In this document: positions 1-64,000 of the stretch, piece by piece
Layout: every line of letters begins with the position of its first letter
How positions within the stretch are numbered: the first letter of the stretch is position 1
Assembly: GCA_963665665.1 (NCBI GenBank)
Contig: OY762428.1
Location: 416,001-480,000 of the forward strand
Direction: 5' to 3'
Origin: Candidatus Kapaibacterium sp.
GTDB lineage: Bacteria > Bacteroidota > Ignavibacteria > Kapaibacteriales > UBA2268
DNA: 64,000 nt
The notes under the pieces: model-generated
Told to the model about the DNA's origin: nothing
What the model saw: the letters and a program-made list of their open reading frames with translations, nothing else
Databases searched by the model: none
Translations under genes and position numbers: made by a program

Positions 1-123
1 GAAGAAGGCAGGGGAAGTAAATTCTTTTTTACAATTCCCTTGGGCACAGCGCCAGATTTGAATCTATAATATTCTGTTAACAATCTATACTCCTTTTGTG
101 GATAACTATTAGTCAGTTTTTCA

Positions 124-131
124 TAAATTTG
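124..131 (+). promoter_or_regulatory. Bacteroidota-type -7 promoter element (TAAATTTG) upstream of dnaE
   Basis: Matches TAnnTTTG about 33 nt before the ATG. The same motif occurs upstream of nadA, the tRNA, the 18365 gene, gap and trxB. Confidence 0.45.
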
Positions 132-163
132 TCCATTATTATGAAATTTGGAGAATCGTATAA

Positions 164-3100
164 ATGTCGAACTTTGTACATTTACATAACCATACACATT
201 ATTCATTACTCGATGCAATTACAACAACTTCCGAACTTGTTGACGCTGCCGTTGCCGACGGCCAGCCGGCAATAGCGCTAACAGACCATGGTGTTATGTT
301 CGGATGCTACGAGTTTTATAAAAAATGCAAATCTTCCAATATAAAGCCAATTCTTGGTTTTGAAGCCTACGTGGCTTCAGTTAACCGATTTGACCGGACT
401 CCGACAAGAAAACTGCCCGACGGCAAAAAAACAAGAAATTACCTGCACCTGCTGTTACTGGCAAAAGACTGGACCGGATATAAAAATCTGATGAAACTTA
501 CTTCGCTCGGGCATACCGAGGGATTTTACTACAGGCCAAGAATCGATAAGGAGCTTCTTGAAAAACATCATGAAGGAATTATTGCTGCTTCAGCCTGCCT
601 CGGCGGTATAATTAGCGCTCATATTGTTGACGGTAATGTTGAAAAGGCAAAATCCGAAGCTCAATATTATAAAGACCTTTTTGGTGATGATTTTTATCTT
701 GAATTACAAAGGCATAATTTCCCGGAAGACGACCTGATAATTGAGCATGTTCCGAAAATTGCTGCTGAACTCGGCATTAAAATGATAGCAACAAATGATA
801 TTCACTATCTGAAGAAAGAACACGCCACCGCTCATAACGTTCTGCTTCATATAAAAGATAGCAATGCATCCAATTCAGGGACTGCAAATGTTGATGACTT
901 AAGATATAAAACTCCGGAGTTTTATTTTAAAACAACTGATGAAATGCAAAAACTCTTCCCGGAATTTCCCGAAGCACTTACAAATACTGTTGAAATTGCC
1001 GAAAAATGCAATGTGGAAATGCCAAAAACATTGCACATGCCGGTATTCCCTATTCCTGAAACATCTAAAGCTACTAATCTTGATGAATATCTCGAAGAGC
1101 TTACTTACGAAGGCCTTAGAGAAAAATATCCTGAAATTACCGATGACATTGACAAACGGGCAAAATATGAGCTTGGTGTTATCAAACAAATGGGTTTCCC
1201 GGGTTATTTCCTGATAGTCTGGGACTTTATTCGCGCAGCAAAGGAACTCGGAGTCAGGGTAGGCCCCGGGCGTGGGTCTGCCGCCGGAAGCCTTGTTGCT
1301 TATGCATTGAGCATAACCAATGTTGACCCTCTGCCCTATGATCTTCTTTTCGAAAGATTCCTTAATCCTGAACGTGTTTCAATGCCCGATATTGACATCG
1401 ACTTCGCTGACGATAAACGCGACAGAGTTATCGAATATGTAAAGGAAAAATACGGTGCCAATGCTGTTTCTATGATCATTACTTTCGGAACATTATCCAC
1501 AAAAGCAGCACTTAAAGATATAGGCAGGGTACTGGGAATAGATCATAATAAAATAAACGACATAAACAAAAAAATCCCCGTTAAAGGCGGCAAACCGATG
1601 AAACTGGCTGAAGCCGTTAAACTTCCCGAGTTAAAAAAATATCTTGATGAAGACCCAAAACTGAACAGGCTGGTAGAGTTTGGAAAAATACTGGAAGGGA
1701 AAAACAGGAATACCGGAACACATGCCGCCGGAGTTGTTATCGCTCCCGACGAGCTTACCGAGTTTATTCCTGTGTACCAATCCTCGAAATCCAAAGGACA
1801 ATCAGTTGAAGTAGCTTCACAGTTTACTAAGGATGAAACAGAAGAAGCAGGCCTTCTGAAAATGGACTTTCTTGGACTTAAAACCCTTGGAATAATTGAA
1901 GACGCCCTTATTATGATTAAAAATAACACGGGTGAATATATCGAGATCGATGATATTGATTTCGAAGATAAAGAAACTTATGATATGCTCGGCAATGGTA
2001 ATACTCAGGCAATATTCCAGTTTGAGTCCGGAGGTATGCAGGAATACCTGAGGCAGCTAAAGCCAAAAAACCTTGAAGAGCTGACTGCCATGAATGCTCT
2101 ATACAGGCCCGGGCCCATGGAAAACATCCCGACATTTATAGACAGAAAATTCGGCAGAAAACCTATTGAATACCTCCATCCAATTATGGAACAGTCTCTG
2201 AAAAACACTTATGGCATTATAGTTTACCAGGAACAGGTAATGCAGCTTGTTCAGCATATTGCCGGATTCACCCTGGGGCAGGCAGATATTTTGCGTCGTG
2301 CCATGGGTAAAAAGAAAAAAGCACTGATGGATGCGCAAAAACCTGCCTTTATTGAAGGAGCCGCCAAACACGGAATTAGTGAGAAACTTGCTCTTGAGAT
2401 TTTTGAATTAATCGAAAAATTTGCCAGCTATGGCTTCAATAAATCACATTCACTTGCTTATTCCTACCTTGCATATCAGACAGCCTGGCTGAAAGCACAT
2501 TATCCTGCCGAATTCCTTGCTGCAAATATGACTGCTGAAATGAATGACCAGAATAAAGTTGTTGAGCTTATTGATGAAGCAAAATCATTCGGAATTGAAG
2601 TATTACCTCCGGATATAAATAAATCAATTGCGACGTTTAATGCCGTTGGTAAAGAAATATACTTTGGGCTTGCCGGATTGAGGAACGTAGGAGTCCCGGC
2701 TGTTGAAGGAATTATCGAATCCAGGAACGAGCAGGAGTTTTCTTCCTTCTTCGATTTTGTTGCAAGGGTCGACAAAGGACATGTGAACCGCCGTGCAATC
2801 GAAGCCCTGATTTGTGCCGGAGCGTTTGATAAACTCGGAACAGGACACAGGGCTGCTCTGCTAGCCTCTATCGATTCTGCACTGGACTATGCAAAAGCTT
2901 TCTACCAATCCCAGAACTCACAGATGGACAGCCTTTTTGGTGATGTTGCTGAAATGAAGCTGTCCGAGCCGGCAGTAGCGGAGGTAGAAAAATGGACAGA
3001 AAAAGAGCGGCTGGAGCATGAAAAAGAAGTACTCAACTTTTATGTCAGCGGGCATCCGTTAAAACGTTTCCTGCCATATATTAATTCTTTTTCAAGTTTG

Positions 3101-3646
3101 AATCTCGGTGATAAAAACAGTAAGCTCATCGGCCAGCAGGTTATGATCTGCGGCTTTATTGATGAAGTAAGTGAAAAAAGAAGCAAGAACAACAAAATGT
3201 TCGCCATCCTGACCTTTGAGGACTTTTCAGGTAAAGCAGAAGCAATAATCTGGCCTAACACCTATAAGAAATGCGCTCATAATGTGGATAAAGACAAGGT
3301 AGTTATTATTACGGGCAAAGCGGAAGTAGAAAATGACAAGATGAAAGTTTATGTTGATGAACTTATGCCTGTTGACGAAGCATTATCAACTTATGCCAAA
3401 GGATACAAAATATGGGTTGACCTGAACAGGGACGATATGATAATGCCAATTGAAACAATGAAATCTACATTATGCGGTAATCAAGGCAAGGGAGTAAGGA
3501 TCATGTTCAATATTTATGATGCTTCGAACGGATACAGAAATATGCTGCTTGCTGAAGACGTGAAAATACCGCTCAACCATGAGACAGTAAAAAAACTGAT
3601 GAAACTTTTCGGCCAAAAAAATGTAGGATTTATATTAAGTTCATAA
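164..3646 (+). CDS. dnaE: DNA polymerase III subunit alpha
   Basis: PHP motif FVHLHNHTHYSLLD, GPGRGSAAGS, ERVSMPDIDIDF catalytic motif, YGFNKSHS and a C-terminal OB fold; 1160 aa with no intein. Confidence 0.98.
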   Translation: MSNFVHLHNHTHYSLLDAITTTSELVDAAVADGQPAIALTDHGVMFGCYEFYKKCKSSNIKPILGFEAYVASVNRFDRTPTRKLPDGKKTRNYLHLLLLAKDWTGYKNLMKLTSLGHTEGFYYRPRIDKELLEKHHEGIIAASACLGGIISAHIVDGNVEKAKSEAQYYKDLFGDDFYLELQRHNFPEDDLIIEHVPKIAAELGIKMIATNDIHYLKKEHATAHNVLLHIKDSNASNSGTANVDDLRYKTPEFYFKTTDEMQKLFPEFPEALTNTVEIAEKCNVEMPKTLHMPVFPIPETSKATNLDEYLEELTYEGLREKYPEITDDIDKRAKYELGVIKQMGFPGYFLIVWDFIRAAKELGVRVGPGRGSAAGSLVAYALSITNVDPLPYDLLFERFLNPERVSMPDIDIDFADDKRDRVIEYVKEKYGANAVSMIITFGTLSTKAALKDIGRVLGIDHNKINDINKKIPVKGGKPMKLAEAVKLPELKKYLDEDPKLNRLVEFGKILEGKNRNTGTHAAGVVIAPDELTEFIPVYQSSKSKGQSVEVASQFTKDETEEAGLLKMDFLGLKTLGIIEDALIMIKNNTGEYIEIDDIDFEDKETYDMLGNGNTQAIFQFESGGMQEYLRQLKPKNLEELTAMNALYRPGPMENIPTFIDRKFGRKPIEYLHPIMEQSLKNTYGIIVYQEQVMQLVQHIAGFTLGQADILRRAMGKKKKALMDAQKPAFIEGAAKHGISEKLALEIFELIEKFASYGFNKSHSLAYSYLAYQTAWLKAHYPAEFLAANMTAEMNDQNKVVELIDEAKSFGIEVLPPDINKSIATFNAVGKEIYFGLAGLRNVGVPAVEGIIESRNEQEFSSFFDFVARVDKGHVNRRAIEALICAGAFDKLGTGHRAALLASIDSALDYAKAFYQSQNSQMDSLFGDVAEMKLSEPAVAEVEKWTEKERLEHEKEVLNFYVSGHPLKRFLPYINSFSSLNLGDKNSKLIGQQVMICGFIDEVSEKRSKNNKMFAILTFEDFSGKAEAIIWPNTYKKCAHNVDKDKVVIITGKAEVENDKMKVYVDELMPVDEALSTYAKGYKIWVDLNRDDMIMPIETMKSTLCGNQGKGVRIMFNIYDASNGYRNMLLAEDVKIPLNHETVKKLMKLFGQKNVGFILSS

Positions 3647-3705
3647 ATTAAAATTATTTTGTTTCGTTAAAATTATAAAGTATTTGGAATAAACAGGAAA
3701 AAAAG

Positions 3706-3897
3706 ATGTTCAAAACAATTCTTGCATGGATTATCGCTATTGTTGTCGCAATTATTGCAATTCAAATGATTTTCGGTTTAATGGGCATAGTCCTATCCGG
3801 TATTTTTACAGGCCTGAAGATCTTAGTTTTTGTTGTACCTGTTATCATAATTGCTTTTCCCGTGTATTTAATTGTAAAGAAAAAATTTCTAAAATAA
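3706..3897 (+). CDS. Small membrane protein (two TM helices)
   Basis: 63-aa hydrophobic ORF with a basic C-terminus, filling the gap between dnaE and the next gene. Confidence 0.7.
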   Translation: MFKTILAWIIAIVVAIIAIQMIFGLMGIVLSGIFTGLKILVFVVPVIIIAFPVYLIVKKKFLK

Positions 3898-3908
3898 ACG
3901 GAAATACG

Positions 3909-5171
3909 ATGAAAAAGATTCCGATAGTATTTATTCTGTTACTGATAGCATTTTCAAACGCAAAATCCGAATACAATGAAACATCAGTTGAACTGACAAG
4001 GGAGTTGACTAAAGAAATTTTTCAATTGAACGGCATACCATACCTCCAGCCTTTAGTTGAATCAATAAATTCAACATCGAACTCCCGCTTTTTTCATCAG
4101 GCATATGTTCCCGAAAAGGTGGACAAGCCATACTTCAGGGTATCAGTGAACGGAATGACTGGCTTTGTAAAGGATGATATGCTATGTTATACTCCACAAT
4201 TTCCTACAGATTCATTTGATATTAGAAAAGCAGGAGAATATGCCTCGATAGATTATATAAACGGATCATTCAATATCAAAGATACCGTAGGCCTGATGGT
4301 TTACCTTCTGAAAAATATGCTCTACGACGGAGTTAAGTCCGGCGACTTGCGGCCACCTGAAAAAACTGCAACAATACTTGGTAATCTGGACTCTTCACTT
4401 ACTTTTGAAGACGGAGTACTGCAAAAGCTTGCAAAAAGGCATCCCGCATGGGGATTTTTACCAAAGGATGTTCAGGACAGCGTTCTGGCAGTTCTTGACG
4501 GCATGCCAAGTTATTTCAGCCTGCCTAAAGGCGCAGATATGTCAACATTGTACGCGGCAGTTCCCCAGTTCGAGATCGGTTCATGGCATGGCACCGAGGC
4601 GCTGATACGTTTTATCCCGCCGGTTAATATGGGAGAAACCGTTGGCGAATTTGCTTTCTGGGGCCTGGGATTGAAGCACAGCCTATCGCAGTATTTTGAT
4701 TCGCTTGGTGTTGATATTGCCGTCCAGGCAGTTTACCAGGGAACCAGCCTGGAAAACTCAATCGGAGAAACAAATGCAGATATGAAATCTAATGCTACTT
4801 TCTGGAATTTCAACCTTCACGCCGGCAAAAGATTCGGAGATTACCTGGAGATATACTCTGGTATTTCAGTTGAACTGGTTAATATTTCAGCTGATTATAA
4901 ATATTATCTGCCTGTTGAAACACAGGCACAGCTTGGACTTTTAAGATATACAATGGATCCCGACGGAGTAAACAACACAATTCATCCGCCGGAACCGGAA
5001 CTCGGATACCCGGGTGATACCAAACCACAAACAGCAACCCTGAACCTTAACGATCAGAATGTGAAATTTACTTTTGGATTGACAAGCCATTTAGGGCCGG
5101 TAGATATCTATCTCGATTTCAGTTTCAGCAGGCTGAATATTCTCAGCGGCGGCCTTGCCTACAGATTCTGA
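3909..5171 (+). CDS. Secreted or outer-membrane protein (DUF6588-like beta-barrel)
   Basis: True start is probably ATG 3909 (MKKIPIVFILLLIAFSNAKS signal peptide), not 3726. Contains WGLGLKHSLSQY and a terminal YRF typical of beta-barrels. Confidence 0.7.
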   Translation: MKKIPIVFILLLIAFSNAKSEYNETSVELTRELTKEIFQLNGIPYLQPLVESINSTSNSRFFHQAYVPEKVDKPYFRVSVNGMTGFVKDDMLCYTPQFPTDSFDIRKAGEYASIDYINGSFNIKDTVGLMVYLLKNMLYDGVKSGDLRPPEKTATILGNLDSSLTFEDGVLQKLAKRHPAWGFLPKDVQDSVLAVLDGMPSYFSLPKGADMSTLYAAVPQFEIGSWHGTEALIRFIPPVNMGETVGEFAFWGLGLKHSLSQYFDSLGVDIAVQAVYQGTSLENSIGETNADMKSNATFWNFNLHAGKRFGDYLEIYSGISVELVNISADYKYYLPVETQAQLGLLRYTMDPDGVNNTIHPPEPELGYPGDTKPQTATLNLNDQNVKFTFGLTSHLGPVDIYLDFSFSRLNILSGGLAYRF

Positions 5172-5197
5172 AATAATTTAACATTTTTGCATTTACT

Positions 5198-5230
5198 AAT
5201 AATCCGGCGGCTTCGTTCCGCCGGATTATT
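5198..5230. terminator. Bidirectional intrinsic terminator between convergent genes
   Basis: AATAATCCGGCGG-cttcgtt-CCGCCGGATTATT, a perfect 13-bp stem. Confidence 0.8.
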
Positions 5231-5292
5231 TATTTCCTGATAAAGATGGAAATATTAGCAATGTGTTTTTTTGAATGAAAGGCCACTTGTAT

Positions 5293-6153
5293 TTACAAAA
5301 ATTCCAGGTGTATATCAGCACTTTTCACACTGTGTGTAAGTGCCCCGGTAGATATGGCATTCACGCCGGTTTTGGCATAAGCTTCTATTGTATCGAGCGT
5401 AATTCCTCCGGAAGCTTCAAGGAAAAGCTTGTCGCCGCCGGCATACCTGCGCACCAGCCTTACGGCAAAATCAACCATATCCGGGGGCATATTGTCAAGC
5501 AGGAAACCGTCAGCGCCGGCTTCTATTCCGGCTTTTAGCTGATCAATACTTTCCACTTCAAGTTCTACGGGCAAATCATGGCCCGTATTTTTGATTTTTT
5601 CTACAGCTTCCATTAGTCCGCCGGCAGCCTGGATATGATTATCTTTAATTAAAATTCCCGACGACAGGTCGAAACGGTGGTTGTACCCCCCTCCCATTAC
5701 AACTGCATATTTTTCAAATAAGCGCAGCCCGGGAGTAGTTTTTCTAGTATCAAGTGTTTTAACATTGTAAGGATTGGTTATGGCAGCATATTTCGCGGCC
5801 ATAGTAGAAATGCCGCTCATCCTCTGGATCAGGTTCAGTAGAACTCTTTCTTTTGTGAGTATTTCTGCCGCCGGGCCCTGCATTTCAGCAATAATATCGC
5901 CCTTTTTTATACTGTTGCCATCCTGAACTTTTGTATCCAGTTCAATCTCATCCGAAAAAATTGCCCTGATTACAGGCATTCCGCAGAATATAATATCCTC
6001 CTCAGCCTGGATAAAAGCGTCTGTATATTCTTCCGGATCTACAGTTCCCAATGTTGTAACATCACCTTCGGGTGCATCTTCGGAAAGGAATTCTTCAATT
6101 TTCCTATGAAGGTATTCTGCCGGTATTGTCTTTATTTGCGGGTATTCTATCAC
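5293..6153 (-). CDS. nadC: Nicotinate-nucleotide pyrophosphorylase (carboxylating)
   Basis: LDTRKTTPGLR, NHRFDLS, IKDNH, LLDNM, EASGGI motifs. Confidence 0.96.
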   Translation of the reverse strand: MIEYPQIKTIPAEYLHRKIEEFLSEDAPEGDVTTLGTVDPEEYTDAFIQAEEDIIFCGMPVIRAIFSDEIELDTKVQDGNSIKKGDIIAEMQGPAAEILTKERVLLNLIQRMSGISTMAAKYAAITNPYNVKTLDTRKTTPGLRLFEKYAVVMGGGYNHRFDLSSGILIKDNHIQAAGGLMEAVEKIKNTGHDLPVELEVESIDQLKAGIEAGADGFLLDNMPPDMVDFAVRLVRRYAGGDKLFLEASGGITLDTIEAYAKTGVNAISTGALTHSVKSADIHLEFL

Positions 6154-7073
6154 TTGCTAAGCTCCAGCATTCTTTCCAAAGGTTTCAGCGCGCCAAGCCT
6201 GAGTTCTTCATCCATCACTATTTCCGGCTGAAGCGTTTCAAGGGCTTTTATCATTTTCTCTATCGTATTCAGCCTCATGTGCGGACAGTTATTGCAACTG
6301 CATCCTTCAAGGTTAGGCACTTCGATGTATTCTTTTTCCGGAGCTATTTTTTTTAACTGGTGGATAATTCCGGGCTCTGTACCTATCAGGAACTGCTTTT
6401 TATCCGATTCAACGGCATTTTTGATAATCCCGGTGGTAGATCCCACAAAGTCGGCATACTGAAGAATATTTTCCGGGCATTCCGGGTGGGCAAGGAACAA
6501 AGCTTCCGGGTATTCGCCCTGCAGGCGTATCAGCTCGGATTCCGAGAATATTTCATGCACCTGGCAGGATCCGTTCCATAGAACCATATCGCGTCCTGTC
6601 TGCTTACTAACGAAAGCCCCGAGGTACTTATCAGGAGCAAAACATATATTCGTATCCTCAGGAACAGAGTTTACGATCTTCACCGCGTTGGACGATGTAC
6701 AAATAATATCCGACATCGCCTTAACCTCTGATGAACAATTGATATAAGATATAACAGTATGTCCGGGATGATCTTCCTTCCATTTTTTGAACTCTGCCGG
6801 GGGTGCACTGTCCGCAAGAGAGCAGCCGGCATCCATATCCGGAAGAAGCACAGTTTTCGTCGGGTTAAGTATTTTAGCAGTTTCAGCCATGAAATGCACG
6901 CCGCAGAAAAGTATCACGTCTGCGTCAGTTTGCTTTGCCTTCTGTGCCAGGGCCAGCGAATCGCCAAGAAAGTCAGCTACATCCTGAATTTCCGATTCCT
7001 GATAGTAATGGGCAAGAATCACGGCATTGCGTTCTTTTTTCAGTTCGAGCAGCCTTTGTTTTAATTTTTCCAT
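6150..7073 (-). CDS. nadA: Quinolinate synthase
   Basis: ILAHYYQ, FCGVHFMAE, AGCSLA, SCQVHE, AHPEC, CPHM motifs; 4-bp overlap with nadC. Confidence 0.96.
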   Translation of the reverse strand: MEKLKQRLLELKKERNAVILAHYYQESEIQDVADFLGDSLALAQKAKQTDADVILFCGVHFMAETAKILNPTKTVLLPDMDAGCSLADSAPPAEFKKWKEDHPGHTVISYINCSSEVKAMSDIICTSSNAVKIVNSVPEDTNICFAPDKYLGAFVSKQTGRDMVLWNGSCQVHEIFSESELIRLQGEYPEALFLAHPECPENILQYADFVGSTTGIIKNAVESDKKQFLIGTEPGIIHQLKKIAPEKEYIEVPNLEGCSCNNCPHMRLNTIEKMIKALETLQPEIVMDEELRLGALKPLERMLELSK

Positions 7074-7224
7074 TTAAATCACCGGTTTATCCAAATCCAA
7101 TTTTTACATTTTATCGTTTATTCCGCCTGTTTATTGTCTGAAACGGGCGCAGTTACAAATTTAATCAGATTGTGATTATTAAAAAAATAATTGGCGCAAG
7201 GTGTGATTGGATTTATTCTAAATA

Positions 7225-7254
7225 GCTGCCCCGTTTTACCGGGACAGCATTTTA
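7225..7254 (-). terminator. Hairpin terminator after the 7289 gene
   Basis: GCTGCCCCG-tttta-CCGGGACAGC stem flanked by A/T runs. Confidence 0.55.
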
Positions 7255-7288
7255 TTTATCGATTCTCAATATCAGCGAACATTTAATA

Positions 7289-10200
7289 TCACCTGACAAT
7301 ATTTAGAACCTTTGTTTTAGCAAGTCCGTTAACGGTAAGCTTATAATAATATGTTCCCGAAATAAGGTTGGAAATATCATAGGGAACAACATGCGTTCCG
7401 GCATTCAGATTTTGGTTTTTCATGATATTTCCGATATTATTTCCAAATTCATCATATAACAACAAACTGACATTAGTTATAACTTTAGATGTATGAATAT
7501 CAAAAGTAACAGTGGTTTTGGCAGGATTCGGATAGCAGCTAATTTCAATATCATTGTCATTATTTTCAATCCTTATAACTCCTGAAACCGGCATATTCAA
7601 ATCGCCTTGTGAAAGTTGGATACCTTCATTATTATATGTTGTATAGTTAATAGTCATCTGGCCTTCAAGTTCTTCAGGCATCAATACTGTAACATAAATT
7701 GGGCTTGCAGTTTCATTCGGCTTTATTCCTGCCCAATTTTCAGGCCACAGGACAGGTATTGAATCTAAAATATAAGTATCGGATATTGAATACATTTTAT
7801 CTTCAACATCCAAAGTCTTTATCAATACTTTTCCAGCCTGATCTGATAAAGGTTTTCCAACAGCAGCAATTTCACAATCTTCACAAGTCGGATGTAATTT
7901 GAAGAATGCAATTGGCTCTTCGTAGATATTGTTATTAGTAAGATATAAAGAGAAAGTCTTAATCATCATCCCTTCAGGAATATAATCCCTGCCAAGTATA
8001 TCCGGGCTATCATCACTCGGAACCTTTGCAGTAACTATGAATTCTTCCGGCCATGTTACTTTTTTATCTTCATTTTCACCACCTTCAAACAGGATCGTTA
8101 CTTTATTCCTGAACATGAAGTCCCGGTTTGGATTAGCAAATTCCATTGGTAATTCAGGAATTGAATCTAATATAAATGGGCCTGACAGAGTAGCAATATT
8201 GTTTTCAATTATCGCATCCTCGCCCGTTATCGGATTCTTCATCGAGGTAACTTGAACATCTTCTCCAAGAGGTTCCAAACAAATCGATTTAATATTAATT
8301 ATCTTCACAGGCGGAAAATACAGAGAGTCATTTATATAATTCAATGTTCCGGTTGTAAGATTATCCATATTTATTGACATAGTTGAAACAGCCGAAGAAT
8401 TATTTTTGTTTACCGGAATAACAATCGTTCTTTGAACAAGTGTATCGCAGGTACAGCAATCTTCATCGGTAATGTAATAACGTATCCAATACTTGATTGT
8501 ATCAGCAAGAATATTTCCAAAATCGACGTTATTGCAGGTCTTCCGGAAAGTAATTCTATAGTTAACACTGTTATTATTATCAGAATCATCGGAAATATCA
8601 GTGGCAGGAATGCTGTTGAATCCTCCCCATATCAATTCAGAGCGGCTGTTATTATGTAAATAACTTATATAATCTAAATCCAGGTAAGGATGATTTTCAC
8701 CAAGCGATGCCGAATTGCCTGATCCCGTGAACGGCACCCAAGGGTTCCCCCCCGGAGGATTACATGTAGGACACCAGGACGTGGGAGTACTTGTTGAAAC
8801 AAAAAATGCTAATAACGGAATAGTATGAGTAGAAACCGAACCATTCCACAGGTCTTCGATCTGATATGTTCTGATGGCTTTTGTAATTTGCATTGCTACC
8901 CGGGAAACAGGTTTGGGGCCGGCTTCAAGAGTTACAAATGTATATTGGGTTTTTGAACAATTGCTCCAATTTGATATATTATACAAATTGTATGTGGTTC
9001 TGAATTCAAAATTATCGCAGCAACCGCAAGCCAGATCGAATGTATCAGGCGGGCAAACGTCATAATCACTCGCTCCGTGATAATGTAGAATTATTGTTGT
9101 TTTGTGTATATCAATAGGAAAACAAAACATAAAGTTATGATCTCCGGTTAGAATATTACCGGCATCAGCTTCATATTTATCACTATTATTAGTTCCGCTG
9201 AGCGATGTCCAGCCGGAGGATGTACTCCATGAACTTATCAGGTTGTTTTCATATTCAAATTCCAGATAAACTATCTCTTGTTTATCACAATCAGCACGAA
9301 CCGTAACTTCATGGCAGCATCTGTCATCAGGCAAACTATCATTTTTAATATCAGAAATATATATCTGGTCGCAAGTGCAAATAGAATCACACTGAATTAT
9401 TGCAGTCAACGGATCACATTCTTCACTGTAATTATTATCATCATAATAATCGAGCAAATGAATTTCAACCGGAAATTGAGCAGGGTTTGTAGGAGAACTA
9501 AAACACATGTCGAAAACATGAACTCCCTGCGGCAAAAAGCTTCCGGGAAAATCAAAAATATAACCATTACCACTTCCCAAAGCGGAAGGCACAACATTCC
9601 AGCCTGAAGGAGCTGATATAGGTGATAAAGGTGAAACTGCAGGAAAGTCAAACCAGAGCCTGTTAATAAACAGCATATCACATTTAATATCAAGCTCTAT
9701 TCTCCAGCAGCAATCATCAGGATCGTTCAGGTTGGTAACGTTAATAATTTCATAATTCAGATTTCCCTGCTCATCCTGGCACAGGCATGGAGTAGAATGA
9801 AGGGAATCGCAGCATTCAAGTGGAGCATTTTCGGGATCCCAGTCAGTACCGCAACTGATTTCAGAATTCAGGTTATTTGTAGTATGATCAATCAAATAGC
9901 AACCCCATTCCGCCGGATTCGTCGGTGTTGCAATATCATTGATAGTAATGGGATAATAGGCATAAAGGTACTGATCAGAAATATCGCATTCGTACATATC
10001 ATCTACAATTTCGTAAGACGTTTTTGCTGTTTTCCAGAAACGAATTTCATCAAGCATCCCTTCGAAATAATAATCATTATCATACCACCTGCCGATATCA
10101 ATACTGTTCAAAGAAATGGGCAAATTGCTACTCGCTGAATTACTAACACCCAATCCGTCAAGATAAACACTTATTATACCTGAGGGGGTCCACACACCGG

Positions 10201-10954
10201 CGGCATGATGCCAGCCTGCCGATACACCGCTCATATCCATATTTGCAATATCAGTTCCAACATTAAATACAAGGTGGTTTTTCGGCAGGTTTGCATGGCC
10301 GAATCCGAGGTAAACATCACAGTTACCATCAGAACCGGCATCAAAATCTGCCGATGCGATCATCATATTATATCCGTCAGAATTATCAGTCAGATGCTGA
10401 TTTATATAAAACCAGGTTTCCCAGGTAAATCCGCTGCCGGTAAAGAAATTACCGTCTATTCGAATAAATTCTTCTGCACTTGCCGTTCTGCTAATCGACC
10501 AGCAGGATGCATTGTTGGCAGTAACAGGAACTTTAGAAACCCCTGTTTTGAGTACTCCGCCAAGAGTATCTAAGGTACTCCATTGAATGTCGACTATACC
10601 GTCATCTCCTGCCAGTTCAAAATGAAAGACACCGGCAGTTTGACCAGGACTAAATGGTACATCTACACCTGGTTCTCCTGAAACATAGATTGAATCATAC
10701 GCAACGGGAGCCATTTCCCAGCCTCTTGTTTGCGCCTCTCCGCTGATAGAAGCATCGGTAAATGAATAACCATCTGTTAATATCCGCAATTTTACACCGA
10801 GAACTGACACCTGGCTTTTGTTTTCAAATGAAAATTCGAATCGGGTATGATCATCCGGGCTTTCGGACCTGAAATATATCTCGGTGGAATCCTGAGATAT
10901 CAGCTGGAAAGCTCCAAATAAAAAAATAAGGCAAGATGTGATGAGAAACTTCAT
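7289..10954 (-). CDS. Large Cys-rich secreted protein with LamG/ConA-like domain and T9SS C-terminal sorting domain
   Basis: Signal peptide from ATG 10954 (MKFLITSCLIF). LamG motifs FTWETWF, WHHAAGVW, FEGMLDEIRFW. CTD YPNP...SGTYYYKL. Confidence 0.8.
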   Translation of the reverse strand: MKFLITSCLIFLFGAFQLISQDSTEIYFRSESPDDHTRFEFSFENKSQVSVLGVKLRILTDGYSFTDASISGEAQTRGWEMAPVAYDSIYVSGEPGVDVPFSPGQTAGVFHFELAGDDGIVDIQWSTLDTLGGVLKTGVSKVPVTANNASCWSISRTASAEEFIRIDGNFFTGSGFTWETWFYINQHLTDNSDGYNMMIASADFDAGSDGNCDVYLGFGHANLPKNHLVFNVGTDIANMDMSGVSAGWHHAAGVWTPSGIISVYLDGLGVSNSASSNLPISLNSIDIGRWYDNDYYFEGMLDEIRFWKTAKTSYEIVDDMYECDISDQYLYAYYPITINDIATPTNPAEWGCYLIDHTTNNLNSEISCGTDWDPENAPLECCDSLHSTPCLCQDEQGNLNYEIINVTNLNDPDDCCWRIELDIKCDMLFINRLWFDFPAVSPLSPISAPSGWNVVPSALGSGNGYIFDFPGSFLPQGVHVFDMCFSSPTNPAQFPVEIHLLDYYDDNNYSEECDPLTAIIQCDSICTCDQIYISDIKNDSLPDDRCCHEVTVRADCDKQEIVYLEFEYENNLISSWSTSSGWTSLSGTNNSDKYEADAGNILTGDHNFMFCFPIDIHKTTIILHYHGASDYDVCPPDTFDLACGCCDNFEFRTTYNLYNISNWSNCSKTQYTFVTLEAGPKPVSRVAMQITKAIRTYQIEDLWNGSVSTHTIPLLAFFVSTSTPTSWCPTCNPPGGNPWVPFTGSGNSASLGENHPYLDLDYISYLHNNSRSELIWGGFNSIPATDISDDSDNNNSVNYRITFRKTCNNVDFGNILADTIKYWIRYYITDEDCCTCDTLVQRTIVIPVNKNNSSAVSTMSINMDNLTTGTLNYINDSLYFPPVKIINIKSICLEPLGEDVQVTSMKNPITGEDAIIENNIATLSGPFILDSIPELPMEFANPNRDFMFRNKVTILFEGGENEDKKVTWPEEFIVTAKVPSDDSPDILGRDYIPEGMMIKTFSLYLTNNNIYEEPIAFFKLHPTCEDCEIAAVGKPLSDQAGKVLIKTLDVEDKMYSISDTYILDSIPVLWPENWAGIKPNETASPIYVTVLMPEELEGQMTINYTTYNNEGIQLSQGDLNMPVSGVIRIENNDNDIEISCYPNPAKTTVTFDIHTSKVITNVSLLLYDEFGNNIGNIMKNQNLNAGTHVVPYDISNLISGTYYYKLTVNGLAKTKVLNIVR

Positions 10955-11406
10955 AATAATCCCTGAAATATTATTTGAGAATTGTGATAGCAAAAAAATT
11001 CAGATTTCAAAAATATTTGAATAAAAATACTCTTGCATTTATCATTATACAACAAATTAAAATATTCTATCTGCTATATTCTATTTAGCAATAAACAATT
11101 CCAAGCTCAACTTAGGAAATAATTTGAATATTTCATAATAATTTATATAGAATAAAATAATAATTCAATTGAATATTTATCAAACCATGTTAGCTAAGTG
11201 TATCGTAAATTTTATTTTTTTCCTATAGAAGATGATTTGTTTTTATTCTTAAAATATCAATTTGAAGTTCTTGCCTTTTTCAACAAATTTTTGTATCTCC
11301 GATTTAAGAAATTTTATTTACTGAATACATCTAATTTGCCTTGCTTTTAAGCAAATAAATATATAAATTTTAAAGATTTTTGGATTATCAATATCCGGGG
11401 ATAAAA

Positions 11407-12897
11407 GTGAAAGTATTTGTATTAATTATTTTGAATTTTGCCATGTTCTCATTTTCATGTTCGCAGGATGCTTTAGATGAAAGTATGATTAGTACCAGGC
11501 CCGCAACCGTAGCCGGGACATTTTACCCGTCAAATCCTGACACTCTGGGCAGGATGATTGATGAATATCTTGATAATGCCCGGGATTCCGGAATAGAAGG
11601 AGCAATCCGCGCTATTGCCGTTCCTCATGCGGGTTATGTTTACAGCGGCTGGATTGCCGGGATGTCTTATTCAGCAGTTCGGGGCCGGGAATATGATGCA
11701 GTGATAATTATCGGCCCAAGCCATTCCGAGCGATTTTACGGTGCTTCCATTTTTGACGGTGAGGGTTACAGCACTCCATTCGGGGTTGCTGAAATTGACC
11801 GGGATATGGCCCAACTAATTGAAAAGGAAAGCGAAACAGTAATAATTTCAAGGAACGGACATGGGTGGAATAGCAGCAGTTCCGAGCATTCAATTGAAGT
11901 TCAGGTTCCGTTTATCCAAAGGGTATTGCCTAAAGTACCTATTGTACCGATTTGTATGGGCAGCCAGGATTTCAGGACTATTGACCAGTTAGCACAGGCA
12001 ATTATTCGCGGAGTAAAGAATTCCGGGAAGGAAGTTCTGATTGTTGCCAGTACTGACCTCTCGCACTTCCATAAGCAATCGGAAGCCAGGGAAATTGATA
12101 AGCGTTTCGTTGAGTCATTCGAAAGATATGACTATTTTAAAATTTCGCTTGAACTGGCCATGAGAAAATGTGAAGCCTGCGGCGGCGGCCCTGTGGCGAC
12201 AGCAATGATTGCTGCCGAAAATCTTGGAGCAACAGAATCCATAGCTCTGCATTATGCAAGCTCAGCGGATTCTCCCCGGGTAAATGCCGATACAAACCGC
12301 GTTGTAGGATATTTTGCAGGCCTGATGTTCGAAGGAGATGACAGCTTTGATATACTTCCTGATCTGAATGAAGATGAAAAGAATATTCTCAAAAAATTTG
12401 CTATGAACGGAGTTAAAAAGGCTGTTAAGGATAAAGAACTTGATAATATAACAATTGTACCTTCTTCAATCAAATATCCGTTTGCCACATTTGTAACAAT
12501 CAAAAAGGACGGAAGGCTGCGGGGATGCATGGGCCATACCATTGCAGGCAGGCCGCTAATGGACGAAGTTGAAGAAACCGGCTGGATGGCAGCAGCAAAA
12601 GATCCGCGTTTTACACCCCTGAAAAAAGCTGAACTTGATAAAATTGACTTCGAGATAACAATCCTTTCAAGATTTAAACGTATTTTTGCATCTGAAGAAG
12701 TTGATGTCGGCAAAGACGGTGTTTATCTTCGAGTTGGAAATGCTTCCGGGCTTTTCCTTCCGCAGGTAGCCCCGGAACAAGGCTGGGACAGGGAAACCTT
12801 TCTTGAGCAGCTTGGAAGGAAAGCCGGCCTGAATGATTCTGCTTATCTTTTGCCTGAAGCGGAGCTTTATATCTTCAGGGCTGTGATTATTGAATGA
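11407..12897 (+). CDS. AmmeMemoRadiSam protein B (Memo) - protein A (AMMECR1) fusion
   Basis: Memo motifs RPATVAGTFYP, PHAGYVYSG, GPSH, EHSIEVQ, STDLSH, ACG. AMMECR1 motifs LRGCMG, DPRF, FLPQV. Probable GTG start at 11407. Confidence 0.9.
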   Translation: MKVFVLIILNFAMFSFSCSQDALDESMISTRPATVAGTFYPSNPDTLGRMIDEYLDNARDSGIEGAIRAIAVPHAGYVYSGWIAGMSYSAVRGREYDAVIIIGPSHSERFYGASIFDGEGYSTPFGVAEIDRDMAQLIEKESETVIISRNGHGWNSSSSEHSIEVQVPFIQRVLPKVPIVPICMGSQDFRTIDQLAQAIIRGVKNSGKEVLIVASTDLSHFHKQSEAREIDKRFVESFERYDYFKISLELAMRKCEACGGGPVATAMIAAENLGATESIALHYASSADSPRVNADTNRVVGYFAGLMFEGDDSFDILPDLNEDEKNILKKFAMNGVKKAVKDKELDNITIVPSSIKYPFATFVTIKKDGRLRGCMGHTIAGRPLMDEVEETGWMAAAKDPRFTPLKKAELDKIDFEITILSRFKRIFASEEVDVGKDGVYLRVGNASGLFLPQVAPEQGWDRETFLEQLGRKAGLNDSAYLLPEAELYIFRAVIIE

Positions 12898-12912
12898 TGA
12901 AACAGGAACGGA

Positions 12913-14418
12913 ATGACTGAAAAAAAGATTGATAATGAGAATATTGAGCAAGGACTACTGGAAAGAATAGAGAATTTTGAAAAGTCCGGAAGAATTCCGA
13001 TTCAGGAAAATATCCTGAAGGAAATTGGGAAATTTGCAGGGGAAAATGATTATCAGGTACATGTTGTGGGAGGTTATGTCAGGGATTATTTTCTGGACAG
13101 GCCCAGGCACGACCTTGATTGTACCGTTGAAGGTGATGCGATTGAATTCGCCCGGAAACTTGCCGAAAAATACAACACTAAAGCAGTGATATACGAAAGG
13201 TTCCGTACAGCCCTGGTACCCATTGGTGAATATCATTGTGAATTCGTTGGAACCAGGAAAGAAATTTATCAGGAAAATTCAAGAAAACCAATTGTAACAG
13301 AAGGGACGCTCGAAGACGATATTAAGCGCCGTGACTTTACGATAAATGCATTGGCAGCATCGCTGAATCCTGATAGGCTAGGACAGATAACCGACCTTTT
13401 CAGTGGTATTGAAGATATGAAAAAAGGTCTGCTGAAAACCCCGCTTGACCCGGAAATCACATATAGTGACGATCCGCTCAGAATGATGCGCGCTGCAAGA
13501 TTTGCATCCCAATTGGATTTTATGATAGAAGAAAACAGCTTTGACGCAATAAAGAATATGTCGGACAGGATAAGTATTATATCACAGGAACGTGTAACTG
13601 ACGAGCTTTTGAAAATTTTAAATTCAAAAAATCCTTCCAAGGGATTTTATATATTATTTTTTACCGGATTGCTGGAAAAAGTTTTCCCTGAACTTTATAA
13701 CCTTGCAGGTGTTGAAATTGTCCAGGAAGGAAATAAGGAGTTCGGCCATAAAGATGTTTTCAGGCACACATTGAAGGTTTTGGATAACCTTTCTTCAGTA
13801 AGTGATAAAACATGGCTGAGATTTTCGGCCCTTGTTCACGATATTGCAAAACCTCAGACCAAAAGATTCAGCGATGGAACAGGATGGACCTTTCACGGAC
13901 ACGAGGAGATAGGCGCCAGGAAAATGAAAGGCATTTTTAAAAGGCTTAAATTACCAATGGACAATCTCCCGTATGTTGAAAAACTGGTAAGGCTTCACCA
14001 GCGCCCTATGGCGCTTGTTGATGACGGAGTGACTGACTCAGCCGTCAGGCGGCTCGCAGTAAAAGCAGGAACTGCCCTTGAAGATCTTTTTATGCTTTGC
14101 CGTGCTGATATAACAACTAAAAATCCTAACCTGAACGCTAAATACCTTGCTAATTACGAGAAGGTAGCACAAAAGGTAATGGACGTACAGGAAAAAGATA
14201 AACTGCGGGAATTCCAGTCACCGGTCAGGGGAGAGGAAATTATGGAGATTTGCGGATTACCGCCGTCGCGTCCCGTTGGAATAATTAAAACTAATATCGA
14301 GGAAGCCATACTTGAGGGTATAATTCCGAACGAGTATGACAATGCGAAGCAATACTTCCTTGAACATAAAGACAAATGGATAAATGATCTTGTTGAACAG
14401 GGTATGATAGAAAGATAG
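12913..14418 (+). CDS. cca: CCA tRNA nucleotidyltransferase with HD domain
   Basis: VGGYVRD, DLD, RRDFTINA, DDPLRMMRAARF, LVHDIAKP motifs. Confidence 0.9.
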   Translation: MTEKKIDNENIEQGLLERIENFEKSGRIPIQENILKEIGKFAGENDYQVHVVGGYVRDYFLDRPRHDLDCTVEGDAIEFARKLAEKYNTKAVIYERFRTALVPIGEYHCEFVGTRKEIYQENSRKPIVTEGTLEDDIKRRDFTINALAASLNPDRLGQITDLFSGIEDMKKGLLKTPLDPEITYSDDPLRMMRAARFASQLDFMIEENSFDAIKNMSDRISIISQERVTDELLKILNSKNPSKGFYILFFTGLLEKVFPELYNLAGVEIVQEGNKEFGHKDVFRHTLKVLDNLSSVSDKTWLRFSALVHDIAKPQTKRFSDGTGWTFHGHEEIGARKMKGIFKRLKLPMDNLPYVEKLVRLHQRPMALVDDGVTDSAVRRLAVKAGTALEDLFMLCRADITTKNPNLNAKYLANYEKVAQKVMDVQEKDKLREFQSPVRGEEIMEICGLPPSRPVGIIKTNIEEAILEGIIPNEYDNAKQYFLEHKDKWINDLVEQGMIER

Positions 14419-14419
14419 A

Positions 14420-15316
14420 ATGAAAACAGCCTTAAAAGCAGGTTTGGTTATTGCAGTTATTGCCACGATTTTTGCAGCATTGTTGTATTATTTCGGAGCG
14501 CCTTATGCAGTAATAAAGCCACAGAGTTCATTTGTAATGTATAATGCTGATGAATCAGGTTTGGATAAGAAAGAATTTATAACCACTACTGATGACGGCA
14601 CAAAATTATCATCAATATTTATCAGAACGGACAGGCGGGATTCGGCAGCAACAATTTTTATTCTACATGGTATATGGGACAGAAAAGAAACCAATCTCCC
14701 GCTTGCAAATGTTTTCGCGCAATACGGTTTTAATACAATACTTACAGACTTACGAGGACACGGAGATAGCGAAGGTGAATTCTTCACCTATGGCTACAGG
14801 GAGAAAGGGGATGTAAAAGCAGTACTGGACGATGCAATCAGCAGATTTCATTTAGGTGAGAATATCGGGCTGTTTGGCTTTTCAGCCGGAGCAGCTATTG
14901 GCTTACAGTTTTTAGAAAAAGACACAATGGTTGACGCCGCTGTTATTGTATCTACATTTTCAGATCTTAACAAAATTATTCCTGATTATCTTCAGAGAAT
15001 TACCAGGCTCAGAAGCCCGATGCTTTCCGATATTTTAATTAACAGGGCTGAAAGCATTGCAGATTTCGAGACAGATTCGGTAAGTCCCCGAAAATCAGCG
15101 GCCAAAATCAATATCCCTATTTTGATGATACATGGAGAAAAAGACAGAAAGATAAAGTTAGAATATGGAAAAGAAGTATTTGAGGTTTTGAAATCAGAAC
15201 ATAAAGAATTTCTTCCCATGAAAGATGCCGGCCATCTGGATGTTTTAGAGAAAGGCGGCAGAAACCTGGAAATGCGGCTTGTGAATTTTTATAAGAAAAA
15301 TTTGAAAGATCAATAA
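14420..15316 (+). CDS. Membrane-anchored alpha/beta hydrolase
   Basis: N-terminal TM, DLRGHG, GFSAG nucleophile, HGEKD and GH catalytic motifs. Confidence 0.85.
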   Translation: MKTALKAGLVIAVIATIFAALLYYFGAPYAVIKPQSSFVMYNADESGLDKKEFITTTDDGTKLSSIFIRTDRRDSAATIFILHGIWDRKETNLPLANVFAQYGFNTILTDLRGHGDSEGEFFTYGYREKGDVKAVLDDAISRFHLGENIGLFGFSAGAAIGLQFLEKDTMVDAAVIVSTFSDLNKIIPDYLQRITRLRSPMLSDILINRAESIADFETDSVSPRKSAAKINIPILMIHGEKDRKIKLEYGKEVFEVLKSEHKEFLPMKDAGHLDVLEKGGRNLEMRLVNFYKKNLKDQ

Positions 15317-15468
15317 CACATAATCCGAAAAGATCATTTATACAATATATAATTCATTAAATCATTAACCAGACTTCTGAATTCGCAAATACTTATGGAA
15401 GTTCCCCTGTTTGTCCCTTTCGTGAAAAAGGAGCTTACGTTATTAGTAAAAATCAACAAAACAATTCG

Positions 15469-17814
15469 CTATTGAGAATCACCAACTAAATATTTATAGC
15501 AATTTTCTGCAGCGTTTTGTTTTGATTTTTTCTTGTTTAAACCGTGGCTTGAAAACGAAAGTCTTTTACCTGAGTAATACAAATTAATATTACATTCAAA
15601 AACAGGTTCATGCACGCTGCCAATTTGCTTGTATTCATATTGTGGTAATTGGAGATTAGACTTAACGCAGAATTCCTGTAATAATCCGATATAGTTTTTC
15701 GAATCAGTATTTTTTACTATTGTTTTTTCTTCGATTATAATTCCGGATTCGTTAATTTTTTCGAGAATTTTTTTTGCGGCATCCTGCTTTGCCCTTTTTT
15801 TATTGTTTGAAAGTATCTCCACAAGAATTGTTTCCGAAGAAACTACAAGATTGCAAATACACTTTATTACGGGCTGATGATGAGGCCCGCTGATTTCAAA
15901 ATTGAATACGGGATCTGACCAATCTTCATTTTTTGCACATAATTCAAGGAGCCTGCCTACATAGTTTTCCTCTTTAACGCTATCTTTAGTATTATCCGAA
16001 ATAATTTGAGGCTGCACAGGAATTTCTTCGTCATTATCAATAGTCATAGCATATTCACCATTTTCAAAATACTTTTTTAGATCATAAATTGTTTTTTCAT
16101 CAGATATTATCTCATCCGGTAAAATATTTTGTTCCTTATTTGCAATTGAATCATCCGTTTCGATTGAAAAATTTGAATCGTTTATAACTGTTTCACAGCT
16201 ATCATTACAGCAGTTACTATCTTTGATTTCAATTATTTCAGTTTCCGGAAAATCCAGAATTTCGATCAGAATATCAGCCGCACACAGGTGAGCAGCATCT
16301 TTTTTTCTTTTTGAATAAATAAATTGTGAATTTTCTACAGTTTTGTCTTTTATGTTTAGGATTACTTTAGCATTGAAACCATCGGATTGATTATTGTATT
16401 CGAAATCGTACCTGTCGATAACATCTTTTTGTTGAAGAATATTTAAAAGCTGTACAGCAGCCCCCTGTGTCTCTTTTATATATCTTAAAGCACACTTTTT
16501 TATGGGAAACCATTCTACACTTTTTTTATCAGTTTTGAATAATAATATATAAAGAATATTCATATCAATATTCTTTGATTCAAATCTTTTTTTCAATGCA
16601 GATTCAAGTTCTGGCAAAAGTACATTTTCTTTTACGGCAGCTTTAAGTACCGGTGCAAAGTCTGATGTTTGCATTTTTACAAGCTGTTCTTCCGTGGAAT
16701 AGTTCAGTTTAATTTTTGAGGCAAAAAAAGCAGTTTCCTTCATATATTTTGCTTTTTCTTCCATAATGGCAGTATTTTTATTATTAATATCATTAGCCAT
16801 TTCATGAAGCAGGTCAATCTCGAAAGATGGTTTTCCCTGATGCAGGAAATCTTTCAACACAAATTGATTAATCAGATCGGCAATTCTTCTGATGGGGGAA
16901 GTAACGTGAGTATAAGCAGGTTCATTCAAACCATAATGCCCCTGTAATGCCAGGCCGTAAGTAGCCTTATTGAACCAGAGTTTACTACGTTCGCGCAAAG
17001 AATTCAGAAATTTTGAGTTAACTAGAGCTAAATTAATTTGTTCGAGTATTTGCTGCCTGTCAGGAGCATTCATCCTGACAGTATGATTTCTATATAGCAA
17101 CGGAATATTGTTTTCAGCGCAAAATACAGCCAAAGCTTTATTGGTTAAAATCATAAATTCCTGTACAACAATATTGCCAATATGTGCCCTGCCTTCATTC
17201 AGCGGAAGAATATTCCCTTCTTCGTTAGTATAAATTCCCTTTTTTAAATCATAAATGGCCAAAGCGCCGGTATTTTTTCTTTTTTCGAGTAACAATTCAG
17301 CTAATGAAGCCATTTCTCTGAATTTATTATAATCCTGGTCAGATTTCAAAGCCCTGATAATTGTATCGAAATCGCCGTAGCATAATCTCCGAGTGTTTGT
17401 AAAAACTGATTCATAAAATTTAAAATCAAGAATATCAGCCTGCGACGATAATTCAATTTCAAAAGTGATAGCAGCTTTTTGGGTACGCGGCAACAAACTC
17501 AGCTTAGAATCGGAAAGTGCCTTTGGCAGCATGGATTCATTCCAACCGGAATAATACCTTGTTTCAATTTTTCGGAGAGCTTCCCTGAAAATTTCGGAAT
17601 CTGGTTTTACCAATACCGGAACGTTGGCAATAGAAACCTGTAGCAAATAATTCTTGCCATTTCTTTTTAAATCAATTCCGTCGTCAAGGTCTTTGGATTC
17701 GGCCCCGTCAATAGTGCAACCTGAAACTTCCGGTTTGTCTTCAGAATAGTCTTCCGGGAATTTCAAGGATTTCAGTTCTTTTAAAATCTGAGTTGAAATA
17801 TTATTTCTCTCCAT
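15469..17814 (-). CDS. RNB-domain (RNase II/R family) ribonuclease with C-terminal dsRNA-binding motifs
   Basis: TIDGAESKDLDDGI, QEFMILTN, HYGL..AYTHVTSPIRRIADL. Two clear and one weaker dsRBM (NYVGRLLELC..GPHHQP..KKRAKQDAA; NYIGLLQEFC..HEPVF..KKKSKQNAA). Confidence 0.88.
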   Translation of the reverse strand: MERNNISTQILKELKSLKFPEDYSEDKPEVSGCTIDGAESKDLDDGIDLKRNGKNYLLQVSIANVPVLVKPDSEIFREALRKIETRYYSGWNESMLPKALSDSKLSLLPRTQKAAITFEIELSSQADILDFKFYESVFTNTRRLCYGDFDTIIRALKSDQDYNKFREMASLAELLLEKRKNTGALAIYDLKKGIYTNEEGNILPLNEGRAHIGNIVVQEFMILTNKALAVFCAENNIPLLYRNHTVRMNAPDRQQILEQINLALVNSKFLNSLRERSKLWFNKATYGLALQGHYGLNEPAYTHVTSPIRRIADLINQFVLKDFLHQGKPSFEIDLLHEMANDINNKNTAIMEEKAKYMKETAFFASKIKLNYSTEEQLVKMQTSDFAPVLKAAVKENVLLPELESALKKRFESKNIDMNILYILLFKTDKKSVEWFPIKKCALRYIKETQGAAVQLLNILQQKDVIDRYDFEYNNQSDGFNAKVILNIKDKTVENSQFIYSKRKKDAAHLCAADILIEILDFPETEIIEIKDSNCCNDSCETVINDSNFSIETDDSIANKEQNILPDEIISDEKTIYDLKKYFENGEYAMTIDNDEEIPVQPQIISDNTKDSVKEENYVGRLLELCAKNEDWSDPVFNFEISGPHHQPVIKCICNLVVSSETILVEILSNNKKRAKQDAAKKILEKINESGIIIEEKTIVKNTDSKNYIGLLQEFCVKSNLQLPQYEYKQIGSVHEPVFECNINLYYSGKRLSFSSHGLNKKKSKQNAAENCYKYLVGDSQ

Positions 17815-17852
17815 ACGCTAACCAATTAAAATCACAGATTATCCTCTTCCAC

Positions 17853-17893
17853 ATATTTCACAATATTTGAAATATTTCAGAGGTTTGAAATAT
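17853..17893. promoter_or_regulatory. Two overlapping palindromes ATATTTCA-N6/7-TGAAATAT (putative operator)
   Basis: 17853-17875 and 17872-17893, lying about 40-80 nt upstream of the RNB gene start. Confidence 0.45.
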
Positions 17894-18063
17894 TGATTTT
17901 CAATAAAAATTCTTCTGATTTCAAGAATCAATTAAATATCTAATAATTTATTATTCAATTTATTCAATAATTAAGATATTAGCAAATTAATTTACATGTT
18001 TTTTTCAAAATCTGAATAATTTAATTATGATTTTGATCAGAAAATATGGTGGCTATTTTCTAA

Positions 18064-18108
18064 AATAAAAAAGGCAGGAAGTATTTATCGTTATAACTTC
18101 TTGCCTTT
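18064..18108 (-). terminator. Intrinsic terminator downstream of tRNA-Leu
   Basis: AAAGGCAGGAAGT...ACTTCTTGCCTTT stem followed by a T-run on the minus strand. Confidence 0.65.
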
Positions 18109-18125
18109 ATTAGTGTTAATCACTG

Positions 18126-18209
18126 TGCCCGGAAGAGGATTCGAACCTCCACGCCCGTACGGACACTACACCCTGAATGTAGCGCGTCTACCAATTCCGC
18201 CATCCGGGC
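18126..18209 (-). tRNA. tRNA-Leu(CAG)
   Basis: GCCCGGATGGCGGAATTGGTAGACGCG, anticodon arm CTACA-TTCAGGG-TGTAG, long variable arm, GGTTCGAATCC. CCA is not encoded. Confidence 0.96.
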
Positions 18210-18235
18210 AGACTCTGTTGTCAAAAGAACGAATA

Positions 18236-18330
18236 CAAATATAAGAATAATTTTTTAAAAACAACAATGAAATTTATTTTTATTTTGTCTGTTTTATTGT
18301 TGAATTTAATAATTTAATGTTTTATATTTG
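18236..18330. promoter_or_regulatory. Divergent promoters with TATATTTG -7 boxes (tRNA on minus strand, secreted protein on plus strand)
   Basis: TATATTTG on the minus strand at 18236-18243 and on the plus strand at 18323-18330. Confidence 0.5.
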
Positions 18331-18364
18331 AATAATAAGAGTCCACAACTTAAGGGTTTGAAAA

Positions 18365-21300
18365 ATGAATAAGTTAAATTATATATATACAACATTAGCC
18401 ATCATTGTTTTCTTATCAGCCGGAATTGCGCATAGCCAGCATTATTATATCAACGAATACCACAATGCATCTTCCGCATCAGAGGAATGGACGGAAATTA
18501 TTGTTGTTGATAATGATGCCTCGCTTGCAAATGTTGTTCTCAGGGATAATTCCACATCTTCTCAGTGGCCCGAGAACTGGCAGGGCGGTGTCAAATTCCT
18601 TGATATTCCTTTTTGGAGAAACATTCCTGTTGGAACTATAATTGTAATAAATCACAGGGGAAACGATGCTGTTGACATTAACCCACTTGACGGTTATATT
18701 GAAATTGATGCTGAAAACGAGAATTTCTTTGAAAAGGTTTGCTATGCCTGCACTCCCACTAACTGGCAAATAGGAGCGCTGAATATTGCAGGCAGCATGG
18801 ATATCGTTCAACTTTGCCACACTGATGGTGAAAATATCCACGCCCTGGCACATTCACCAAATTATGGTGGAGATATTTTGGATATTTACGGAAAGAAAAT
18901 CTGCTATCCCGAAAGTATTAGCTCGGGAGAAAGTGTTCAGATACTGCCGGGAGATAAATGGTATGCTTATGAAGGAGCTTACGATTCAGGAAAGTCCAAA
19001 ACCTGGGCCGGACAGCCAAGCAAGGGAAAAGCAAACAGCAACACGGCTTACCCGAATTCAAACTTTGAATACCTTCTGGGTAAAAGAAAACCTACATGGA
19101 TGGCTGCAAACGCAGACTGTGAAATAAACACGAATTCAGTAACAATCAACTGGTCGCAGTATCCTATGATATCTCCGTCCAACTTTATAAATTTCTTACT
19201 TGTCAGAATTCCGGAATCTGTATATTCAGGAGCAGATCATCCGCAACAGGGGAAATACTATGCCCCGGGCGATAAGATTGGCAGTGGAGAAGTTGTTTAT
19301 AATGGCAACAGACGACTATTCAAAGATCAGTACAGAATCGAAGCTAATGAGAAATGCTATTACCGCCTTTACGTATATCGTTACGGCCGTGACGATATCC
19401 TTGATAATAATACGATCGAAAGTGATATTGCCCGCGGCCCTGCTTATGATATGGATAATTTTGTTGAAGTTATGCTGGAAAAATATGAGCAGACAAGTGT
19501 TGAAATATTAACAGAAAACGGCATGAATGAATTCTGTGAGGACGACACTATGATACTTTGGGCAGAGGTTGAAGGAGCCGATCCGCCATTTGATTTTATG
19601 TGGTCTCATCACGGAGTTGTTGTGGCTGATTATAATGAGGAGGTTGATCAACTTCAAATTTCTTCCGGCGGACGATGGGAAGTTGAAGTTAAAAGCAAAT
19701 CGGGCATTATTGGTTACGATACAATATGGATAGACATGGTGGAAAAAGCCGAACCAATAATTATTCTTCCAGACGGTACTCCCGTTATAAACGACACAAC
19801 AGTTTATATTTGTGAGAACTCCGAACTGCAGGTATATGTAACAGAAGGTACTGAATGGCGCTGGGAAAAGGATTTTAAGTTAATCTCCGGGGCATCTGAC
19901 AGCCGTCTGACAATAAAAGAAGAAGGCAAATATGTGAATATTGCAAGCCTTTTCGAAAAATGCGAAGGTACATCCCCTGTTTTGGAAATTAAAAATTACT
20001 ATATTGATATCACACCTGACCCGGCTGATCTGGAATATCACCTTAGCGTAGGTGAAAATGTGCTCGATCAAAACCTGAAACTTACTAATAACAGCTACAT
20101 ACAATACGAATTTTCTGAAGATGATGTCGATCTTCCTGAATATTATGAAATTATTTCTCCTGATTTTCCGATAATTCTTGAACCTATGGGTGAAGTTAAT
20201 CTGACAATCAGGTTCAGGCCGGAAGTTCCCGGAAATTTTGGTGGTAATATAGTTTTCGAAACCGATTGTGATTTGGAATATTCATATTATATTTATGGAA
20301 CAAGTCCAAGCCAGATAGTATTTGCAGAATTCAGCGAACTTGATTTCGGCCTTATAGCGGATTGTCTTTCAGCTGATACAACACTCACATCAAGCGTATA
20401 TAATTCCGGGGTTGAAGACGTTACCTTGTACGAACCAATAGTAACGGAGCCATTTTATATTGCAAACCCATACTCATATCCTCATAATTTCGTTTCGGGT
20501 GCTACATGGCCTGTAAAATTTGCAATTAATGCCCCCGCTTCCGGTGAACATGAAGGAACAGCACTTTTCCCCATTAAAATCGGCGAAAGTATTGATACAT
20601 TGAAAATTTTACTGGAATGTGAAATCCGTTCTCCGGAGTTTAGTATTCTTAACAATAACATTTCCCTGACTATTCCGGAATGTGAAAATTCTGTTGACGA
20701 AACAATACAAGTTCGAAATCAGGGATTTTTTGACCTGACGATTGAAAATAATCCTGCACCTGAAATAGAAATCCAGGGATTACCCCTGACAATAAAAGCG
20801 GGTGAATCTAAAGCTATGACTTTTACATACAGCCTGCCGGACGGTTTTACAAATGGCAGCCTGTACAATTATCATATTGAAGCAGAACCATGCCAGGCCA
20901 TTTCCGATATTGACATCACTGTTCAGAAAAAAGGATATAATTACCAATTTTCAGATAATTCTGTAATTGATCTGGATACGCTTGTTTATTGTAGTGGAGA
21001 GATAAATATTGATGATGCTATTGAACTTCTGATTGAAGGCGTATCAGATAATTCAGCTACAATCGTTAACTTTGAGTATTCAACAGATATTAACAACCTT
21101 TTCGAAGCTGATTTCACTGAGGGAAATATTCTCGAATCCGGTACTCATCCACTGAATCTGAAAGTTACCGGATATCGTGAAGGTTACTTTGAAGGAGAGA
21201 TAACGCTAAGTATTGAACCTTGCTCAGAAAGAAAATCATTTTCAATCAAAGGATATATTTATCAACCTGAGATCAGTATTGATAATACATCCTTAAATTT

Positions 21301-22312
21301 TGGAACAGGAAAAATACCTTTTTCAAAAACAGACAGTATAAAAATTGTCAATGATGGTATTATTGATATTACAATTGATAAAATTGTAGGAATTGCAACT
21401 CCGTTTTCCGTTGATTATTCATTATCGTCTCCTATGCCCAGCACACTGAAGAGCGGCGAAACATTCTATTTGGCAATTACATATTCAGCCAATATTGCAG
21501 GAACTGATAATCTTGATATCAACCTGATTACAGAACCATGCAGTAATTCTCATATTCTTAGCCTGTCAGGGACCGGAAGCAATATACTAAACGAAGTTCT
21601 TGATATTGCTATCGACAACAAAAGAACCGCAAAACCCGGGGAAAAGATCGATTTAAGAATTGTTGTAAATGAAAACTCTCAAACTGACGGAGTTCTGACT
21701 TTTAAAAAGTTCGATTTTTCTATTGCTTACGATCCCGAAGTATATTATCCACAAAATATTCTTGCCGGAGAAAAAATTCCTGTCAATGATATTGTAAACG
21801 TATCAATGGATATCTTCACACCCGGTGATGTACGCGGAAGTATTGAATTAAATAATCACCAGGATGTGGAATATGGTGAATTCGCCATTATTGAAGGGGT
21901 AACAATGCTAAACTCTAAGCTGAGAACTGAACTATATCTCGGACGTTTGCAATTTGACTCTCCCGATAATATCAGCATTGATAATATTACTGAAAGCCTG
22001 ATAATACTGGACGACGGATGTGCTCTTGACAGAAGGTTAGTCGGCAATGCTCCCCCCCCTGCAATAAGGGTAATCAAAGATGATGACAACAGCGATATTA
22101 CTCTGAAATACAATATTATGAGCGAGGATTACTCAAGCCTTGATATTTATGATTCTTATGGCAATAAAATCAGATCAGTTGAAGCCGGATATATAAAACC
22201 AGGAGAATACGAAAAGAATCAGGATATAATCAATCTGGCTTCGGGCCAATATTTTGTTGTTCTTAACAATGGGAATATAATGGTAACAGCGAGGTTGATA
22301 GTATTGAAATAG
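18365..22312 (+). CDS. Large secreted multidomain protein (lamin-tail-like N-terminus, Ig/ASH-like repeats, cohesin-like domain, T9SS-type CTD)
   Basis: Signal peptide, INEY..EWTEI, repeated LDFG/LNFG Ig-like modules, C-terminal IYDSYGN...ASGQYFVVL. Confidence 0.75.
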   Translation: MNKLNYIYTTLAIIVFLSAGIAHSQHYYINEYHNASSASEEWTEIIVVDNDASLANVVLRDNSTSSQWPENWQGGVKFLDIPFWRNIPVGTIIVINHRGNDAVDINPLDGYIEIDAENENFFEKVCYACTPTNWQIGALNIAGSMDIVQLCHTDGENIHALAHSPNYGGDILDIYGKKICYPESISSGESVQILPGDKWYAYEGAYDSGKSKTWAGQPSKGKANSNTAYPNSNFEYLLGKRKPTWMAANADCEINTNSVTINWSQYPMISPSNFINFLLVRIPESVYSGADHPQQGKYYAPGDKIGSGEVVYNGNRRLFKDQYRIEANEKCYYRLYVYRYGRDDILDNNTIESDIARGPAYDMDNFVEVMLEKYEQTSVEILTENGMNEFCEDDTMILWAEVEGADPPFDFMWSHHGVVVADYNEEVDQLQISSGGRWEVEVKSKSGIIGYDTIWIDMVEKAEPIIILPDGTPVINDTTVYICENSELQVYVTEGTEWRWEKDFKLISGASDSRLTIKEEGKYVNIASLFEKCEGTSPVLEIKNYYIDITPDPADLEYHLSVGENVLDQNLKLTNNSYIQYEFSEDDVDLPEYYEIISPDFPIILEPMGEVNLTIRFRPEVPGNFGGNIVFETDCDLEYSYYIYGTSPSQIVFAEFSELDFGLIADCLSADTTLTSSVYNSGVEDVTLYEPIVTEPFYIANPYSYPHNFVSGATWPVKFAINAPASGEHEGTALFPIKIGESIDTLKILLECEIRSPEFSILNNNISLTIPECENSVDETIQVRNQGFFDLTIENNPAPEIEIQGLPLTIKAGESKAMTFTYSLPDGFTNGSLYNYHIEAEPCQAISDIDITVQKKGYNYQFSDNSVIDLDTLVYCSGEINIDDAIELLIEGVSDNSATIVNFEYSTDINNLFEADFTEGNILESGTHPLNLKVTGYREGYFEGEITLSIEPCSERKSFSIKGYIYQPEISIDNTSLNFGTGKIPFSKTDSIKIVNDGIIDITIDKIVGIATPFSVDYSLSSPMPSTLKSGETFYLAITYSANIAGTDNLDINLITEPCSNSHILSLSGTGSNILNEVLDIAIDNKRTAKPGEKIDLRIVVNENSQTDGVLTFKKFDFSIAYDPEVYYPQNILAGEKIPVNDIVNVSMDIFTPGDVRGSIELNNHQDVEYGEFAIIEGVTMLNSKLRTELYLGRLQFDSPDNISIDNITESLIILDDGCALDRRLVGNAPPPAIRVIKDDDNSDITLKYNIMSEDYSSLDIYDSYGNKIRSVEAGYIKPGEYEKNQDIINLASGQYFVVLNNGNIMVTARLIVLK

Positions 22313-22329
22313 TTCCGGTTAACTAATTC

Positions 22330-22515
22330 TTACGGAATTAAAATTTCAAGATATTTGCAAATATGTTTAATTAAATCGTTATCAATTTCATTATGACGAG
22401 GGACAGGTTGTTTCCTGCCGTTTTTAATATTAACGAATATATCATGATTAGATCCATGTCTTAATAGTTGGCAGCCATGCTTATTCAAATATTTTATAAA
22501 CTGTTTTCGCTTCAT
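22330..22515 (-). CDS. hicA: HicA family toxin
   Basis: 61 aa; LRHGSNHDIF and VPRHNEI motifs. Confidence 0.9.
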   Translation of the reverse strand: MKRKQFIKYLNKHGCQLLRHGSNHDIFVNIKNGRKQPVPRHNEIDNDLIKHICKYLEILIP

Positions 22516-22730
22516 ATAACAAGTTCTTTTACCTTATAATCATCAGGAACATCATCCATTTTCATTAAGATAAAAGCTTCTCTTATATTTTCTTCAAGCT
22601 CTTCTACCGAATTTCCCTGTGTCATAATATCAGGATATTCCAATAACTTACCGAGCCAAAATTTTTCGCTTTTCCAATAGATCAAAGTCATTTTGGAATT
22701 AATTTGCTTCTTTTTATCATTATCTATCAT
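22512..22730 (-). CDS. hicB: Short HicB family antitoxin
   Basis: PDIMTQGNSVEELEENIREA motif; 4-bp overlap with hicA. Confidence 0.85.
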   Translation of the reverse strand: MIDNDKKKQINSKMTLIYWKSEKFWLGKLLEYPDIMTQGNSVEELEENIREAFILMKMDDVPDDYKVKELVI

Positions 22731-22801
22731 TAGAAACCCTTTTATAATTTATTTTATGGAAGCATAATACTGATAATTATTTTCCCATAAAAATAAAGTT
22801 T

Positions 22802-23584
22802 CTAATAATTTTTCAATAACCTTTCAAGTTCTTTCAGATAAATCGGGTTATTGTTTATACCATTATGCCTTTGTCCGTAAAGTGTTATTAATGTATCACC
22901 TGCTTTGAATAACTTTTCAAGTTTCTTCGAAGAACCATAATATATCGTTTCATCAATATCGCCATGAAAAATAATCACAGGGCATTTTGTTTTGCGGATA
23001 TATTTGTTAGTCTCCAATTTGTAACTTACAAACGAAGAAGGAATATACGAAACCAATTCATTAGCAAGATCCGGGATGTTATAGTAAGGAGCTTTAAGTA
23101 TCAGAAGTTTAGGATTGTTTTCTGAAGCAAGAAAAGCTGCTAAACCCGTACCGATAGAATACCCGATAACAACAATATCCTTTTCCCTGAATTTTGTTTT
23201 CATCGTATCATAAGCAATCTGCATATCGCTAAGTAATTGTTCTTCCGAGCTGATTTTTCCTCCGCTTTTTCCATAACCACGGTAATCGATAATGAAGAAA
23301 TCATAATTATTATCAAGATAAGTACCGGCAATTTCTCCCCATGTGTTCAAAGCTCCGGCATTGCCATGGAGATAGAACACAAGTCCTTCGGAAGTATCTG
23401 CCCTAAACCACAATGCGTTCAAATTTATACTATCACCGACGGGAATATTTAATTCCGTAAAATTTTCTGTGAAACCGAAATGATAATCATCAGGAAGCCT
23501 GGACGGATGAAACAGATATTCCTCCTGATTGCAAGAACTTAACAACAGTGAAATATAAAGAACGAAAGACAATCTTAACAACAT
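22802..23584 (-). CDS. Alpha/beta hydrolase, probable lipoprotein
   Basis: LLSSC lipobox, HGNAG, DYRGYGKS, GYSIG, HGDID. Confidence 0.88.
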   Translation of the reverse strand: MLLRLSFVLYISLLLSSCNQEEYLFHPSRLPDDYHFGFTENFTELNIPVGDSINLNALWFRADTSEGLVFYLHGNAGALNTWGEIAGTYLDNNYDFFIIDYRGYGKSGGKISSEEQLLSDMQIAYDTMKTKFREKDIVVIGYSIGTGLAAFLASENNPKLLILKAPYYNIPDLANELVSYIPSSFVSYKLETNKYIRKTKCPVIIFHGDIDETIYYGSSKKLEKLFKAGDTLITLYGQRHNGINNNPIYLKELERLLKNY

Positions 23585-23601
23585 AATATTACCTATAAAT
23601 T

Positions 23602-24063
23602 TTACCCGTCAAGTTCACTCAGGAAATCCCGAAGAATTATTGCAGCAGCAATTTTATCGGCGCTGCCTTTAGTCCTGCGCTGTTTTTTCTTCTTCCCGAT
23701 GCTGATCATAGTTTCCATGGCGCGACAGGATGAAAAGGATTCATCATAAGGATATACTTCCAATCCGGTTACTTCTTCAACTTTAGCTATAAATTCTTTT
23801 ATTTCCTCTATAACATCAGTTGTCTGGCCGTCATGGCGGTAAGGAATCCCGATAACAATAGCGCCAAGCCTTTCCTTTATTACTTCCTCAGATATTTCAT
23901 CCATAAGGGTTTCGCTGTCGGCATCAAATATTCTTCTGGGTGATGTAGTTATATGGAACTCGTCGGTAACGGCAAATCCAATTCTTTTTAAACCATAATC
24001 AAAGGCACCAATTCGTTTACCCTTGAGTTCTTTCCTGATTTTATCATTAATATTATTGATCAT
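23602..24063 (-). CDS. ruvX: Holliday junction resolvase-like RuvX/YqgF
   Basis: AFDYGLKRIGFA, IGIP, DESFSS, DKIAAAIIL motifs. Confidence 0.93.
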   Translation of the reverse strand: MINNINDKIRKELKGKRIGAFDYGLKRIGFAVTDEFHITTSPRRIFDADSETLMDEISEEVIKERLGAIVIGIPYRHDGQTTDVIEEIKEFIAKVEEVTGLEVYPYDESFSSCRAMETMISIGKKKKQRRTKGSADKIAAAIILRDFLSELDG

Positions 24064-26333
24064 TTGTCTGTCTCTATGCTTTTTTTATTCTTCCTTCCCA
24101 AAACCGGAATTATAAAGATAATTTCAGTACCTTTACCTATTCTTGATTTTATTTCAATTCTCCCGCCGTGGGTTTCAATAACCTGTTGCATTATCATCGT
24201 TCCAATTCCAAAACCGCCATGCTTTTTTGATGTTGTGAAATATGGCTTAAGCATTTTGGCCTGTGTTTCTTCATCCATTCCTTTGCCGCTATCGGCTATT
24301 GTAAAATAGAAAAAACGATTATCCTTTCTGCATGATATTGTAATATTTCCATTCTGCTCCGGTATAGCTCTAATACCGTTTTCAACGGCATTCCTCATAG
24401 CACGTGTAAATTTTGCCCTGTCGCAATGGAATGTGAAACTTTCAAGTTTCAGATCGAAGTTTATTCCAGGAAAAACAATATCATCAAATTCAAATCGGAC
24501 AGTATTGCATAGTTCTACTGAATTAACAGGTTCAATATTTAATTTATCACTTCTTCCTACTGTTACAATATCCCTGACCCGCTGAATCAGAATATTTGTC
24601 TGATGAATTATTTTATGTCTTCGTTTAAGATTATCATTATTATCAGTACAGCTAAGCTGGTCAGCATTCAATTTAATTGTTGCAAGATTGGTTTGCATGT
24701 CGTGAGCAAGCTGGGCCCAGTTGGAAAGCCTTTTCCTTTCAAGCTGCTCGGTAATATCAATACCTGTAAATAGTATCCCCCTGAAATTCCCCGTGATATT
24801 CCTTACAGGAACAATTGTACAAAGAAGTTCCTTCATATCATCGTTAATTTTCAGGCTTACTTTTCTTTTAATAATATCCTTCTCTGCAAGCGCTTCTTCC
24901 ATTATTTGTTTCATCGGCAACAGATTATTCTGGACAAAATAATAATCAAGCATTTTTTTCAGGGGAATCGCTCCTGTAATTTCCAGCAGTTCCCTTGCGC
25001 TGTTATTTGCATAGTTCAGCTTGCCCATTTTGTCTGTTATTAAAAGAATACCTGATGTGGGTAGTTCCAGGATCTCTTTGAAAAATCTTTTTTGATGTCT
25101 GTACAGCTGAATAAATATTATCAGAAATACAATTAAAATACCCGGGAATAGATAAATACCCCTGTTTCGGACAAACCTGTTAAATAACCATGCGGGATGT
25201 TCTTTTTTCTCGAATATCAATGTTCCGGAATTTGATGCTGCTATCAAATTGCCATTCAGGAACGAAAGCTCCGGTTTGTCCCGGAATGATTCTGAAAAAG
25301 GGAAATAATCAGCCGATATAATTTCCTCATCGGCAATACCCGCAATCCCATTGCGAAAAACAATATAAATCATTTCCCCAACGGGTTTTATTAACATTGG
25401 CTCAATAAACATTTCCGGCATTTCAATTGGCAAAGCCTCTTTGTTATTTTTCAGCCCGTCAATCCCTACAGAATTTAAATAGTATCTGCTCTCGGAATAA
25501 GTAAGATATGATATTAATATTTTTTTATTTATATCGGTAATCACTATCCTTTCAGCCGGGCTCTCAATCCAGCCTGAAAACTCTATTCCATTTTCATTTA
25601 TAACATTTAGCAATGACTGGCCAATGCCGGAAGAAGAAAGCAGATAAATTTTGTCTCCGAAAATTTTTATAACTGCATTATCATATACAGCTGTTCGTGC
25701 AATTAATTTCTCTTTTCCGTCAATAACAGCATATACTACGTTGCTCAATCCCTTCCGAACAACATAAACAGCGCTGATACGGCTGATCTTATCATTTCCG
25801 TAATCAAAATCAATTACTCCTGAATTTACATAGCTATTATTAATTCTCCCGCCGTCGATCCTGGTTCTGAACAATTCTCCTTCAACAAGAACATAAAACA
25901 AATCTTCATCTACCGTCCTGAACCATTGCGATCGCAAGCGTGAAAAAGATTGTTCCAGGGACTGCAATTCAGTTATTGCTTTCAGTTCCAGGGCAGTATC
26001 CAGTATAGCAGTGTAGCAGCGCCCTTTGTCCTGCCATAATAGCAGGATATCATCGCCCCGGGGAATTGCCGAATTAATAAAAACCTCCCCGAGTGATGAA
26101 GCCTCAGCATTCTTCCTGATAATGCCTTCCCAGGTATATAGCACTTCAGAATCTGCCCAGTTCGGCTTTATCATATAAGTACGGATATAACTATCTATTT
26201 CCGACGTATATATTTTACCTCCCTCGTATGACTCGATAAGGCTGAAGGAAATTGGATAGGTATCATCAGCCCGTAAAATATTAACAGATAATATCATCCA
26301 TATAATAAGCGTTATTTTAGCAGTTTTTTTCAG
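24060..26333 (-). CDS. Membrane sensor histidine kinase (periplasmic domain, TM, PAS, HisKA/HATPase)
   Basis: QLAHDM H-box, NAVENG, DSGKGM, PYFTT, GFGIG. Start may be CTG 26333 (AAGGAG 7 nt upstream) rather than ATG 26297. Confidence 0.85.
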   Translation of the reverse strand: MKKTAKITLIIWMILSVNILRADDTYPISFSLIESYEGGKIYTSEIDSYIRTYMIKPNWADSEVLYTWEGIIRKNAEASSLGEVFINSAIPRGDDILLLWQDKGRCYTAILDTALELKAITELQSLEQSFSRLRSQWFRTVDEDLFYVLVEGELFRTRIDGGRINNSYVNSGVIDFDYGNDKISRISAVYVVRKGLSNVVYAVIDGKEKLIARTAVYDNAVIKIFGDKIYLLSSSGIGQSLLNVINENGIEFSGWIESPAERIVITDINKKILISYLTYSESRYYLNSVGIDGLKNNKEALPIEMPEMFIEPMLIKPVGEMIYIVFRNGIAGIADEEIISADYFPFSESFRDKPELSFLNGNLIAASNSGTLIFEKKEHPAWLFNRFVRNRGIYLFPGILIVFLIIFIQLYRHQKRFFKEILELPTSGILLITDKMGKLNYANNSARELLEITGAIPLKKMLDYYFVQNNLLPMKQIMEEALAEKDIIKRKVSLKINDDMKELLCTIVPVRNITGNFRGILFTGIDITEQLERKRLSNWAQLAHDMQTNLATIKLNADQLSCTDNNDNLKRRHKIIHQTNILIQRVRDIVTVGRSDKLNIEPVNSVELCNTVRFEFDDIVFPGINFDLKLESFTFHCDRAKFTRAMRNAVENGIRAIPEQNGNITISCRKDNRFFYFTIADSGKGMDEETQAKMLKPYFTTSKKHGGFGIGTMIMQQVIETHGGRIEIKSRIGKGTEIIFIIPVLGRKNKKSIETDK

Positions 26334-26805
26334 GTATAATCTCCTTTAATTGGCAGACTGAATAAACGGCTACCCCTTCTCCCCTGCCTTCAGGCCCCAT
26401 TTGCTCATTTGTTGTTGCTTTGATATTTACCCTTTTTACTACTAATCCGCATGCATTAGCAATACTTTCGCGTATTTGCTGTTTATAGGTTGATATTTTT
26501 GGCTTTTCAAGAACAATAGTGGCATCTATATTTACAAGTTCTAAGCCTTCCTCTTCTATCAACTCAAGGCATTTTTTAAATAAAAGCATACTGTCAGCAT
26601 TTTTATAAACCGGATCAGTATCAGGGAAGTGTTCACCAATATCATTCATTCCGGCTGCACCAAGAACGGCATCTGAGATAGCATGAAGAAGGACATCTCC
26701 GTCGCTGTGTGCTACGGTTCCAAAGTCAGAAACAATTTTCACTCCGCCCAATATCAGGCTTTCTCCTTTTGCAAGCTTATGTACGTCGTATCCAAAACCA
26801 ACCAT
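26317..26805 (-). CDS. ispF: 2-C-methyl-D-erythritol 2,4-cyclodiphosphate synthase
   Basis: GFGYDVH, HSDGDVLLHA, DIGEHFPD, KATTNE motifs. Confidence 0.96.
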   Translation of the reverse strand: MVGFGYDVHKLAKGESLILGGVKIVSDFGTVAHSDGDVLLHAISDAVLGAAGMNDIGEHFPDTDPVYKNADSMLLFKKCLELIEEEGLELVNIDATIVLEKPKISTYKQQIRESIANACGLVVKRVNIKATTNEQMGPEGRGEGVAVYSVCQLKEIIPEKNC

Positions 26806-26989
26806 TTAACAGGAATCCAGGAAAATTAGAAAAACTTTCGTCCAAAATATTAAAAAAATTACTATAATCCTTGGCTTAAACAGATTTTTTTATTTAATTA
26901 TTGAAATCTTTATTGATTTACATTTTTTCGTTCTGTAAAAGTCATTATTTTTGTCTGAAATATTTTGTCATTAATTTGGATACTCCGAA

Positions 26990-27529
26990 ATGAAATTATT
27001 AGCATCAGTTGTTTTATTTTTTGCAGTTTTGCTAATGTCATGTTCTGACGATACTGGCAGCGGACCTGAAAATGTTACTACAGATTACAATCTGAAAGTT
27101 AATGAATTTGTAGCAGCAGGCTCGGAGCAATTAAATGAATATGCTGAAAATGCAGACTGGTTTGAAATTTATAATGCCTCTGATAAAATTGCCGAATTGA
27201 AAAAAGGAAGCTGGTTTTTCTCCGATGATACTACTCAACTGGATAAATGGGTTCTTCCTATCGACACAACAATTGAAGCCGGTGGATTTCTGATAATCTG
27301 GTGTGATGATAATAATAAATGTGAAACCGAAATCCATACTTCTTTTAAGCTGGGTTCAGCAGGTGAAACTATTTGCATATCCTGCATGAAGGACGGTGAA
27401 ATTCAGATTATTGATTCGAAAGAATATTTCAATGCTGAAGGCGCTATTAGTTATGGAAGGTTCCCGGATGGCAGTGAAATATGGGAGGAATTTGAAACAC
27501 CGACCCCCGGAACAACGAACGTAAAATAA
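26990..27529 (+). CDS. Lamin-tail-domain lipoprotein
   Basis: LLMSC lipobox, VNEF, DWFEIYN, FKL, SYGRFPDG, PTPG. Confidence 0.85.
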   Translation: MKLLASVVLFFAVLLMSCSDDTGSGPENVTTDYNLKVNEFVAAGSEQLNEYAENADWFEIYNASDKIAELKKGSWFFSDDTTQLDKWVLPIDTTIEAGGFLIIWCDDNNKCETEIHTSFKLGSAGETICISCMKDGEIQIIDSKEYFNAEGAISYGRFPDGSEIWEEFETPTPGTTNVK

Positions 27530-27548
27530 CAATAAAATTTTGTATGCG

Positions 27549-27575
27549 AAACCGGGCAAATGTCCGGTTTTTTTT
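27549..27575. terminator. Bidirectional terminator
   Basis: AAACCGGGCA-aa-TGTCCGGTTT plus a T-run, between convergent genes. Confidence 0.65.
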
Positions 27576-28530
27576 ATATACATATTTTGATAATAGTATA
27601 ATCATCGTCAATGCAATTATCAGCAGATTTATCTATCAGGAAATTATACAATTTCTTCAATTCAGATGATTCATCATCAATATTATCCTTCAGAAATTCA
27701 ATCATTTCACTAATTTCAAACATCTCACCTGATTTCTTTTCAATTTCGTATGCTCCGTCGGTGTAAATATACAGGGTCATTCCGGGATCGAGGACTTTTG
27801 ATTCGGCAACATAGCCCCAATTTGGCATTGGCCCTATCATTGCATTCTGAGATTTCAACTGAACTGATTCATGTCCGTTCAGAATTATGATGGGAGGATG
27901 GCCTGCTCCGCAATAAGAAAGTTTTCTTTTACCTTTATTGTAAACACAATACCACATCGTAAAAAACATATTATTATGATCGGACATTTGAAAAGCGTTA
28001 TTAAGCGAAAAAACAACATCTTCAGGGTCAGTAAAATCCACTCCCGGAAGGTTTTGAAATTTAATTGTATTTATTACTGATACTGAATATAAGGCCGGAC
28101 CAACACCGTGACCGCAAACATCAATAATATAGATTGCAAGGTTGTCATCATCAATCTCATGATAACCGTAAATATCACCCCCAAGTTTATCCGAAGGAAT
28201 AAATTCACCGCAAATTTTCAATTCATCGTCAAGTTTTTCAGGAAGGAGCGAGCGTATATACTCTGCTGCATGAGTAAGCTGCTCATCAATAATATCATAC
28301 TTTTCTTTCAGTTCCGCACGGGTATCAAAAAGGTCTTTCTGGGTTTTATCACTTATTACAAGTAATTTTTTCATCTGTTTGAACTGTCGCTTATATTCCC
28401 GCGCAAGAACTTCAAACTCTGAAAACATCGGATTATCTGAATTAGCCCAATCGTTGATTACGGAATCAATCCTGGATATAATTCTGTTCTCTTTTCTAAA
28501 ACTATTTTTATTATCTGAACTTTTTTCCAT
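27574..28530 (-). CDS. PP2C/SpoIIE-family phosphatase with SiaD-like N-terminal helical region
   Basis: GGDIY, DVCGHG, GAGHP, YTDG, DDYT motifs; N-terminal NP..L..Y...KLLVISD.Q helix. Confidence 0.85.
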   Translation of the reverse strand: MEKSSDNKNSFRKENRIISRIDSVINDWANSDNPMFSEFEVLAREYKRQFKQMKKLLVISDKTQKDLFDTRAELKEKYDIIDEQLTHAAEYIRSLLPEKLDDELKICGEFIPSDKLGGDIYGYHEIDDDNLAIYIIDVCGHGVGPALYSVSVINTIKFQNLPGVDFTDPEDVVFSLNNAFQMSDHNNMFFTMWYCVYNKGKRKLSYCGAGHPPIIILNGHESVQLKSQNAMIGPMPNWGYVAESKVLDPGMTLYIYTDGAYEIEKKSGEMFEISEMIEFLKDNIDDESSELKKLYNFLIDKSADNCIDDDYTIIKICI

Positions 28531-28548
28531 TATTTTTCTATATCCGGA

Positions 28549-28926
28549 TTAATTCATTTCAATTATTTCAAAAGGTATATCCATATCTTCGGCAAATTCC
28601 TCACCGCTTTCGAATATACTTTCGTTACCGGATTTGTAATACCATTTTATTTGAATTTCACGCCCATTTAAAAAGCTGTCGTTCAAAATATCCATAATAT
28701 CCAAAAGTGCTTTTGATGAGGATGTATTGAAATAAACCAACTTGAAATTAAAAACAACTTTTTTCTCAGAATTTTTTAAATAATTTTCAACCCAATCAAT
28801 CACAGGATCGAAGAATTCCAAAGCATTTTCCGGATACGATGAACCTGCTAACAATAACTCGCCGGTCTCAAAGTTGAACTCAACCTCAGGCGAGGCTTTG
28901 TCTGCTTTAACAGTTAAATTTTTCAT
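28549..28926 (-). CDS. siaC: SiaC family (DUF1987) phosphoprotein
   Basis: GSSYPENA, YFNTSSSKAL (phospho-Thr motif), WYY, GEEFAED. Confidence 0.9.
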   Translation of the reverse strand: MKNLTVKADKASPEVEFNFETGELLLAGSSYPENALEFFDPVIDWVENYLKNSEKKVVFNFKLVYFNTSSSKALLDIMDILNDSFLNGREIQIKWYYKSGNESIFESGEEFAEDMDIPFEIIEMN

Positions 28927-28927
28927 C

Positions 28928-29491
28928 TCATTCTCCCTTTTTTATTTTTACAGTTAATTCCATAAATGTTGTTTCGGAATCAATGTCGTCAAAAGTATAT
29001 TCAATTCCATCAGTAGATTTACGTGCAATATCGATTAGCCCGAGGCCTGCTCCCTTTGAGTCATCCTCGCGGGGCATTCGGCGCTGTGTTTTATACATTT
29101 TTTTCAATTCCAGTTCATCTGATTTGTTTATCAGCTCAAGCCTGTCTGTAATTTCCTTTATTCTGGTTTTATCAATTTTATTTCCAGCAAGAATTGAGTA
29201 ATATTCCGGCTCCTCCATGAATAAAATTATCCCGACACCAAATTCGCGTCCTTCAATTTGTTCACGTTCGGCAGAATAGTTCATAATATTCTGCGCCATT
29301 TCCACAAAAACAGAAAAACAACGCCTTATTTTATCCGGAAAATCACTCGCGTGGTTATTTATCAGGTCTCCCATTTCAATTAATATTTCCTGGGATAGCG
29401 CACCCTTAAAAAGTAGCAGGATATTAAATTTATTTATTATCCTGTTATAGAATCCGAAAAGTTCGCCCCGTTTCATATCTTTTCCTGTCAT
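28928..29491 (-). CDS. siaB: SiaB family protein kinase (DUF6272)
   Basis: VFVEMAQNIMNYS and GAGLGLIDIARKS motifs; adjacent to siaC. Confidence 0.9.
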   Translation of the reverse strand: MTGKDMKRGELFGFYNRIINKFNILLLFKGALSQEILIEMGDLINNHASDFPDKIRRCFSVFVEMAQNIMNYSAEREQIEGREFGVGIILFMEEPEYYSILAGNKIDKTRIKEITDRLELINKSDELELKKMYKTQRRMPREDDSKGAGLGLIDIARKSTDGIEYTFDDIDSETTFMELTVKIKKGE

Positions 29492-29646
29492 TTTTGCAAA
29501 TCAATTTTTTGGGATTTTAATTAAATCAAAACCCTATATATATTTACAACAATAATGATGCCAACGCTCAATATTAAAAAAAATATCTTATTAATCGAAG
29601 TCTGCATCAAAAACTATTTCCATTTTTAACCTCTGCCTGTTTACAT

Positions 29647-31668
29647 TTATTCAGCAAGAGGACATGTAAACTTAAACGACGTTCCCTGCCCTGGTTGGCT
29701 TTCAACCCATATTTTACCGCCATTCTTCTCAACAAATTCCTTGCAAAGAATTAATCCCAGTCCGGTGCCTTTCTCGTTTTCAGTCCCGGGTTTGGAATAT
29801 TGCACATCAATCCTGAATAATTTGTCAATATCTTCCGCCGCTATTCCCACGCCGGTATCATTTATTTCAATAATTATTTTATTATTTTTTACTGAGGAAT
29901 TTAAAAATATCTTACCCCCCGAAGGAGTAAATTTAATTGCGTTTGATACAAGATTTCGAATAACTGTTGTAATCATATTTGAATCAATATTGGCAAATAA
30001 TTCACTTTCAAAATCGGTAATCAGTTCAATATTTTTCGAAGCTGCCGGGCCGGTCATTAAATTTTTATTATTTTCCAACAGATAGGCAAGGTTCGTTCTA
30101 TCAGGATTGTAATCTAACCTTCCGGTTTGTGATCGCGCCCAGTTCAATAGATTTTCAAGAAGTTCGTAGAGCTGCTTGGCAGATTGATTCATCAATGTCA
30201 GGAAATCAATTTTATCTTCTTTGGAAAGATCATCAAACTCTTTTATCAGCAGTCCGGATATTTGACGAAATGAACCAAGGGGATTTTTCAGGTCGTGGGC
30301 AATGATAGAAAAGAATTTATCCTTCGTTGCATTCAACTCTTTTAACTGCCCTTCTGATCTTGATATTTCCTGATTTTTCTCAGCCAGATCTTTATTCAAT
30401 GACTCAAGTTCAAGGAGTGCATCATTGATAATTTTATTTTTTGATTCAAGAACTACAGAATGGCGTTTTTTATTCCTATAAAAAATCATGATGACAACAA
30501 GAACAACAAAAACAAGAACCAACATAGCAGCAATAAAGTATGTAATTTTCTTTTGTAATGAATTCTCCTTTTTAAGATATTCAATTTCCTTTTCCTTAAG
30601 ATCGTTTTCACGTTGAGCTTCAAGATTAGCAATCTTAGTTTTGGTTTCACTATTGAACACAGAGTCCCTCAGGTCAACCTGCTTTTCAAAATATTTAAGT
30701 GAGTTTTCGAAATCACCTTTTGCTTTATATGCTTTGGAAAGGATTAATACATCCTGGTGATTGTTATACATCTCTCCAACTTTTTCATAATACTCAAGAG
30801 CTTGCAGAAGATATTTTATAGATTTATCGAGTAGTTGGGTTTTACTGAGTTTAAGACTTTGGCTTTTACCTTTCTGAAGATTAGTAATTGAGTCAAGGGT
30901 TTGTTTGTAATAAATATTACCGAGCCTTCCGTATGTAATTCCAATACCTCTGACATCATCATCTTTTTTATAAAAATCAATGGATTTTTGAAAATATTCT
31001 TCAGCTTTAATATAATTCATTTTTTCACTGAAAATTTCACCTATATTATGCATCGAATTCGCAATACCCTGATAATCTCTAAGTTCCTCTTTCTTTTTCA
31101 TCGATCTTTGAAACATAACCAAAGCACTGTCGTATTCCTTTTCCTGCCAATAAATTGCTCCGATATTGTTTATTGCATTAGCTATCCCTCTTACATCATT
31201 GATTTTTTCTTTTCGTGCAAGAGATTTTCTGAAATAGAGCAATGCCTTATCGTAATTTTGCAATTTCCAGTATATTGTACCAATATTGTTCAAAGCACTT
31301 GAAATACCTTTCTCATCGCCAATTTCCTCTTTTATTTTTAGTGATTTAATAAAATAATCCAGGGTTCTGTCAAAATCCGATTTAGTATAATAAGACAAAC
31401 CAATATTTAGTAGAGCTTTTGCTTCCCCGGGTTTCCAGTTCAAATCCCTCGCAAGTTTTAAAGCCTTATTTCCATATACAATACCCTTACCCGGATCCGT
31501 AGAATAATAGTGATAAGTTAATTGAACAAGTAGTGTAACTTTATTGGTATCTTCTTTCATTTTTGGCAATTCCAATAGCAGGGAATCAATCAATTCCTGG
31601 CCATGTTTTCTTGCCATTGTAGGAGTAAAAAGAACAAATATCAGTAAAAGAGTGAAAAACCTTCTCAT
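29647..31668 (-). CDS. TPR-ectodomain sensor histidine kinase
   Basis: Signal peptide, TPR repeats, TM, IAHDLKNP, NAIKFT, DTGVG, GTGLGL. Confidence 0.92.
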   Translation of the reverse strand: MRRFFTLLLIFVLFTPTMARKHGQELIDSLLLELPKMKEDTNKVTLLVQLTYHYYSTDPGKGIVYGNKALKLARDLNWKPGEAKALLNIGLSYYTKSDFDRTLDYFIKSLKIKEEIGDEKGISSALNNIGTIYWKLQNYDKALLYFRKSLARKEKINDVRGIANAINNIGAIYWQEKEYDSALVMFQRSMKKKEELRDYQGIANSMHNIGEIFSEKMNYIKAEEYFQKSIDFYKKDDDVRGIGITYGRLGNIYYKQTLDSITNLQKGKSQSLKLSKTQLLDKSIKYLLQALEYYEKVGEMYNNHQDVLILSKAYKAKGDFENSLKYFEKQVDLRDSVFNSETKTKIANLEAQRENDLKEKEIEYLKKENSLQKKITYFIAAMLVLVFVVLVVIMIFYRNKKRHSVVLESKNKIINDALLELESLNKDLAEKNQEISRSEGQLKELNATKDKFFSIIAHDLKNPLGSFRQISGLLIKEFDDLSKEDKIDFLTLMNQSAKQLYELLENLLNWARSQTGRLDYNPDRTNLAYLLENNKNLMTGPAASKNIELITDFESELFANIDSNMITTVIRNLVSNAIKFTPSGGKIFLNSSVKNNKIIIEINDTGVGIAAEDIDKLFRIDVQYSKPGTENEKGTGLGLILCKEFVEKNGGKIWVESQPGQGTSFKFTCPLAE

Positions 31669-31675
31669 TTAGCCC

Positions 31676-34156
31676 TCATATTTTTAAACCCATTACAGTT
31701 ATATCATCCCTGAACGGGATACCATTGGAGAATTTATTCAATTCCTCTGATAATATAATTCTTTTTTCATTAAAATCTATATCTCTTTCGAGTAATTCTT
31801 TTAATTTTTCTTTACCAAAGAATTCATCTTTTTCATTATTCTGATCTAATATCCCGTCGGAGAACATGAAAAGCCTTGTTTCGCTTTTTAATTCCAACGT
31901 TTGCTGTGTAAAAATTCTTTCTTTCCTTACCCTACCTCCAATACCAAATTTGTCACCCTTTATCTCTTCAATTTTCCCGTTCGTTGAATACCAAAGCGGA
32001 CGCCGTGCTCCTGCAAATACGAGTTCATCGCCTTTTATCCTTATTATTGAAAGCTCCATGCCGTCCTGCTGGCTGCCAATTTCATCCTTCTGGTGGAGGG
32101 CTTTCCTGACGAGTTCATTCAGCCTGGTTAGAATATCCCTCGGTTCAAAAATTTTATCAACCAGCACAATCTGGTTTAGCAGGTCGTAGCCGATTATCGA
32201 CATAAATGCGCCCGGTACACCATGGCCCGTGCAGTCAACAACAGCTACGAATGTATATCCCCCCGCCTGGTCCACCCAGTAGAAGTCACCGGATACAACA
32301 TCTTTGGGCTTATACAGAACAAAATGCTCCTTAAATATTTCATTCATTCTCTGGGGAAATGGCAGCATAGCTTTCTGAATTTTTTCCGCGTAGTTTATCG
32401 AGTCGGTAATTTTCAGGTGTGCCTCGGATATTGTATGATTCTTTTCAGCAAGATCGTTGTTCAATTCCTCCAGTTCTGTGTTTGCAAGGCTTATCTGCCG
32501 GTTTTTATCAGCCAGGTCATTATTCAGTGTTTCAAGTTCTATATTTGCTTCTTTGATCACCTTATTTTTTGCCGCCAGCCAGTGGTTGGATTTGCGTTTA
32601 TTTCGATAAAAAAGGAACATAACTACAAGGACAAAAAAGATAAGAGCTGACAGTGCATAAAGATAATAACTCCTGGACTGCTGATATTCATTTTCTTTTT
32701 CAAGTTTTTCTATCTCTTTTGCTTTAAGGTCATTTTCCCGTTTTGCTTCAAGATTGGCAATTTTTGTCAGGGTTTCCTCGTTGGAGATGGAATCCCTCAA
32801 TGATATATGTTCTTTATAAGCCTCCAATGCTTTCTGATAGTCTTCGATTCCTATGTAATAGTTGGATAATGCTCTAAGATTATGAGAAATGCCTTCAATA
32901 TTGTCAATCTCGCGTGATAGATCAATAGCCTTATTCGAATATTCAATTGCCTTCCGATTATTTAAAGTCTTATTTAAATTATTGGTTATACCCCGATCAT
33001 TTAATTTTTTAATTATTGAATCCTGAGATTTTTTAAAATACATACTTGCAATATTACCATACAAATATGCGATGTGCCTGCTATCATTGATTTCCTTGGC
33101 AATTTCAATCGACTTTTTATAATATTCATCAGCGATTTCGAATTCCAGCTCATCCGATGCTATCTGGGCAAGGTTATCAAGACTATGTGACATTGCAGTT
33201 TTTGCGCCTGTTTTCTCATATAGTTTCAAAGCGTCCATAAAATACTTTTTTGCCGAATCCATGTTTCCACGGTAATAATACACAGCTCCCAAATTATTTA
33301 AACATTGGGCTATCCCATTGGTAGAATTATTCTTATTAAAATTTTTCAATCCAATCTTGTAATGTTTCAGAGCTTTTGAAATATCATTCAATTCGATATA
33401 AATATTTCCGATATATAAATTAGAATTCCCTATCAATTCAGGGGCATCTATTTTCTCTGCGATAGACAAACCTTCCAGACAGTATTCAAGAGCTTTCGCA
33501 TGTTTGGATTGTCTGTACTTTGAAATCCCAATATTGCTTATAACTCTCACCATATTTATACTATCCTGTGCTTTTTTAAAATATTCCAATGCTTCAGAAT
33601 ATTGCTCAATTGATTTTTGAATTTGGTTTCTATTCGATGATGCTATTGCCAATCCGTTATATATCTTACCAAGTATTTTTGGATCCCTGTTGTATTCAAT
33701 ATTCTTCAGGGCTTGATCAAAATAATATTCAGAACTGTCGTAAATATTCTGACGGCCAAAACATATTCCAATATCACTAAAAATTATCGGGATCATATCT
33801 TCGGTATTCTTTTCCTTGGACAGGTTTAAGGTAATATTGTACAGGTTTATGGCATTTTCGAAATCAAAATTCTCTTCATAAACTGAAGCCATGGCACGGT
33901 TTGCCTTTACTATCCATTTATCGGAATTTATCTTTTCTGATAAGGAAATAGCCATTCTAATATTTTCCAAAGATTTATTCTTGTCTGACTTCATATAATA
34001 ATCAGATATACTTATCAACAGTTTTACTTTATTTGTATCTTCCTTCGCATTCGGTAATTCGGCAAGAAGAGAATCAATTTTATCCTGTCCCTGTTTTTTG
34101 GCAAAAGCAGGCGTTAACATTATTAATGCTAACAAAATGGCCAGTATGTTTTTCAT
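31676..34156 (-). CDS. TPR-TM-coiled-coil-PP2C (SpoIIE) receptor phosphatase, copy D
   Basis: Signal peptide, TPRs, TM, SINYA, VSGDFYW, DCTGHGVPGA, FSDG, DDIT. Confidence 0.92.
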   Translation of the reverse strand: MKNILAILLALIMLTPAFAKKQGQDKIDSLLAELPNAKEDTNKVKLLISISDYYMKSDKNKSLENIRMAISLSEKINSDKWIVKANRAMASVYEENFDFENAINLYNITLNLSKEKNTEDMIPIIFSDIGICFGRQNIYDSSEYYFDQALKNIEYNRDPKILGKIYNGLAIASSNRNQIQKSIEQYSEALEYFKKAQDSINMVRVISNIGISKYRQSKHAKALEYCLEGLSIAEKIDAPELIGNSNLYIGNIYIELNDISKALKHYKIGLKNFNKNNSTNGIAQCLNNLGAVYYYRGNMDSAKKYFMDALKLYEKTGAKTAMSHSLDNLAQIASDELEFEIADEYYKKSIEIAKEINDSRHIAYLYGNIASMYFKKSQDSIIKKLNDRGITNNLNKTLNNRKAIEYSNKAIDLSREIDNIEGISHNLRALSNYYIGIEDYQKALEAYKEHISLRDSISNEETLTKIANLEAKRENDLKAKEIEKLEKENEYQQSRSYYLYALSALIFFVLVVMFLFYRNKRKSNHWLAAKNKVIKEANIELETLNNDLADKNRQISLANTELEELNNDLAEKNHTISEAHLKITDSINYAEKIQKAMLPFPQRMNEIFKEHFVLYKPKDVVSGDFYWVDQAGGYTFVAVVDCTGHGVPGAFMSIIGYDLLNQIVLVDKIFEPRDILTRLNELVRKALHQKDEIGSQQDGMELSIIRIKGDELVFAGARRPLWYSTNGKIEEIKGDKFGIGGRVRKERIFTQQTLELKSETRLFMFSDGILDQNNEKDEFFGKEKLKELLERDIDFNEKRIILSEELNKFSNGIPFRDDITVMGLKI

Positions 34157-34165
34157 GTAAAACCC

Positions 34166-36406
34166 TTAAAGTTTTATTCCTAAAACAGTTATATCATCCC
34201 GAAGGCTTTCTTCTGATCTGAATTCAATAAACTCACTATTCAGGGTTTCGGAAACTGAACTTAATTGTTCACTGCTTGTAAAAATAGTCCTAAGACGTTC
34301 TTTACCAAAGAATTCCTCATTCTCATTATTCTGGTCGATAATTCCATCCGAGAACATGAAGAGTTTTGTATCCCTGTTCAATTTCAGGGATTGCTGAGTA
34401 AATACCCTTTCTTTGCGAACCCTGCCGCCAATTCCAAATTTGTCACCCTTTATCTCTTCAATTTTTCCATTCATGGAATACCACAAAGGCCTTCGTGCAC
34501 CTGCAAATATAAGCTCATCGCCTTTTATCCTGGTGATAGAAAGCTCCATGCCGTCCTGCTGGCTGCCTATTTCATCCTTCTGATGAAGGGCTTTTCGGAC
34601 AAGTTCATTCAGCCTGGTTAGAATGTCCCTCGGTTCATAAATTTTATCCACCAGCACAATCTGGTTAAGCAGGTCATAGCCGATGATTGACATGAATGCA
34701 CCTGGTACGCCATGACCGGTACAGTCAACAACAGCCACAAATGTGTACCCGCCGGACTGCTCCACCCAGTAGAAGTCCCCGGAGACAACATCCTTTGGTT
34801 TATAGATTACAAAATGTTCTTTGAACATCTCGTTCAATCTTTCCGGGAAAGGCAGCATAGCCTTCTGGATTTTTTCCGCGTAATTAATCGAATCAGTAAT
34901 TTTCTGATGTGCCTCGGATATTGTATGGTTCTTGTCGGCAAGGTCATTGTTCAATTCCTCCAGTTCGGTGTTTGCAAGGCTTATCTGCCTGTTCTTATCA
35001 GCCAGGTCATTATTGAGTGTTTCAAGTTCGGTGTTAGCTTCTTTGATCACCTTATTTTTGGCAGCAAGCCATTGATTGGATTTTCGTTTATTGCGGTAAA
35101 AGAAGAACATAACAACAAGAACAACAAAGATCAGGGCAGATAGTGCATAAAGGTAATTACTTTTTGACTCCTGATACTCCTTTTCTTTCTTCAGAATTTT
35201 AATTTCCTTTGCCTTCAACTCATTTTCTCTCTTAGCTTCCAGGTTTGCAATTTTTGTCTTTGTTTCCGATGAAGAAATTGAATCTTTTAGAATTATATGC
35301 TCCTTAAAGGCTTCAAGAGCTTTTTTGTATTCACCCTTTTCAGCAAAAACAATTGATAAATACTTAAGGTATATCTGGTAACCATCTATGTTGCCAATTT
35401 CTGAATTAATATTTGCGGCTTTTTCAAAATATTCTTTTGCTTTCTTTAAGTTATTTATTTTGTTAAAACTTATATTTAATTTTTTTCCATCAAGCTGACT
35501 AAGTACCGAGTCTTGCGTTAGATTGAAATAAACTGAACCAATATTACCGAGGGCGAATGCTATGCCATTTCTATTTCCCATTTCTTCAAAATATTTTAGA
35601 GATTTATGATGATACTCAAGTGATTTATCGTACTCTAATAAAGCACTATATGTTAGTCCGATATTTAAAAAATTTATTGCACTGCCTCTTATATCTCCGA
35701 TTTCCTCATCAAGCCTAAGAGATTTATTGTAGTATTCAAGAGCTTTTTTAAAGTTTCCTTGTTCGTGATAAGTAAGTCCAATATTACCAAGAACTCTGGC
35801 AATACCTTCTTTATTCCCGATTTCTTCATCAAGCTTTAGAGCTTTGAAATAATAATCAAGTGCTTTTTCATAATTTTTTTGCTGATCAAAAACATTTCCG
35901 ATATTCGAGTAAGTTGTTGATTGACCACGTTTATTTTCCATTTCTTCAAACATCTGTAGCACTTTAAAATAATATTCAAGTGCTTTGTCGAAATTGGATT
36001 GATTATCATATATGATTCCAATATTTCCAAGATTTTTTGCAATTTCTTGTTTATTCCCAATTTCTCTCAATATTTTTAGAGCTTTTAAAAAATTATCAAG
36101 TGCTATGTTGAAATTTGATAAAACAATATTGCATCTAGCTATTGAATTCAATGACTTAGCTTCACCTTCTTTCCAGTTCAATTCTTTTGATAGTGATAGA
36201 GCCATTTCTCCATATTCTAAACCTTTTTCAGGATTTACGAAATAGTAAGAAAGAGATAATTCATTCATAGTTTTCACCTTATTGGTATCCTCCTTCGCAT
36301 TCGGCAATTCAGCAAGAAGGGAATCGATTTTTTCCTGCCCCTGTTTCTGGGCAAAAGAGGGTGTTAGCATAATAAATGCCAGTATCAGAGGTAGCACCTT
36401 TTTCAT
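34166..36406 (-). CDS. TPR-TM-coiled-coil-PP2C receptor phosphatase, copy A
   Basis: Same architecture; likely ATG at 36406 after TAAGGATT. Confidence 0.92.
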   Translation of the reverse strand: MKKVLPLILAFIMLTPSFAQKQGQEKIDSLLAELPNAKEDTNKVKTMNELSLSYYFVNPEKGLEYGEMALSLSKELNWKEGEAKSLNSIARCNIVLSNFNIALDNFLKALKILREIGNKQEIAKNLGNIGIIYDNQSNFDKALEYYFKVLQMFEEMENKRGQSTTYSNIGNVFDQQKNYEKALDYYFKALKLDEEIGNKEGIARVLGNIGLTYHEQGNFKKALEYYNKSLRLDEEIGDIRGSAINFLNIGLTYSALLEYDKSLEYHHKSLKYFEEMGNRNGIAFALGNIGSVYFNLTQDSVLSQLDGKKLNISFNKINNLKKAKEYFEKAANINSEIGNIDGYQIYLKYLSIVFAEKGEYKKALEAFKEHIILKDSISSSETKTKIANLEAKRENELKAKEIKILKKEKEYQESKSNYLYALSALIFVVLVVMFFFYRNKRKSNQWLAAKNKVIKEANTELETLNNDLADKNRQISLANTELEELNNDLADKNHTISEAHQKITDSINYAEKIQKAMLPFPERLNEMFKEHFVIYKPKDVVSGDFYWVEQSGGYTFVAVVDCTGHGVPGAFMSIIGYDLLNQIVLVDKIYEPRDILTRLNELVRKALHQKDEIGSQQDGMELSITRIKGDELIFAGARRPLWYSMNGKIEEIKGDKFGIGGRVRKERVFTQQSLKLNRDTKLFMFSDGIIDQNNENEEFFGKERLRTIFTSSEQLSSVSETLNSEFIEFRSEESLRDDITVLGIKL

Positions 36407-39400
36407 AAACAATCCTTAAAGTTTAAATCCAAAAACAGTTATATCATCTCGGCGCTCGGTGTTGGCCGCGAATTCATCGAATTCCTCGTTCAGCTTAGCA
36501 GAAACAGATTGAAGTTCCATACTACTTTCCAGAATACCTTTCAGCCTCGCCTTGCCGAACAGATCATCTTTCTCATTATTCTGATCTATTATCCCGTCGG
36601 AGAACATGAAGAGCTTTGTTTCTCCTGTTAATTTCATGGATTGCTGGGTAAATACCCTTTCTTTGCGAACCCTGCCGCCTATTCCAAATTTATTGCCCTT
36701 GATTTCCTCAATCTTTCCATTCGTAGAATACCACAAAGGCCTTCGTGCCCCTGCAAATATAAGTTCATCGCCTTTTATCCTTATTATTGAAAGTTCCATG
36801 CCGTCCTGCTGACTGCCTATTTCATCCTTCTGATGAAGGGCTTTTCGGACAAGTTCATTCAGCCTGTAAAGTATATCTTTGGGTTCATAAACTTTATCCA
36901 CCAGTACTATCTGGTTTAGCAGGTCGTAGCCGATTATCGACATGAAGGCGCCGGGCACGCCATGGCCGGTACAATCAACCACAGCTGCAAATGTGAAACC
37001 ACCGGACTGCTCAACCCAGTAGAAGTCACCGGATACAACATCTTTGGGCTTATACAGAACAAAATGCTCTTTAAATATTTCATTCATTCTCTCAGGAAAT
37101 GGCAGCATTGCCATCTGAATTTTTTCGGCATAATTAATTGAATCAGTGATTTTCTGGTGAGCCTCGGAAATAGTGTGGTTCTTTTCGGCAAGGTCATTGT
37201 TCAATTCCTCCAGTTCTGTGTTGGCAAGGCTTATCTGCCGATTCTTATCAGCCAGGTCATTATTCAGTGTTTCAAGTTCTATATTTGCTTCTTTGATCAC
37301 CTTATTTTTTGCCGCCAGCCAGTGGTTGGATTTGCGTTTATTTCGATAAAAAAGGAACATAACTACAAGGACAACAAAGATCAGGGCAGATAGTGCATAA
37401 AGGTAATTACTTTTTGACTCCTGATACTCCTTTTCTTTCTTCAGAATTTTAATTTCCTTTGCCTTCAACTCATTTTCTCTCTTAGCTTCCAGGTTTGCAA
37501 TTTTTGTCTTTGTTTCCGATGAAGAAATTGAATCTTTTAGAATTATATGCTCCTTAAAGGCTTCAAGAGCTTTTTTGTATTCACCCTTTTCAGCAAAAAC
37601 AATTGATAAATACTTAAGGTATATCTGGTAACCATCTATGTTGCCAATTTCTGAATTAATATTTGCGGCTTTTTCAAAATATTCTTTTGCTTTCTTTAAG
37701 TTATTTATTTTGTTAAAACTTATATTTAATTTTTTTCCATCAAGCTGACTAAGTACCGAGTCTTGCGTTAGATTGAAATAAACTGAACCAATATTACCGA
37801 GGGCGAATGCTATGCCATTTCTATTTCCCATTTCTTCAAAATATTTTAGAGATTTATGATGATACTCAAGTGATTTATCGTACTCTAATAAAGCACTATA
37901 TGTTAGTCCGATATTTAAAAAATTTATTGCACTGCCTCTTATATCTCCGATTTCCTCATCAAGCCTAAGAGATTTATTGTAGTATTCAAGAGCTTTTTTA
38001 AAGTTTCCTTGTTCGTGATAAGTAAGTCCAATATTACCAAGAACTCTGGCAATACCTTCTTTATTCCCGATTTCTTCATCAAGCTTTAGAGCTTTGAAAT
38101 AATAATCAAGTGCTTTTTCATAATTTTTTTGCTGATCAAAAACATTTCCGATATTCGAGTAAGTTGTTGATTGACCACGTTTATTTTCCATTTCTTCAAA
38201 CATCTGTAGCACTTTAAAATAATATTCAAGTGCTTTGTCGAAATTGGATTGATTATCATATATGATTCCAATATTTCCAAGATTTTTTGCAATTTCTTGT
38301 TTATTCCCAATTTCTCTCAATATTTTTAGAGCTTTTAAAAAATTATCAAGTGCTATGTTGAAATTTGATAAAACAATATTGCATCTAGCTATTGAATTCA
38401 ATGACTTAGCTTCACCTTCTTTCCAGTTCAATTCTTTTGATAGTGATAGAGCCATTTCTCCATATTCTAAACCTTTTTCAGGATTTACGAAATAGTAAGA
38501 AAGAGATAATTCATTCATAGTTTTCACCTTATTGGTATCCTCCTTCGCATTCGGCAATTCAGCAAGAAGGGAATCGATTTTTTCCTGCCCCTGTTTCTGG
38601 GCAAAAGAGGGTGTTAGCATAATAAATGCCAGTATCAGAGGTAGCACCTTTTTCATAAACAATCCTTAAAGTTTAAATCCAAAAACAGTTATATCATCTC
38701 GGCGCTCGGTGTTGGCCGCAAATTCATCGAATTCCTCGTTCAGCTTAGCAGAAACAGATTGAAGTTCCATACTACTTTCCAGAATACCTTTCAGCCTCGC
38801 CTTGCCGAACAGATCATCTTTTTCATTATTCTGATCTATTATCCCGTCGGAGAACATGAAGAGCTTTGTTTCTCCTGTTAATTTCATGGATTGCTGGGTA
38901 AATACCCTTTCTTTGCGAACCCTGCCGCCTATTCCAAATTTATTGCCCTTGATTTCCTCAATCTTTCCATTCGTAGAATACCACAAAGGCCTTCGTGCCC
39001 CGGCAAATACAAGTTCATCGCCTTTTATCCTTATTATTGAAAGTTCCATGCCGTCCTGCTGACTGCCTATTTCATCCTTCTGATGAAGGGCTTTTCGGAC
39101 AAGTTCATTCAGCCTGTAAAGTATATCCCTCGGTTCAAAAATTTTATCAACCAGTACTATCTGGTTTAGCAGGTCGTAGCCGATTATCGACATGAAGGCG
39201 CCGGGCACGCCATGGCCGGTACAATCAACCACAGCTGCAAATGTGAAACCACCGGACTGCTCAACCCAGTAGAAGTCACCGGATACAACATCTTTGGGCT
39301 TATACAGAACAAAATGCTCTTTAAATATTTCATTCATTCTCTCAGGAAATGGCAGCATTGCCATCTGAATTTTTTCGGCATAATTAATTGAATCGGTTAT

Positions 39401-39620
39401 CTTCTGGTGTGCCTCGGATATAGTATGGTTCTTGTCGGCAAGGTCATTGTTCAATTCCTCCAGTTCGGTGTTTGCAAGGCTTATCTGCCTGTTCTTATCA
39501 GCCAGGTCATTATTCAGTGTTTCCAGTTCAATATTTGCTTCTTTGATAACCTTATTTTTGGCAGCAAGCCATCGATTGGATTTGCGCTTGTTGCGATAAA
39601 AAAGGAACATAACTACAAGG
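35121..39620. repeat. Direct tandem duplication with 2250-bp period
   Basis: 35121-37370 matches 37371-39620; it appears identical over the TPR part and near-identical over the PP2C part. Confidence 0.9.
36416..38656 (-). CDS. TPR-TM-coiled-coil-PP2C receptor phosphatase, copy B (chimeric)
   Basis: Ectodomain protein sequence is identical to copy A; phosphatase domain is nearly identical to copy C. Confidence 0.9.
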   Translation of the reverse strand: MKKVLPLILAFIMLTPSFAQKQGQEKIDSLLAELPNAKEDTNKVKTMNELSLSYYFVNPEKGLEYGEMALSLSKELNWKEGEAKSLNSIARCNIVLSNFNIALDNFLKALKILREIGNKQEIAKNLGNIGIIYDNQSNFDKALEYYFKVLQMFEEMENKRGQSTTYSNIGNVFDQQKNYEKALDYYFKALKLDEEIGNKEGIARVLGNIGLTYHEQGNFKKALEYYNKSLRLDEEIGDIRGSAINFLNIGLTYSALLEYDKSLEYHHKSLKYFEEMGNRNGIAFALGNIGSVYFNLTQDSVLSQLDGKKLNISFNKINNLKKAKEYFEKAANINSEIGNIDGYQIYLKYLSIVFAEKGEYKKALEAFKEHIILKDSISSSETKTKIANLEAKRENELKAKEIKILKKEKEYQESKSNYLYALSALIFVVLVVMFLFYRNKRKSNHWLAAKNKVIKEANIELETLNNDLADKNRQISLANTELEELNNDLAEKNHTISEAHQKITDSINYAEKIQMAMLPFPERMNEIFKEHFVLYKPKDVVSGDFYWVEQSGGFTFAAVVDCTGHGVPGAFMSIIGYDLLNQIVLVDKVYEPKDILYRLNELVRKALHQKDEIGSQQDGMELSIIRIKGDELIFAGARRPLWYSTNGKIEEIKGNKFGIGGRVRKERVFTQQSMKLTGETKLFMFSDGIIDQNNEKDDLFGKARLKGILESSMELQSVSAKLNEEFDEFAANTERRDDITVFGFKL

Positions 39621-41146
39621 ACAACAAAGATAAGAGCTGACAGTGCATAAAGATAATAACTCCTGGATTGCTGATATTCATTTTCTTTTTCAAGTCTTTC
39701 TATCTCTTTTGCTTTAAGTTCATTTTCCCGTTTAGCTTCAAGGTTTGCAATTTTTGTCTGTGTTTCCTCGTTAAAAATAGAATCTTTAATTGTGATATGT
39801 TTTTTATATGTTTCAAGGGCTTTTTGATACTTATCATTTGCTGCATACGCATCTGAAAGTAATTTAGAATATGTTTTGGTATTTAATAAATCTCCGACTT
39901 TGATAAATAATGCAACAGATTTCTCTAAGTAATCAATTGCTTTTAATAAATAATTTTTTCGCGTATTGGATGAAATATTTTGATATTCTTTTCTTTCCAT
40001 ATTAATGGAATCCTGTGAGATAGAATAATATGCTAATCCTAATGAACCTAATGATACTGCCATATCATTTTCACTATTATATGATTCTGCCAAATGAAGA
40101 GATTTTTCCAATAACTCTATTGCTTTATAATAATTTTCCTTTTTAATATGTACAATTCCCATATTTTCATAAGCCACAAGTAAAGCATTGTTATCATTGA
40201 TTTCTAATGCCACTTCCAATAGGTTTTTAAAACTCTCCATTGCTTCATCATAATTTAATTTCTCTAAATTAATTAGCCCAATACTATTTAAAATATATGC
40301 TTCATTTTGAACATTGCCCATTTTCCTTGTTATTGGCAGAGCATGTTCAAAATACTCAAGCGCTTTAGCATTGTCATTCTTGTTTTTATAAATAATACCA
40401 ATACTGAGATCTGCTAAAACAACACCATCTAAGTCATCAATTTCTTCAAACACTTTCATGGCCTTATGAAAATAATCAATAGCTTCGTCAAAATCTGATT
40501 TGGCATCATATATTTGACCGATATTCAAAAAAATAGTGGATATGATTTGTTTATCATTCAAACTTTTGCCGATTTTGAGAGATTTCTTGTACAATTTCAT
40601 AGCTTCGTCAAATTTGTTCTGATCCTTATACACATTTGCTAAGTTAACTGATGATATTGCCAACCCTCTTTCATCACCCAATATCTTCTTCATTTCAATT
40701 GACTTTTTTGAATATTTTATTGCTTTGTCAAAATTGGATATGTTATAATAAAGCATAGACATATTGCCGTATAGTTGTGCCTTCCACCAGGTATTATCAG
40801 TCGTTTTTGCTATTTTCAAGGCCTTATCAAAATATTCAGTCGCCATATCATATTTTGATAAGAATAAATAATTAGTTGCAATAGCATTCAAGGCTCCGAT
40901 TATACCACTCTTCCATCCGATATCTTTTGCCAACTTTAACGATTTCTTACCGAACTCAATCCCCTTATCCGGATCGCTAACATTATATGCAAGAGAAATC
41001 ACAGCCAAAGTTCGAACTTTGTTTGTATCAAGTTTCATATCCGGCAATTCAGCAAGAAGGGAATCGATTTTTTCCTGCCCCTGTTTCTGGGCAAAAGAAG
41101 GTGTAAGCATAATAAATGCCAGTATCAGAGGTAGTATCTTCTTCAT
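38666..41146 (-). CDS. TPR-TM-coiled-coil-PP2C receptor phosphatase, copy C
   Basis: Same architecture with a distinct, longer TPR ectodomain. Confidence 0.92.
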   Translation of the reverse strand: MKKILPLILAFIMLTPSFAQKQGQEKIDSLLAELPDMKLDTNKVRTLAVISLAYNVSDPDKGIEFGKKSLKLAKDIGWKSGIIGALNAIATNYLFLSKYDMATEYFDKALKIAKTTDNTWWKAQLYGNMSMLYYNISNFDKAIKYSKKSIEMKKILGDERGLAISSVNLANVYKDQNKFDEAMKLYKKSLKIGKSLNDKQIISTIFLNIGQIYDAKSDFDEAIDYFHKAMKVFEEIDDLDGVVLADLSIGIIYKNKNDNAKALEYFEHALPITRKMGNVQNEAYILNSIGLINLEKLNYDEAMESFKNLLEVALEINDNNALLVAYENMGIVHIKKENYYKAIELLEKSLHLAESYNSENDMAVSLGSLGLAYYSISQDSINMERKEYQNISSNTRKNYLLKAIDYLEKSVALFIKVGDLLNTKTYSKLLSDAYAANDKYQKALETYKKHITIKDSIFNEETQTKIANLEAKRENELKAKEIERLEKENEYQQSRSYYLYALSALIFVVLVVMFLFYRNKRKSNRWLAAKNKVIKEANIELETLNNDLADKNRQISLANTELEELNNDLADKNHTISEAHQKITDSINYAEKIQMAMLPFPERMNEIFKEHFVLYKPKDVVSGDFYWVEQSGGFTFAAVVDCTGHGVPGAFMSIIGYDLLNQIVLVDKIFEPRDILYRLNELVRKALHQKDEIGSQQDGMELSIIRIKGDELVFAGARRPLWYSTNGKIEEIKGNKFGIGGRVRKERVFTQQSMKLTGETKLFMFSDGIIDQNNEKDDLFGKARLKGILESSMELQSVSAKLNEEFDEFAANTERRDDITVFGFKL

Positions 41147-41293
41147 GAATAATCCTTAATATTTAAACAGTTATTAAATGGCTGTTTACCCGGATCAGCA
41201 TATTGTATTTGGCGTTAAGTCTAATTCCCTGCATAAGTTTATTTAAAATAGTTATTTTTTACCGAATAACCAATTTATTATTGGATTGAAATT

Positions 41294-41326
41294 AAAAAAG
41301 CCCGGAGAGTTTTCACTTTCCGGACT
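41294..41326 (-). terminator. Terminator after the minus-strand pgk homolog
   Basis: AAAAAAGCCCGGAGAG...CTTTCCGGACT hairpin with a U-tract on the minus strand. Confidence 0.55.
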
Positions 41327-41352
41327 ATATATAAAAAATAATATTCTAATGG

Positions 41353-42669
41353 TCAATGCAGTTTTTTGAAATTCCTTATAAGCGACTGCACCGGCTCAAG
41401 GCCATAGGGAGAATTCTCCTGGATTGCTTTAAGCACCGCTCCGCCACCTGTAAAAATACAATATTTCGGACTGTCAAGGGCAACGATATACAGGCCGGGA
41501 AGAAGTTTCTTCAATTCCTGGAGAGTATCCCCGCCTCCGTACATTTTTGTTGCCGCTTTATTATCATCAATAAGCTGATCCATGGCTACCGTTCCCTGTG
41601 TAAAATGGGGAACATAGCCCATAACGGCATTCACAAATATTGTCCGCGCCCCGAGAAATACATCCTTAACAGCCGGAAGTTCAAATGATTCAGCTCCAAT
41701 ATCCAGAACATAGTTCAGTTTCGTTCCTTCAGGCAGTTCATGAATATTATGAACCCTGTACTGGCCGTCTATCCTGCCATCCATTGTATCGGATTCGATA
41801 ATATAAGGTAGATCTACCATTTTGTGTTCGTATTTCTTCGAGAACTCCACGAATTCCTTCGCATGTGCAAGGTCATCATCACTGATGCCGTTTATTTTAA
41901 AACCGTACTTTGCGGAAAGATATGCATTATATATTACGCCTCCGAGAACAAGGTGGTCAGATTTTTCGAGCAATGCTTTTAGTGAACCTATCTTTGTATC
42001 GAATTTTGCACCTGCCACAACAGCAACAAACGGCCTTTCAGGATTCAGAACTCTTGTCAGGTTGGAAATCTCTTTCTGCATCAGAAGTCCTGCATAATCC
42101 GGCAGATGCTCACCAACCCCAACCGTTGATGCATGAGGCTGCCACGAGCCGAAAGCATCGTTAACATAAACATCCGCCAGCCCGGCAAGCTGGTAGGCAA
42201 AACGCTGTCCGAGTTCTCCTTCAGTTTCCTCGCCATAGAACCACCGGGTGTTCGGTAAATATATTCCGTCTATCTGTCCCTCCTTGAGATCACGTATCAT
42301 GTGGTTGATAGATGTTTCGATTCCCATGTATCCGAAATTTCCATTAACATGAAAATCAGGTACTTTCAGAGTAATCGACATTTTATTCTGAAGATAATCA
42401 ACTATCGGCTGAACGGATGTATGATCGGATATTTCAATATCTCCGGTTTTCTTGTTTCTCGGCCTGCCCACGTGAGACATCAGAATTAGTTTCCCGCCCT
42501 TTGCAACAATGTGGAACAAGGTTGGCAGAGTGGCATCTATCCTGTAAGGATCATGTATTTCTCCCTTTTTTACTACATTGTGGTCAACCCTTACAAGAAC
42601 AACTTTGTCCTTGAGATCAGCGTCCTGAAGACGGGGAATTTCAGGATTGTAAAGCATAATTTCTCCCAT
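41353..42669 (-). CDS. pgk: Phosphoglycerate kinase homolog (divergent)
   Basis: VRVDHNV, SHVGRP, PNTRW, VNDAFG, GAKFDTKI, GGGDT, FTGGGA. Confidence 0.8.
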   Translation of the reverse strand: MGEIMLYNPEIPRLQDADLKDKVVLVRVDHNVVKKGEIHDPYRIDATLPTLFHIVAKGGKLILMSHVGRPRNKKTGDIEISDHTSVQPIVDYLQNKMSITLKVPDFHVNGNFGYMGIETSINHMIRDLKEGQIDGIYLPNTRWFYGEETEGELGQRFAYQLAGLADVYVNDAFGSWQPHASTVGVGEHLPDYAGLLMQKEISNLTRVLNPERPFVAVVAGAKFDTKIGSLKALLEKSDHLVLGGVIYNAYLSAKYGFKINGISDDDLAHAKEFVEFSKKYEHKMVDLPYIIESDTMDGRIDGQYRVHNIHELPEGTKLNYVLDIGAESFELPAVKDVFLGARTIFVNAVMGYVPHFTQGTVAMDQLIDDNKAATKMYGGGDTLQELKKLLPGLYIVALDSPKYCIFTGGGAVLKAIQENSPYGLEPVQSLIRNFKKLH

Positions 42670-42869
42670 TATAAAAAACAGTTTTTCAGATATTGCTAAT
42701 AACGAATCTAATGCCTTAAAATTGATTTTAATAATAGTCGTCTTTGCCCTTGTAATTTAAATATTTTTGAATTTCTTATTTCTTGAATTAACAATTAGTA
42801 TTTTAAAAATTTAATATTTAAATTTGACTAACAATTATATGTTGAAAAACTAATAATTAACAAGTGTAA

Positions 42870-43889
<1,020 letters not shown>

Positions 43890-43905
43890 CTTACAATTGA
43901 GCTTT

Positions 43906-43936
43906 AAGGCTGTATCGAAAATACAGCCTTTTTTTT
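43906..43936 (+). terminator. Intrinsic terminator after gap
   Basis: AAGGCTGTAT-cgaaa-ATACAGCCTT followed by a T-run. Confidence 0.85.
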
Positions 43937-44067
43937 CTTTTCAGGCAAAATTGAACTTTTTCTATCAGAAATTAATTCTTATCTTGGATAGAATTTTTAT
44001 TTGGATTAGAATATTACATTCAAGTAGTATATAACATAAGTGATATTAACAGAATTAAAGGTTTGAT

Positions 44068-45261
44068 ATGTTACATTCAATGGATGATGTAAACTTTAAA
44101 TTCAAACATGTTTTGGTCAGGGTTGACTTCAATGTCCCCCTTGATTCTAAACAAAATATTACCGACGACATGAGGATAATTGAATCCCTGCCAACAATAG
44201 ACCAGATAATCGACGATGGCGGAATACCGATCGTTCTTTCACACCTTGGAAGGCCTAAAGGCAAGATAAACAGCAAATATTCTCTTGACACAGTTGCCCA
44301 CTACCTTCAGAAAAAATTCGGCTATGATGTGATATTCTCGCAGGACTGCAGGGGAAACAAACCACAAAGAGCCGTAAACAATGCAAAGCCGGGCGACATC
44401 GTTCTTCTTGAAAACCTTCGATTCTATGAAGGAGAAACAGCTAATGATCCGGAATTTGCAGCTGAACTGGCAGAACTTGGTGATGCCTATGTAAACGATG
44501 CTTTCGGTACTGTCCATCGCGCTCATGCCAGTATCCATGCTTTGCCAAAACTATTCCCCGGAAAATCCTATGCGGGTAAATCGCTTGTTTACGAGATCGA
44601 ATACCTTAATAACGCACTTACCGAACCGAGAAGCCCGTATATCGCAGTTATTGGCGGGGCCAAGATATCAGGCAAAATTGAAGTTATTCGGTCATTGATC
44701 AATCAGTGCGATACCGTTATCATTGGCGGCGGTATGATGTTCAATTTCCTGAAAGCTAAAGGATATAATATAGGCCGCTCGATATTCGAGGAAGATAAAA
44801 TCGAACTTGCAGCAGACCTGATTAAATTTGCCGAAAAAAAAGGCGTTAAACTTTTATTGCCGGAAGATGTTGTTGTAGCTGACAGGTTCTCTGATGATTC
44901 TGACAGGAATGACGTTCCTTCCGACAAAATCCCATCCGACTGGATAGGAATGGATATTGGTCCGAAAACTCAGGAATTATACAGGAAAGAAATACTCGGG
45001 GCTAAAACAATTGTTTGGAACGGCCCTATGGGAGTATTTGAAATGCCGAGATTTGCTCGCGGTACCAGGGCTGTTGCAAACTCGCTTGCTAATGTTACCG
45101 CTAAAGGGGCTACAACAATTCTTGGCGGAGGCGATTCGGCAGCAGCTATGAGCCAAATGCACCTTATCAACAAAGTAACTCATGTTACTCCGGGCGGCGG
45201 AGCATGGCTTAAATATATGGAAGGCGGAGAACTTCCGGGGATATCATCGCTTGTTATATAG
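44068..45261 (+). CDS. pgk: Phosphoglycerate kinase
   Basis: [48 protein letters not shown]. Confidence 0.93.
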
Positions 45262-45292
45262 TTTTTCCCGGTGAAATTAAATTATTTCTGTG

Positions 45293-45317
45293 GCGGTCAT
45301 TATTATGATCGCCTTTT
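45293..45317 (+). terminator. Putative terminator after pgk
   Basis: GGCGGTCAT-tatt-ATGATCGCC followed by TTTT. Confidence 0.6.
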
Positions 45318-45448
45318 ATATTTTCAAACATTTCTTAACAAGGTGTGAAACTTTTTATTAACTACCGGGCTATCAGAACCTTTCAATTAAAACATGATAC
45401 TATAAAATAGAATTCCAGGCATTTTTTTTTGTTCACCGGTTTCTGAAT

Positions 45449-45823
45449 ATGATTTATTCATCACAAATGATGCCTGCTGCACCCCGGCTGAATGAAATTT
45501 CGGCACAAAAGATTATTCCGAAAGCTCGGGGGAACGCTCAGAAAGCTCAAGGGAACGCTCGGAAAGCTCGGGGGAACGCTCGGAAAGCTCGGGGGAACGC
45601 TCGGAAAGCTCGGGGGAATGCTCGGAAAGCACGGGGGAACGCTCGGAAAGCTCGGGGGAACGCTCGGAAAGCTCGAGGGAATGCTCGGAAAGCTCAAGGG
45701 AACGCTCGGGAAGCTCGGGGGAACGCTCGGAAAGCTCAAGGGAACGCTCGGGAAGCTCGGGGGAACGCTCGGAAAGCTCAAGGGAACGCTCGGGAAGCTC
45801 GGGGGAATGCTATGATGACATGA
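45449..45823 (+). CDS. Possible basic heptad-repeat protein (KARGNAR)n
   Basis: Open frame across the repeat; several unit variants are synonymous in this frame. Confidence 0.35.
   Translation: MIYSSQMMPAAPRLNEISAQKIIPKARGNAQKAQGNARKARGNARKARGNARKARGNARKARGNARKARGNARKARGNARKAQGNAREARGNARKAQGNAREARGNARKAQGNAREARGNAMMT
45520..45811. repeat. 21-bp tandem repeat, 14 units (consensus GAAAGCTCGGGGGAACGCTCG)
   Basis: Counted directly; no spacers; the last unit is truncated. Confidence 0.97.
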
Positions 45824-46040
45824 ATCAAGGCTGATATCGCTTGGAATATTGGCAATTAAAAAAACAACATTCTTATCTGAAAGAAAAAGAATATCTAAAA
45901 AAACCAGGATAGTCCTTATTTTGCGCCGAAGCAGCCCGGATTATATATACAAGGAACATACTACACCCAACCATCTGTAAGGGATGTATTATGAATAGCA
46001 AAGAAATCGGGGATGTATCATTTTTCTGAATTTTTACGAT

Positions 46041-46157
46041 TTGTAATTCCCCGAGAAAGCTCCGATAAATCGGGACAAGCTGAGGGCAGGCGAAAGCGTT
46101 GTGAAAAATCCGGTATTCATGCTGGTTCTGGATTCTTCGCTGCCCTCAGAGTGACAA
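46041..46157. repeat. REP-like palindromic element
   Basis: CTGAGGGCAG/CTGCCCTCAG inverted repeat, GATTCTTCG..TCAGAGTGACA end, internal TCCGA..TCGGGACAAG hairpin. Confidence 0.6.
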
Positions 46158-46196
46158 TATTGGCCGCTTATGAGAAATCCCCTTTTTTGTCTCCTG

Positions 46197-48617
46197 TTAT
46201 TCTCCGCCCTTGACAAATTTCTTTGTCAGCATGTAGCCGTCGGACGTTAGTTTTATAAAATATACACCCATTGGAAATCCTGCCATATCAATAGTAAATT
46301 TAGACGTTGAACCGTCGTTATTGCGGTTGGCCTCAAAAGAGTAATCTGCTTTTTCCGTTCCGTAAATATCAATTAATTTCACTGATAATTCTTTACCTTC
46401 GACTGAATACAGGCCGTATAGCTTAACATTTGCCGTATTTGTAACGGGATGCGGATTTATATCAATATGGAAATAACGGTTGTATTTATATTCGGCGGCG
46501 TATTCCTCCACCCCTACCTGGTGTTCAGGAATACCCTTAACTATCCTGCCGGCTCCGCTTATGTATATGCAGCCGTCCTTGCCCATTACCATTTTCCTCA
46601 GGGAGCCGCCTACATCGGCTCTGAAACCGGCATAGTTCAGATCAACTTCTTCCCAGCTTTGCCCCTCGTCAGTAGTGAATGCAATATTATTCCGTCCGTC
46701 GGTAATCAATATACGCCCGTCTTCAAGGCCAAGCATGTCTCCTACATTCTTGTATGGCGAGGGAATATGATCCCATGTTGTTCCCTCGTCGGTCGATCTT
46801 AAAATACCGAGGCTGTCTCCGCCTGTTAAGTATATATTCCCATTAATATATTCAATTCCCCCGTAATAGGCATCCCTGCTATCAAGCGCATAAACGGAAT
46901 CATAGCTTTCTCCCCTGTTGTCAATCCGAAAAATCCTGAATACTGTTTTAATCCCGTAGGGGAAATTAACAGTATCATCGGTTTTAACTCTGTTCTCTTC
47001 GCTGAAAATATAAGCGCTTTCGCCGGAAACAAGGGCGGCAGATTTGATCACCCCTTTTATATAATCCAGGGTATCATGCACCCAACTTCCCCCGCCATCG
47101 CTGCTCCTTACGGCTTCATTTATCCAGACAACAGAAGAATACAAATTACCGGATAGAACAAGGAAATTCTCATTATCAAATGCAAGGAATTCCATACCGC
47201 CGCAAACGTCCGTATTCGTCCAGTTTTTACCACCGTCGCTTGTTTCAATACTTAGATAATATGGCCAATATGGATTTTGATTTGCACTCCTGTTACCAAA
47301 CAAAAAGCCTTCTTTACTATTCTTAAAATATCCGCATGTCATATCTGATTCTGAAATCCCTGCTATTTGAAACCAGTATTCCTGTTCTTCCTCCGAAAGT
47401 GAATCATTCCAGCCGATATTGGGATATGCCTGATCCCAGCTTGCCCCGGCATCGTCGCTCCGGAATACTGCCGCGCCGTCAATCCTTAAAGCCAGCAGTG
47501 TTGAATCGGATGCCGGTATTAAATCAATTAATACTTTTTCACTTTGCCAGGTTAAATAAAAAGTATAGCAATAGCGGTTAATATCAAAATTCTCCCCGCT
47601 GTCGTTGCTGAATGATATCATCCTGAATAATTGCAGAGCGGCAATGTTATTTTCGTCATAAGCAGAAAAATCTAAAAATGACTGACCGTAAGGGCTATAT
47701 GAATAGATTGAATACTTGTCCATAAAAGCAGTATCCGGCCTGTATGTTTTAAAATTGTCTTCGGTTCTAATTAAATGCCCCAATCCCAGCCCCAAAAGAA
47801 TTGTATCAGAGTTAAACGTAATTAAACAGGACACCCTTGATATCCTACAGATTTCCGGGTCCAATTCTGTAATTTTCCAGCTTTCGCCCCCGTCGAGAGT
47901 TCTCGCAATATAAGTAGAATAAGTTGCTGAATTAGTATCAGAATAAGCTATTGTACCGTTTCTTCCGTCGGAAAAATCCATGGCTGTATATAAATGACCG
48001 TTATTATAACTGTTTGTATCATTATAAACAATGCTCCAGTTTTTTCCGCCGTCGCTGCTTTTGCTTAGTAGCCCCAGGGTAGTAAGGTGATAAATATAAT
48101 TTGTTTCGGGGGCATCAATGTCAACTGTTTCAATATCCCCGAAATCAATTTTTTCCTGCCAGCTATTGCCCATATCGCTGCTTTTGTATAATTTTCCGGC
48201 ATCGCTTGCAATATAGGTTTCTTCGGGCGAAGCATTTGCCATGCAGGAAAACGAAGAACTTCCGAAGCCGGCTGCCGCCCAGTTTTTGCCGCCGTCCGTT
48301 GTTGTTTCTATCATTCCATTGTCCCCGGCAATCACCCAGTTATTAAAATCATAATAAACAATACTGCTGATATTTTCGCGCGTACCGGTTTCAATATATC
48401 TCCACTTTTCTCCCCGGTTCTCGGTTATCATCAGGTAGCCGTTATTGCCGGAAACAAGGCATGTAAGCGAATCCATAAGCTTTATATCGCTGTAGTATGG
48501 TATCATGTTCTGCCATACATAGCCGCCGCCCTTATAATCGAGGGATTTTGACGTTGTAGGGCTGAATATCTGAACTAAAAATATTAATGATGCTATAATA
48601 TATATTTTCCGGCTCAT
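46197..48617 (-). CDS. BNR/Asp-box (YCF48-like) beta-propeller protein with T9SS-type CTD, copy 1
   Basis: Many S/TxDGGxxW repeats, signal peptide, CTD INPHPV...GVYFIKL. Confidence 0.85.
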   Translation of the reverse strand: MSRKIYIIASLIFLVQIFSPTTSKSLDYKGGGYVWQNMIPYYSDIKLMDSLTCLVSGNNGYLMITENRGEKWRYIETGTRENISSIVYYDFNNWVIAGDNGMIETTTDGGKNWAAAGFGSSSFSCMANASPEETYIASDAGKLYKSSDMGNSWQEKIDFGDIETVDIDAPETNYIYHLTTLGLLSKSSDGGKNWSIVYNDTNSYNNGHLYTAMDFSDGRNGTIAYSDTNSATYSTYIARTLDGGESWKITELDPEICRISRVSCLITFNSDTILLGLGLGHLIRTEDNFKTYRPDTAFMDKYSIYSYSPYGQSFLDFSAYDENNIAALQLFRMISFSNDSGENFDINRYCYTFYLTWQSEKVLIDLIPASDSTLLALRIDGAAVFRSDDAGASWDQAYPNIGWNDSLSEEEQEYWFQIAGISESDMTCGYFKNSKEGFLFGNRSANQNPYWPYYLSIETSDGGKNWTNTDVCGGMEFLAFDNENFLVLSGNLYSSVVWINEAVRSSDGGGSWVHDTLDYIKGVIKSAALVSGESAYIFSEENRVKTDDTVNFPYGIKTVFRIFRIDNRGESYDSVYALDSRDAYYGGIEYINGNIYLTGGDSLGILRSTDEGTTWDHIPSPYKNVGDMLGLEDGRILITDGRNNIAFTTDEGQSWEEVDLNYAGFRADVGGSLRKMVMGKDGCIYISGAGRIVKGIPEHQVGVEEYAAEYKYNRYFHIDINPHPVTNTANVKLYGLYSVEGKELSVKLIDIYGTEKADYSFEANRNNDGSTSKFTIDMAGFPMGVYFIKLTSDGYMLTKKFVKGGE

Positions 48618-48754
48618 TTTTTTTCCTCTTGGAATTATATTAAAAATTTCTATTTTTGTTCAGGCGTTTTTAAAAGCCCGGGGGACTTCCCGAAGGACAA
48701 TCCCCCGTTACCAGTCATGCAGAGTCTGTAAATGTGCTTTTAATTGCGCCTTTT

Positions 48755-49342
48755 TTAATTGCACTCAGAGTGACATCCAGTATCACAATCATCACCGATT
48801 ACAGATTTACCAATCGGAATAGCTGTTTTATTCCCGTTACCGTCGCAACAAACTTCTAATTCTGTTCTGCAATATGAATTCCCGCCACTACATGGTGTAC
48901 CATTATTATCATCCCAACAGTTATCATAATAAAAGCGATAATTTGGTTCTGTTGTAGGGCAGGGTGGGCATGGCCACTGATTGTTATCCGGATTCTGTTC
49001 AATCAATGCATAAGCGGCAAGTTCTAATAATTCAGGCCCGCTGGGGGGTGGTTGAATCTGGTTAAAACAAGTAATATCAACAGGCCCTACAAGCCACACG
49101 TAAACTTCAATCATTGGCTCCACGTCGCCAATATTACGCCAGCAATACCCCACTTTGTAATCACATGTAATACCGTTAACAGTTATAGAAACAATTGTTC
49201 CCCCTCCGTCTATCCAGGGAATATTCGGAGGTATAGCTCCGTCCGGCGGACAACCCTGTTGCGCCAGGGCATTCTGATTCATGCTGAAAAATGAAACCAA
49301 AAGAACTGCAAACAAAAGGATAAAACTTCTGCCTTTTTTCAT
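48755..49342 (-). CDS. Secreted 14-Cys protein, copy 1
   Basis: GGAG RBS before ATG 49342, signal peptide ending ALA-Q, 14 Cys including CPPC and CC. Confidence 0.8.
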   Translation of the reverse strand: MKKGRSFILLFAVLLVSFFSMNQNALAQQGCPPDGAIPPNIPWIDGGGTIVSITVNGITCDYKVGYCWRNIGDVEPMIEVYVWLVGPVDITCFNQIQPPPSGPELLELAAYALIEQNPDNNQWPCPPCPTTEPNYRFYYDNCWDDNNGTPCSGGNSYCRTELEVCCDGNGNKTAIPIGKSVIGDDCDTGCHSECN

Positions 49343-49468
49343 GATAAACTCCAAAATTAATTAAATAAGAATAATTAATGATTTAACATCCTATGTTAAA
49401 CCTGATATTTAAATTTTATACCAAATATGTTTCAAACATAATATCTTATTTATAACTGTGTTTAATTA

Positions 49469-51844
49469 TCATTCCTTCACAAACTTACCCTTCAAAGTAG
49501 CGCCGCCGCTGCTGATGGACACAACATAAGCCCCGGCTGGGAGCATGGAAATATCAAGTTTTATTTCACCCCCGGAAATTATATATGCTGTTTGGCTAAG
49601 AACGATATTCCCTTCCATATCAGTAATGCTGATTTCAGCAATGCCGTCTATTTCATTTCCCGGCCGGATTGATATTGAATTTGCTGCGGGGTTGGGGAAG
49701 ACGTAGATTAACGATGCCTGATTTTTAAATTCTTCCACCCCTACCTGGTGTTCAGGAATACCTTTAACTATCCTGCCGGCTCCGCTTATGTATATGCAGC
49801 CGTCCTTGCCCATTACCATTTTCCTCAGGGAACCGCCTACATCGGCTCTGAAACCGGCATAGTTCAGATCAACTTCTTCCCAGCTTTGCCCCTCATCAGT
49901 AGTGAATGCAATATTATTCCGGCCGTCTGTAATCAATATACGCCCGTCTTCAAGGCCGAGCATGTCTCCTACATTCCTGTATGGCGAGGGAATATGATCC
50001 CATGTTGTTCCCTCGTCAGTCGATCTTAAAATACCGAGGCTGTCTCCGCCTGTTAAGTATATATTCCCATTAATATATTCAATTCCCCCGTAATAGGCAT
50101 CCCTGCTATCAAGCGCATAAACGGAATCATAGCTTTCTCCCCTGTTATCAGTCCGGAAAATCCTGAATACTGTTTTAATCCCGTAGGGGAAATTAACAGT
50201 ATCATCGGTTTTAACTCTGTTCTCTTCGCTGTAAATATAAGCGCTTTCGCCGGAAACAAGGGCGGCAGATTCGATCACCCCTTTTATATAATCCAGGGTA
50301 TCATGCACCCAGCTCCCCCCGCCGTCGCTGCTCCTTACGGCTTCATTTATCCAGCCAACAGAAGAATACAAACTGCCGGATAGAACAAGGAAATTCTCAT
50401 TGTCGAAAGCAAGGAATTCCATACCGCCGCAAATGTCCGTATTCGTCCAGTTTTTACCACCATCGCTTGTTTCAATACTTAAATAATATGACCAATATGC
50501 CGACTGAGAGCAACTCCTGTTACCAAATATAAAACCTTCTTTACTATTCTTAAAATATCCGCAAGTCATATCTGATTCTGAATTGCCCGCAATAGTTACC
50601 CAAAAATCCTGTTCTTCTTCCGAAAGTGAATCATTCCAGCCGATATTGGGATAAGCCTGGTCCCAGCTTGCCCCGGCATCGTCGCTCCTGAATACAGCAG
50701 CCCCGTCAATCCTTAAAGCCAGCAGTGTTGAATCGGATGCCGGAATAAAATCAATTAATACTTTCTCTCTTTGCGCTGTTAAATAAAAAGTATTGCAATA
50801 TCGGTTAATATCAAAATTCTCCCCGCCGTCGTTGCTGAATGATATCATCCTGTTTAATTGCAGAGCGGCAATGTTATTTTCGTCATAAGCAGAAAAATCT
50901 AAAAATAACCGGCCGTAACCGTTATAAGAATAAATTGAATACTTGTCCATAAATGATGTATCCGGCCTATATGTTTTAAAATTGTCATCGGTTCTAATTA
51001 AATGCCCTGCATTTTGACCCAATAAAATATTATCATTATCAAATGTTATTATACATCTTGTCATATAAGGTTTGTAGATTTTCGGGTCCAATGCTATAAT
51101 TTGCCAGCTTTCACCCCCGTCGAGCGTTCTCGCAATATAATCAGTAAAAGTAGCAGAATTAGTATCAGCAAAAGCTATTGTACCATTATTACCATCAGAA
51201 AAATCCATGGCTGTATATAAATGACCGTTCTTATAACTATTTGTATCATTATAAACAATGCTCCAGTTTTTTCCGCCGTCGCTGCTTTTGCTTAGTTGCC
51301 CCAGGGTAGTAAGGTGGTAAATATAATTTGTTTCGGGGGCATCAATGTCAACTGTTTCAATATCCCCGAAATCAATTTTTTCCTGCCAGTTATTGCCCAT
51401 ATCACTGCTTTTGTATAATTTTCCGGCATCGCTTGCAATATAGGTTTCTTCGGGTGAAGCATTTGCCATGCAGGAAAACGAAGAACTTCCGAAGCCGGCT
51501 GCCGCCCAGTTTTTTCCACCGTCCGTAGTTGTTTCTATCATTCCATTGTCCCCGGCAATCACCCAGTTATTAAAATCATAATAAACAATACTGCTGATAT
51601 TTTCGCGCGTACCGGTTTCAATATATCTCCATTTTTCTCCCCGATTCTCGGTTATCATCAGGTAGCCGTTATTGCCGGAAACAAGGCATGTAAGCGAATC
51701 CATAAGCTTTATATCGCTGTAGTATGGTATCATGTTCTGCCATACATAGCCGCCGCCTTTGTAATCGAGGGATTTTGACGTTGTAGGGCTGAATATCTGA
51801 ACTAAAAATATTAATGATGCTATAATATATATTTTCCGGCTCAT
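49469..51844 (-). CDS. BNR/Asp-box beta-propeller protein with T9SS CTD, copy 2
   Basis: Paralog of 46197-48617 with a different CTD (VFPNPA...AGAYVVSI). Confidence 0.85.
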   Translation of the reverse strand: MSRKIYIIASLIFLVQIFSPTTSKSLDYKGGGYVWQNMIPYYSDIKLMDSLTCLVSGNNGYLMITENRGEKWRYIETGTRENISSIVYYDFNNWVIAGDNGMIETTTDGGKNWAAAGFGSSSFSCMANASPEETYIASDAGKLYKSSDMGNNWQEKIDFGDIETVDIDAPETNYIYHLTTLGQLSKSSDGGKNWSIVYNDTNSYKNGHLYTAMDFSDGNNGTIAFADTNSATFTDYIARTLDGGESWQIIALDPKIYKPYMTRCIITFDNDNILLGQNAGHLIRTDDNFKTYRPDTSFMDKYSIYSYNGYGRLFLDFSAYDENNIAALQLNRMISFSNDGGENFDINRYCNTFYLTAQREKVLIDFIPASDSTLLALRIDGAAVFRSDDAGASWDQAYPNIGWNDSLSEEEQDFWVTIAGNSESDMTCGYFKNSKEGFIFGNRSCSQSAYWSYYLSIETSDGGKNWTNTDICGGMEFLAFDNENFLVLSGSLYSSVGWINEAVRSSDGGGSWVHDTLDYIKGVIESAALVSGESAYIYSEENRVKTDDTVNFPYGIKTVFRIFRTDNRGESYDSVYALDSRDAYYGGIEYINGNIYLTGGDSLGILRSTDEGTTWDHIPSPYRNVGDMLGLEDGRILITDGRNNIAFTTDEGQSWEEVDLNYAGFRADVGGSLRKMVMGKDGCIYISGAGRIVKGIPEHQVGVEEFKNQASLIYVFPNPAANSISIRPGNEIDGIAEISITDMEGNIVLSQTAYIISGGEIKLDISMLPAGAYVVSISSGGATLKGKFVKE

Positions 51845-51981
51845 TTTTTTCCTCTTGGAATTATATTAAAAATTTCTATTTTTGTTCAGGCGTTTTTAAA
51901 AGCCTGGGGGACTTCCCGAAGGACAATCCCCCGTTACCAGTCATGCAAAGTCTGTAAATGTGCTTTTAATTGCGCCTTTTT

Positions 51982-52563
51982 TTAATTACATTGAGGTTCA
52001 CAAGGAGAAACACAATCATCACCGATTACAAAGGAATTCAATGTATTAGTTATTCTATTCCCGTTACCGTCGCAACATACTTCCAGTTCCGTTCTGCAAT
52101 ATGAATTACCACCGGCACAAGGACTTCCGTTATACCAACAGTTATCATAATAAAAGCGATAATTTGGTTCTGTTGTAGGGCAGGGGGGGCATGGCCACTG
52201 ATTGTTATCCGGATTCTGTTTGATCAATGCATAAGCGGCAAGTTTTAATAATTCAGGCCCGCTGGGGGGTGGTTGAATCTGGTTAAAACAATTAATATCA
52301 ATTGGACTGACATCCCATACGTAAACTTCAATCATTGGCTCCACGTCGCCAATATTACGCCAGCAATACCCCACTTTGTAATCACATGTAATACCGTTAA
52401 CAGTTATAGAAACAATTGTTCCCCCTCCGTCTATCCAGGGAATATTCGGTGGGATAGCTCCGTCCGGCGGACAACCCTGTTGCGCCAGGGCATTCTGATT
52501 CATGCTGAAAAATGAAACCAAAAGAACTGCAAACAAAAGGATAAAACTTCTGCCTTTTGTCAT
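51982..52563 (-). CDS. Secreted 14-Cys protein, copy 2
   Basis: Paralog of 48755-49342; all 14 Cys are retained. Confidence 0.8.
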   Translation of the reverse strand: MTKGRSFILLFAVLLVSFFSMNQNALAQQGCPPDGAIPPNIPWIDGGGTIVSITVNGITCDYKVGYCWRNIGDVEPMIEVYVWDVSPIDINCFNQIQPPPSGPELLKLAAYALIKQNPDNNQWPCPPCPTTEPNYRFYYDNCWYNGSPCAGGNSYCRTELEVCCDGNGNRITNTLNSFVIGDDCVSPCEPQCN

Positions 52564-52687
52564 GGCAAACTCCTGTAAATAATTTGTAAATAACTAACAA
52601 TGCGGCAATATTCCGCATGTAATATTATTTGTATTTAATTGTTACTATTCAGTTGAACAATGTAAATTCGATAAAATTGTATGAAGC

Positions 52688-52817
52688 TGTCATACTGAGC
52701 GACTTGTCCCGAGCACATTATTTTGTATTGACCTATCGGGAAGTGAAGTATCCATTCTTCTACATATTCTGCTATATTATGTGGATTCTTCCCTCACTGC
52801 GCTCGGTCAGAATGACA
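52688..52817. repeat. REP-like palindromic element, same family as 46041-46157
   Basis: TGTCATACTGA...TCAGAATGACA terminal inverted repeat, GGATTCTTC, internal CTTGTCCCGA..TCGGGA. Confidence 0.6.
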
Positions 52818-53071
52818 TTTCTCTGCATTTTTTCTTCAATAACAGCAATATATTGTACCCACCTGAGTAGAAACATTTATTTTAGTATTTAATCAATTAC
52901 AATTAGCATTATTAAATTTTTCCTCCCAACTCCCTATCTTGTCTAAACCGGCATTCAGGGGAAGTATTTTCTCATCATTAATTTAACGTACAAAGTAAAA
53001 AAAAAAAATGAAAATTACAAGTAAAAATGAAAAAGAATATTTATACACGATACAATCCGTCATTGTATTTC

Positions 53072-53183
53072 CTCCTTCCAAGATTGCACTTTGGAAGTTC
53101 ATTTTCCATAAAGTTTCACTTTAGATTTCCTGAAGCAAAGCTTTTGTTGAAAACAGCATTACGAAGTGCAACTTCGTAATGAG
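53072..53183. repeat. Second REP-like element with multiple hairpins
   Basis: CTTCCAAG-attgcac-TTTGGAAG and CATTACGAAG-tgcaa-CTTCGTAATG hairpins with reverse-complementary TTGCAC/GTGCAA loop motifs. Confidence 0.55.
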
Positions 53184-53223
53184 CTGCCTGTAAAAGTTTA
53201 TACTGATTACTTTTATTATTCTT

Positions 53224-55338
53224 TTACTCCCCGCAAACTTTCATTTTCTCAGCTTTGGCAGCTTTCAGCCCGAGCCTTTCTGCTATATCAAAATCCTGGC
53301 AGCATTCATTTTTATGCCCCATATTCAGATGGCAGTAGGCCCTGAGGAAATAAGCCTGCGCAAGCCGGGGATTCAGGTCGATAGCTTTTGTAAGGTCTTT
53401 CAGTGCGGCTTTCAGGCTTCCGAGGTGCAGCAAAGCCTCTCCCCTTTCCAGGTATGCCGAAGCATTTTTCCTGTCAAGTTGAATTGCCTTTTCCAGGTCT
53501 GGCAGGGCTTCCCTGAATTTACCAGCCTGAACAAGCAGGTATCCCCTGCTCAGGAAATATTCCGTTTCATTGGGGTTAATCTCAATTGATTTGGTAAAAT
53601 CGGCATAAGCTTCCGGAATACGTCCGCTTTCCAGCAGGGCGTGGCCACGCAGGTTATATAGCTTGGAATCTTTGGGATTAACCTTCAGGCCATTGCTGTA
53701 ATCAATTAGTGCAAGCTCCCTCCTGCCGGTTTCCATATACACATAGCCTCGGGTTCCATACAGTTTAAAATTATTAGAATCAAGGGCTATGGCTTTGTCC
53801 AGATTTTTTTCCGCTCCGGCCAGGTCTCCGCTTTTTACTTTTTCAACGGCATTCTGGTAAAGGAAATAATCATTATCAAGGAACTTTGGCTGCAGTTCGG
53901 TAAAGTCCCCCGGACGCAGATTCACAAATTCAGGTATATTGCACGCCCGGCCTGGCTTCCACATGTTTTCGAGTAATACAGGCGGAGAATCATTACCGTT
54001 CTCATCAATATGAGTAAGGTAAAGGCGCGTATATTTATCATGCATTTTGGATGAAAATACCAGCCATTTGCCATTAGGCGACCATGAATGCCAGGAGTTC
54101 ATATTGTCCGAATTGCATTGCATTTCCCTTGGCTCTCCTCCTTCTGCCGGCATAATAAACAGTTTGCTGTCCGGTTGGAGCAGCATAAAACTTTCCGCCT
54201 GGTTGAACACGATCCATTTTCCATCCGGCGACATCCTGGGATAATAGTTACTTTTTCCGTTTTTTGATGCTCCCGGCACAGGTTGGGCTTTGCCGCCCCT
54301 CCCCTCGTTGAAAGGTATGCGATAAATATCATATTTGAATTTTTTATCATGCAGAACAAAATCATCAGCAAGGCGGTTAAAAATAGAAGTATCCTTATCA
54401 AAAGCATTTGTAAAGCCGCTTTCGCCGGCCTTGATTGCCGTGGCTTTTGCAAATAGTATTTCCCTGCCGTCGGGACTCCAGGACGGATTAGACTGAACAT
54501 AATTTATATCATCTGCCCCCGGCAAAGCTGCATAAGTGCCTTTGTGCCTGTCGCTTATCACCAGGATACCGTGAATGGGAAAAAACAACTGAGAATAAGC
54601 CGTGTCCGGCCTTGTTACGAAGAAATTATGATCTTTTAATGTTGCAGCAATATATCTTCCCGAAGGCGATATATTAGCCAGAAGGCCGTAAGTAGGCTCT
54701 CCATCCTGATATTCGCTCCAGTGCATCATTTTGTACAGTACTGTTTTCTTAGCAATATCCGTGATCCCGTAGGCATCTTTGTCGCTGTGGGCATCAACAT
54801 CCATACCAAGCACCCTGCCGTTAGCCGAAAAGGAATGGCAATTTGCACACACGTGGATATTTTCCATGAGTATTGTTGAAGGCTCGTCAGAGGAAATATC
54901 CCCAATTCGCCATTTTATTTCTTTAAGGTTTGCAAGTGCATATTTAAACGGCAGAGGAACATCACGAAAAAATATGGGGGCAATAACAGAATCTTCCGAT
55001 ACAATTATTTTTACTGAGGATAATTCTTTACCGTAACGGTCGTTGAGAACAATTTTACCATTATTGCCAATACAGGCGGCCTTGAACTTTTCCCATTCAC
55101 CCCTTTCAGGTTTCCATTCTTTACCGTTAATTTTTCCTTCAATCTTTGTATCTCCTGATTCAAGAGAAATATTCATACCAACAGCATCGCCCGAGAATCG
55201 GATAACAGGAGATGCAATATCCGGTGGAAATATTGTATTTTCAGCGGGATAAGTTATAGCAATGCCATTATTGCCAGCAGATAAAAAATAAATAAAAAAT
55301 GCAGTTATTATTGAAATTAAGAAAAGCGTGCGTTTCAT
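53224..55338 (-). CDS. TolB-like (PD40) beta-propeller plus TPR protein with CxxCH motif
   Basis: CANCH, PSWSPDG, SPDGKWIVF, WSPNGKWLVFSS and C-terminal TPRs. Confidence 0.85.
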   Translation of the reverse strand: MKRTLFLISIITAFFIYFLSAGNNGIAITYPAENTIFPPDIASPVIRFSGDAVGMNISLESGDTKIEGKINGKEWKPERGEWEKFKAACIGNNGKIVLNDRYGKELSSVKIIVSEDSVIAPIFFRDVPLPFKYALANLKEIKWRIGDISSDEPSTILMENIHVCANCHSFSANGRVLGMDVDAHSDKDAYGITDIAKKTVLYKMMHWSEYQDGEPTYGLLANISPSGRYIAATLKDHNFFVTRPDTAYSQLFFPIHGILVISDRHKGTYAALPGADDINYVQSNPSWSPDGREILFAKATAIKAGESGFTNAFDKDTSIFNRLADDFVLHDKKFKYDIYRIPFNEGRGGKAQPVPGASKNGKSNYYPRMSPDGKWIVFNQAESFMLLQPDSKLFIMPAEGGEPREMQCNSDNMNSWHSWSPNGKWLVFSSKMHDKYTRLYLTHIDENGNDSPPVLLENMWKPGRACNIPEFVNLRPGDFTELQPKFLDNDYFLYQNAVEKVKSGDLAGAEKNLDKAIALDSNNFKLYGTRGYVYMETGRRELALIDYSNGLKVNPKDSKLYNLRGHALLESGRIPEAYADFTKSIEINPNETEYFLSRGYLLVQAGKFREALPDLEKAIQLDRKNASAYLERGEALLHLGSLKAALKDLTKAIDLNPRLAQAYFLRAYCHLNMGHKNECCQDFDIAERLGLKAAKAEKMKVCGE

Positions 55339-55738
55339 TACTTCATCTTCAAAAATTCAAAACAATTTCTTATATCATAAATATAAAAAAAATTAGCAGA
55401 ATTGTACAGTAAGATCAAAATTTATTCAACAATTTTTGAAACCCTGCTTCCCTCCGGTTCAAAAATTATCAATAATATTTACCAGTAAGATATATGCAAA
55501 ATTTATTATTTGATTACTGTAAATATATTCCGAATTTTTTTCCTCTGAAAGAAAAACCTACGCAGAGCCATCCTGTAAAAGGCAAAAAATGAGAGTTTTG
55601 GAAAATCATCTTAGCATAATAATCACTGATTATATTCGTTATATTGCCGGAACGGTATATAAATATGAATTTTCAAATTACCGGGTTTGATTGTATATTT
55701 GAAATTATGGATTATCAGACAATAGAAAGGTTGACATA

Positions 55739-56698
55739 ATGAGTGAAAATAATGCTCAACACACTAAACTTGCAATTATTGGAACTGGTCCCGCAGGCTT
55801 TACTGCAGGCCTGTACGCCGGAAGGGCAAACCTGGAAGTGTTAATGTTCGAAGGCATGCAGCCGGGCGGACAGCTTACAATAACAACTGAAGTAGAAAAC
55901 TACCCGGGCTTCGTTGACGGAGTTCAGGGGCCTGAAATGATGGATATTTTGCGCAAACAGGCACATAAATTCGGCGCTCAGTCAATTTATGAAACTATCA
56001 CAAAGGTTGATTTCTCTGAACGCCCGTTTAAATTGTGGTCCGATTCAGATAAAATGTATACTGCCGACTCAGTAATTATTGCTACAGGTGCCACAGCACG
56101 CAAGCTTGACGGCACAAAAGGGCATGAAACATATTGGGGACGCGGCATTTCGGCTTGTGCCACATGCGACGGTTTCTTTTACAAAGGTAAAAAAATATTC
56201 GTTGTCGGCGGTGGTGACAGTGCTCTTGAAGAAGCAATTTACCTGACACACTTCGGCGAATCGGTAACGCTCATACACAGGCGTCAGGAATTCCGCGGAT
56301 CAAAAATCATGGTTGACCGTGCAGAAAATCATCCCAAAATTAATATTCTCCGCGACAGTGTTATCGATGAATTCCTTGGCGAAAATAAAATGGGATTTCC
56401 CAACCTGACATCCATAAACATTAAAAATGTAAAAACAGGTGAAATTGAAAACCACGCAGCTGACGGAGTATTTATTGCCATCGGGCACGTACCCAATACA
56501 ACAATATTCGAAGGCCTGCTTGATATGGACGATGAAAAATATCTGATTACTGATCCGAAATCAACATATACAAACATACCCGGCGTTTTTGCCTGTGGTG
56601 ATGTTCAGGATAAAACTTACCGCCAGGCAATTACAGCTGCCGGAAGCGGTTGCCAGGCAGCAATTGATGCAGAACGCTGGCTGACAGAACAGGATTAA
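55739..56698 (+). CDS. trxB: Thioredoxin-disulfide reductase
   Basis: GTGPAG, GGQL, CATCDG, GGGDSA, HRR, GDV..YRQAITAAG. Confidence 0.97.
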   Translation: MSENNAQHTKLAIIGTGPAGFTAGLYAGRANLEVLMFEGMQPGGQLTITTEVENYPGFVDGVQGPEMMDILRKQAHKFGAQSIYETITKVDFSERPFKLWSDSDKMYTADSVIIATGATARKLDGTKGHETYWGRGISACATCDGFFYKGKKIFVVGGGDSALEEAIYLTHFGESVTLIHRRQEFRGSKIMVDRAENHPKINILRDSVIDEFLGENKMGFPNLTSINIKNVKTGEIENHAADGVFIAIGHVPNTTIFEGLLDMDDEKYLITDPKSTYTNIPGVFACGDVQDKTYRQAITAAGSGCQAAIDAERWLTEQD

Positions 56699-56721
56699 AA
56701 TCAGTATAAATATTATTATTG

Positions 56722-56753
56722 GCCCGGCTGATTGATTTAGGCGGGCTTTTTTT
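56722..56753 (+). terminator. Terminator after trxB
   Basis: GCCCG...GCGGGC stem followed by a T7 run. Confidence 0.65.
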
Positions 56754-56926
56754 GATGTATATTAAGCATTTCAATCTGACACGATCAATATTATAAACCA
56801 GTACAAAAAACAAAACAACAGCGTACAATATTAGTCACACCTAAAATAATATTATATTCAATTCGTTGCTCCATTTACGGGTATGAATCCAAAAATGAAC
56901 TTCGGAAATGAATCAATGGAATTATT

Positions 56927-57337
56927 ATGAAACTTATCATTCTTTTATTTGTATTATTATCGATGATCATTATTTCATCCTGTACTGATAAAATTGTTAG
57001 TGAATGTGATGAAGATCTGACAACCGGTGCTTCAACATTTTCATCAATTCAAGCGGAAATATTTGATAAACATTGTGCAACTTCCGGGTGTCACGCTGGT
57101 AATCAGCCCGCCGGAGCTTTGTTGCTTACCGGAGATAATGTTTATAATAACCTGGTTGGTAAAAGCAGCAATCAGGTTTCAATGAACCTTGTGGAACCTG
57201 GTGACAGTAAAAACAGCTACCTGATAAAAAAACTTCTCGGAGAGGGCACGTCTCTTATGCCGCCACTTGGCAAATTGCCTGATGATTATATTAACAATGT
57301 AAGCGAATGGATTGATAATGGAGCAAACAATGATTAA
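56927..57337 (+). CDS. Lipoprotein with cytochrome c-like CxxxxCH motif
   Basis: ISSC lipobox, CATSGCH, PGDSKNSYL, MPP, WIDNGA. Confidence 0.8.
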   Translation: MKLIILLFVLLSMIIISSCTDKIVSECDEDLTTGASTFSSIQAEIFDKHCATSGCHAGNQPAGALLLTGDNVYNNLVGKSSNQVSMNLVEPGDSKNSYLIKKLLGEGTSLMPPLGKLPDDYINNVSEWIDNGANND

Positions 57338-57917
57338 AGATTTTTTCAGACATAGTTTTCTTTTTTTAGTAATAACTGCTTTATCAGTTCATAGTTTGTA
57401 TTCAGCAGAATGCCATGTAAACAAGGATAAAAACAATGTAGTAAAATTTATATCAGATGCCCCGCTTGAGGATTTTGAAGGAGTAACTGATAAAATCGAC
57501 GGATTTATTCATATTGAATCTATCGAATCCCTTGTTGGCAGCAAACTTTATTTCGAGGTTGACCTGAACTCATTAGATACAGGAATAGGACTTAGAAACA
57601 GGCACATGAGAGAAAATTACCTTCATACCGAAAAATTTCCGTTTACTTATTTCGAGGGTGAAATTACAAAATCTGAAAAAGATACGGATTCAAGGTATAA
57701 AGTATCTGTAGAAGGGCAAATATTCATTCATGGCAAAACAAAAGATATAGAAGCCAGTGGTTACATCACAACAAACAATGAAGGATCATACAGAATCCAG
57801 TCAAAGTTTGATATTGCTCTTACTGATTTTGATATAGAAGTGCCGGAACTGATGTTTATGAAAATTGATGAAAAAATGGACATTGTCCTTGATTTTTATG
57901 TTTTTAAGGTTGAATAA
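57330..57917 (+). CDS. YceI family protein
   Basis: SLDTGIGLRNRHMRENYL and IHGKTK motifs; ATG 57330 after GGAG. Confidence 0.85.
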   Translation: MIKDFFRHSFLFLVITALSVHSLYSAECHVNKDKNNVVKFISDAPLEDFEGVTDKIDGFIHIESIESLVGSKLYFEVDLNSLDTGIGLRNRHMRENYLHTEKFPFTYFEGEITKSEKDTDSRYKVSVEGQIFIHGKTKDIEASGYITTNNEGSYRIQSKFDIALTDFDIEVPELMFMKIDEKMDIVLDFYVFKVE

Positions 57918-57935
57918 TATTAAAGTGGAATTATA

Positions 57936-58775
57936 ATGAAAAAAATCTTTATACCGATTGTTGCAATTATTATATTATCAGTTTCTTTAGCAAATTCACA
58001 AAGCACAAAATGGAAGAGGAAATCTGCACCGGTTAAACCCGAGCTCCAGCTTTTTCATTCCATTTTTGCCATTAACCTGCCAACTTCAGAAACACTTCAA
58101 TCCGGGAATTTTTATCTCGGTATAGCACACAGGTTTGCTGTACCTGTATCTTCAGGAATCGGCGACTTATGGGGAATCGACGGTTCGGTGGTTAACAGGT
58201 TTGATTTTGCCTATGCAATAACTAATAAATTATTAGCATCCGTCGGGCGTTCAAACCTTGATGGAAATATTGACTTACAGCTAAAATACAAATTCTTCAC
58301 AGATGACAATCAGGCTGTGCCAATCTCCGCAACGGTAATTGGAGGCCTGGCATATAACGGAAAACCTGCAATAGAACCAAAAGATGATTCACGGCTTTTC
58401 CAATATTTCGGTCAATTGGTCATCAACACGATGTTTATGAAAAAAATCGGATTTGGAATCGTTCCATCCTACTTGCAAAACAGCCATATTATCTGTACTG
58501 ACAACCAGTATTCCTTTACAGTCGGCCTTTACGGACAATATTATGTTAATGAAAACCTGAGTTTTATTGCAGAAGCCAATCCCACTGTTACAGGATGGCG
58601 TAACAAGTACGACAGCTATTCCGCAGGAATTGAACTTGAAACCGGCGGCCACTTCTTCAAGATAATTATTGGCAACAATACTGCAATGAACCCTACCCAA
58701 TTTCTTGCAGGCGCCACAGATGCATTTGACAGTGGAGACCTCCACCTTGGTTTCCATATAACAAGGAATCTTTAA
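57936..58775 (+). CDS. Outer-membrane beta-barrel protein (DUF5777-like)
   Basis: IAHRF, WGIDG, ETGGHFF, LGFHITRNL; clustered with YceI and a cytochrome c-like gene. Confidence 0.75.
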   Translation: MKKIFIPIVAIIILSVSLANSQSTKWKRKSAPVKPELQLFHSIFAINLPTSETLQSGNFYLGIAHRFAVPVSSGIGDLWGIDGSVVNRFDFAYAITNKLLASVGRSNLDGNIDLQLKYKFFTDDNQAVPISATVIGGLAYNGKPAIEPKDDSRLFQYFGQLVINTMFMKKIGFGIVPSYLQNSHIICTDNQYSFTVGLYGQYYVNENLSFIAEANPTVTGWRNKYDSYSAGIELETGGHFFKIIIGNNTAMNPTQFLAGATDAFDSGDLHLGFHITRNL

Positions 58776-58818
58776 AACCAGTAAAAAATTAAAAATAAAT
58801 ATTTAATTTTAAAAAAAT

Positions 58819-58852
58819 AAAGACTGCTAATAAATTTGGCAGTCTTTTTTTT
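58819..58852 (+). terminator. Intrinsic terminator
   Basis: AAAGACTGCTAA...TTGGCAGTCTTT followed by a T-run. Confidence 0.8.
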
Positions 58853-59210
58853 AAATAATATCGGAAAGAAAAATAATTACACTATATATCCTGATTTCAT
58901 TGTTGATGATTTTTGTAACTACTAAATGTTACATATATATTACTCTTTATCAATATAATTACTATAGAATTTTTAATAAAATATTTTTTTTAAATATTGT
59001 TGCAACATTTAGTAATTTTTTGTGTTATTATAAATTATTGATATATTTTATACTTACTGTAATTAATTTGTAACATTTGAAAAATGCCTGTGTTATTGTT
59101 TATGAGGTTAAAGATTGAGAAGGTCAACACAAGATGGCCTAAGAGGTTAAATTCTGGAATTTGTAAAACATAATCAACTTGTTTTTTTTCCACAATTTGC
59201 GGAGAACACT

Positions 59211-62200
59211 ATGTTCCAAAAACTACCTTTACGGGGCCTGATTTTATCGGCCATGGTGGGTGTGCTATTGATGTTTGGTACTCAAAGATCACAGGCACAG
59301 TTGCCAGACTACTGTATTCCGTTCGGGTTTGCCACATACAGTTACTGCTACTCGTATTATGGCTATATAACCTGGACGAAAATCCAATCACAGGACGGCG
59401 AGACTCTGCTCGACCAGACATCAGGTGACGACGGATGTTACAAGTTCTGGGAAGATATCACCTTCCAATTGGTTCCGGGCGTTACATACACTTTAACTGT
59501 TAAAACCCAGGGCTATTACTATGCCAGGGCCAGACTGTTTATTGACTGGAACCGCGATGGTAACTTCATTGATATACCTACGCAGAAAGAATTCTATGGT
59601 TATTCGGATGTATATTATTATAATAATAGTAATTGGACACCATATAATAATTATAATGGCGGAATAACTTATTCATTCGAATTCACGGTTCCCGATGACG
59701 CTTCCGAGACATATCGTATGAGGCTTATGAATGCCTATTACGTTTATTATTACTACTACAATTATCCGGATTACTGGTATGAGTATCAGTATTCAAATGC
59801 CTGCCTGAATGGTTACTGGTATGATTACATGGACTACTATGGCTATGATTATAACTATGGCTATGGCGAATGTAATGATTACAACTTCCAGGTATTCGGC
59901 GGTGTTAAAGATACATACCCGGGTAATGACGACATTCTCTTCGCCAATGAAGAATATGACGGCACAACCCGCCTGAAAAACGGCGAGATGACCGAATTCC
60001 CCAAACCTGCAATAATTTTCCCGGCTGAACCTGAAAACGGCGCTCTCGTGCAGTACTATATCTATGGCCCGGCACCTTCAACGAATGTTGTTTATGAAGG
60101 TTTGGCAGAATACCCCTCAAACTCAATAAATATTGATGTTGCTGATGCTGATTACAACACATATACCATTCAGCATTCAAGAGGTTTGTACTCATATCCT
60201 GAGACTCCTTATGGCGATGGTTCTTTTAAAGCAACGCGCGGCGGTACATACAAAGTATATGCCTACCAGCTTGAATCGCCTAAAGCAAAAATTAACACAT
60301 TTACAGTATCCTGGAACAATGATCTTTCAGTTTCAAGGATCGTTTCCCCAAGGAAAAATGTGGAACCGGACTTCTTCAAATATGTTCAGGGCCAGTCTAT
60401 CAGGGTAATCGGCCTGTACAGGAACGTTGGTATCAGCGATGTTACAGAATTTGAAGGAACAGCACGTATCTGGGATCCAAATGGAGAGCTTGTATATGAA
60501 GATACAAAAACTTATGAAGCTCCCCCGAGAGAAGTTCTCAGTACAGCAGATGCTGTTGAGCTTGAATTCGACAATGCAAGGTTCACGCAGACAGGTATTT
60601 ATACCATTGAAATGGAATGCGACCTGATAGACACAAGTGATGATGACTTTGATGGTGATCAGGACGATTACAATGATATAGTACCACGTTCTGACCTACC
60701 AGCTTATACATTCGAAATTTCATACGAAATCCAGCTTACAGCTGATATGATACTTCTTCCCCACGAAGATACTGAAGTACTCGTTAATCGTCCGTTCGTA
60801 CCGATGGCACAGTTCAAAAACTCAGGTATCGGCGATGCTTCAGACGTACCTGCAACTATGGTGGTGTATAACGAAGACGATCAGGTTGTTTACGAAAGTA
60901 ATATTATTATCCAGGATATTCCTTCCGGTAAATATAATACCAAGGTTGAGAGATTCGAACACATGACAATTTCCGAACCAGGAAATTACAGGGTATGTGT
61001 ATGGCTTACTGATCCTAATGACCCGCTGCGTGAAGACGATACTGTTTGCACAACATTCACAGTTGATGCAGGTATGCAGGGTACCTTCACGGTTGGTACC
61101 AGGTTTGAAGGCCAGACACGAAACTATACAACAATTGGCGATGTAATGGATGACCTTTATCTTAAAGGTATTACCGGTCCAATAACATTCGAATTGACTG
61201 ACAGCTATTATGAACTAGAAGAAAATTCATCTGAATTCGGTGCATGGGAATTCACATCAAGGATCATCGGACTTGGTTATGACCTTGAAACAGAAGATCC
61301 CAATACAATTACCTGGAAACCCCACAGGGACAGGGCAAACGTTAAAGGCGGAGTACATATTGTACTTAATTCAAACAGCGGACGCGGCGTAACATTCGGG
61401 CAGTCACACTACCCGCAGAATGACAATGCTATCGCCAAACGCTTCCCGACAAAAGCTAATGTTAATGCTCCGGGTTATATCGTATTTGACGGCGGCAGAC
61501 AAAAAGCTTTGAAATTTACTATTAACAGTAATTCAGAACATGCTTCAGGATTCTATCTTGGCCGCGGCTCAAGCAATATAACTGTTAAAAACTGTATTAT
61601 TGAAAACGGCAGGGATAATCTTAAAACACAGACAAGAATACCACTTGTAACATTTGATCCTTCACGCGGCTTTGGTTTCGAACCTGACGTATTCGAATCA
61701 AGCGGTGTTAGAACAAGCTTCTCGGCAGGTATCGCTTCAAGAAGCAGCCTGCTTAAAGTTGAAGAAAGTATGTTCATTGCTCTCGATACTCTTCCCAACA
61801 TGAACAACGTAATTGAAGGCAACGAGATCAGCGGCTTCGGTTATGGCATCATGTCGCTTGGTATCGGCGCTCTCTACATGCAGAACGAGAACTACTACCA
61901 GCGCTTCTATAATGAAGACAACACATACAGCAATAATACAATAACAGACTGTTACCGTGCAGGTATCCTTCTCGGCTTTGAAGAAGACAGTAAAGTAGAA
62001 GGCAACAGGATATATGACATGGGCGGTGCATCCAATGCGGCAGGCATCCTTCTTGGCGGAAACAGCCGTGATGACATTGACGGATATAACAACGTTGACA
62101 TCATGGTAAGCGGCAACGAGATCAGCGGTATTGAAGCCCGCGACTTTGCCTTCGGTATCAGCAACGAGCAGGTAAGGATAACATTCCAGAACCCGGGCGG

Positions 62201-64000
62201 CGGAGTTGTTTACTTCCCGAACAAGATGGAAGACATCGTTATCAGCAATAACGTTGTTCGCGGCATCACAGGAAATGCAAATACAAATATCTGCGGAATC
62301 GCCTCCTTCACAAGGCGCTATGATGATGCCAGGGAAAACTGGGAATTCATCTCCACACCGTTTGAAGAAGACTACTTCACAAGAGGCGATATCATTGCCA
62401 ACAACACAGTAGTAATGACAGATGAAGAAGATATTGAAAATGCAGGCGCAGTTGCAGCTATCGGCATTCAGAATGCATACGGTGCAACATTCAAGAATAA
62501 CGCCATCCTCTTCGAAGACGAAAGCTTCGACGCAGGCAGCCCCATGGCAGCAGGCTTATTCTACCAGGGCCCGAAAACAGGCAGCGAAGGCGGCCTTATG
62601 AGTGACAGGAATGCCTACTTCACTGGCAATGCCACACTCTTCCGCTTTATCGAAACAGATGCAGAAGGCAACCTTCTGGAACCAGGCACAAGGAATGAAT
62701 TCCAGACACTGGGCCAGTGGCAGCTCTGGACAGGCGCAGACCTGAACTCAATAAATGCTGACTTCACATCAGACATGGACTACCAGGGTAATTATCCTTA
62801 TAAACTAAGAATAGACGACGTACCCGAACTTCCACTTGGTTCAGTCCTTAACAACAGGGGTGAAAACCTTGACGAAGTAACAGAAGATATAGACGGCAAC
62901 CCGAGAGGCGCCGCCGGCCAGCGCTGCGATATTGGCGCATTTGAATTTGCAGGCCGTATGTTCGTATCCGACGTTGAAATGCAGAATATCCCTGTTCCTG
63001 GTAACTACAAAGCAGGCGACGGCAGCTTCAACGATGCAGAATATATAATGACAGACGCACCTGTTGAAATAACAGCCAACATCAGAAATAATGGTTCACT
63101 CCAGCAGTCAGACATTAACGTTTACGTTAAAGTCTTCAGGCAGGAGCCGGACGGCACTTATGACGAAGATGCTCCTGTAGTTGACAAAACAGTAAAAACA
63201 TCTATCCCGACAACAGAAAGCCGCATGGTATCATTCGGCCTTGCAGACGGTGATAATGACGATTTTGCTCCGGCTACATACCTTGACCTTGATACATTGA
63301 ACTATACAGTGCCTTATCTCTTCACAGAGATGAAAGCCAACGTAACACCTGTATACAAGATCGAAGTAAGCGTCGAAAGCGATCAGGAAAATGATAATAA
63401 CATAATCGAAAAAGAAGTAAGGTTCTACATAAGGAAATCTCCTCTGAAACTTCTCGTTTCATCAGAGAACTCCATGCGCGACCTTTATGCAGCAAATATG
63501 TACACACCGGGACTTCCCACAGCCAACGAAATAGCAGGACGTTTGAACCGCGACAGCCTTGACCAGGCACTGCGCCGCCTTGGCTGGTACACAGACCTTG
63601 AAGAAGAACGCTTTGACGTAGACCTCTTTGACAGGACAGCATGGGAAGAAAGAGCCGTAAACTATACAATCTACCGCTCAATCTTCTGGACTGACGGCGA
63701 TGACAGCAACGGCGATGACAAAGGTATCACACGCTACCAGCGCCAGGATATCCGCGACTTCCTGAACGAAGGCGTGCCGGGCGACAAACGCAACCTCGTG
63801 GTAAGTTCACAGGAACTTGTACGCGAACTCAGCTCAGCCGGAACAGTAAACAACAGCGATCCTGAATTCGTGGAAGAGATACTCAGGGCCGAGAATGTAT
63901 ATCCTTACAATCCTCTTGGCATGAATGTCAGCAATAACGGCAACAGCGTAACAGGAGAAGCCGTGGGCCAGGGCCTTACGGAATATATCTCTGCATCAAG
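59211..64000 (+). CDS. Giant secreted surface protein, partial (GEVED-like, Ig/CARDB-like, beta-helix, choice-of-anchor-Q-like)
   Basis: GGAG RBS, then MFQKLPLRGLILSAMVGVLLMFGTQRSQAQ signal peptide. Contains IDWNRDGNF, RMR..GECNDY and DIDGNPRGAAGQRCDIGAFEF. The frame was open at every point checked to the window end; it is missing from the ORF track, presumably for lack of a stop codon. Confidence 0.88.
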   Translation, partial: MFQKLPLRGLILSAMVGVLLMFGTQRSQAQLPDYCIPFGFATYSYCYSYYGYITWTKIQSQDGETLLDQTSGDDGCYKFWEDITFQLVPGVTYTLTVKTQGYYYARARLFIDWNRDGNFIDIPTQKEFYGYSDVYYYNNSNWTPYNNYNGGITYSFEFTVPDDASETYRMRLMNAYYVYYYYYNYPDYWYEYQYSNACLNGYWYDYMDYYGYDYNYGYGECNDYNFQVFGGVKDTYPGNDDILFANEEYDGTTRLKNGEMTEFPKPAIIFPAEPENGALVQYYIYGPAPSTNVVYEGLAEYPSNSINIDVADADYNTYTIQHSRGLYSYPETPYGDGSFKATRGGTYKVYAYQLESPKAKINTFTVSWNNDLSVSRIVSPRKNVEPDFFKYVQGQSIRVIGLYRNVGISDVTEFEGTARIWDPNGELVYEDTKTYEAPPREVLSTADAVELEFDNARFTQTGIYTIEMECDLIDTSDDDFDGDQDDYNDIVPRSDLPAYTFEISYEIQLTADMILLPHEDTEVLVNRPFVPMAQFKNSGIGDASDVPATMVVYNEDDQVVYESNIIIQDIPSGKYNTKVERFEHMTISEPGNYRVCVWLTDPNDPLREDDTVCTTFTVDAGMQGTFTVGTRFEGQTRNYTTIGDVMDDLYLKGITGPITFELTDSYYELEENSSEFGAWEFTSRIIGLGYDLETEDPNTITWKPHRDRANVKGGVHIVLNSNSGRGVTFGQSHYPQNDNAIAKRFPTKANVNAPGYIVFDGGRQKALKFTINSNSEHASGFYLGRGSSNITVKNCIIENGRDNLKTQTRIPLVTFDPSRGFGFEPDVFESSGVRTSFSAGIASRSSLLKVEESMFIALDTLPNMNNVIEGNEISGFGYGIMSLGIGALYMQNENYYQRFYNEDNTYSNNTITDCYRAGILLGFEEDSKVEGNRIYDMGGASNAAGILLGGNSRDDIDGYNNVDIMVSGNEISGIEARDFAFGISNEQVRITFQNPGGGVVYFPNKMEDIVISNNVVRGITGNANTNICGIASFTRRYDDARENWEFISTPFEEDYFTRGDIIANNTVVMTDEEDIENAGAVAAIGIQNAYGATFKNNAILFEDESFDAGSPMAAGLFYQGPKTGSEGGLMSDRNAYFTGNATLFRFIETDAEGNLLEPGTRNEFQTLGQWQLWTGADLNSINADFTSDMDYQGNYPYKLRIDDVPELPLGSVLNNRGENLDEVTEDIDGNPRGAAGQRCDIGAFEFAGRMFVSDVEMQNIPVPGNYKAGDGSFNDAEYIMTDAPVEITANIRNNGSLQQSDINVYVKVFRQEPDGTYDEDAPVVDKTVKTSIPTTESRMVSFGLADGDNDDFAPATYLDLDTLNYTVPYLFTEMKANVTPVYKIEVSVESDQENDNNIIEKEVRFYIRKSPLKLLVSSENSMRDLYAANMYTPGLPTANEIAGRLNRDSLDQALRRLGWYTDLEEERFDVDLFDRTAWEERAVNYTIYRSIFWTDGDDSNGDDKGITRYQRQDIRDFLNEGVPGDKRNLVVSSQELVRELSSAGTVNNSDPEFVEEILRAENVYPYNPLGMNVSNNGNSVTGEAVGQGLTEYISAS

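Follow-up and report, generated by a model that had tools for sequence, protein, structure and literature searches.

Enzymes of the RNase II/R superfamily use a CSD1-CSD2-S1 ‘anchor’ to thread single-stranded RNA into the catalytic channel. To our knowledge, all characterized RNase II/R enzymes choose their substrates by means of single-strand-binding OB-fold domains, and the main characterized bacterial nucleases directed against double-stranded RNA (dsRNA) are RNase III and its relatives. RNase R (E. coli Rnr and the B. subtilis enzyme; PDB 5xgu, 8cdu/8cdv) carries HTH-CSD1-CSD2 ahead of its RNB catalytic domain and S1 plus a basic tail behind it; it requires a single-stranded 3′ overhang, and also handles structured RNA. 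RNase II (E. coli Rnb; PDB 2ix0/2ix1/2id0), with the order CSD1-CSD2-RNB-S1, is single-strand specific. A haloarchaeal RNB-only ‘RNase R’ is active despite having neither CSD nor S1, which would show that the RNB core can work alone; it is not known to have dsRNA-binding domains (dsRBDs) or a counterpart of the helical domain, HEL, described below. Eukaryotic Dis3L2 has CSDs and S1, recognizes oligo-U tails and is devoid of dsRBDs and HEL; published abstracts describe it as an RNB enzyme that works alone, independently of the exosome, on structured RNA. Cyanobacterial Zam, as portrayed in the excerpt of PMC9145284, has two CSDs with redox-active cysteines in CSD1, an S1 domain and a degenerate active site.

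Judged from its sequence, the gene studied here is a member of a distinct, uncharacterized branch of this superfamily. The window, by which we mean the whole 64-kb stretch of DNA that was analysed, contains its complete coding sequence, whose product has the order RNB-HEL-dsRBD1-linker-dsRBD2-dsRBD3 (Table 1). An in-frame stop codon upstream of the ORF makes an N-terminal extension of the protein impossible.

Table 1. Features of the nuclease gene and its upstream flank (positions are those of the window).
Feature	Residues	Positions	Strand	Basis or remark
Complete CDS, RNB-HEL-dsRBD1-linker-dsRBD2-dsRBD3		15469..17814	(-)	781 aa plus stop codon 15469-15471
N-terminal lead	1-28	17731..17814	(-)	One short helix at 8-16 (DSSP)
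RNB catalytic domain	29-326	16837..17730	(-)	Pfam PF00773, phmmer and Foldseek
RNB motif I, IDGAESKDLDD	35-45	17680..17712	(-)	Catalytic-type aspartates D36, D42, D44, D45
HEL, family-specific six-helix domain	327-450	16465..16836	(-)	Occupies the place of the S1 domain
dsRBD1, degenerate	451-522	16249..16464	(-)	Model, motifs, HHalign
Linker, acidic, mostly disordered	523-614	15973..16248	(-)	pLDDT and composition
dsRBD2, canonical	615-692	15739..15972	(-)	GPxH loop and KKxAK helix start
dsRBD3, canonical	705-781	15472..15702	(-)	Best Pfam dsrm stretch 708-776
Hairpin and U-run, intrinsic-terminator-like		18062..18105	(-)	Between tRNA and nuclease gene
tRNA-Leu(CAG), context, outside the gene		18125..18209	(-)	Same strand as nuclease gene, 310 bp upstream

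A reading of this DNA from its letters alone (the sequence-only reading) had placed an RNB domain with intact catalytic aspartates almost at the N-terminus, leaving no room for cold-shock domains and with no recognizable S1 domain after it, and our analysis bears this out. The Pfam RNB profile aligns with residues 32–325 (E 4.8e-58; 197.4 bits against a gathering score of 29.3; profile positions 9–325 of 326). The closest sequence by phmmer is B. subtilis RNase R (8cdu_C, E 2e-30), and the closest fold by Foldseek is also RNase R (8cdv_C, E 1.2e-22), with RNase R, RNase II and Dis3L2 spanning E 1e-22 to 1e-16 (Dis3L2: 9cy7_A, E 1.1e-20). The lead of only ∼28 residues before the RNB fold is too short for cold-shock domains, and a Pfam scan of the protein returned no CSD or S1 family even at E ≤ 1. 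Each of the four motif I aspartates is present in 68 of 69 aligned family rows, the remaining row having a gap. Motif IV, TSPIRR, keeps its T, S, P and both arginines (R309 and R310) in 69/69 rows, while position 308 is I in 59 and L in 10. With its catalytic motifs intact, the RNB core is predicted to be a metal-dependent hydrolytic 3′→5′ exoribonuclease. The segment equivalent to the RNase R wedge (residues ∼240–283) is ∼22 residues shorter than in the B. subtilis enzyme and is modelled as two helices.

The full-length AlphaFold2 model, built on the 69-sequence alignment, has a mean pLDDT of 86.9 and is exclusively helical over residues 333–462, consistent both with the helical region that the sequence-only reading had seen after RNB and with the lack of S1. 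Modelled alone, HEL reaches a pLDDT of 93.8. It has no Pfam match and no Foldseek match in the PDB at E ≤ 1e-3 (best E 0.98), and an ESM Atlas look-up with residues 326–530 yielded nothing usable. The stretch that follows, first described as a weak dsRNA-binding motif, is a real one: the model has an α-β-β-β-α unit at 452–519, and HHalign matched the profile of residues 451–522 to those of the two clear dsRBDs with probabilities of 98.3 and 98.2 (E 2e-14 and 5e-14), against 0.5 for a control comparison of HEL with dsRBD2. dsRBDs contact RNA through GPxH in the β1–β2 loop and KKxAK at the start of helix 2; in dsRBD1, KKxA is present without the third lysine, and the β1–β2 loop is shortened and has no GPxH. 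The continuous high pLDDT over residues 1–528 suggests that RNB, HEL and dsRBD1 form one rigid module.

This putative module is joined to the remaining dsRBDs by a linker that does have the acidic character first ascribed to it (22 D/E against 6 K/R in the 84 residues 529–612), with pLDDT below 50 at 529–571 and 585–612; family-wide, the linker varies between 17 and 107 residues and is net negative in 58/69 sequences. The C-terminal repeats, taken at first sight as two clear dsRNA-binding motifs, are matched by Pfam dsrm (PF00035) in two stretches (E 1.4e-23; 83.6 bits against 23) and have the α-β3-α topology in the model (618–689 and 708–780, by DSSP); Foldseek partners the dsRBD units with the dsRBDs of TARBP2, Loquacious, DRB4 and MLE. 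Both RNA-contacting motifs are present in dsRBD2, and dsRBD3 carries them with S for A. The KKxAK lysines and alanine are kept in 59–64 of 69 rows for dsRBD2 and 60–64 of 69 for dsRBD3, and the loop glycine and histidine in 64/69 and 50/69 rows, respectively, for dsRBD2 and 47/69 and 39/69 for dsRBD3. Pfam, the model and motif conservation thus agree that dsRBDs stand where RNase II/R enzymes have CSD and S1.

Among known enzymes, RNase R is the best match in both sequence and fold, with like residues in motifs I and IV, and RNase II is alike in RNB fold and, by prediction, in chemistry. The product differs from both in its accessory domains, having HEL and three dsRBDs and lacking CSD and S1. 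The nearest functional analogy for an uncapped RNB channel is the isolated RNB domain of E. coli RNase R; that protein, however, is an artificial truncation without a recruiting module, whereas members of the natural family carry HEL and dsRBDs as well. RNase III is similar in its dsRBD (TIGR02191 aligns residues 700–775 with model positions 145–218), and duplex RNA is the presumed shared substrate class, but the RNase III catalytic domain is absent (none by Pfam; TIGR02191 scores 42.8 bits against 166.25, from the dsRBD part only), and we predict an exonuclease with three dsRBDs, not an endonuclease with one. Zam, Rnb and the plasmid RNB homologues of cyanobacteria belong to the same superfamily; identity with Zam was ruled out, as our protein lacks CSD and S1 and has an intact active site.

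The combination of RNB with dsRBDs recurs widely. Searching 1.84 billion representatives with the HEL profile produced 611 matches at E ≤ 1e-3, so that the RNB-HEL-(dsRBD)n family comprises at least 611 clusters at 50% identity. In the newly fetched HEL representatives, RNB directly precedes HEL in 113/122 and at least one dsRBD is present in 116/122, and Pfam found both RNB and dsrm in 10/10 diverse members. Across 205 family sequences, 198 have at least one dsRBD and 199 have HEL, figures that are partly circular because the scoring HMMs were built from 69 of those sequences. A scan of 185,579 species genomes (one genome per species) confirmed 377 relatives, a lower bound since the scan was pattern-seeded; their distribution is scattered, with members in Ignavibacteriota/Bacteroidota, Chloroflexota, Cyanobacteriota, Actinomycetota, Pseudomonadota, candidate phyla and Methanosarcina. 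No fused longer form (1368–3905 aa) was found at E ≤ 1e-20 among 7997 scored candidates, which is weak evidence. As far as these sequences can tell, the architecture is selected and not accidental. The family is rare, scattered and apparently unstudied: among the papers listed by literature searches outside subscription journals, no title or abstract describes an RNB–dsRBD enzyme. The sequence-only reading had not foreseen that the family would be populated, would possess a helical domain as its signature and would be markedly represented on plasmids and in archaea.

At its own locus the gene stands alone. It lies, as first remarked, close to a tRNA gene, the only match of an Rfam scan near the gene, and it converges on a downstream hydrolase gene. 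The hairpin and U-run between the tRNA-Leu and the gene suggest that the nuclease gene is transcribed alone; the hairpin, which folds at −14 kcal/mol (z −4.0; 0/200 shuffles fold equally well), was read from the sequence and is not in the list of a simple consensus scan. A sigma-70 consensus scan near the gene was uninformative (23 sites against 13.7 expected). The term ‘singleton’ was therefore apt in the sense of a single-gene unit, and those window neighbours that were compared never recur beside relatives, whose loci show no synteny with the window. ‘Notably AT-rich’, on the other hand, overstated the case: the GC content of 0.340 is third lowest among the 34 ORFs of at least 150 aa in the window (mean 0.396, sd 0.038), ∼1.5 sd low and at the low end of the range without being an outlier. 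The surroundings are housekeeping genes (DnaE, NadA/NadC, RuvX, IspF, PGK, GAPDH), and there are no plasmid or mobile genes in the 64 kb.

Elsewhere, the family is frequent on plasmids. With the full-length query, tblastn matched 177 of 72,556 plasmid records, and 24 of 60 evenly spaced samples of these matches reach the family-specific HEL region. Acaryochloris marina MBIC11017 has copies on at least four plasmids (NC_009926, NC_009927, NC_009929, NC_009930), and the full RNB-HEL-dsRBD architecture occurs on plasmids of Streptomyces, Rhodococcus, P. aeruginosa and Acaryochloris. The C-terminal 455 residues alone matched five plasmid records and no phage record, but this search, with its single diverged query, is too insensitive, and plasmid members were therefore judged by coverage into HEL in the full-length search. 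Phage records gave 38 matches, all with less than 80% query coverage; in the 30 matches listed, the alignment is confined to the RNB core and extends no further than residue 376. No phage form bearing a dsRBD appeared in the searched collection. When 1034 ORFs from 80 loci were clustered, no conserved partner emerged beyond the nuclease itself, the exceptions being promiscuous families (kinase/response regulator, ABC ATPase) and, in Methanosarcina, synteny at the level of the genus; plasmid neighbourhoods likewise have no common partner. A ParA/MinD-type ATPase gene lies near nine loci, mostly cyanobacterial, at 0.4–9 kb (≤1.3 kb in seven). A small gene adjoining the ParA-type ATPase was considered as ParB and dropped, since it has no Pfam match. 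On a 44.7-kb plasmid of Synechococcus elongatus, an RNB-only relative adjoins the CyRepA1 replication gene. That the family is so strongly represented on plasmids hints at a link between its function and mobile elements; ‘general RNA surveillance’ leaves this unexplained.

With dsRBDs in the place of CSD and S1, RNA-contacting motifs kept and the nuclease site intact, a dsRNA-directed 3′–5′ exoribonuclease is the natural reading. We put at ∼0.55 the probability that the protein works alone as an accessory 3′→5′ exoribonuclease on duplex or strongly structured RNA, and belongs to an RNB-HEL-(dsRBD)n branch distinct from housekeeping RNase R. The dsRNA-targeted nuclease proposed in the sequence-only reading thus stands as regards architecture, intact site and dsRBD motifs, while the preference for dsRNA is plausible from the domains (dsRBDs are also capable of protein contacts); the clearance of antisense RNA, also proposed there, is a possible role. 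In the scheme that we infer for catalysis, RNA binding, substrate class and cellular role, the confidently modelled RNB, helical domain and degenerate dsRBD would together replace the CSD1-CSD2-S1 anchor; the two canonical dsRBDs, on their flexible acidic tether, would capture A-form duplex RNA independently of sequence, keeping the 3′ end of the duplex close to the uncapped RNB channel. The targets would be RNAs with long duplexes, such as sense/antisense pairs and long hairpins, and the role a non-essential, horizontally mobile and accessory form of RNA surveillance outside any multi-gene system. Because the wedge-equivalent segment is shortened, the enzyme may stall at duplexes instead of degrading through them. 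We advance only tentatively, and with some doubt, the broader proposal that RNB-HEL-dsRBD proteins, those of Methanosarcina included, are prokaryotic dsRNA-specific exoribonucleases that would destroy duplexes from their 3′ ends independently of RNase III, with HEL and dsRBD1 acting as a duplex-end clamp or wedge, and would have spread on plasmids because removal of sense/antisense duplexes helps a plasmid to control its copy number or to evade host immunity that senses RNA. The excerpt of PMC5961385 describes the dsRNA-cleaving enzymes of archaea as unidentified.

The shortened wedge is also the main argument for an unlikely but still credible reading in which the dsRBDs dock on a stem and RNB only trims a single-stranded 3′ tail back to the duplex, in the manner of RNase II; rRNA, tRNA or sRNA precursors or duplex overhangs would then be matured or blunted and dsRNA would not be destroyed. 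According to the excerpt of PMC5714204, the tri-helix wedge of E. coli RNase R is necessary for unwinding, the wedge-deleted enzyme stalls a few nucleotides before a stem, and RNase II has a short helix in its wedge region, as does our protein, in which two helices, as opposed to three, are modelled. The same excerpt reports, however, that the isolated RNase R RNB domain, without its CSD/S1 cap, enters duplexes, and in our protein HEL and dsRBD1 could supply a wedge; nor is there an rRNA- or tRNA-processing operon context, the terminator-like hairpin lying between gene and tRNA. The plasmid data raise a different question, namely whether the nuclease chiefly serves plasmids, for instance by clearing the antisense/target duplexes that govern copy number or maintenance, or by eliminating structured or duplex RNA that host immunity would sense, the window copy being domesticated or stranded. 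The counts given above, the multiple Acaryochloris copies, the full-length plasmid members, the nearby ParA/MinD-type genes and the RNB-only relative beside CyRepA1 all favour this, as does the report, in the excerpt of PMC10989914, that loss of an RNase III homologue raises cyanobacterial plasmid copy number. Nevertheless, the plasmid counts are raw, no partner is common to the plasmid neighbourhoods, many relatives lie on long chromosomal contigs and the window copy sits among housekeeping genes, and we regard a mobile-element function as distinctly unlikely.

Slightly less probable again is an anti-phage effector that destroys phage-derived dsRNA, or host RNA upon infection, the role suggested in the sequence-only reading, which named defence-island association as a check. 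A patchy, transfer-prone distribution, a single-gene unit, a low-end GC content and the plausibility of a dsRNA-directed nuclease as an antiviral design speak for it, but comparison with known systems supports neither the role nor the association. No family in PADLOC-DB 2.0 matches the protein at E ≤ 1, although newer systems would be missed since PADLOC dates from 2023. Of 402 neighbours collected within ±3 genes, 150 (from 30 related loci) were scanned, and 15 match any PADLOC model at E ≤ 1e-8; the sole full-length, defence-specific match is a type IV restriction enzyme. Two others checked by Pfam are UvrA and a RecD2 helicase, and most of the rest appear from their model names to be generic-domain matches (radical SAM, cysteine desulfurase, kinases, subtilases). 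A divergent housekeeping RNase R/II of the lineage, the possibility against which the sequence-only reading had set its own proposal, is very unlikely: many members are annotated ‘ribonuclease R’ by the JGI source and the tree is fairly taxon-coherent in the FCB/Chloroflexota clade, but scores fall far below the cut-offs of the RNase R equivalogs (TIGR02063, 175.7 against 597.85; NF008648, 92.6 against 982; alignment to the RNB core only) and the RNase II equivalogs (NF003455, 90.6 against 542; TIGR02062, 72.3 against 641.9), the family is rare and patchy, its synteny is not conserved, and cyanobacterial carriers have, in the excerpts of PMC9145284 and PMC10989914, two chromosomal RNB genes besides their plasmid homologues. 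On these grounds, the protein is not a canonical RNase R and, as judged from the 64-kb window, is most probably not the housekeeping RNase R of its lineage. Least probable of all, and close to negligible, is a ‘pseudonuclease’ that binds RNA but has lost catalysis, of the kind seen in yeast Ssd1 or cyanobacterial Zam; such proteins have arisen repeatedly within the RNB family (excerpt of PMC8097288), but here the motif I aspartates and motif IV arginines are kept in 68–69 of 69 rows, unlike the degenerate site of Zam.

A natural fusion of an RNB exonuclease with tandem dsRBDs, the dsRNA-directed enzyme that we favour, would be an alternative solution to the disposal of dsRNA. As far as we know, archaea lack RNase III, and the Methanosarcina members bear on how archaea handle duplex RNA. 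HEL has no solved structural counterpart, and a processive nuclease recruited by dsRNA could serve as a reagent, for example against dsRNA contaminants. The family is easy to study, being encoded by a single gene with confidently modelled domains, and genetically manipulable genera, Methanosarcina, Synechococcus and Streptomyces, are among its carriers. That it is frequent on the large plasmids of cyanobacteria, actinomycetes and pseudomonads suggests a role in plasmid biology.

The nuclease gene is a single unbroken ORF (see the table). In the ORF list every frame opens with the first start codon past a stop, so no N-terminal extension of the gene product is possible, and the ∼28 residues ahead of the RNB fold are too few for cold-shock domains (CSDs) to fit, as the sequence-only reading had claimed. 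Pfam detected neither a CSD nor an S1 domain in the protein even at E≤1, and the segment after RNB, where S1 had likewise been called unrecognizable, is all-helical in an AlphaFold2 model. Two stretches matched dsrm (E 1.4e-23). With both the domain and the catalytic residues present, the protein belongs to the RNB superfamily, but it differs from RNase R and RNase II in lacking CSDs and S1 and in failing the NCBIfam equivalog cut-offs; these models aligned with the RNB core only and scored 175.7, 92.6, 90.6 and 72.3 against cut-offs of 597.85, 982, 542 and 641.9, respectively. The NCBIfam RNase III model aligned solely through its dsRNA-binding domain (dsRBD; residues 700–775 of our protein). 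Identity with RNase III was rejected, as the RNase III catalytic domain is absent, and so was identity with Zam, whose CSDs, S1 domain and degenerate site contrast with the lack of both domain types and the intact site in the present protein.

The AlphaFold2 model, built from a 69-sequence family alignment, had a mean pLDDT of 86.9 and was confident over residues 1 to 528. It places the RNB fold first, followed by a stretch of helices only, an alpha-beta-beta-beta-alpha unit (dsRBD1), a partly disordered linker and two more alpha-beta3-alpha units (dsRBD2 and dsRBD3). In Foldseek searches of the PDB, the N-terminal half paired with RNase R (8cdv_C, E 1.2e-22; 5xgu), and further with Mycoplasma RNase R, Dis3L2, RNase II and Rrp44, while the C-terminal units paired with dsRBDs of TARBP2, Loquacious, DRB4 and MLE. 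Using phmmer against PDB sequences, RNase R 8cdu_C matched residues 33–343 (E 2e-30) and DRB4 matched residues 708–766 (E 2.3e-5). The two C-terminal repeats described as clear dsRBMs are therefore dsRBM folds, on the dsrm matches, the modelled units and the Foldseek pairings alike. The preceding ‘weak dsRBM’ proved to be a genuine yet degenerate dsRBD; the dsRBD1 family profile matched the two clear dsRBD profiles with HHalign probabilities of 98.3 and 98.2, as compared with 0.5 for the negative control, the helical domain against dsRBD2. The linker is acidic, as had been noted, and strongly so, with 22 D/E versus 6 K/R in 84 residues.

The catalytic aspartates are likewise intact: each of the four in motif I is present in 68/69 rows of the family alignment, with a gap in the last row. 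In motif IV (TSPIRR), T, S, P and both R occur in all 69 rows, while at position 308, 59 rows have I and 10 have L. In dsRBD2, 59–64 of the 69 rows retain the lysines and alanine of KKxAK, with the loop Gly in 64 and the loop His in 50; the corresponding values for dsRBD3 are 60–64, 47 and 39. In dsRBD1, KKxA is present, the third lysine is missing and the beta1-beta2 loop is shortened. On this conservation, dsRBD2 and dsRBD3 look functional, as does the nuclease site, and the proximal dsRBD looks specialized. The segment equivalent to the unwinding wedge of RNase R is ∼22 residues shorter than in the Bacillus subtilis enzyme and forms two helices in the model. For Escherichia coli RNase R, the wedge has been reported as required for duplex unwinding and dispensable for RNA binding and cutting (PMC5714204).

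The architecture is that of a family. Of 7999 proteins scored in a word-indexed search, 1920 reached E≤1e-3, and PF00773 and PF00035 occurred together in nearly all of the best 120 of these; Pfam found RNB and dsrm in 10/10 diverse members, RNB starting within the first 40 residues in nine. Among 205 sequences (84 ORFs from loci and proteins P0001–P0121), the commonest arrangement was RNB-HEL-dsRBD1-dsRBD-dsRBD (103/205), HEL being the helical domain, then RNB-HEL-dsRBD1-dsRBD (38/205) and RNB-HEL-dsRBD-dsRBD (20/205), with variants spanning one to six dsRBDs; these counts are partly circular, since the purpose-built domain HMMs were trained on 69 of the same 205 sequences. Linker length varies between 17 and 107 residues, and 58/69 linkers are net negative. 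HEL modelled alone (residues 327–452; 65-sequence alignment from the window and fetched loci) is a six-helix domain (pLDDT 93.8), for which Foldseek found no PDB counterpart at E≤1e-3 (best E 0.98) and an ESM Atlas look-up of the region gave no usable match. Its profile had 611 matches at E≤1e-3, 329 of them at E≤1e-10, among 1.84 billion representative proteins. RNB lay directly ahead of HEL in 113 of 122 newly fetched representatives, and 116 had at least one dsRBD; the remaining nine without RNB ahead are short (136–426 aa) with HEL at their start, as would fit incomplete gene calls. Given this company, HEL is a family signature, no other context having been seen among these representatives.

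A pattern-seeded scan of one genome per species (185,579 species) yielded 397 candidate stretches and 377 confirmed relatives, a lower bound because of the seeding, and their distribution is patchy over bacteria and Methanosarcina. By record titles, the best 80 of the 377, which were retained, include Ignavibacteria, Melioribacteraceae and Kapaibacteria; Saprospiraceae, Prolixibacteraceae and Crocinitomicaceae in Bacteroidota; Caldilinea, Anaerolineaceae and Ktedonobacteria in Chloroflexota; many cyanobacteria, Armatimonadota, Thiothrix, Bdellovibrionales and candidate phyla; and, in archaea, one Nanoarchaeia bin and eight Methanosarcina/Methanosarcinales genomes, the taxon labels of bins being the submitters’ own and some evidently unreliable. 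In a quick IQ-TREE search of 76 RNB+HEL segments (nine fragments excluded), our protein fell in a 16-row clade (SH-aLRT 96) of Ignavibacteriota, Kapaibacteria, Bacteroidales, Chloroflexota and bins labelled ‘uncultured Hyphomicrobiales’; its nearest relative, at locus L001, is 54% identical. Phylum labels required 20 changes on the tree, where 11 is the minimum and shuffled labels averaged 43, so that taxa cluster yet inheritance is clearly not strictly vertical. Several ‘uncultured Hyphomicrobiales’ bins (L001, L004–L007, L013, L014) group with Ignavibacteriota/Kapaibacteria, a ‘Pirellulaceae’ contig is nearly identical to a cyanobacterial one (L033 versus L038; branch lengths 0.002), and a ‘Crocinitomicaceae’ contig to Crocosphaera watsonii (L068 versus L074); such mismatches look like unreliable bin labels or very recent transfers.

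The Methanosarcina rows form a single clade (support 100), which branches among bacterial groups. Their carriers (L044, L046, L047, L052, L058, L060, L061, L067) encode a ∼590–615-aa RNB-HEL-dsRBD×2 protein, and a conserved cupin gene lies upstream of the nuclease gene at the Methanosarcina/Methanosarcinales loci. The clade is notable as a dsRBD-bearing nuclease in a domain that one account describes as without known dsRNA nucleases (PMC5961385). P0003, a 526-aa protein from another assembly, is a near-identical copy of ours with one substitution; it diverges just past dsRBD1 (residues 523–526, window ∼16234–16245) and ends three residues on, consistent with a frameshift or an assembly error where the low-complexity linker begins. 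What is left would be an RNB-HEL-dsRBD1 protein lacking both canonical dsRBDs.

Relatives are publicly annotated as ‘RNB domain-containing ribonuclease’ or ‘ribonuclease R’, so the sequences are already in databases. Full-text searches, with most subscription journals outside their scope, found no description of an RNB-dsRBD enzyme; what is new against the literature searched is the combination, the RNB kind of enzyme itself being known.

The nuclease gene is convergent with the hydrolase gene downstream of it. Between the gene and the upstream tRNA-Leu lies a stable hairpin with a U-run after it (−14 kcal/mol, z −4.0), and the gene is most likely monocistronic. It had been called notably AT-rich; its GC of 0.340 is indeed third lowest of 34 window ORFs of at least 150 aa, but only ∼1.5 sd under the mean. 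Close by is the gene for a second RNA 3′-end enzyme, of the CCA-adding/poly(A)-polymerase family; since it is not seen again next to relatives at the 80 loci, we take its proximity to be coincidental. Elsewhere in the window, the near-identity of the middle two of four TPR-SpoIIE genes indicates a recent tandem duplication; beside them lie a TPR histidine kinase, a DUF6272 protein and another SpoIIE protein. GAPDH is flanked by two phosphoglycerate-kinase (PGK)-family genes, and type-IX-secretion sorting domains occur in three window proteins, which, taken with the position in the tree, points to an organism of the FCB group.

Locations of the nuclease gene, the parts of its product, other window features and ParA/MinD-type genes near relatives
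Feature	Location	Description
Nuclease gene	window 15469..17814 (-)	781 aa
RNB domain	residues 32-325	Pfam, E 4.8e-58
Helices only	residues 333-462	AlphaFold2
dsRBD1 unit	residues 452-519	AlphaFold2
Disordered linker	residues 529-571, 585-612	AlphaFold2
dsRBD2, dsRBD3 units	residues 618-689, 708-780	AlphaFold2
Best dsrm stretch	residues 708-776	Pfam
CCA-adding/poly(A)-polymerase-family gene	window 12913-14418 (+)	HD domain; two genes off, opposite strand, convergent
Four tandem TPR-SpoIIE (PP2C-type) phosphatase genes	window 31676-41146 (-)	
Middle two TPR-SpoIIE genes	window 34166-36412, 36416-38662	94% identity over 748 aa
Divergent PGK paralogue	window 41353-42669 (-)	438 aa; 30% identical to canonical PGK
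Canonical PGK	window 44068-45261 (+)	E 8.9e-148
Duplicated two-gene module	window 46197-52563 (-)	∼800-aa BNR/Sortilin-type protein with type-IX-secretion sorting tail, each gene preceded by a ∼195-aa ORF without Pfam match
ParA/MinD-type ATPase gene	0.4-3.3 kb away	L033, L034, L037, L038, L048, L049, L062, L071
ParA/MinD-type ATPase gene	8.8 kb away	L022

Cyanobacterial copies are often plasmid-borne. Cyanobacterial genomes are reported to encode two or three RNB proteins each (PMC10989914), and some carry RNB homologues on endogenous plasmids (PMC9145284). By tblastn, 177 of 72,556 plasmid records, as a raw count, matched our protein; of 60 matches sampled at even spacing, 24 reached residue 397 or beyond, into HEL, and most others were canonical rnr/rnb copies carried by chromids or large replicons. 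Acaryochloris contributed 14 plasmid records, strain MBIC11017 having copies on at least four plasmids. Plasmid proteins of Streptomyces, Rhodococcus, Pseudomonas aeruginosa and Acaryochloris are RNB-HEL-dsRBD×2–3, that of Vibrio coralliilyticus has RNB and three dsRBDs, and a 462-aa relative on a 44.7-kb Synechococcus elongatus plasmid (L086), with RNB as its sole Pfam match, has a GIY-YIG nuclease gene on one side and a metal-resistance cluster on the other, with the replication gene CyRepA1 just past GIY-YIG. Nine loci, most of them cyanobacterial, have a ParA/MinD-type ATPase gene near the nuclease gene; a small gene overlapping the ATPase gene had no Pfam match. On Acaryochloris plasmids (L026, L028, L030, L081), RecA and a RecD2-type helicase adjoin the nuclease gene. 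On V. coralliilyticus p380 (L082) and a P. aeruginosa conjugative plasmid (L083), the gene sits amid runs of small hypothetical genes, with a RES/Xre toxin–antitoxin pair 2.5 kb upstream in the former and a PAPS-reductase-family gene directly upstream in the latter, surroundings that presumably resemble plasmid accessory or leading-region gene sets. A match on a Rhodococcus pyridinivorans plasmid (H92, NZ_CP096039.1) is split in two, over an IS3-family transposase and a ‘double-stranded RNA binding motif domain-containing protein’, and appears to be a family member interrupted by an insertion sequence.

The plasmid copies and the ParA/MinD-type neighbours would suit a function that serves plasmids; the gene studied here lies among DnaE, NadC/NadA, a Memo-AMMECR1 fusion, hydrolases, RuvX, IspF, PGK and GAPDH, with no mobile or defence gene in the 64 kb, and we regard this explanation as distinctly unlikely. 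The same housekeeping window speaks against the anti-phage defence proposed from sequence. No PADLOC model matched the protein; of the 402 neighbours collected (±3 genes, 80 loci), the first 150, from 30 loci, were scanned with the 2023 library and 15 matched at E≤1e-8. Most of these we read as generic domains (radical SAM, cysteine desulfurase, histidine kinases, subtilases), two are UvrA and a RecD2/YrrC helicase by Pfam, and the sole full-length, defence-specific match, from a Levyibacteriota bin, was a type IV methyl-directed restriction enzyme. An association with defence islands, suggested as a check, did not appear at these 30 loci. Clustering of 1034 ORFs from the 80 loci revealed no partner gene common to the family, and none of the window neighbours recurs beside relatives. 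The 38 phage records that matched did so in the RNB core only, none with 80% query coverage, and ended by residue 376 in the 30 matches listed; the C-terminal half had no phage match. Phage defence is quite improbable.

Public annotation as ‘ribonuclease R’ would agree with a divergent housekeeping RNase R of the lineage, a reading made very improbable by equivalog scores far under the cut-offs, with the RNB core alone aligned, and by the rarity of the family. With motifs I and IV conserved, a pseudonuclease is hardly tenable. With its shortened wedge, the enzyme may degrade through the duplex or may do no more than trim up to it; that it is a trimming enzyme we consider unlikely.

In RNase II and RNase R, CSD1-CSD2-S1 form the entrance that threads a single-stranded 3′ end to the RNB active site, and RNase R also unwinds duplexes by its wedge. 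In the present family this single-strand entrance is lost and dsRBDs stand in its place, and we therefore propose a three-step mechanism. Tethered by the flexible acidic linker, dsRBD2 and dsRBD3 would catch duplex RNA; the confidently modelled RNB-HEL-dsRBD1 module would then take hold of a 3′ end located at the duplex terminus or close to it; and the RNB site would hydrolyse the RNA 3′→5′, processively. The motifs and folds are intact, and from them we infer catalysis, dsRNA binding and this geometry. As the biological role of the enzyme we favour the accessory clearance of duplex or antisense-paired RNA, with a probability of about 0.55 for the proposal as a whole.

Follow-up and report, generated by a model that had tools for sequence, protein, structure and literature searches.

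Eight open reading frames running in the same direction on the minus strand occupy positions 27574-41146 of the window, a term used here for the whole 64-kb stretch of DNA analysed, and the ORF listing together with Pfam bears out the gene types that the initial annotation had named: four proteins built from a leader, a TPR array, a TM segment, a coiled coil and a PP2C domain (R1-R4), a TPR-TM histidine kinase (HK), siaB, siaC and a soluble PP2C (PP2C8). They follow one another as R1 (38666..41146, 826 aa), R2 (36416..38662, 748 aa from a TTG codon), R3 (34166..36412, 748/746 aa), R4 (31676..34156, 826 aa), HK (29647..31668, 673 aa), siaB (28928..29491, 187 aa), siaC (28549..28926, 125 aa) and PP2C8 (27574..28530, 318 aa), with intergenic gaps of 3, 3, 9, 7, 155, 1 and 18 nt, the single nucleotide lying between siaB and siaC. 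For R2 and R3, an ATG two codons further in (at 38656 in R2) is the likelier start, giving 746 aa, because the database form P0193 has this length, and the receptor gaps therefore become 9, 9, 9 and 7 nt.

The receptor stop codons had been described as embedded in the next ribosome-binding site, and they do fall inside TAAGGATT, TAAGGGTT or TGAGGG; the assignment of these words as ribosome-binding sites, however, is weakened by the occurrence of TAAGGATT before R1, where no gene terminates, and by the finding that only 15 of the 36 window genes are preceded by an SD-like word. The 155-nt spacer between HK and siaB (29492..29646, minus strand), which was left out of the earlier description, marks a possible break in the co-transcription of the receptors with siaBC. 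Neither a terminator-like site nor, on the gene strand, a TAnnTTTG element was found in this spacer, and it may contain an internal promoter. No promoter was identified in the 206-nt region upstream of R1 (41147..41352, minus strand), while a GC-rich hairpin at 27548..27571, between the convergent PP2C8 and LTD genes, likely forms the end of the transcription unit.

In Pseudomonas aeruginosa, the SiaABCD system consists of the membrane PP2C SiaA, the kinase SiaB, the phosphoprotein SiaC and the diguanylate cyclase SiaD. Each of R1-R4 carries TPR_12 repeats (E 1.5e-49 to 2.6e-34) and ends in a SpoIIE domain (E 8e-18 to 4.8e-21), the two being separated by a single internal hydrophobic segment at residues 498-516 in R1 and R4 and 420-438 in R2 and R3 (378-396 in HK), and all begin with a leader of the form MKK..LTPSFA|Q, which was read by eye as a signal peptide. 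The receptors also match the FimS model, with 94-123 bits (cut-off 600). The catalytic motifs are represented in R1 by SGDFY 622, VDCTGHG 640, SDGI 766 and RDDIT 816. The PP2C domains of the receptors match that of SiaA (6k4e) with 115 bits and E 3e-32, with the metal-binding motifs kept, and this structure is their only PDB match at E<=1e-3. On the SiaA model NF038263 the four receptors score 171-184 bits against a cut-off of 700, and the match covers only model positions ~355-658 of 658, the C-terminal half. A quick tree placed them in one clade with all 11 siaB-adjacent PP2Cs of other genomes that were entered and set PP2C8 apart (SH-aLRT of the split, 100). Judged by these matches, the receptor PP2C domains are SiaA-type. 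Their cytoplasmic modules are 82-86% identical; synonymous sites are saturated (dS 0.9-1.2) and dN/dS is ~0.1, and this conservation in spite of saturation fits a substrate common to the receptors.

Nucleotides 1-1292 of R2 are identical to R3, sites 1293-1480 mostly agree with R4, and from ~1545 onwards the gene follows R1; at the protein level, the ectodomain core of R2 is identical to that of R3 at 311/311 residues, and its cytoplasmic module is 98% identical to that of R1, with an R1-R2 dS of 0.15. This segment pattern identifies R2 as a recent R3/R4/R1 chimera. A tandem direct repeat with a period of 2250 nt (35121..39394; 35121-37144 versus 37371-39394), in which 1349 nt are exactly identical, is the trace left by an unequal crossover between PP2C-coding regions. 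As R2 is a chimera of recent origin, the array has three ectodomain types rather than four, namely TPR array type 1 in R1, type 2 in R3 and type 3 in R4; contrary to the proposal that the ectodomains are unrelated, the cores of the three types are 26-35% identical, and the TPR arrays of all pairs other than R2/R3 are 26-37% identical. The array would accordingly comprise three old, functionally constrained paralogues and one recent chimera that arose by unequal crossover, and since its variable TPR core lies between a conserved leader on the 5' side and a conserved output module on the 3' side, ectodomains could be shuffled. A copy of R4 with 2 residue differences (P0191) is present on another contig. 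The suggestion that the receptors sense peptides or proteins is pure conjecture.

HK, for which Pfam reports TPR_12, HisKA and HATPase_c, shares its leader, juxtamembrane module and TM segment with the receptors and differs in its output, which is HisKA plus HATPase_c. It scores 260 bits on the FimS model (cut-off 600), and its kinase core is 44% identical to that of a stalk-bearing histidine kinase downstream of siaC in one related locus (L002). A Response_reg domain is absent from every scanned ORF of the 64-kb window. A place for HK in the SiaC circuit is not supported: its output is of the two-component type, and nothing ties it to SiaC; HK would instead be a paralogous sensor feeding a separate response regulator beyond the SiaC relay.

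The naming of siaB and siaC holds up, both being clear homologues by HMM. SiaB matches DUF6272 with 131.8 bits and NF038262 with 159.4 bits (cut-off 85), and aligns to 6kko_A with 71 bits, the glutamate of the IEM/VEM motif being conserved (E64); it stays below the cut-off of the equivalog model NF038264 (109.9 versus 225). SiaC scores 147.4 bits on PF09345 (cut-off 24.5) and 105 bits against P. aeruginosa SiaC (6kko_C), and is not an equivalog by NF038265 (134.2 versus 150). Its phospho-acceptor Thr68 (codon 28723-28725) is kept and is invariant in 48/48 aligned homologues. By a hand count from the alignment, 8 of the 14 SiaD-contact residues listed in PMC8457831 are kept, including Y31, Y65, N67, T68, S69, D79, E110 and D114. 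The locus therefore encodes together a PP2C, a HATPase-type Ser/Thr kinase and a phosphoprotein of a family whose STAS-like fold is described in 10.1101/674879.

PP2C8 was initially regarded as one more member beside the receptors, an assignment that its sequence does not support. Only a SpoIIE domain was detected by Pfam (127.8 bits), with the catalytic motifs GGD 117, DVCGHG 137, TDG 257 and DDD 308. On the SiaA model it reaches 37 bits versus 171-184 for the receptors; the best PDB match of its family profile is RssB 3eq2 (88 bits), with SiaA at 49 bits, and in the quick tree it belongs to an RsbU/RssB-type clade that includes REC- and PAS-PP2Cs. The gene occupies the siaD position directly downstream of siaC, and no GGDEF domain was found among the scanned ORFs of the window.

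Its N-terminal stalk (residues 1-82, 28285..28530, minus strand) displays an F11..E14 motif and Y46..ISDKTQ (59-64; nt 28339-28356), the latter aligned to SiaD I81-Q86, and the series K55..I59 S60 D61 K62 T63 Q64..D69 corresponds to the SiaC-binding motif K77-D91 of SiaD. S60 and Q64 align with SiaD S82 and Q86 (aligned segment KVARISDRYQ), which hydrogen-bond SiaC T68 (PMC8457831); of 13 contact residues in SiaD, PP2C8 shares only 6. In a single heptad register over residues 36-112, 73% of the a/d positions are hydrophobic versus 40% overall. The stalk lay outside every Pfam match in the scans made, six-frame translation of the window matched PP2C8 and no other stalk, and the sequence and profile searches with PP2C8 and its stalk revealed no similarity to the RsbU N-domain. 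The N-terminus of the NCBIfam SiaD model is matched by residues 19-79 (E 1.2e-4, 21.5 bits). In the whole PDB, the top match of the stalk profile is SiaD 7e6g_A (SiaD 60-102, E 5e-6), which stays on top when GGDEF-linked sequences are removed from the profile (E 3e-4; runner-up 0.15). The profile of the PP2C8 family alone retrieved SiaD only at E 0.13, amid coiled-coil noise, and phmmer with the single stalk sequence did not find it; the connection between the two stalks therefore rests on intermediate sequences and the 21.5-bit NCBIfam match.

Because the RsbU/RssB-type clade, the siaD slot and the predicted SiaC-docking stalk coincide, PP2C8 is probably an output of SiaC rather than a fifth input. 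Were all five PP2Cs instead to dephosphorylate SiaC in parallel, with SiaC controlling a diguanylate cyclase or other effector elsewhere, the intact PP2C motifs of all five would be accounted for; moreover, a downstream stalk gene is missing from 58 of the 77 surveyed loci in which a siaC ORF was called, so remote SiaC targets must be common. Such an arrangement is nevertheless quite unlikely, as the tree puts PP2C8 in another clade than all the siaB-adjacent SiaA-type enzymes entered, its score on the SiaA model is lower than that of the receptors, and its SiaD-like stalk and position would be left unexplained.

SiaB/SiaC pairs are very common in Bacteroidota and occur also in Leptospira. The survey covered 80 SiaC loci with 1130 ORFs, and the stalk HMM was built from 10 PP2C8-family stalks, none of them from these loci, and applied at E<0.01. 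It matched 19 of the 1130 ORFs, and all 19 share the strand of siaC and follow it at a distance of 1-3 genes; their outputs are those of 6 GAF-cyclases, 3 histidine kinases, 1 GGDEF protein and 9 small stalk-TM proteins. A SiaA-type PP2C is also present upstream in 9 of the 16 stalk-bearing loci, so that genes for input phosphatases of this type and stalk outputs co-occur. In addition, a natural SiaC::stalk::TM fusion exists (P0372), and the stalk profile reaches 1103 representative clusters at E<=0.001. In none of the 80 fetched loci does a stalk-PP2C lie downstream of siaC, and linkage of PP2C8 homologues to siaC comes solely from contigs of the same size (P0003/P0122, 12557; P0018/P0130, 2264; P0002/P0197, 22508).

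The expectation that receptor arrays would be linked to siaBC in relatives was not borne out, since no TPR-PP2C array adjoins siaBC in the 80 loci, and the SP-TPR-TM architecture appears in 0 of 11 scanned SiaA-type PP2Cs, the twelfth (L020_7) lying outside the scan. It might be supposed that the receptor/HK operon acts on another substrate and that siaB-siaC-PP2C8 is self-contained with its input elsewhere. The 155-nt gap ahead of siaB would suit this arrangement, as would the abundance of SiaA-type modules (of 8000 candidates scored, at least 7675 reach E<=1e-10) and the presence of a nearby SiaA-type PP2C, always a single gene, in only 12 of the 80 loci. Wherever such a PP2C does stand near siaBC, however, it immediately precedes these genes in the same orientation, as it does in this locus; the gap holds no terminator-like site, and the helix-plus-PP2C unit of the receptors closely resembles SiaA. 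Two unrelated neighbouring units are therefore very unlikely.

The reading that we prefer, and regard as somewhat probable, is that the locus encodes a SiaABC-type partner-switching relay with a phosphatase output and no diguanylate cyclase. By homology with P. aeruginosa SiaA/B/C, SiaB would phosphorylate SiaC at Thr68, and the four inner-membrane receptors, whose TPR array would face the periplasm and whose SiaA-type PP2C would lie in the cytoplasm, would dephosphorylate it. Unphosphorylated SiaC could then bind the coiled-coil stalk of PP2C8, as the SiaD-like motif and the gene order suggest; docking would stabilise the PP2C8 dimer and switch on its RsbU/RssB-type phosphatase, which would dephosphorylate a target encoded outside the window.

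STAS proteins are substrates of RsbU-type PP2Cs, and a positive-feedback scheme can be drawn on this basis, in which SiaC docks on the PP2C8 stalk, SiaC~P is the substrate of PP2C8 and the result is a bistable switch, since a small amount of free SiaC would set off dephosphorylation of the whole pool, the true output lying elsewhere. SiaC is itself STAS-like (10.1101/674879), SiaC~P is the sole phosphoprotein substrate implied by the cluster, and the window contains no other candidate substrate, STAS or anti-sigma gene. This scheme is unlikely, given that other stalk proteins carry plain outputs (cyclase, HK, GGDEF), that the stalk would bind the product form of SiaC and that SiaC phosphatase activity is already supplied by the SiaA-type receptors.

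Within the preferred relay, the docking helix looks like a portable part found in many signalling enzymes. A wider and more tentative proposal is that SiaC serves as a general phospho-switch adaptor whose docking stalk of ~80 residues has been grafted onto at least six outputs, namely histidine kinases, GGDEF cyclases, class III cyclases, PP2C phosphatases, Hanks-type kinases and small membrane proteins. Here the line would run from SiaA-type PP2C through SiaC to an RsbU-type PP2C, possibly self-reinforcing, and be fed by tandem TPR receptors whose ectodomain cores are swapped among strains through recombination within the conserved flanking parts.

To our knowledge, SiaABCD has so far been a Pseudomonas biofilm module with c-di-GMP as its sole output, and the docking helix has been known only from one enzyme of that module, SiaD. 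The open-access papers and bioRxiv entries consulted dealt only with P. aeruginosa SiaABCD, with nothing on SiaC homologues having non-GGDEF partners. If the stalk reading is true, one short recognisable motif would predict which enzyme is under SiaC-family control, and partners could be assigned to many orphan SiaB/SiaC pairs. The locus would also provide a second partner-activated PPM phosphatase, independent of RsbT/RsbU, and a tractable example in which several sensors that share one conserved output act together on a single phosphoprotein.

Compared with SiaABCD, the locus retains the order phosphatase-kinase-SiaC-effector, a SiaA-type PP2C with its preceding helix, a SiaB-family kinase, a SiaC with Thr68 and an effector whose N-terminal stalk bears the ISDxxQ motif that binds SiaC in SiaD. 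It departs from that system in having four receptor phosphatases rather than one, a periplasmic TPR array in place of the N-terminal sensor of SiaA, a PP2C instead of a GGDEF catalytic domain, one ISDxxQ docking motif where SiaD has two, and an additional TPR histidine kinase; the NCBIfam equivalog cut-offs for SiaA, SiaB, SiaC and SiaD are all missed. The leader, periplasmic TPR array, TM segment and cytoplasmic output recall FimS of Porphyromonas gingivalis and related Bacteroidota TPR sensor kinases, whereas every score here lies under the 600-bit cut-off and PP2C replaces the kinase output in 4 of the 5 proteins.

Another parallel is RsbT-RsbU of Bacillus subtilis, where, as PMC12143880 describes, RsbU is activated by partner binding to its N-terminal domain and coiled-coil linker and RsbU-like regulatory modules are swapped among PPM, HK and GGDEF enzymes, a portability that the stalk would share. 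PP2C8, too, is a soluble PP2C of the RsbU/RssB type whose N-terminal extension is helical and whose activation by a small partner is proposed; that partner, however, would be the STAS-like phosphoprotein SiaC, whereas RsbT is a kinase, and the N-terminal module of PP2C8 shows no sequence similarity to the N-domain of RsbU in the searches made. A Leptospira cluster (L008, L044 and L074) comprises a PK-AAA16-GAF-SpoIIE protein, siaB, siaC and a stalk-GAF-adenylate/guanylate cyclase, and thus follows the four-part order seen here, a SiaA-type PP2C lying upstream of siaC and a stalk effector downstream of it; its sensor phosphatase, in contrast with those described here, is cytoplasmic and single-copy, and its output is a class III cyclase. 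A Leptospira transposon study (PMC5100919) lists lic12324 (PK, AAA_16, GAF, SpoIIE) and an attenuated mutant in the GAF-cyclase gene lic12327, which, from the domain lists and gene numbers, we infer to belong to this same cluster.

The eight co-oriented genes that the initial annotation placed at 27574-41146 were confirmed by an ORF list and by Pfam, which matched DUF6272, the SiaC family, SpoIIE and TPR within the cluster. All of them lie on the minus strand. Four receptors, R1 (38666-41146, 826 aa), R2 (36416-38662, 748 aa), R3 (34166-36412, 748 aa) and R4 (31676-34156, 826 aa), are each built from TPR_12-type repeats and a C-terminal SpoIIE/PP2C domain, and are followed by the histidine kinase HK (29647-31668, 673 aa; TPR, HisKA and HATPase_c), siaB (28928-29491, 187 aa; DUF6272), siaC (28549-28926, 125 aa; SiaC family) and the soluble phosphatase PP2C8 (27574-28530, 318 aa), in which Pfam matched SpoIIE alone. 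The five large proteins (R1-R4 and HK) each contain one internal hydrophobic segment followed by the basic stretch YRNKRKSN, and their MKK..LTPSFA/Q leader, with a break before Q, is read as a signal peptide. Because of this leader and the single segment with its basic stretch, the TPR part is predicted to lie in the periplasm and the enzyme part in the cytoplasm.

The nearest relatives of the cluster proteins belong to Kapaibacterium-type Bacteroidota, and the flanks are formed by housekeeping genes (divergent PGK, GAPDH, PGK, IspF). There, two phosphoglycerate kinase genes bracket that of GAPDH (41353-42669, minus; 42897-43889, plus; 44068-45261, plus), the divergent enzyme (438 aa, 284 bits) lying directly upstream of the receptor array, while the canonical one has 397 aa and scores 493 bits. 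Type IX secretion tails occur on several proteins of the window, including two tandem paralogues with BNR/Sortilin repeats (46197-48617 and 49469-51844, both minus), which share the upstream leader TAATATAATTCCAAGAGGAAAAA and are each followed by an ORF of about 195 aa without Pfam match. Elsewhere, an ORF of at least 1596 aa (59211-63998, plus) continues past the window end, in a region where G+C is higher (0.42-0.48) and AT skew is strong. An RNB protein of the RNase II/R family (15469-17814, minus) has two double-stranded-RNA-binding motifs at its C-terminus, an uncommon combination. The Rfam scan of the window detected only one tRNA, and nothing in the cluster.

The proposed identities of siaB and siaC were upheld. 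SiaC scored 105 bits against its P. aeruginosa counterpart and possesses Thr68, which is unchanged in all 48 aligned homologues, while SiaB passed the NCBIfam SiaB-family model (159 bits, cut-off 85), scored 71 bits against the solved SiaB and retains the VEM-motif Glu. The C-terminal approximately 300 residues of R1-R4 matched the model of the membrane phosphatase SiaA with 171-184 bits, restricted to model positions ~355-658. SiaA-PP2C (6k4e) was the sole PDB match of the R1 module at E<=1e-3 (115 bits, E 3e-32), and the motifs GDFY, VDCxGHGVPGA, DGxxDQ and RDDIT are retained in it. Equivalog cut-offs were reached by none of the Sia proteins of the cluster, which are family members rather than orthologue-grade matches.

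The receptors combine a conserved output with divergent sensors. Their cytoplasmic modules are 82-98% identical, while the ectodomain cores share 26-35% identity between types and 100% between R2 and R3, so that the ectodomains, formerly described as unrelated, are TPR arrays that have diverged from a common origin into three types. R1, R3 and R4 are old paralogues, with a dS of 0.9-1.2 and a dN/dS of ~0.1 across the 930-nt output module, and the dS between R1 and R2 is 0.15. A strongly constrained output joined to a freely diverging sensor offers the best argument for a common substrate of the receptors, although it does not indicate which.

R2 is chimeric at the DNA level: it equals R3 over the first 1292 nt, resembles R4 for the next ~190 nt and resembles R1 from ~nt 1545. 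A tandem repeat with a period of 2250 nt (35121-37144 versus 37371-39394) includes 1349 nt of exact identity. Together, repeat and mosaic are the expected trace of one unequal crossover between R1 and R3 within their PP2C-coding parts, with a small conversion patch in addition. Tandem Repeats Finder reported neither this period, which exceeds its 500-nt limit, nor the 63-nt coiled-coil repeat. An assembly artefact behind the R2/R3 identity is unlikely, since the copies diverge after nt 1292 and such artefacts usually collapse repeats. Another contig encodes a near-identical R4 (P0191, two residue differences) together with P0194, a protein without leader whose cytoplasmic part is 90% identical to that of R3 and whose TPR region reaches no more than 22-30% identity with the receptors of the window; this combination on one contig suggests that ectodomain cores are exchanged at the strain level. 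Between the TM segment and the PP2C domain, the linker of R1-R4 contains a 21-residue (three-heptad) coiled-coil repeat, ELETLNNDLADKNRQISLANT / ELEELNNDLADKNHTISEAHQ, exemplified by R1 residues ~537-578 (window ~39413-39538). One copy is found in HK and in P0195 and about two and a half in P0194, and linker length therefore varies by whole heptad multiples.

The soluble PP2C8 had been counted as merely a further member of the phosphatase array. This assignment was not sustained: PP2C8 gave only 37 bits with the SiaA model versus 171-184 bits for the receptors, and has as relatives REC-, PAS-, FHA- and GAF-PP2Cs that carry an RsbU-like annotation. With a PP2C8-family profile, P. aeruginosa RssB was the best PDB match (88 bits; SiaA, 49 bits). 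In a quick tree of 44 PP2C domains, one group comprised R1-R4, all 11 siaB-adjacent PP2Cs entered and 7 others, while PP2C8 fell with stalk-, REC- and PAS-PP2Cs in the other (SH-aLRT of the split, 100). Moreover, PP2C8 follows siaC after a gap of 18 nt, in the slot that in P. aeruginosa belongs to the gene of the diguanylate cyclase SiaD, and the NCBIfam SiaD model matches PP2C8 residues 19-79 with its N-terminal part (E 1.2e-4, 21.5 bits). A single-sequence phmmer search of this N-terminus against the PDB returned chance-level coiled-coil and ribosomal matches and no SiaD, and the full-length PP2C8-family profile recovered SiaD only at a non-significant E of 0.13. With a profile of the N-terminal stalks (~80 residues) shared with proteins encoded just after siaC in other genomes, SiaD (7e6g_A) was the top PDB match (E 5e-6), and it was still the best (E 3e-4; next 0.15) after removal of every GGDEF-linked sequence. 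The alignment covers SiaD 60-102 and places PP2C8 I59-S60-D61-K62-T63-Q64 on SiaD I81-S82-D83-R84-Y85-Q86. PP2C8 residues 36-112 fit a single heptad register. In the SiaC-SiaD complex, as described in PMC8457831, SiaC T68 inserts between two stalk helices of SiaD and bonds with S82 and Q86, and binding is blocked by T68 phosphorylation.

The same N-terminal block, F..E...L followed by Y..LL.Q..KL..I(S/G)D..Q..L, is common to proteins encoded just downstream of siaC elsewhere, whatever their enzyme domain. A stalk HMM built only from 10 PP2C8-family N-termini recognized PP2C8 as its sole match in the window and, at E<0.01, 19 of 1130 ORFs in 80 SiaC loci. All 19 share the strand of siaC and occupy positions +1 to +3 relative to it; 9 are small proteins whose C-terminal part includes a hydrophobic segment, and the others are 6 GAF-class III cyclases, 3 histidine kinases and 1 GGDEF protein. 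Among 1.84 billion representatives, 1103 proteins matched the stalk profile at E<=0.001, of which 302 reached E<=1e-10, and the match almost always lay at the extreme N-terminus. The word [ILVM][SGAT]D..[QH] is present in 132 of the best 150. The 59 of these with at least 230 aa were scanned for domains and comprised 30 histidine kinases, 9 GGDEF proteins, 6 class III cyclases, 5 SpoIIE/PP2C proteins, 3 Hanks-type kinases, 1 protein with GAF only, 4 without Pfam hit and 1 SiaC::stalk fusion; the remaining 91 are shorter, 64 of them with a hydrophobic segment after residue 85. The fusion (P0372, 315 aa) naturally unites a SiaC domain, a docking stalk (SVSDRLQ) and a transmembrane segment. In the scans of the cluster, the loci ORFs and these 59 proteins, the stalk fell under no Pfam family. 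Stalk-PP2Cs are a minority class and branch at two or more points of the PP2C tree; none adjoins siaC in the 80 loci, and three PP2C8 homologues pair with a SiaC or SiaA-type homologue on equal-sized contigs, a putative linkage only. Because of its different clade, its siaD slot, its SiaD-like N-terminus, the shared N-terminal block and the link to a solved complex, PP2C8 is probably an output rather than an input of the system.

The 80 loci were the best of 590 SiaC relatives found in a scan of genome contigs. Of these, 77 yielded a siaC ORF, and a siaB homologue accompanies 69 of the 77. SiaA-type PP2Cs (>100 bits to the R1 module) occur within the DNA covered in 12 of these best 80, always as one gene, split in one locus (L074), with sensors including 7TMR-DISM, PK-AAA16-GAF, PAS/GAF and Reg_prop/Y_Y_Y; none of the 11 scanned (L020_7, the twelfth, lay outside the scan) shows the signal peptide-TPR-TM architecture. 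The neighbourhood survey suggested for variable receptor number, limited to this sample, met a four-gene tandem array adjoining siaBC in none of the 80. TPR families appear in 55 of the 120 best matches to the SiaA-type output module by our own count, and TPR plus SiaA-type PP2C is an ordinary receptor type.

The closest SiaC relative among genome contigs (L002, Kapaibacterium; 53% identity) is followed by a 322-aa stalk-histidine kinase (10393-11361), whose kinase core shares 44% identity with the core of HK. HK may descend from such a SiaC-controlled kinase, its stalk having been swapped for a TPR-TM sensor. In three database proteins (P0223, P0273, P0281), DUF6272 of the SiaB family is fused to a receiver domain and to a SiaA-type PP2C, uniting switch kinase and phosphatase in a single chain under two-component control. 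In some Bacteroidota loci two siaB genes stand in tandem (L019 8452-10375; L034; L004 8294-10399), and L019 and L034 contain two siaB-siaC pairs followed by two small stalk-TM proteins. The Leptospira order (L074 4064-11861, L. interrogans; L044; L008) is PK-AAA16-GAF-PP2C, with the PP2C gene split into two ORFs in L074, then siaB, siaC and a stalk-GAF-cyclase. From domains and gene numbers, this cluster would correspond to lic12324-lic12327. A transposon study describes lic12324 with PK, AAA16, GAF and PP2C domains and attenuated mutants of the GAF-cyclase lic12327 (PMC5100919).

The gaps from R1 to PP2C8 are 3, 3, 9, 7, 155, 1 and 18 nt. As the database form has 746 aa, R2 and R3 probably start two codons after the TTG, at an ATG, and the gaps among the five receptor genes would therefore be 9, 9, 9 and 7 nt. 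Stop codons within TAAGGATT, TAAGGGTT and TGAGGG had been read as embedded in the next ribosome-binding site. The letters were described fairly, and the statement is a description of letters only, since TAAGGATT also stands upstream of R1, where no gene ends, and an SD-like word precedes only 15 of the 36 window genes. The 155-nt spacer between HK and siaB, absent from the initial annotation, gave no terminator-like hairpin and no usable promoter signal in terminator, sigma-70-like and TAnnTTTG scans. Window-wide, sigma-70-like sites (68 versus 56.2 +/- 6.1 in shuffles) and terminators (12 versus 8.9 +/- 2.9) were uninformative on operon structure, while TAnnTTTG, which we take to be the Bacteroidota -7 consensus, gave 58 matches (expected, 77), none of them on the coding strand of either intergenic region. 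The eight genes may be transcribed as one unit or as two.

As an observation, the eight-gene Sia-like cluster stands as first described. Its interpretation holds in part on the input side, while the output side needs revising, as do the count of ectodomain types and the view of how they are related. By homology, SiaB would phosphorylate SiaC at T68 and the receptor PP2Cs would reverse this; motif, gene order and the natural fusion suggest that free SiaC may bind the PP2C8 stalk. No STAS, anti-sigma or receiver gene was found within the window as a candidate target of PP2C8, and phosphorylated SiaC itself is a possible one, which would give positive feedback. By analogy, SiaC binding might stabilize a coiled-coil dimer and activate PP2C8, as is reported for SiaC-SiaD (PMC8457831). 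The same activation mode is described for RsbT-RsbU, and the authors of that work argue that PPM, histidine kinase and GGDEF enzymes can exchange such modules (PMC12143880).

Outside subscription journals, only P. aeruginosa work on Sia proteins was found, in which SiaC partners besides SiaD are undescribed. The system of the window is a variant of the SiaABCD kind, undescribed in the literature found.
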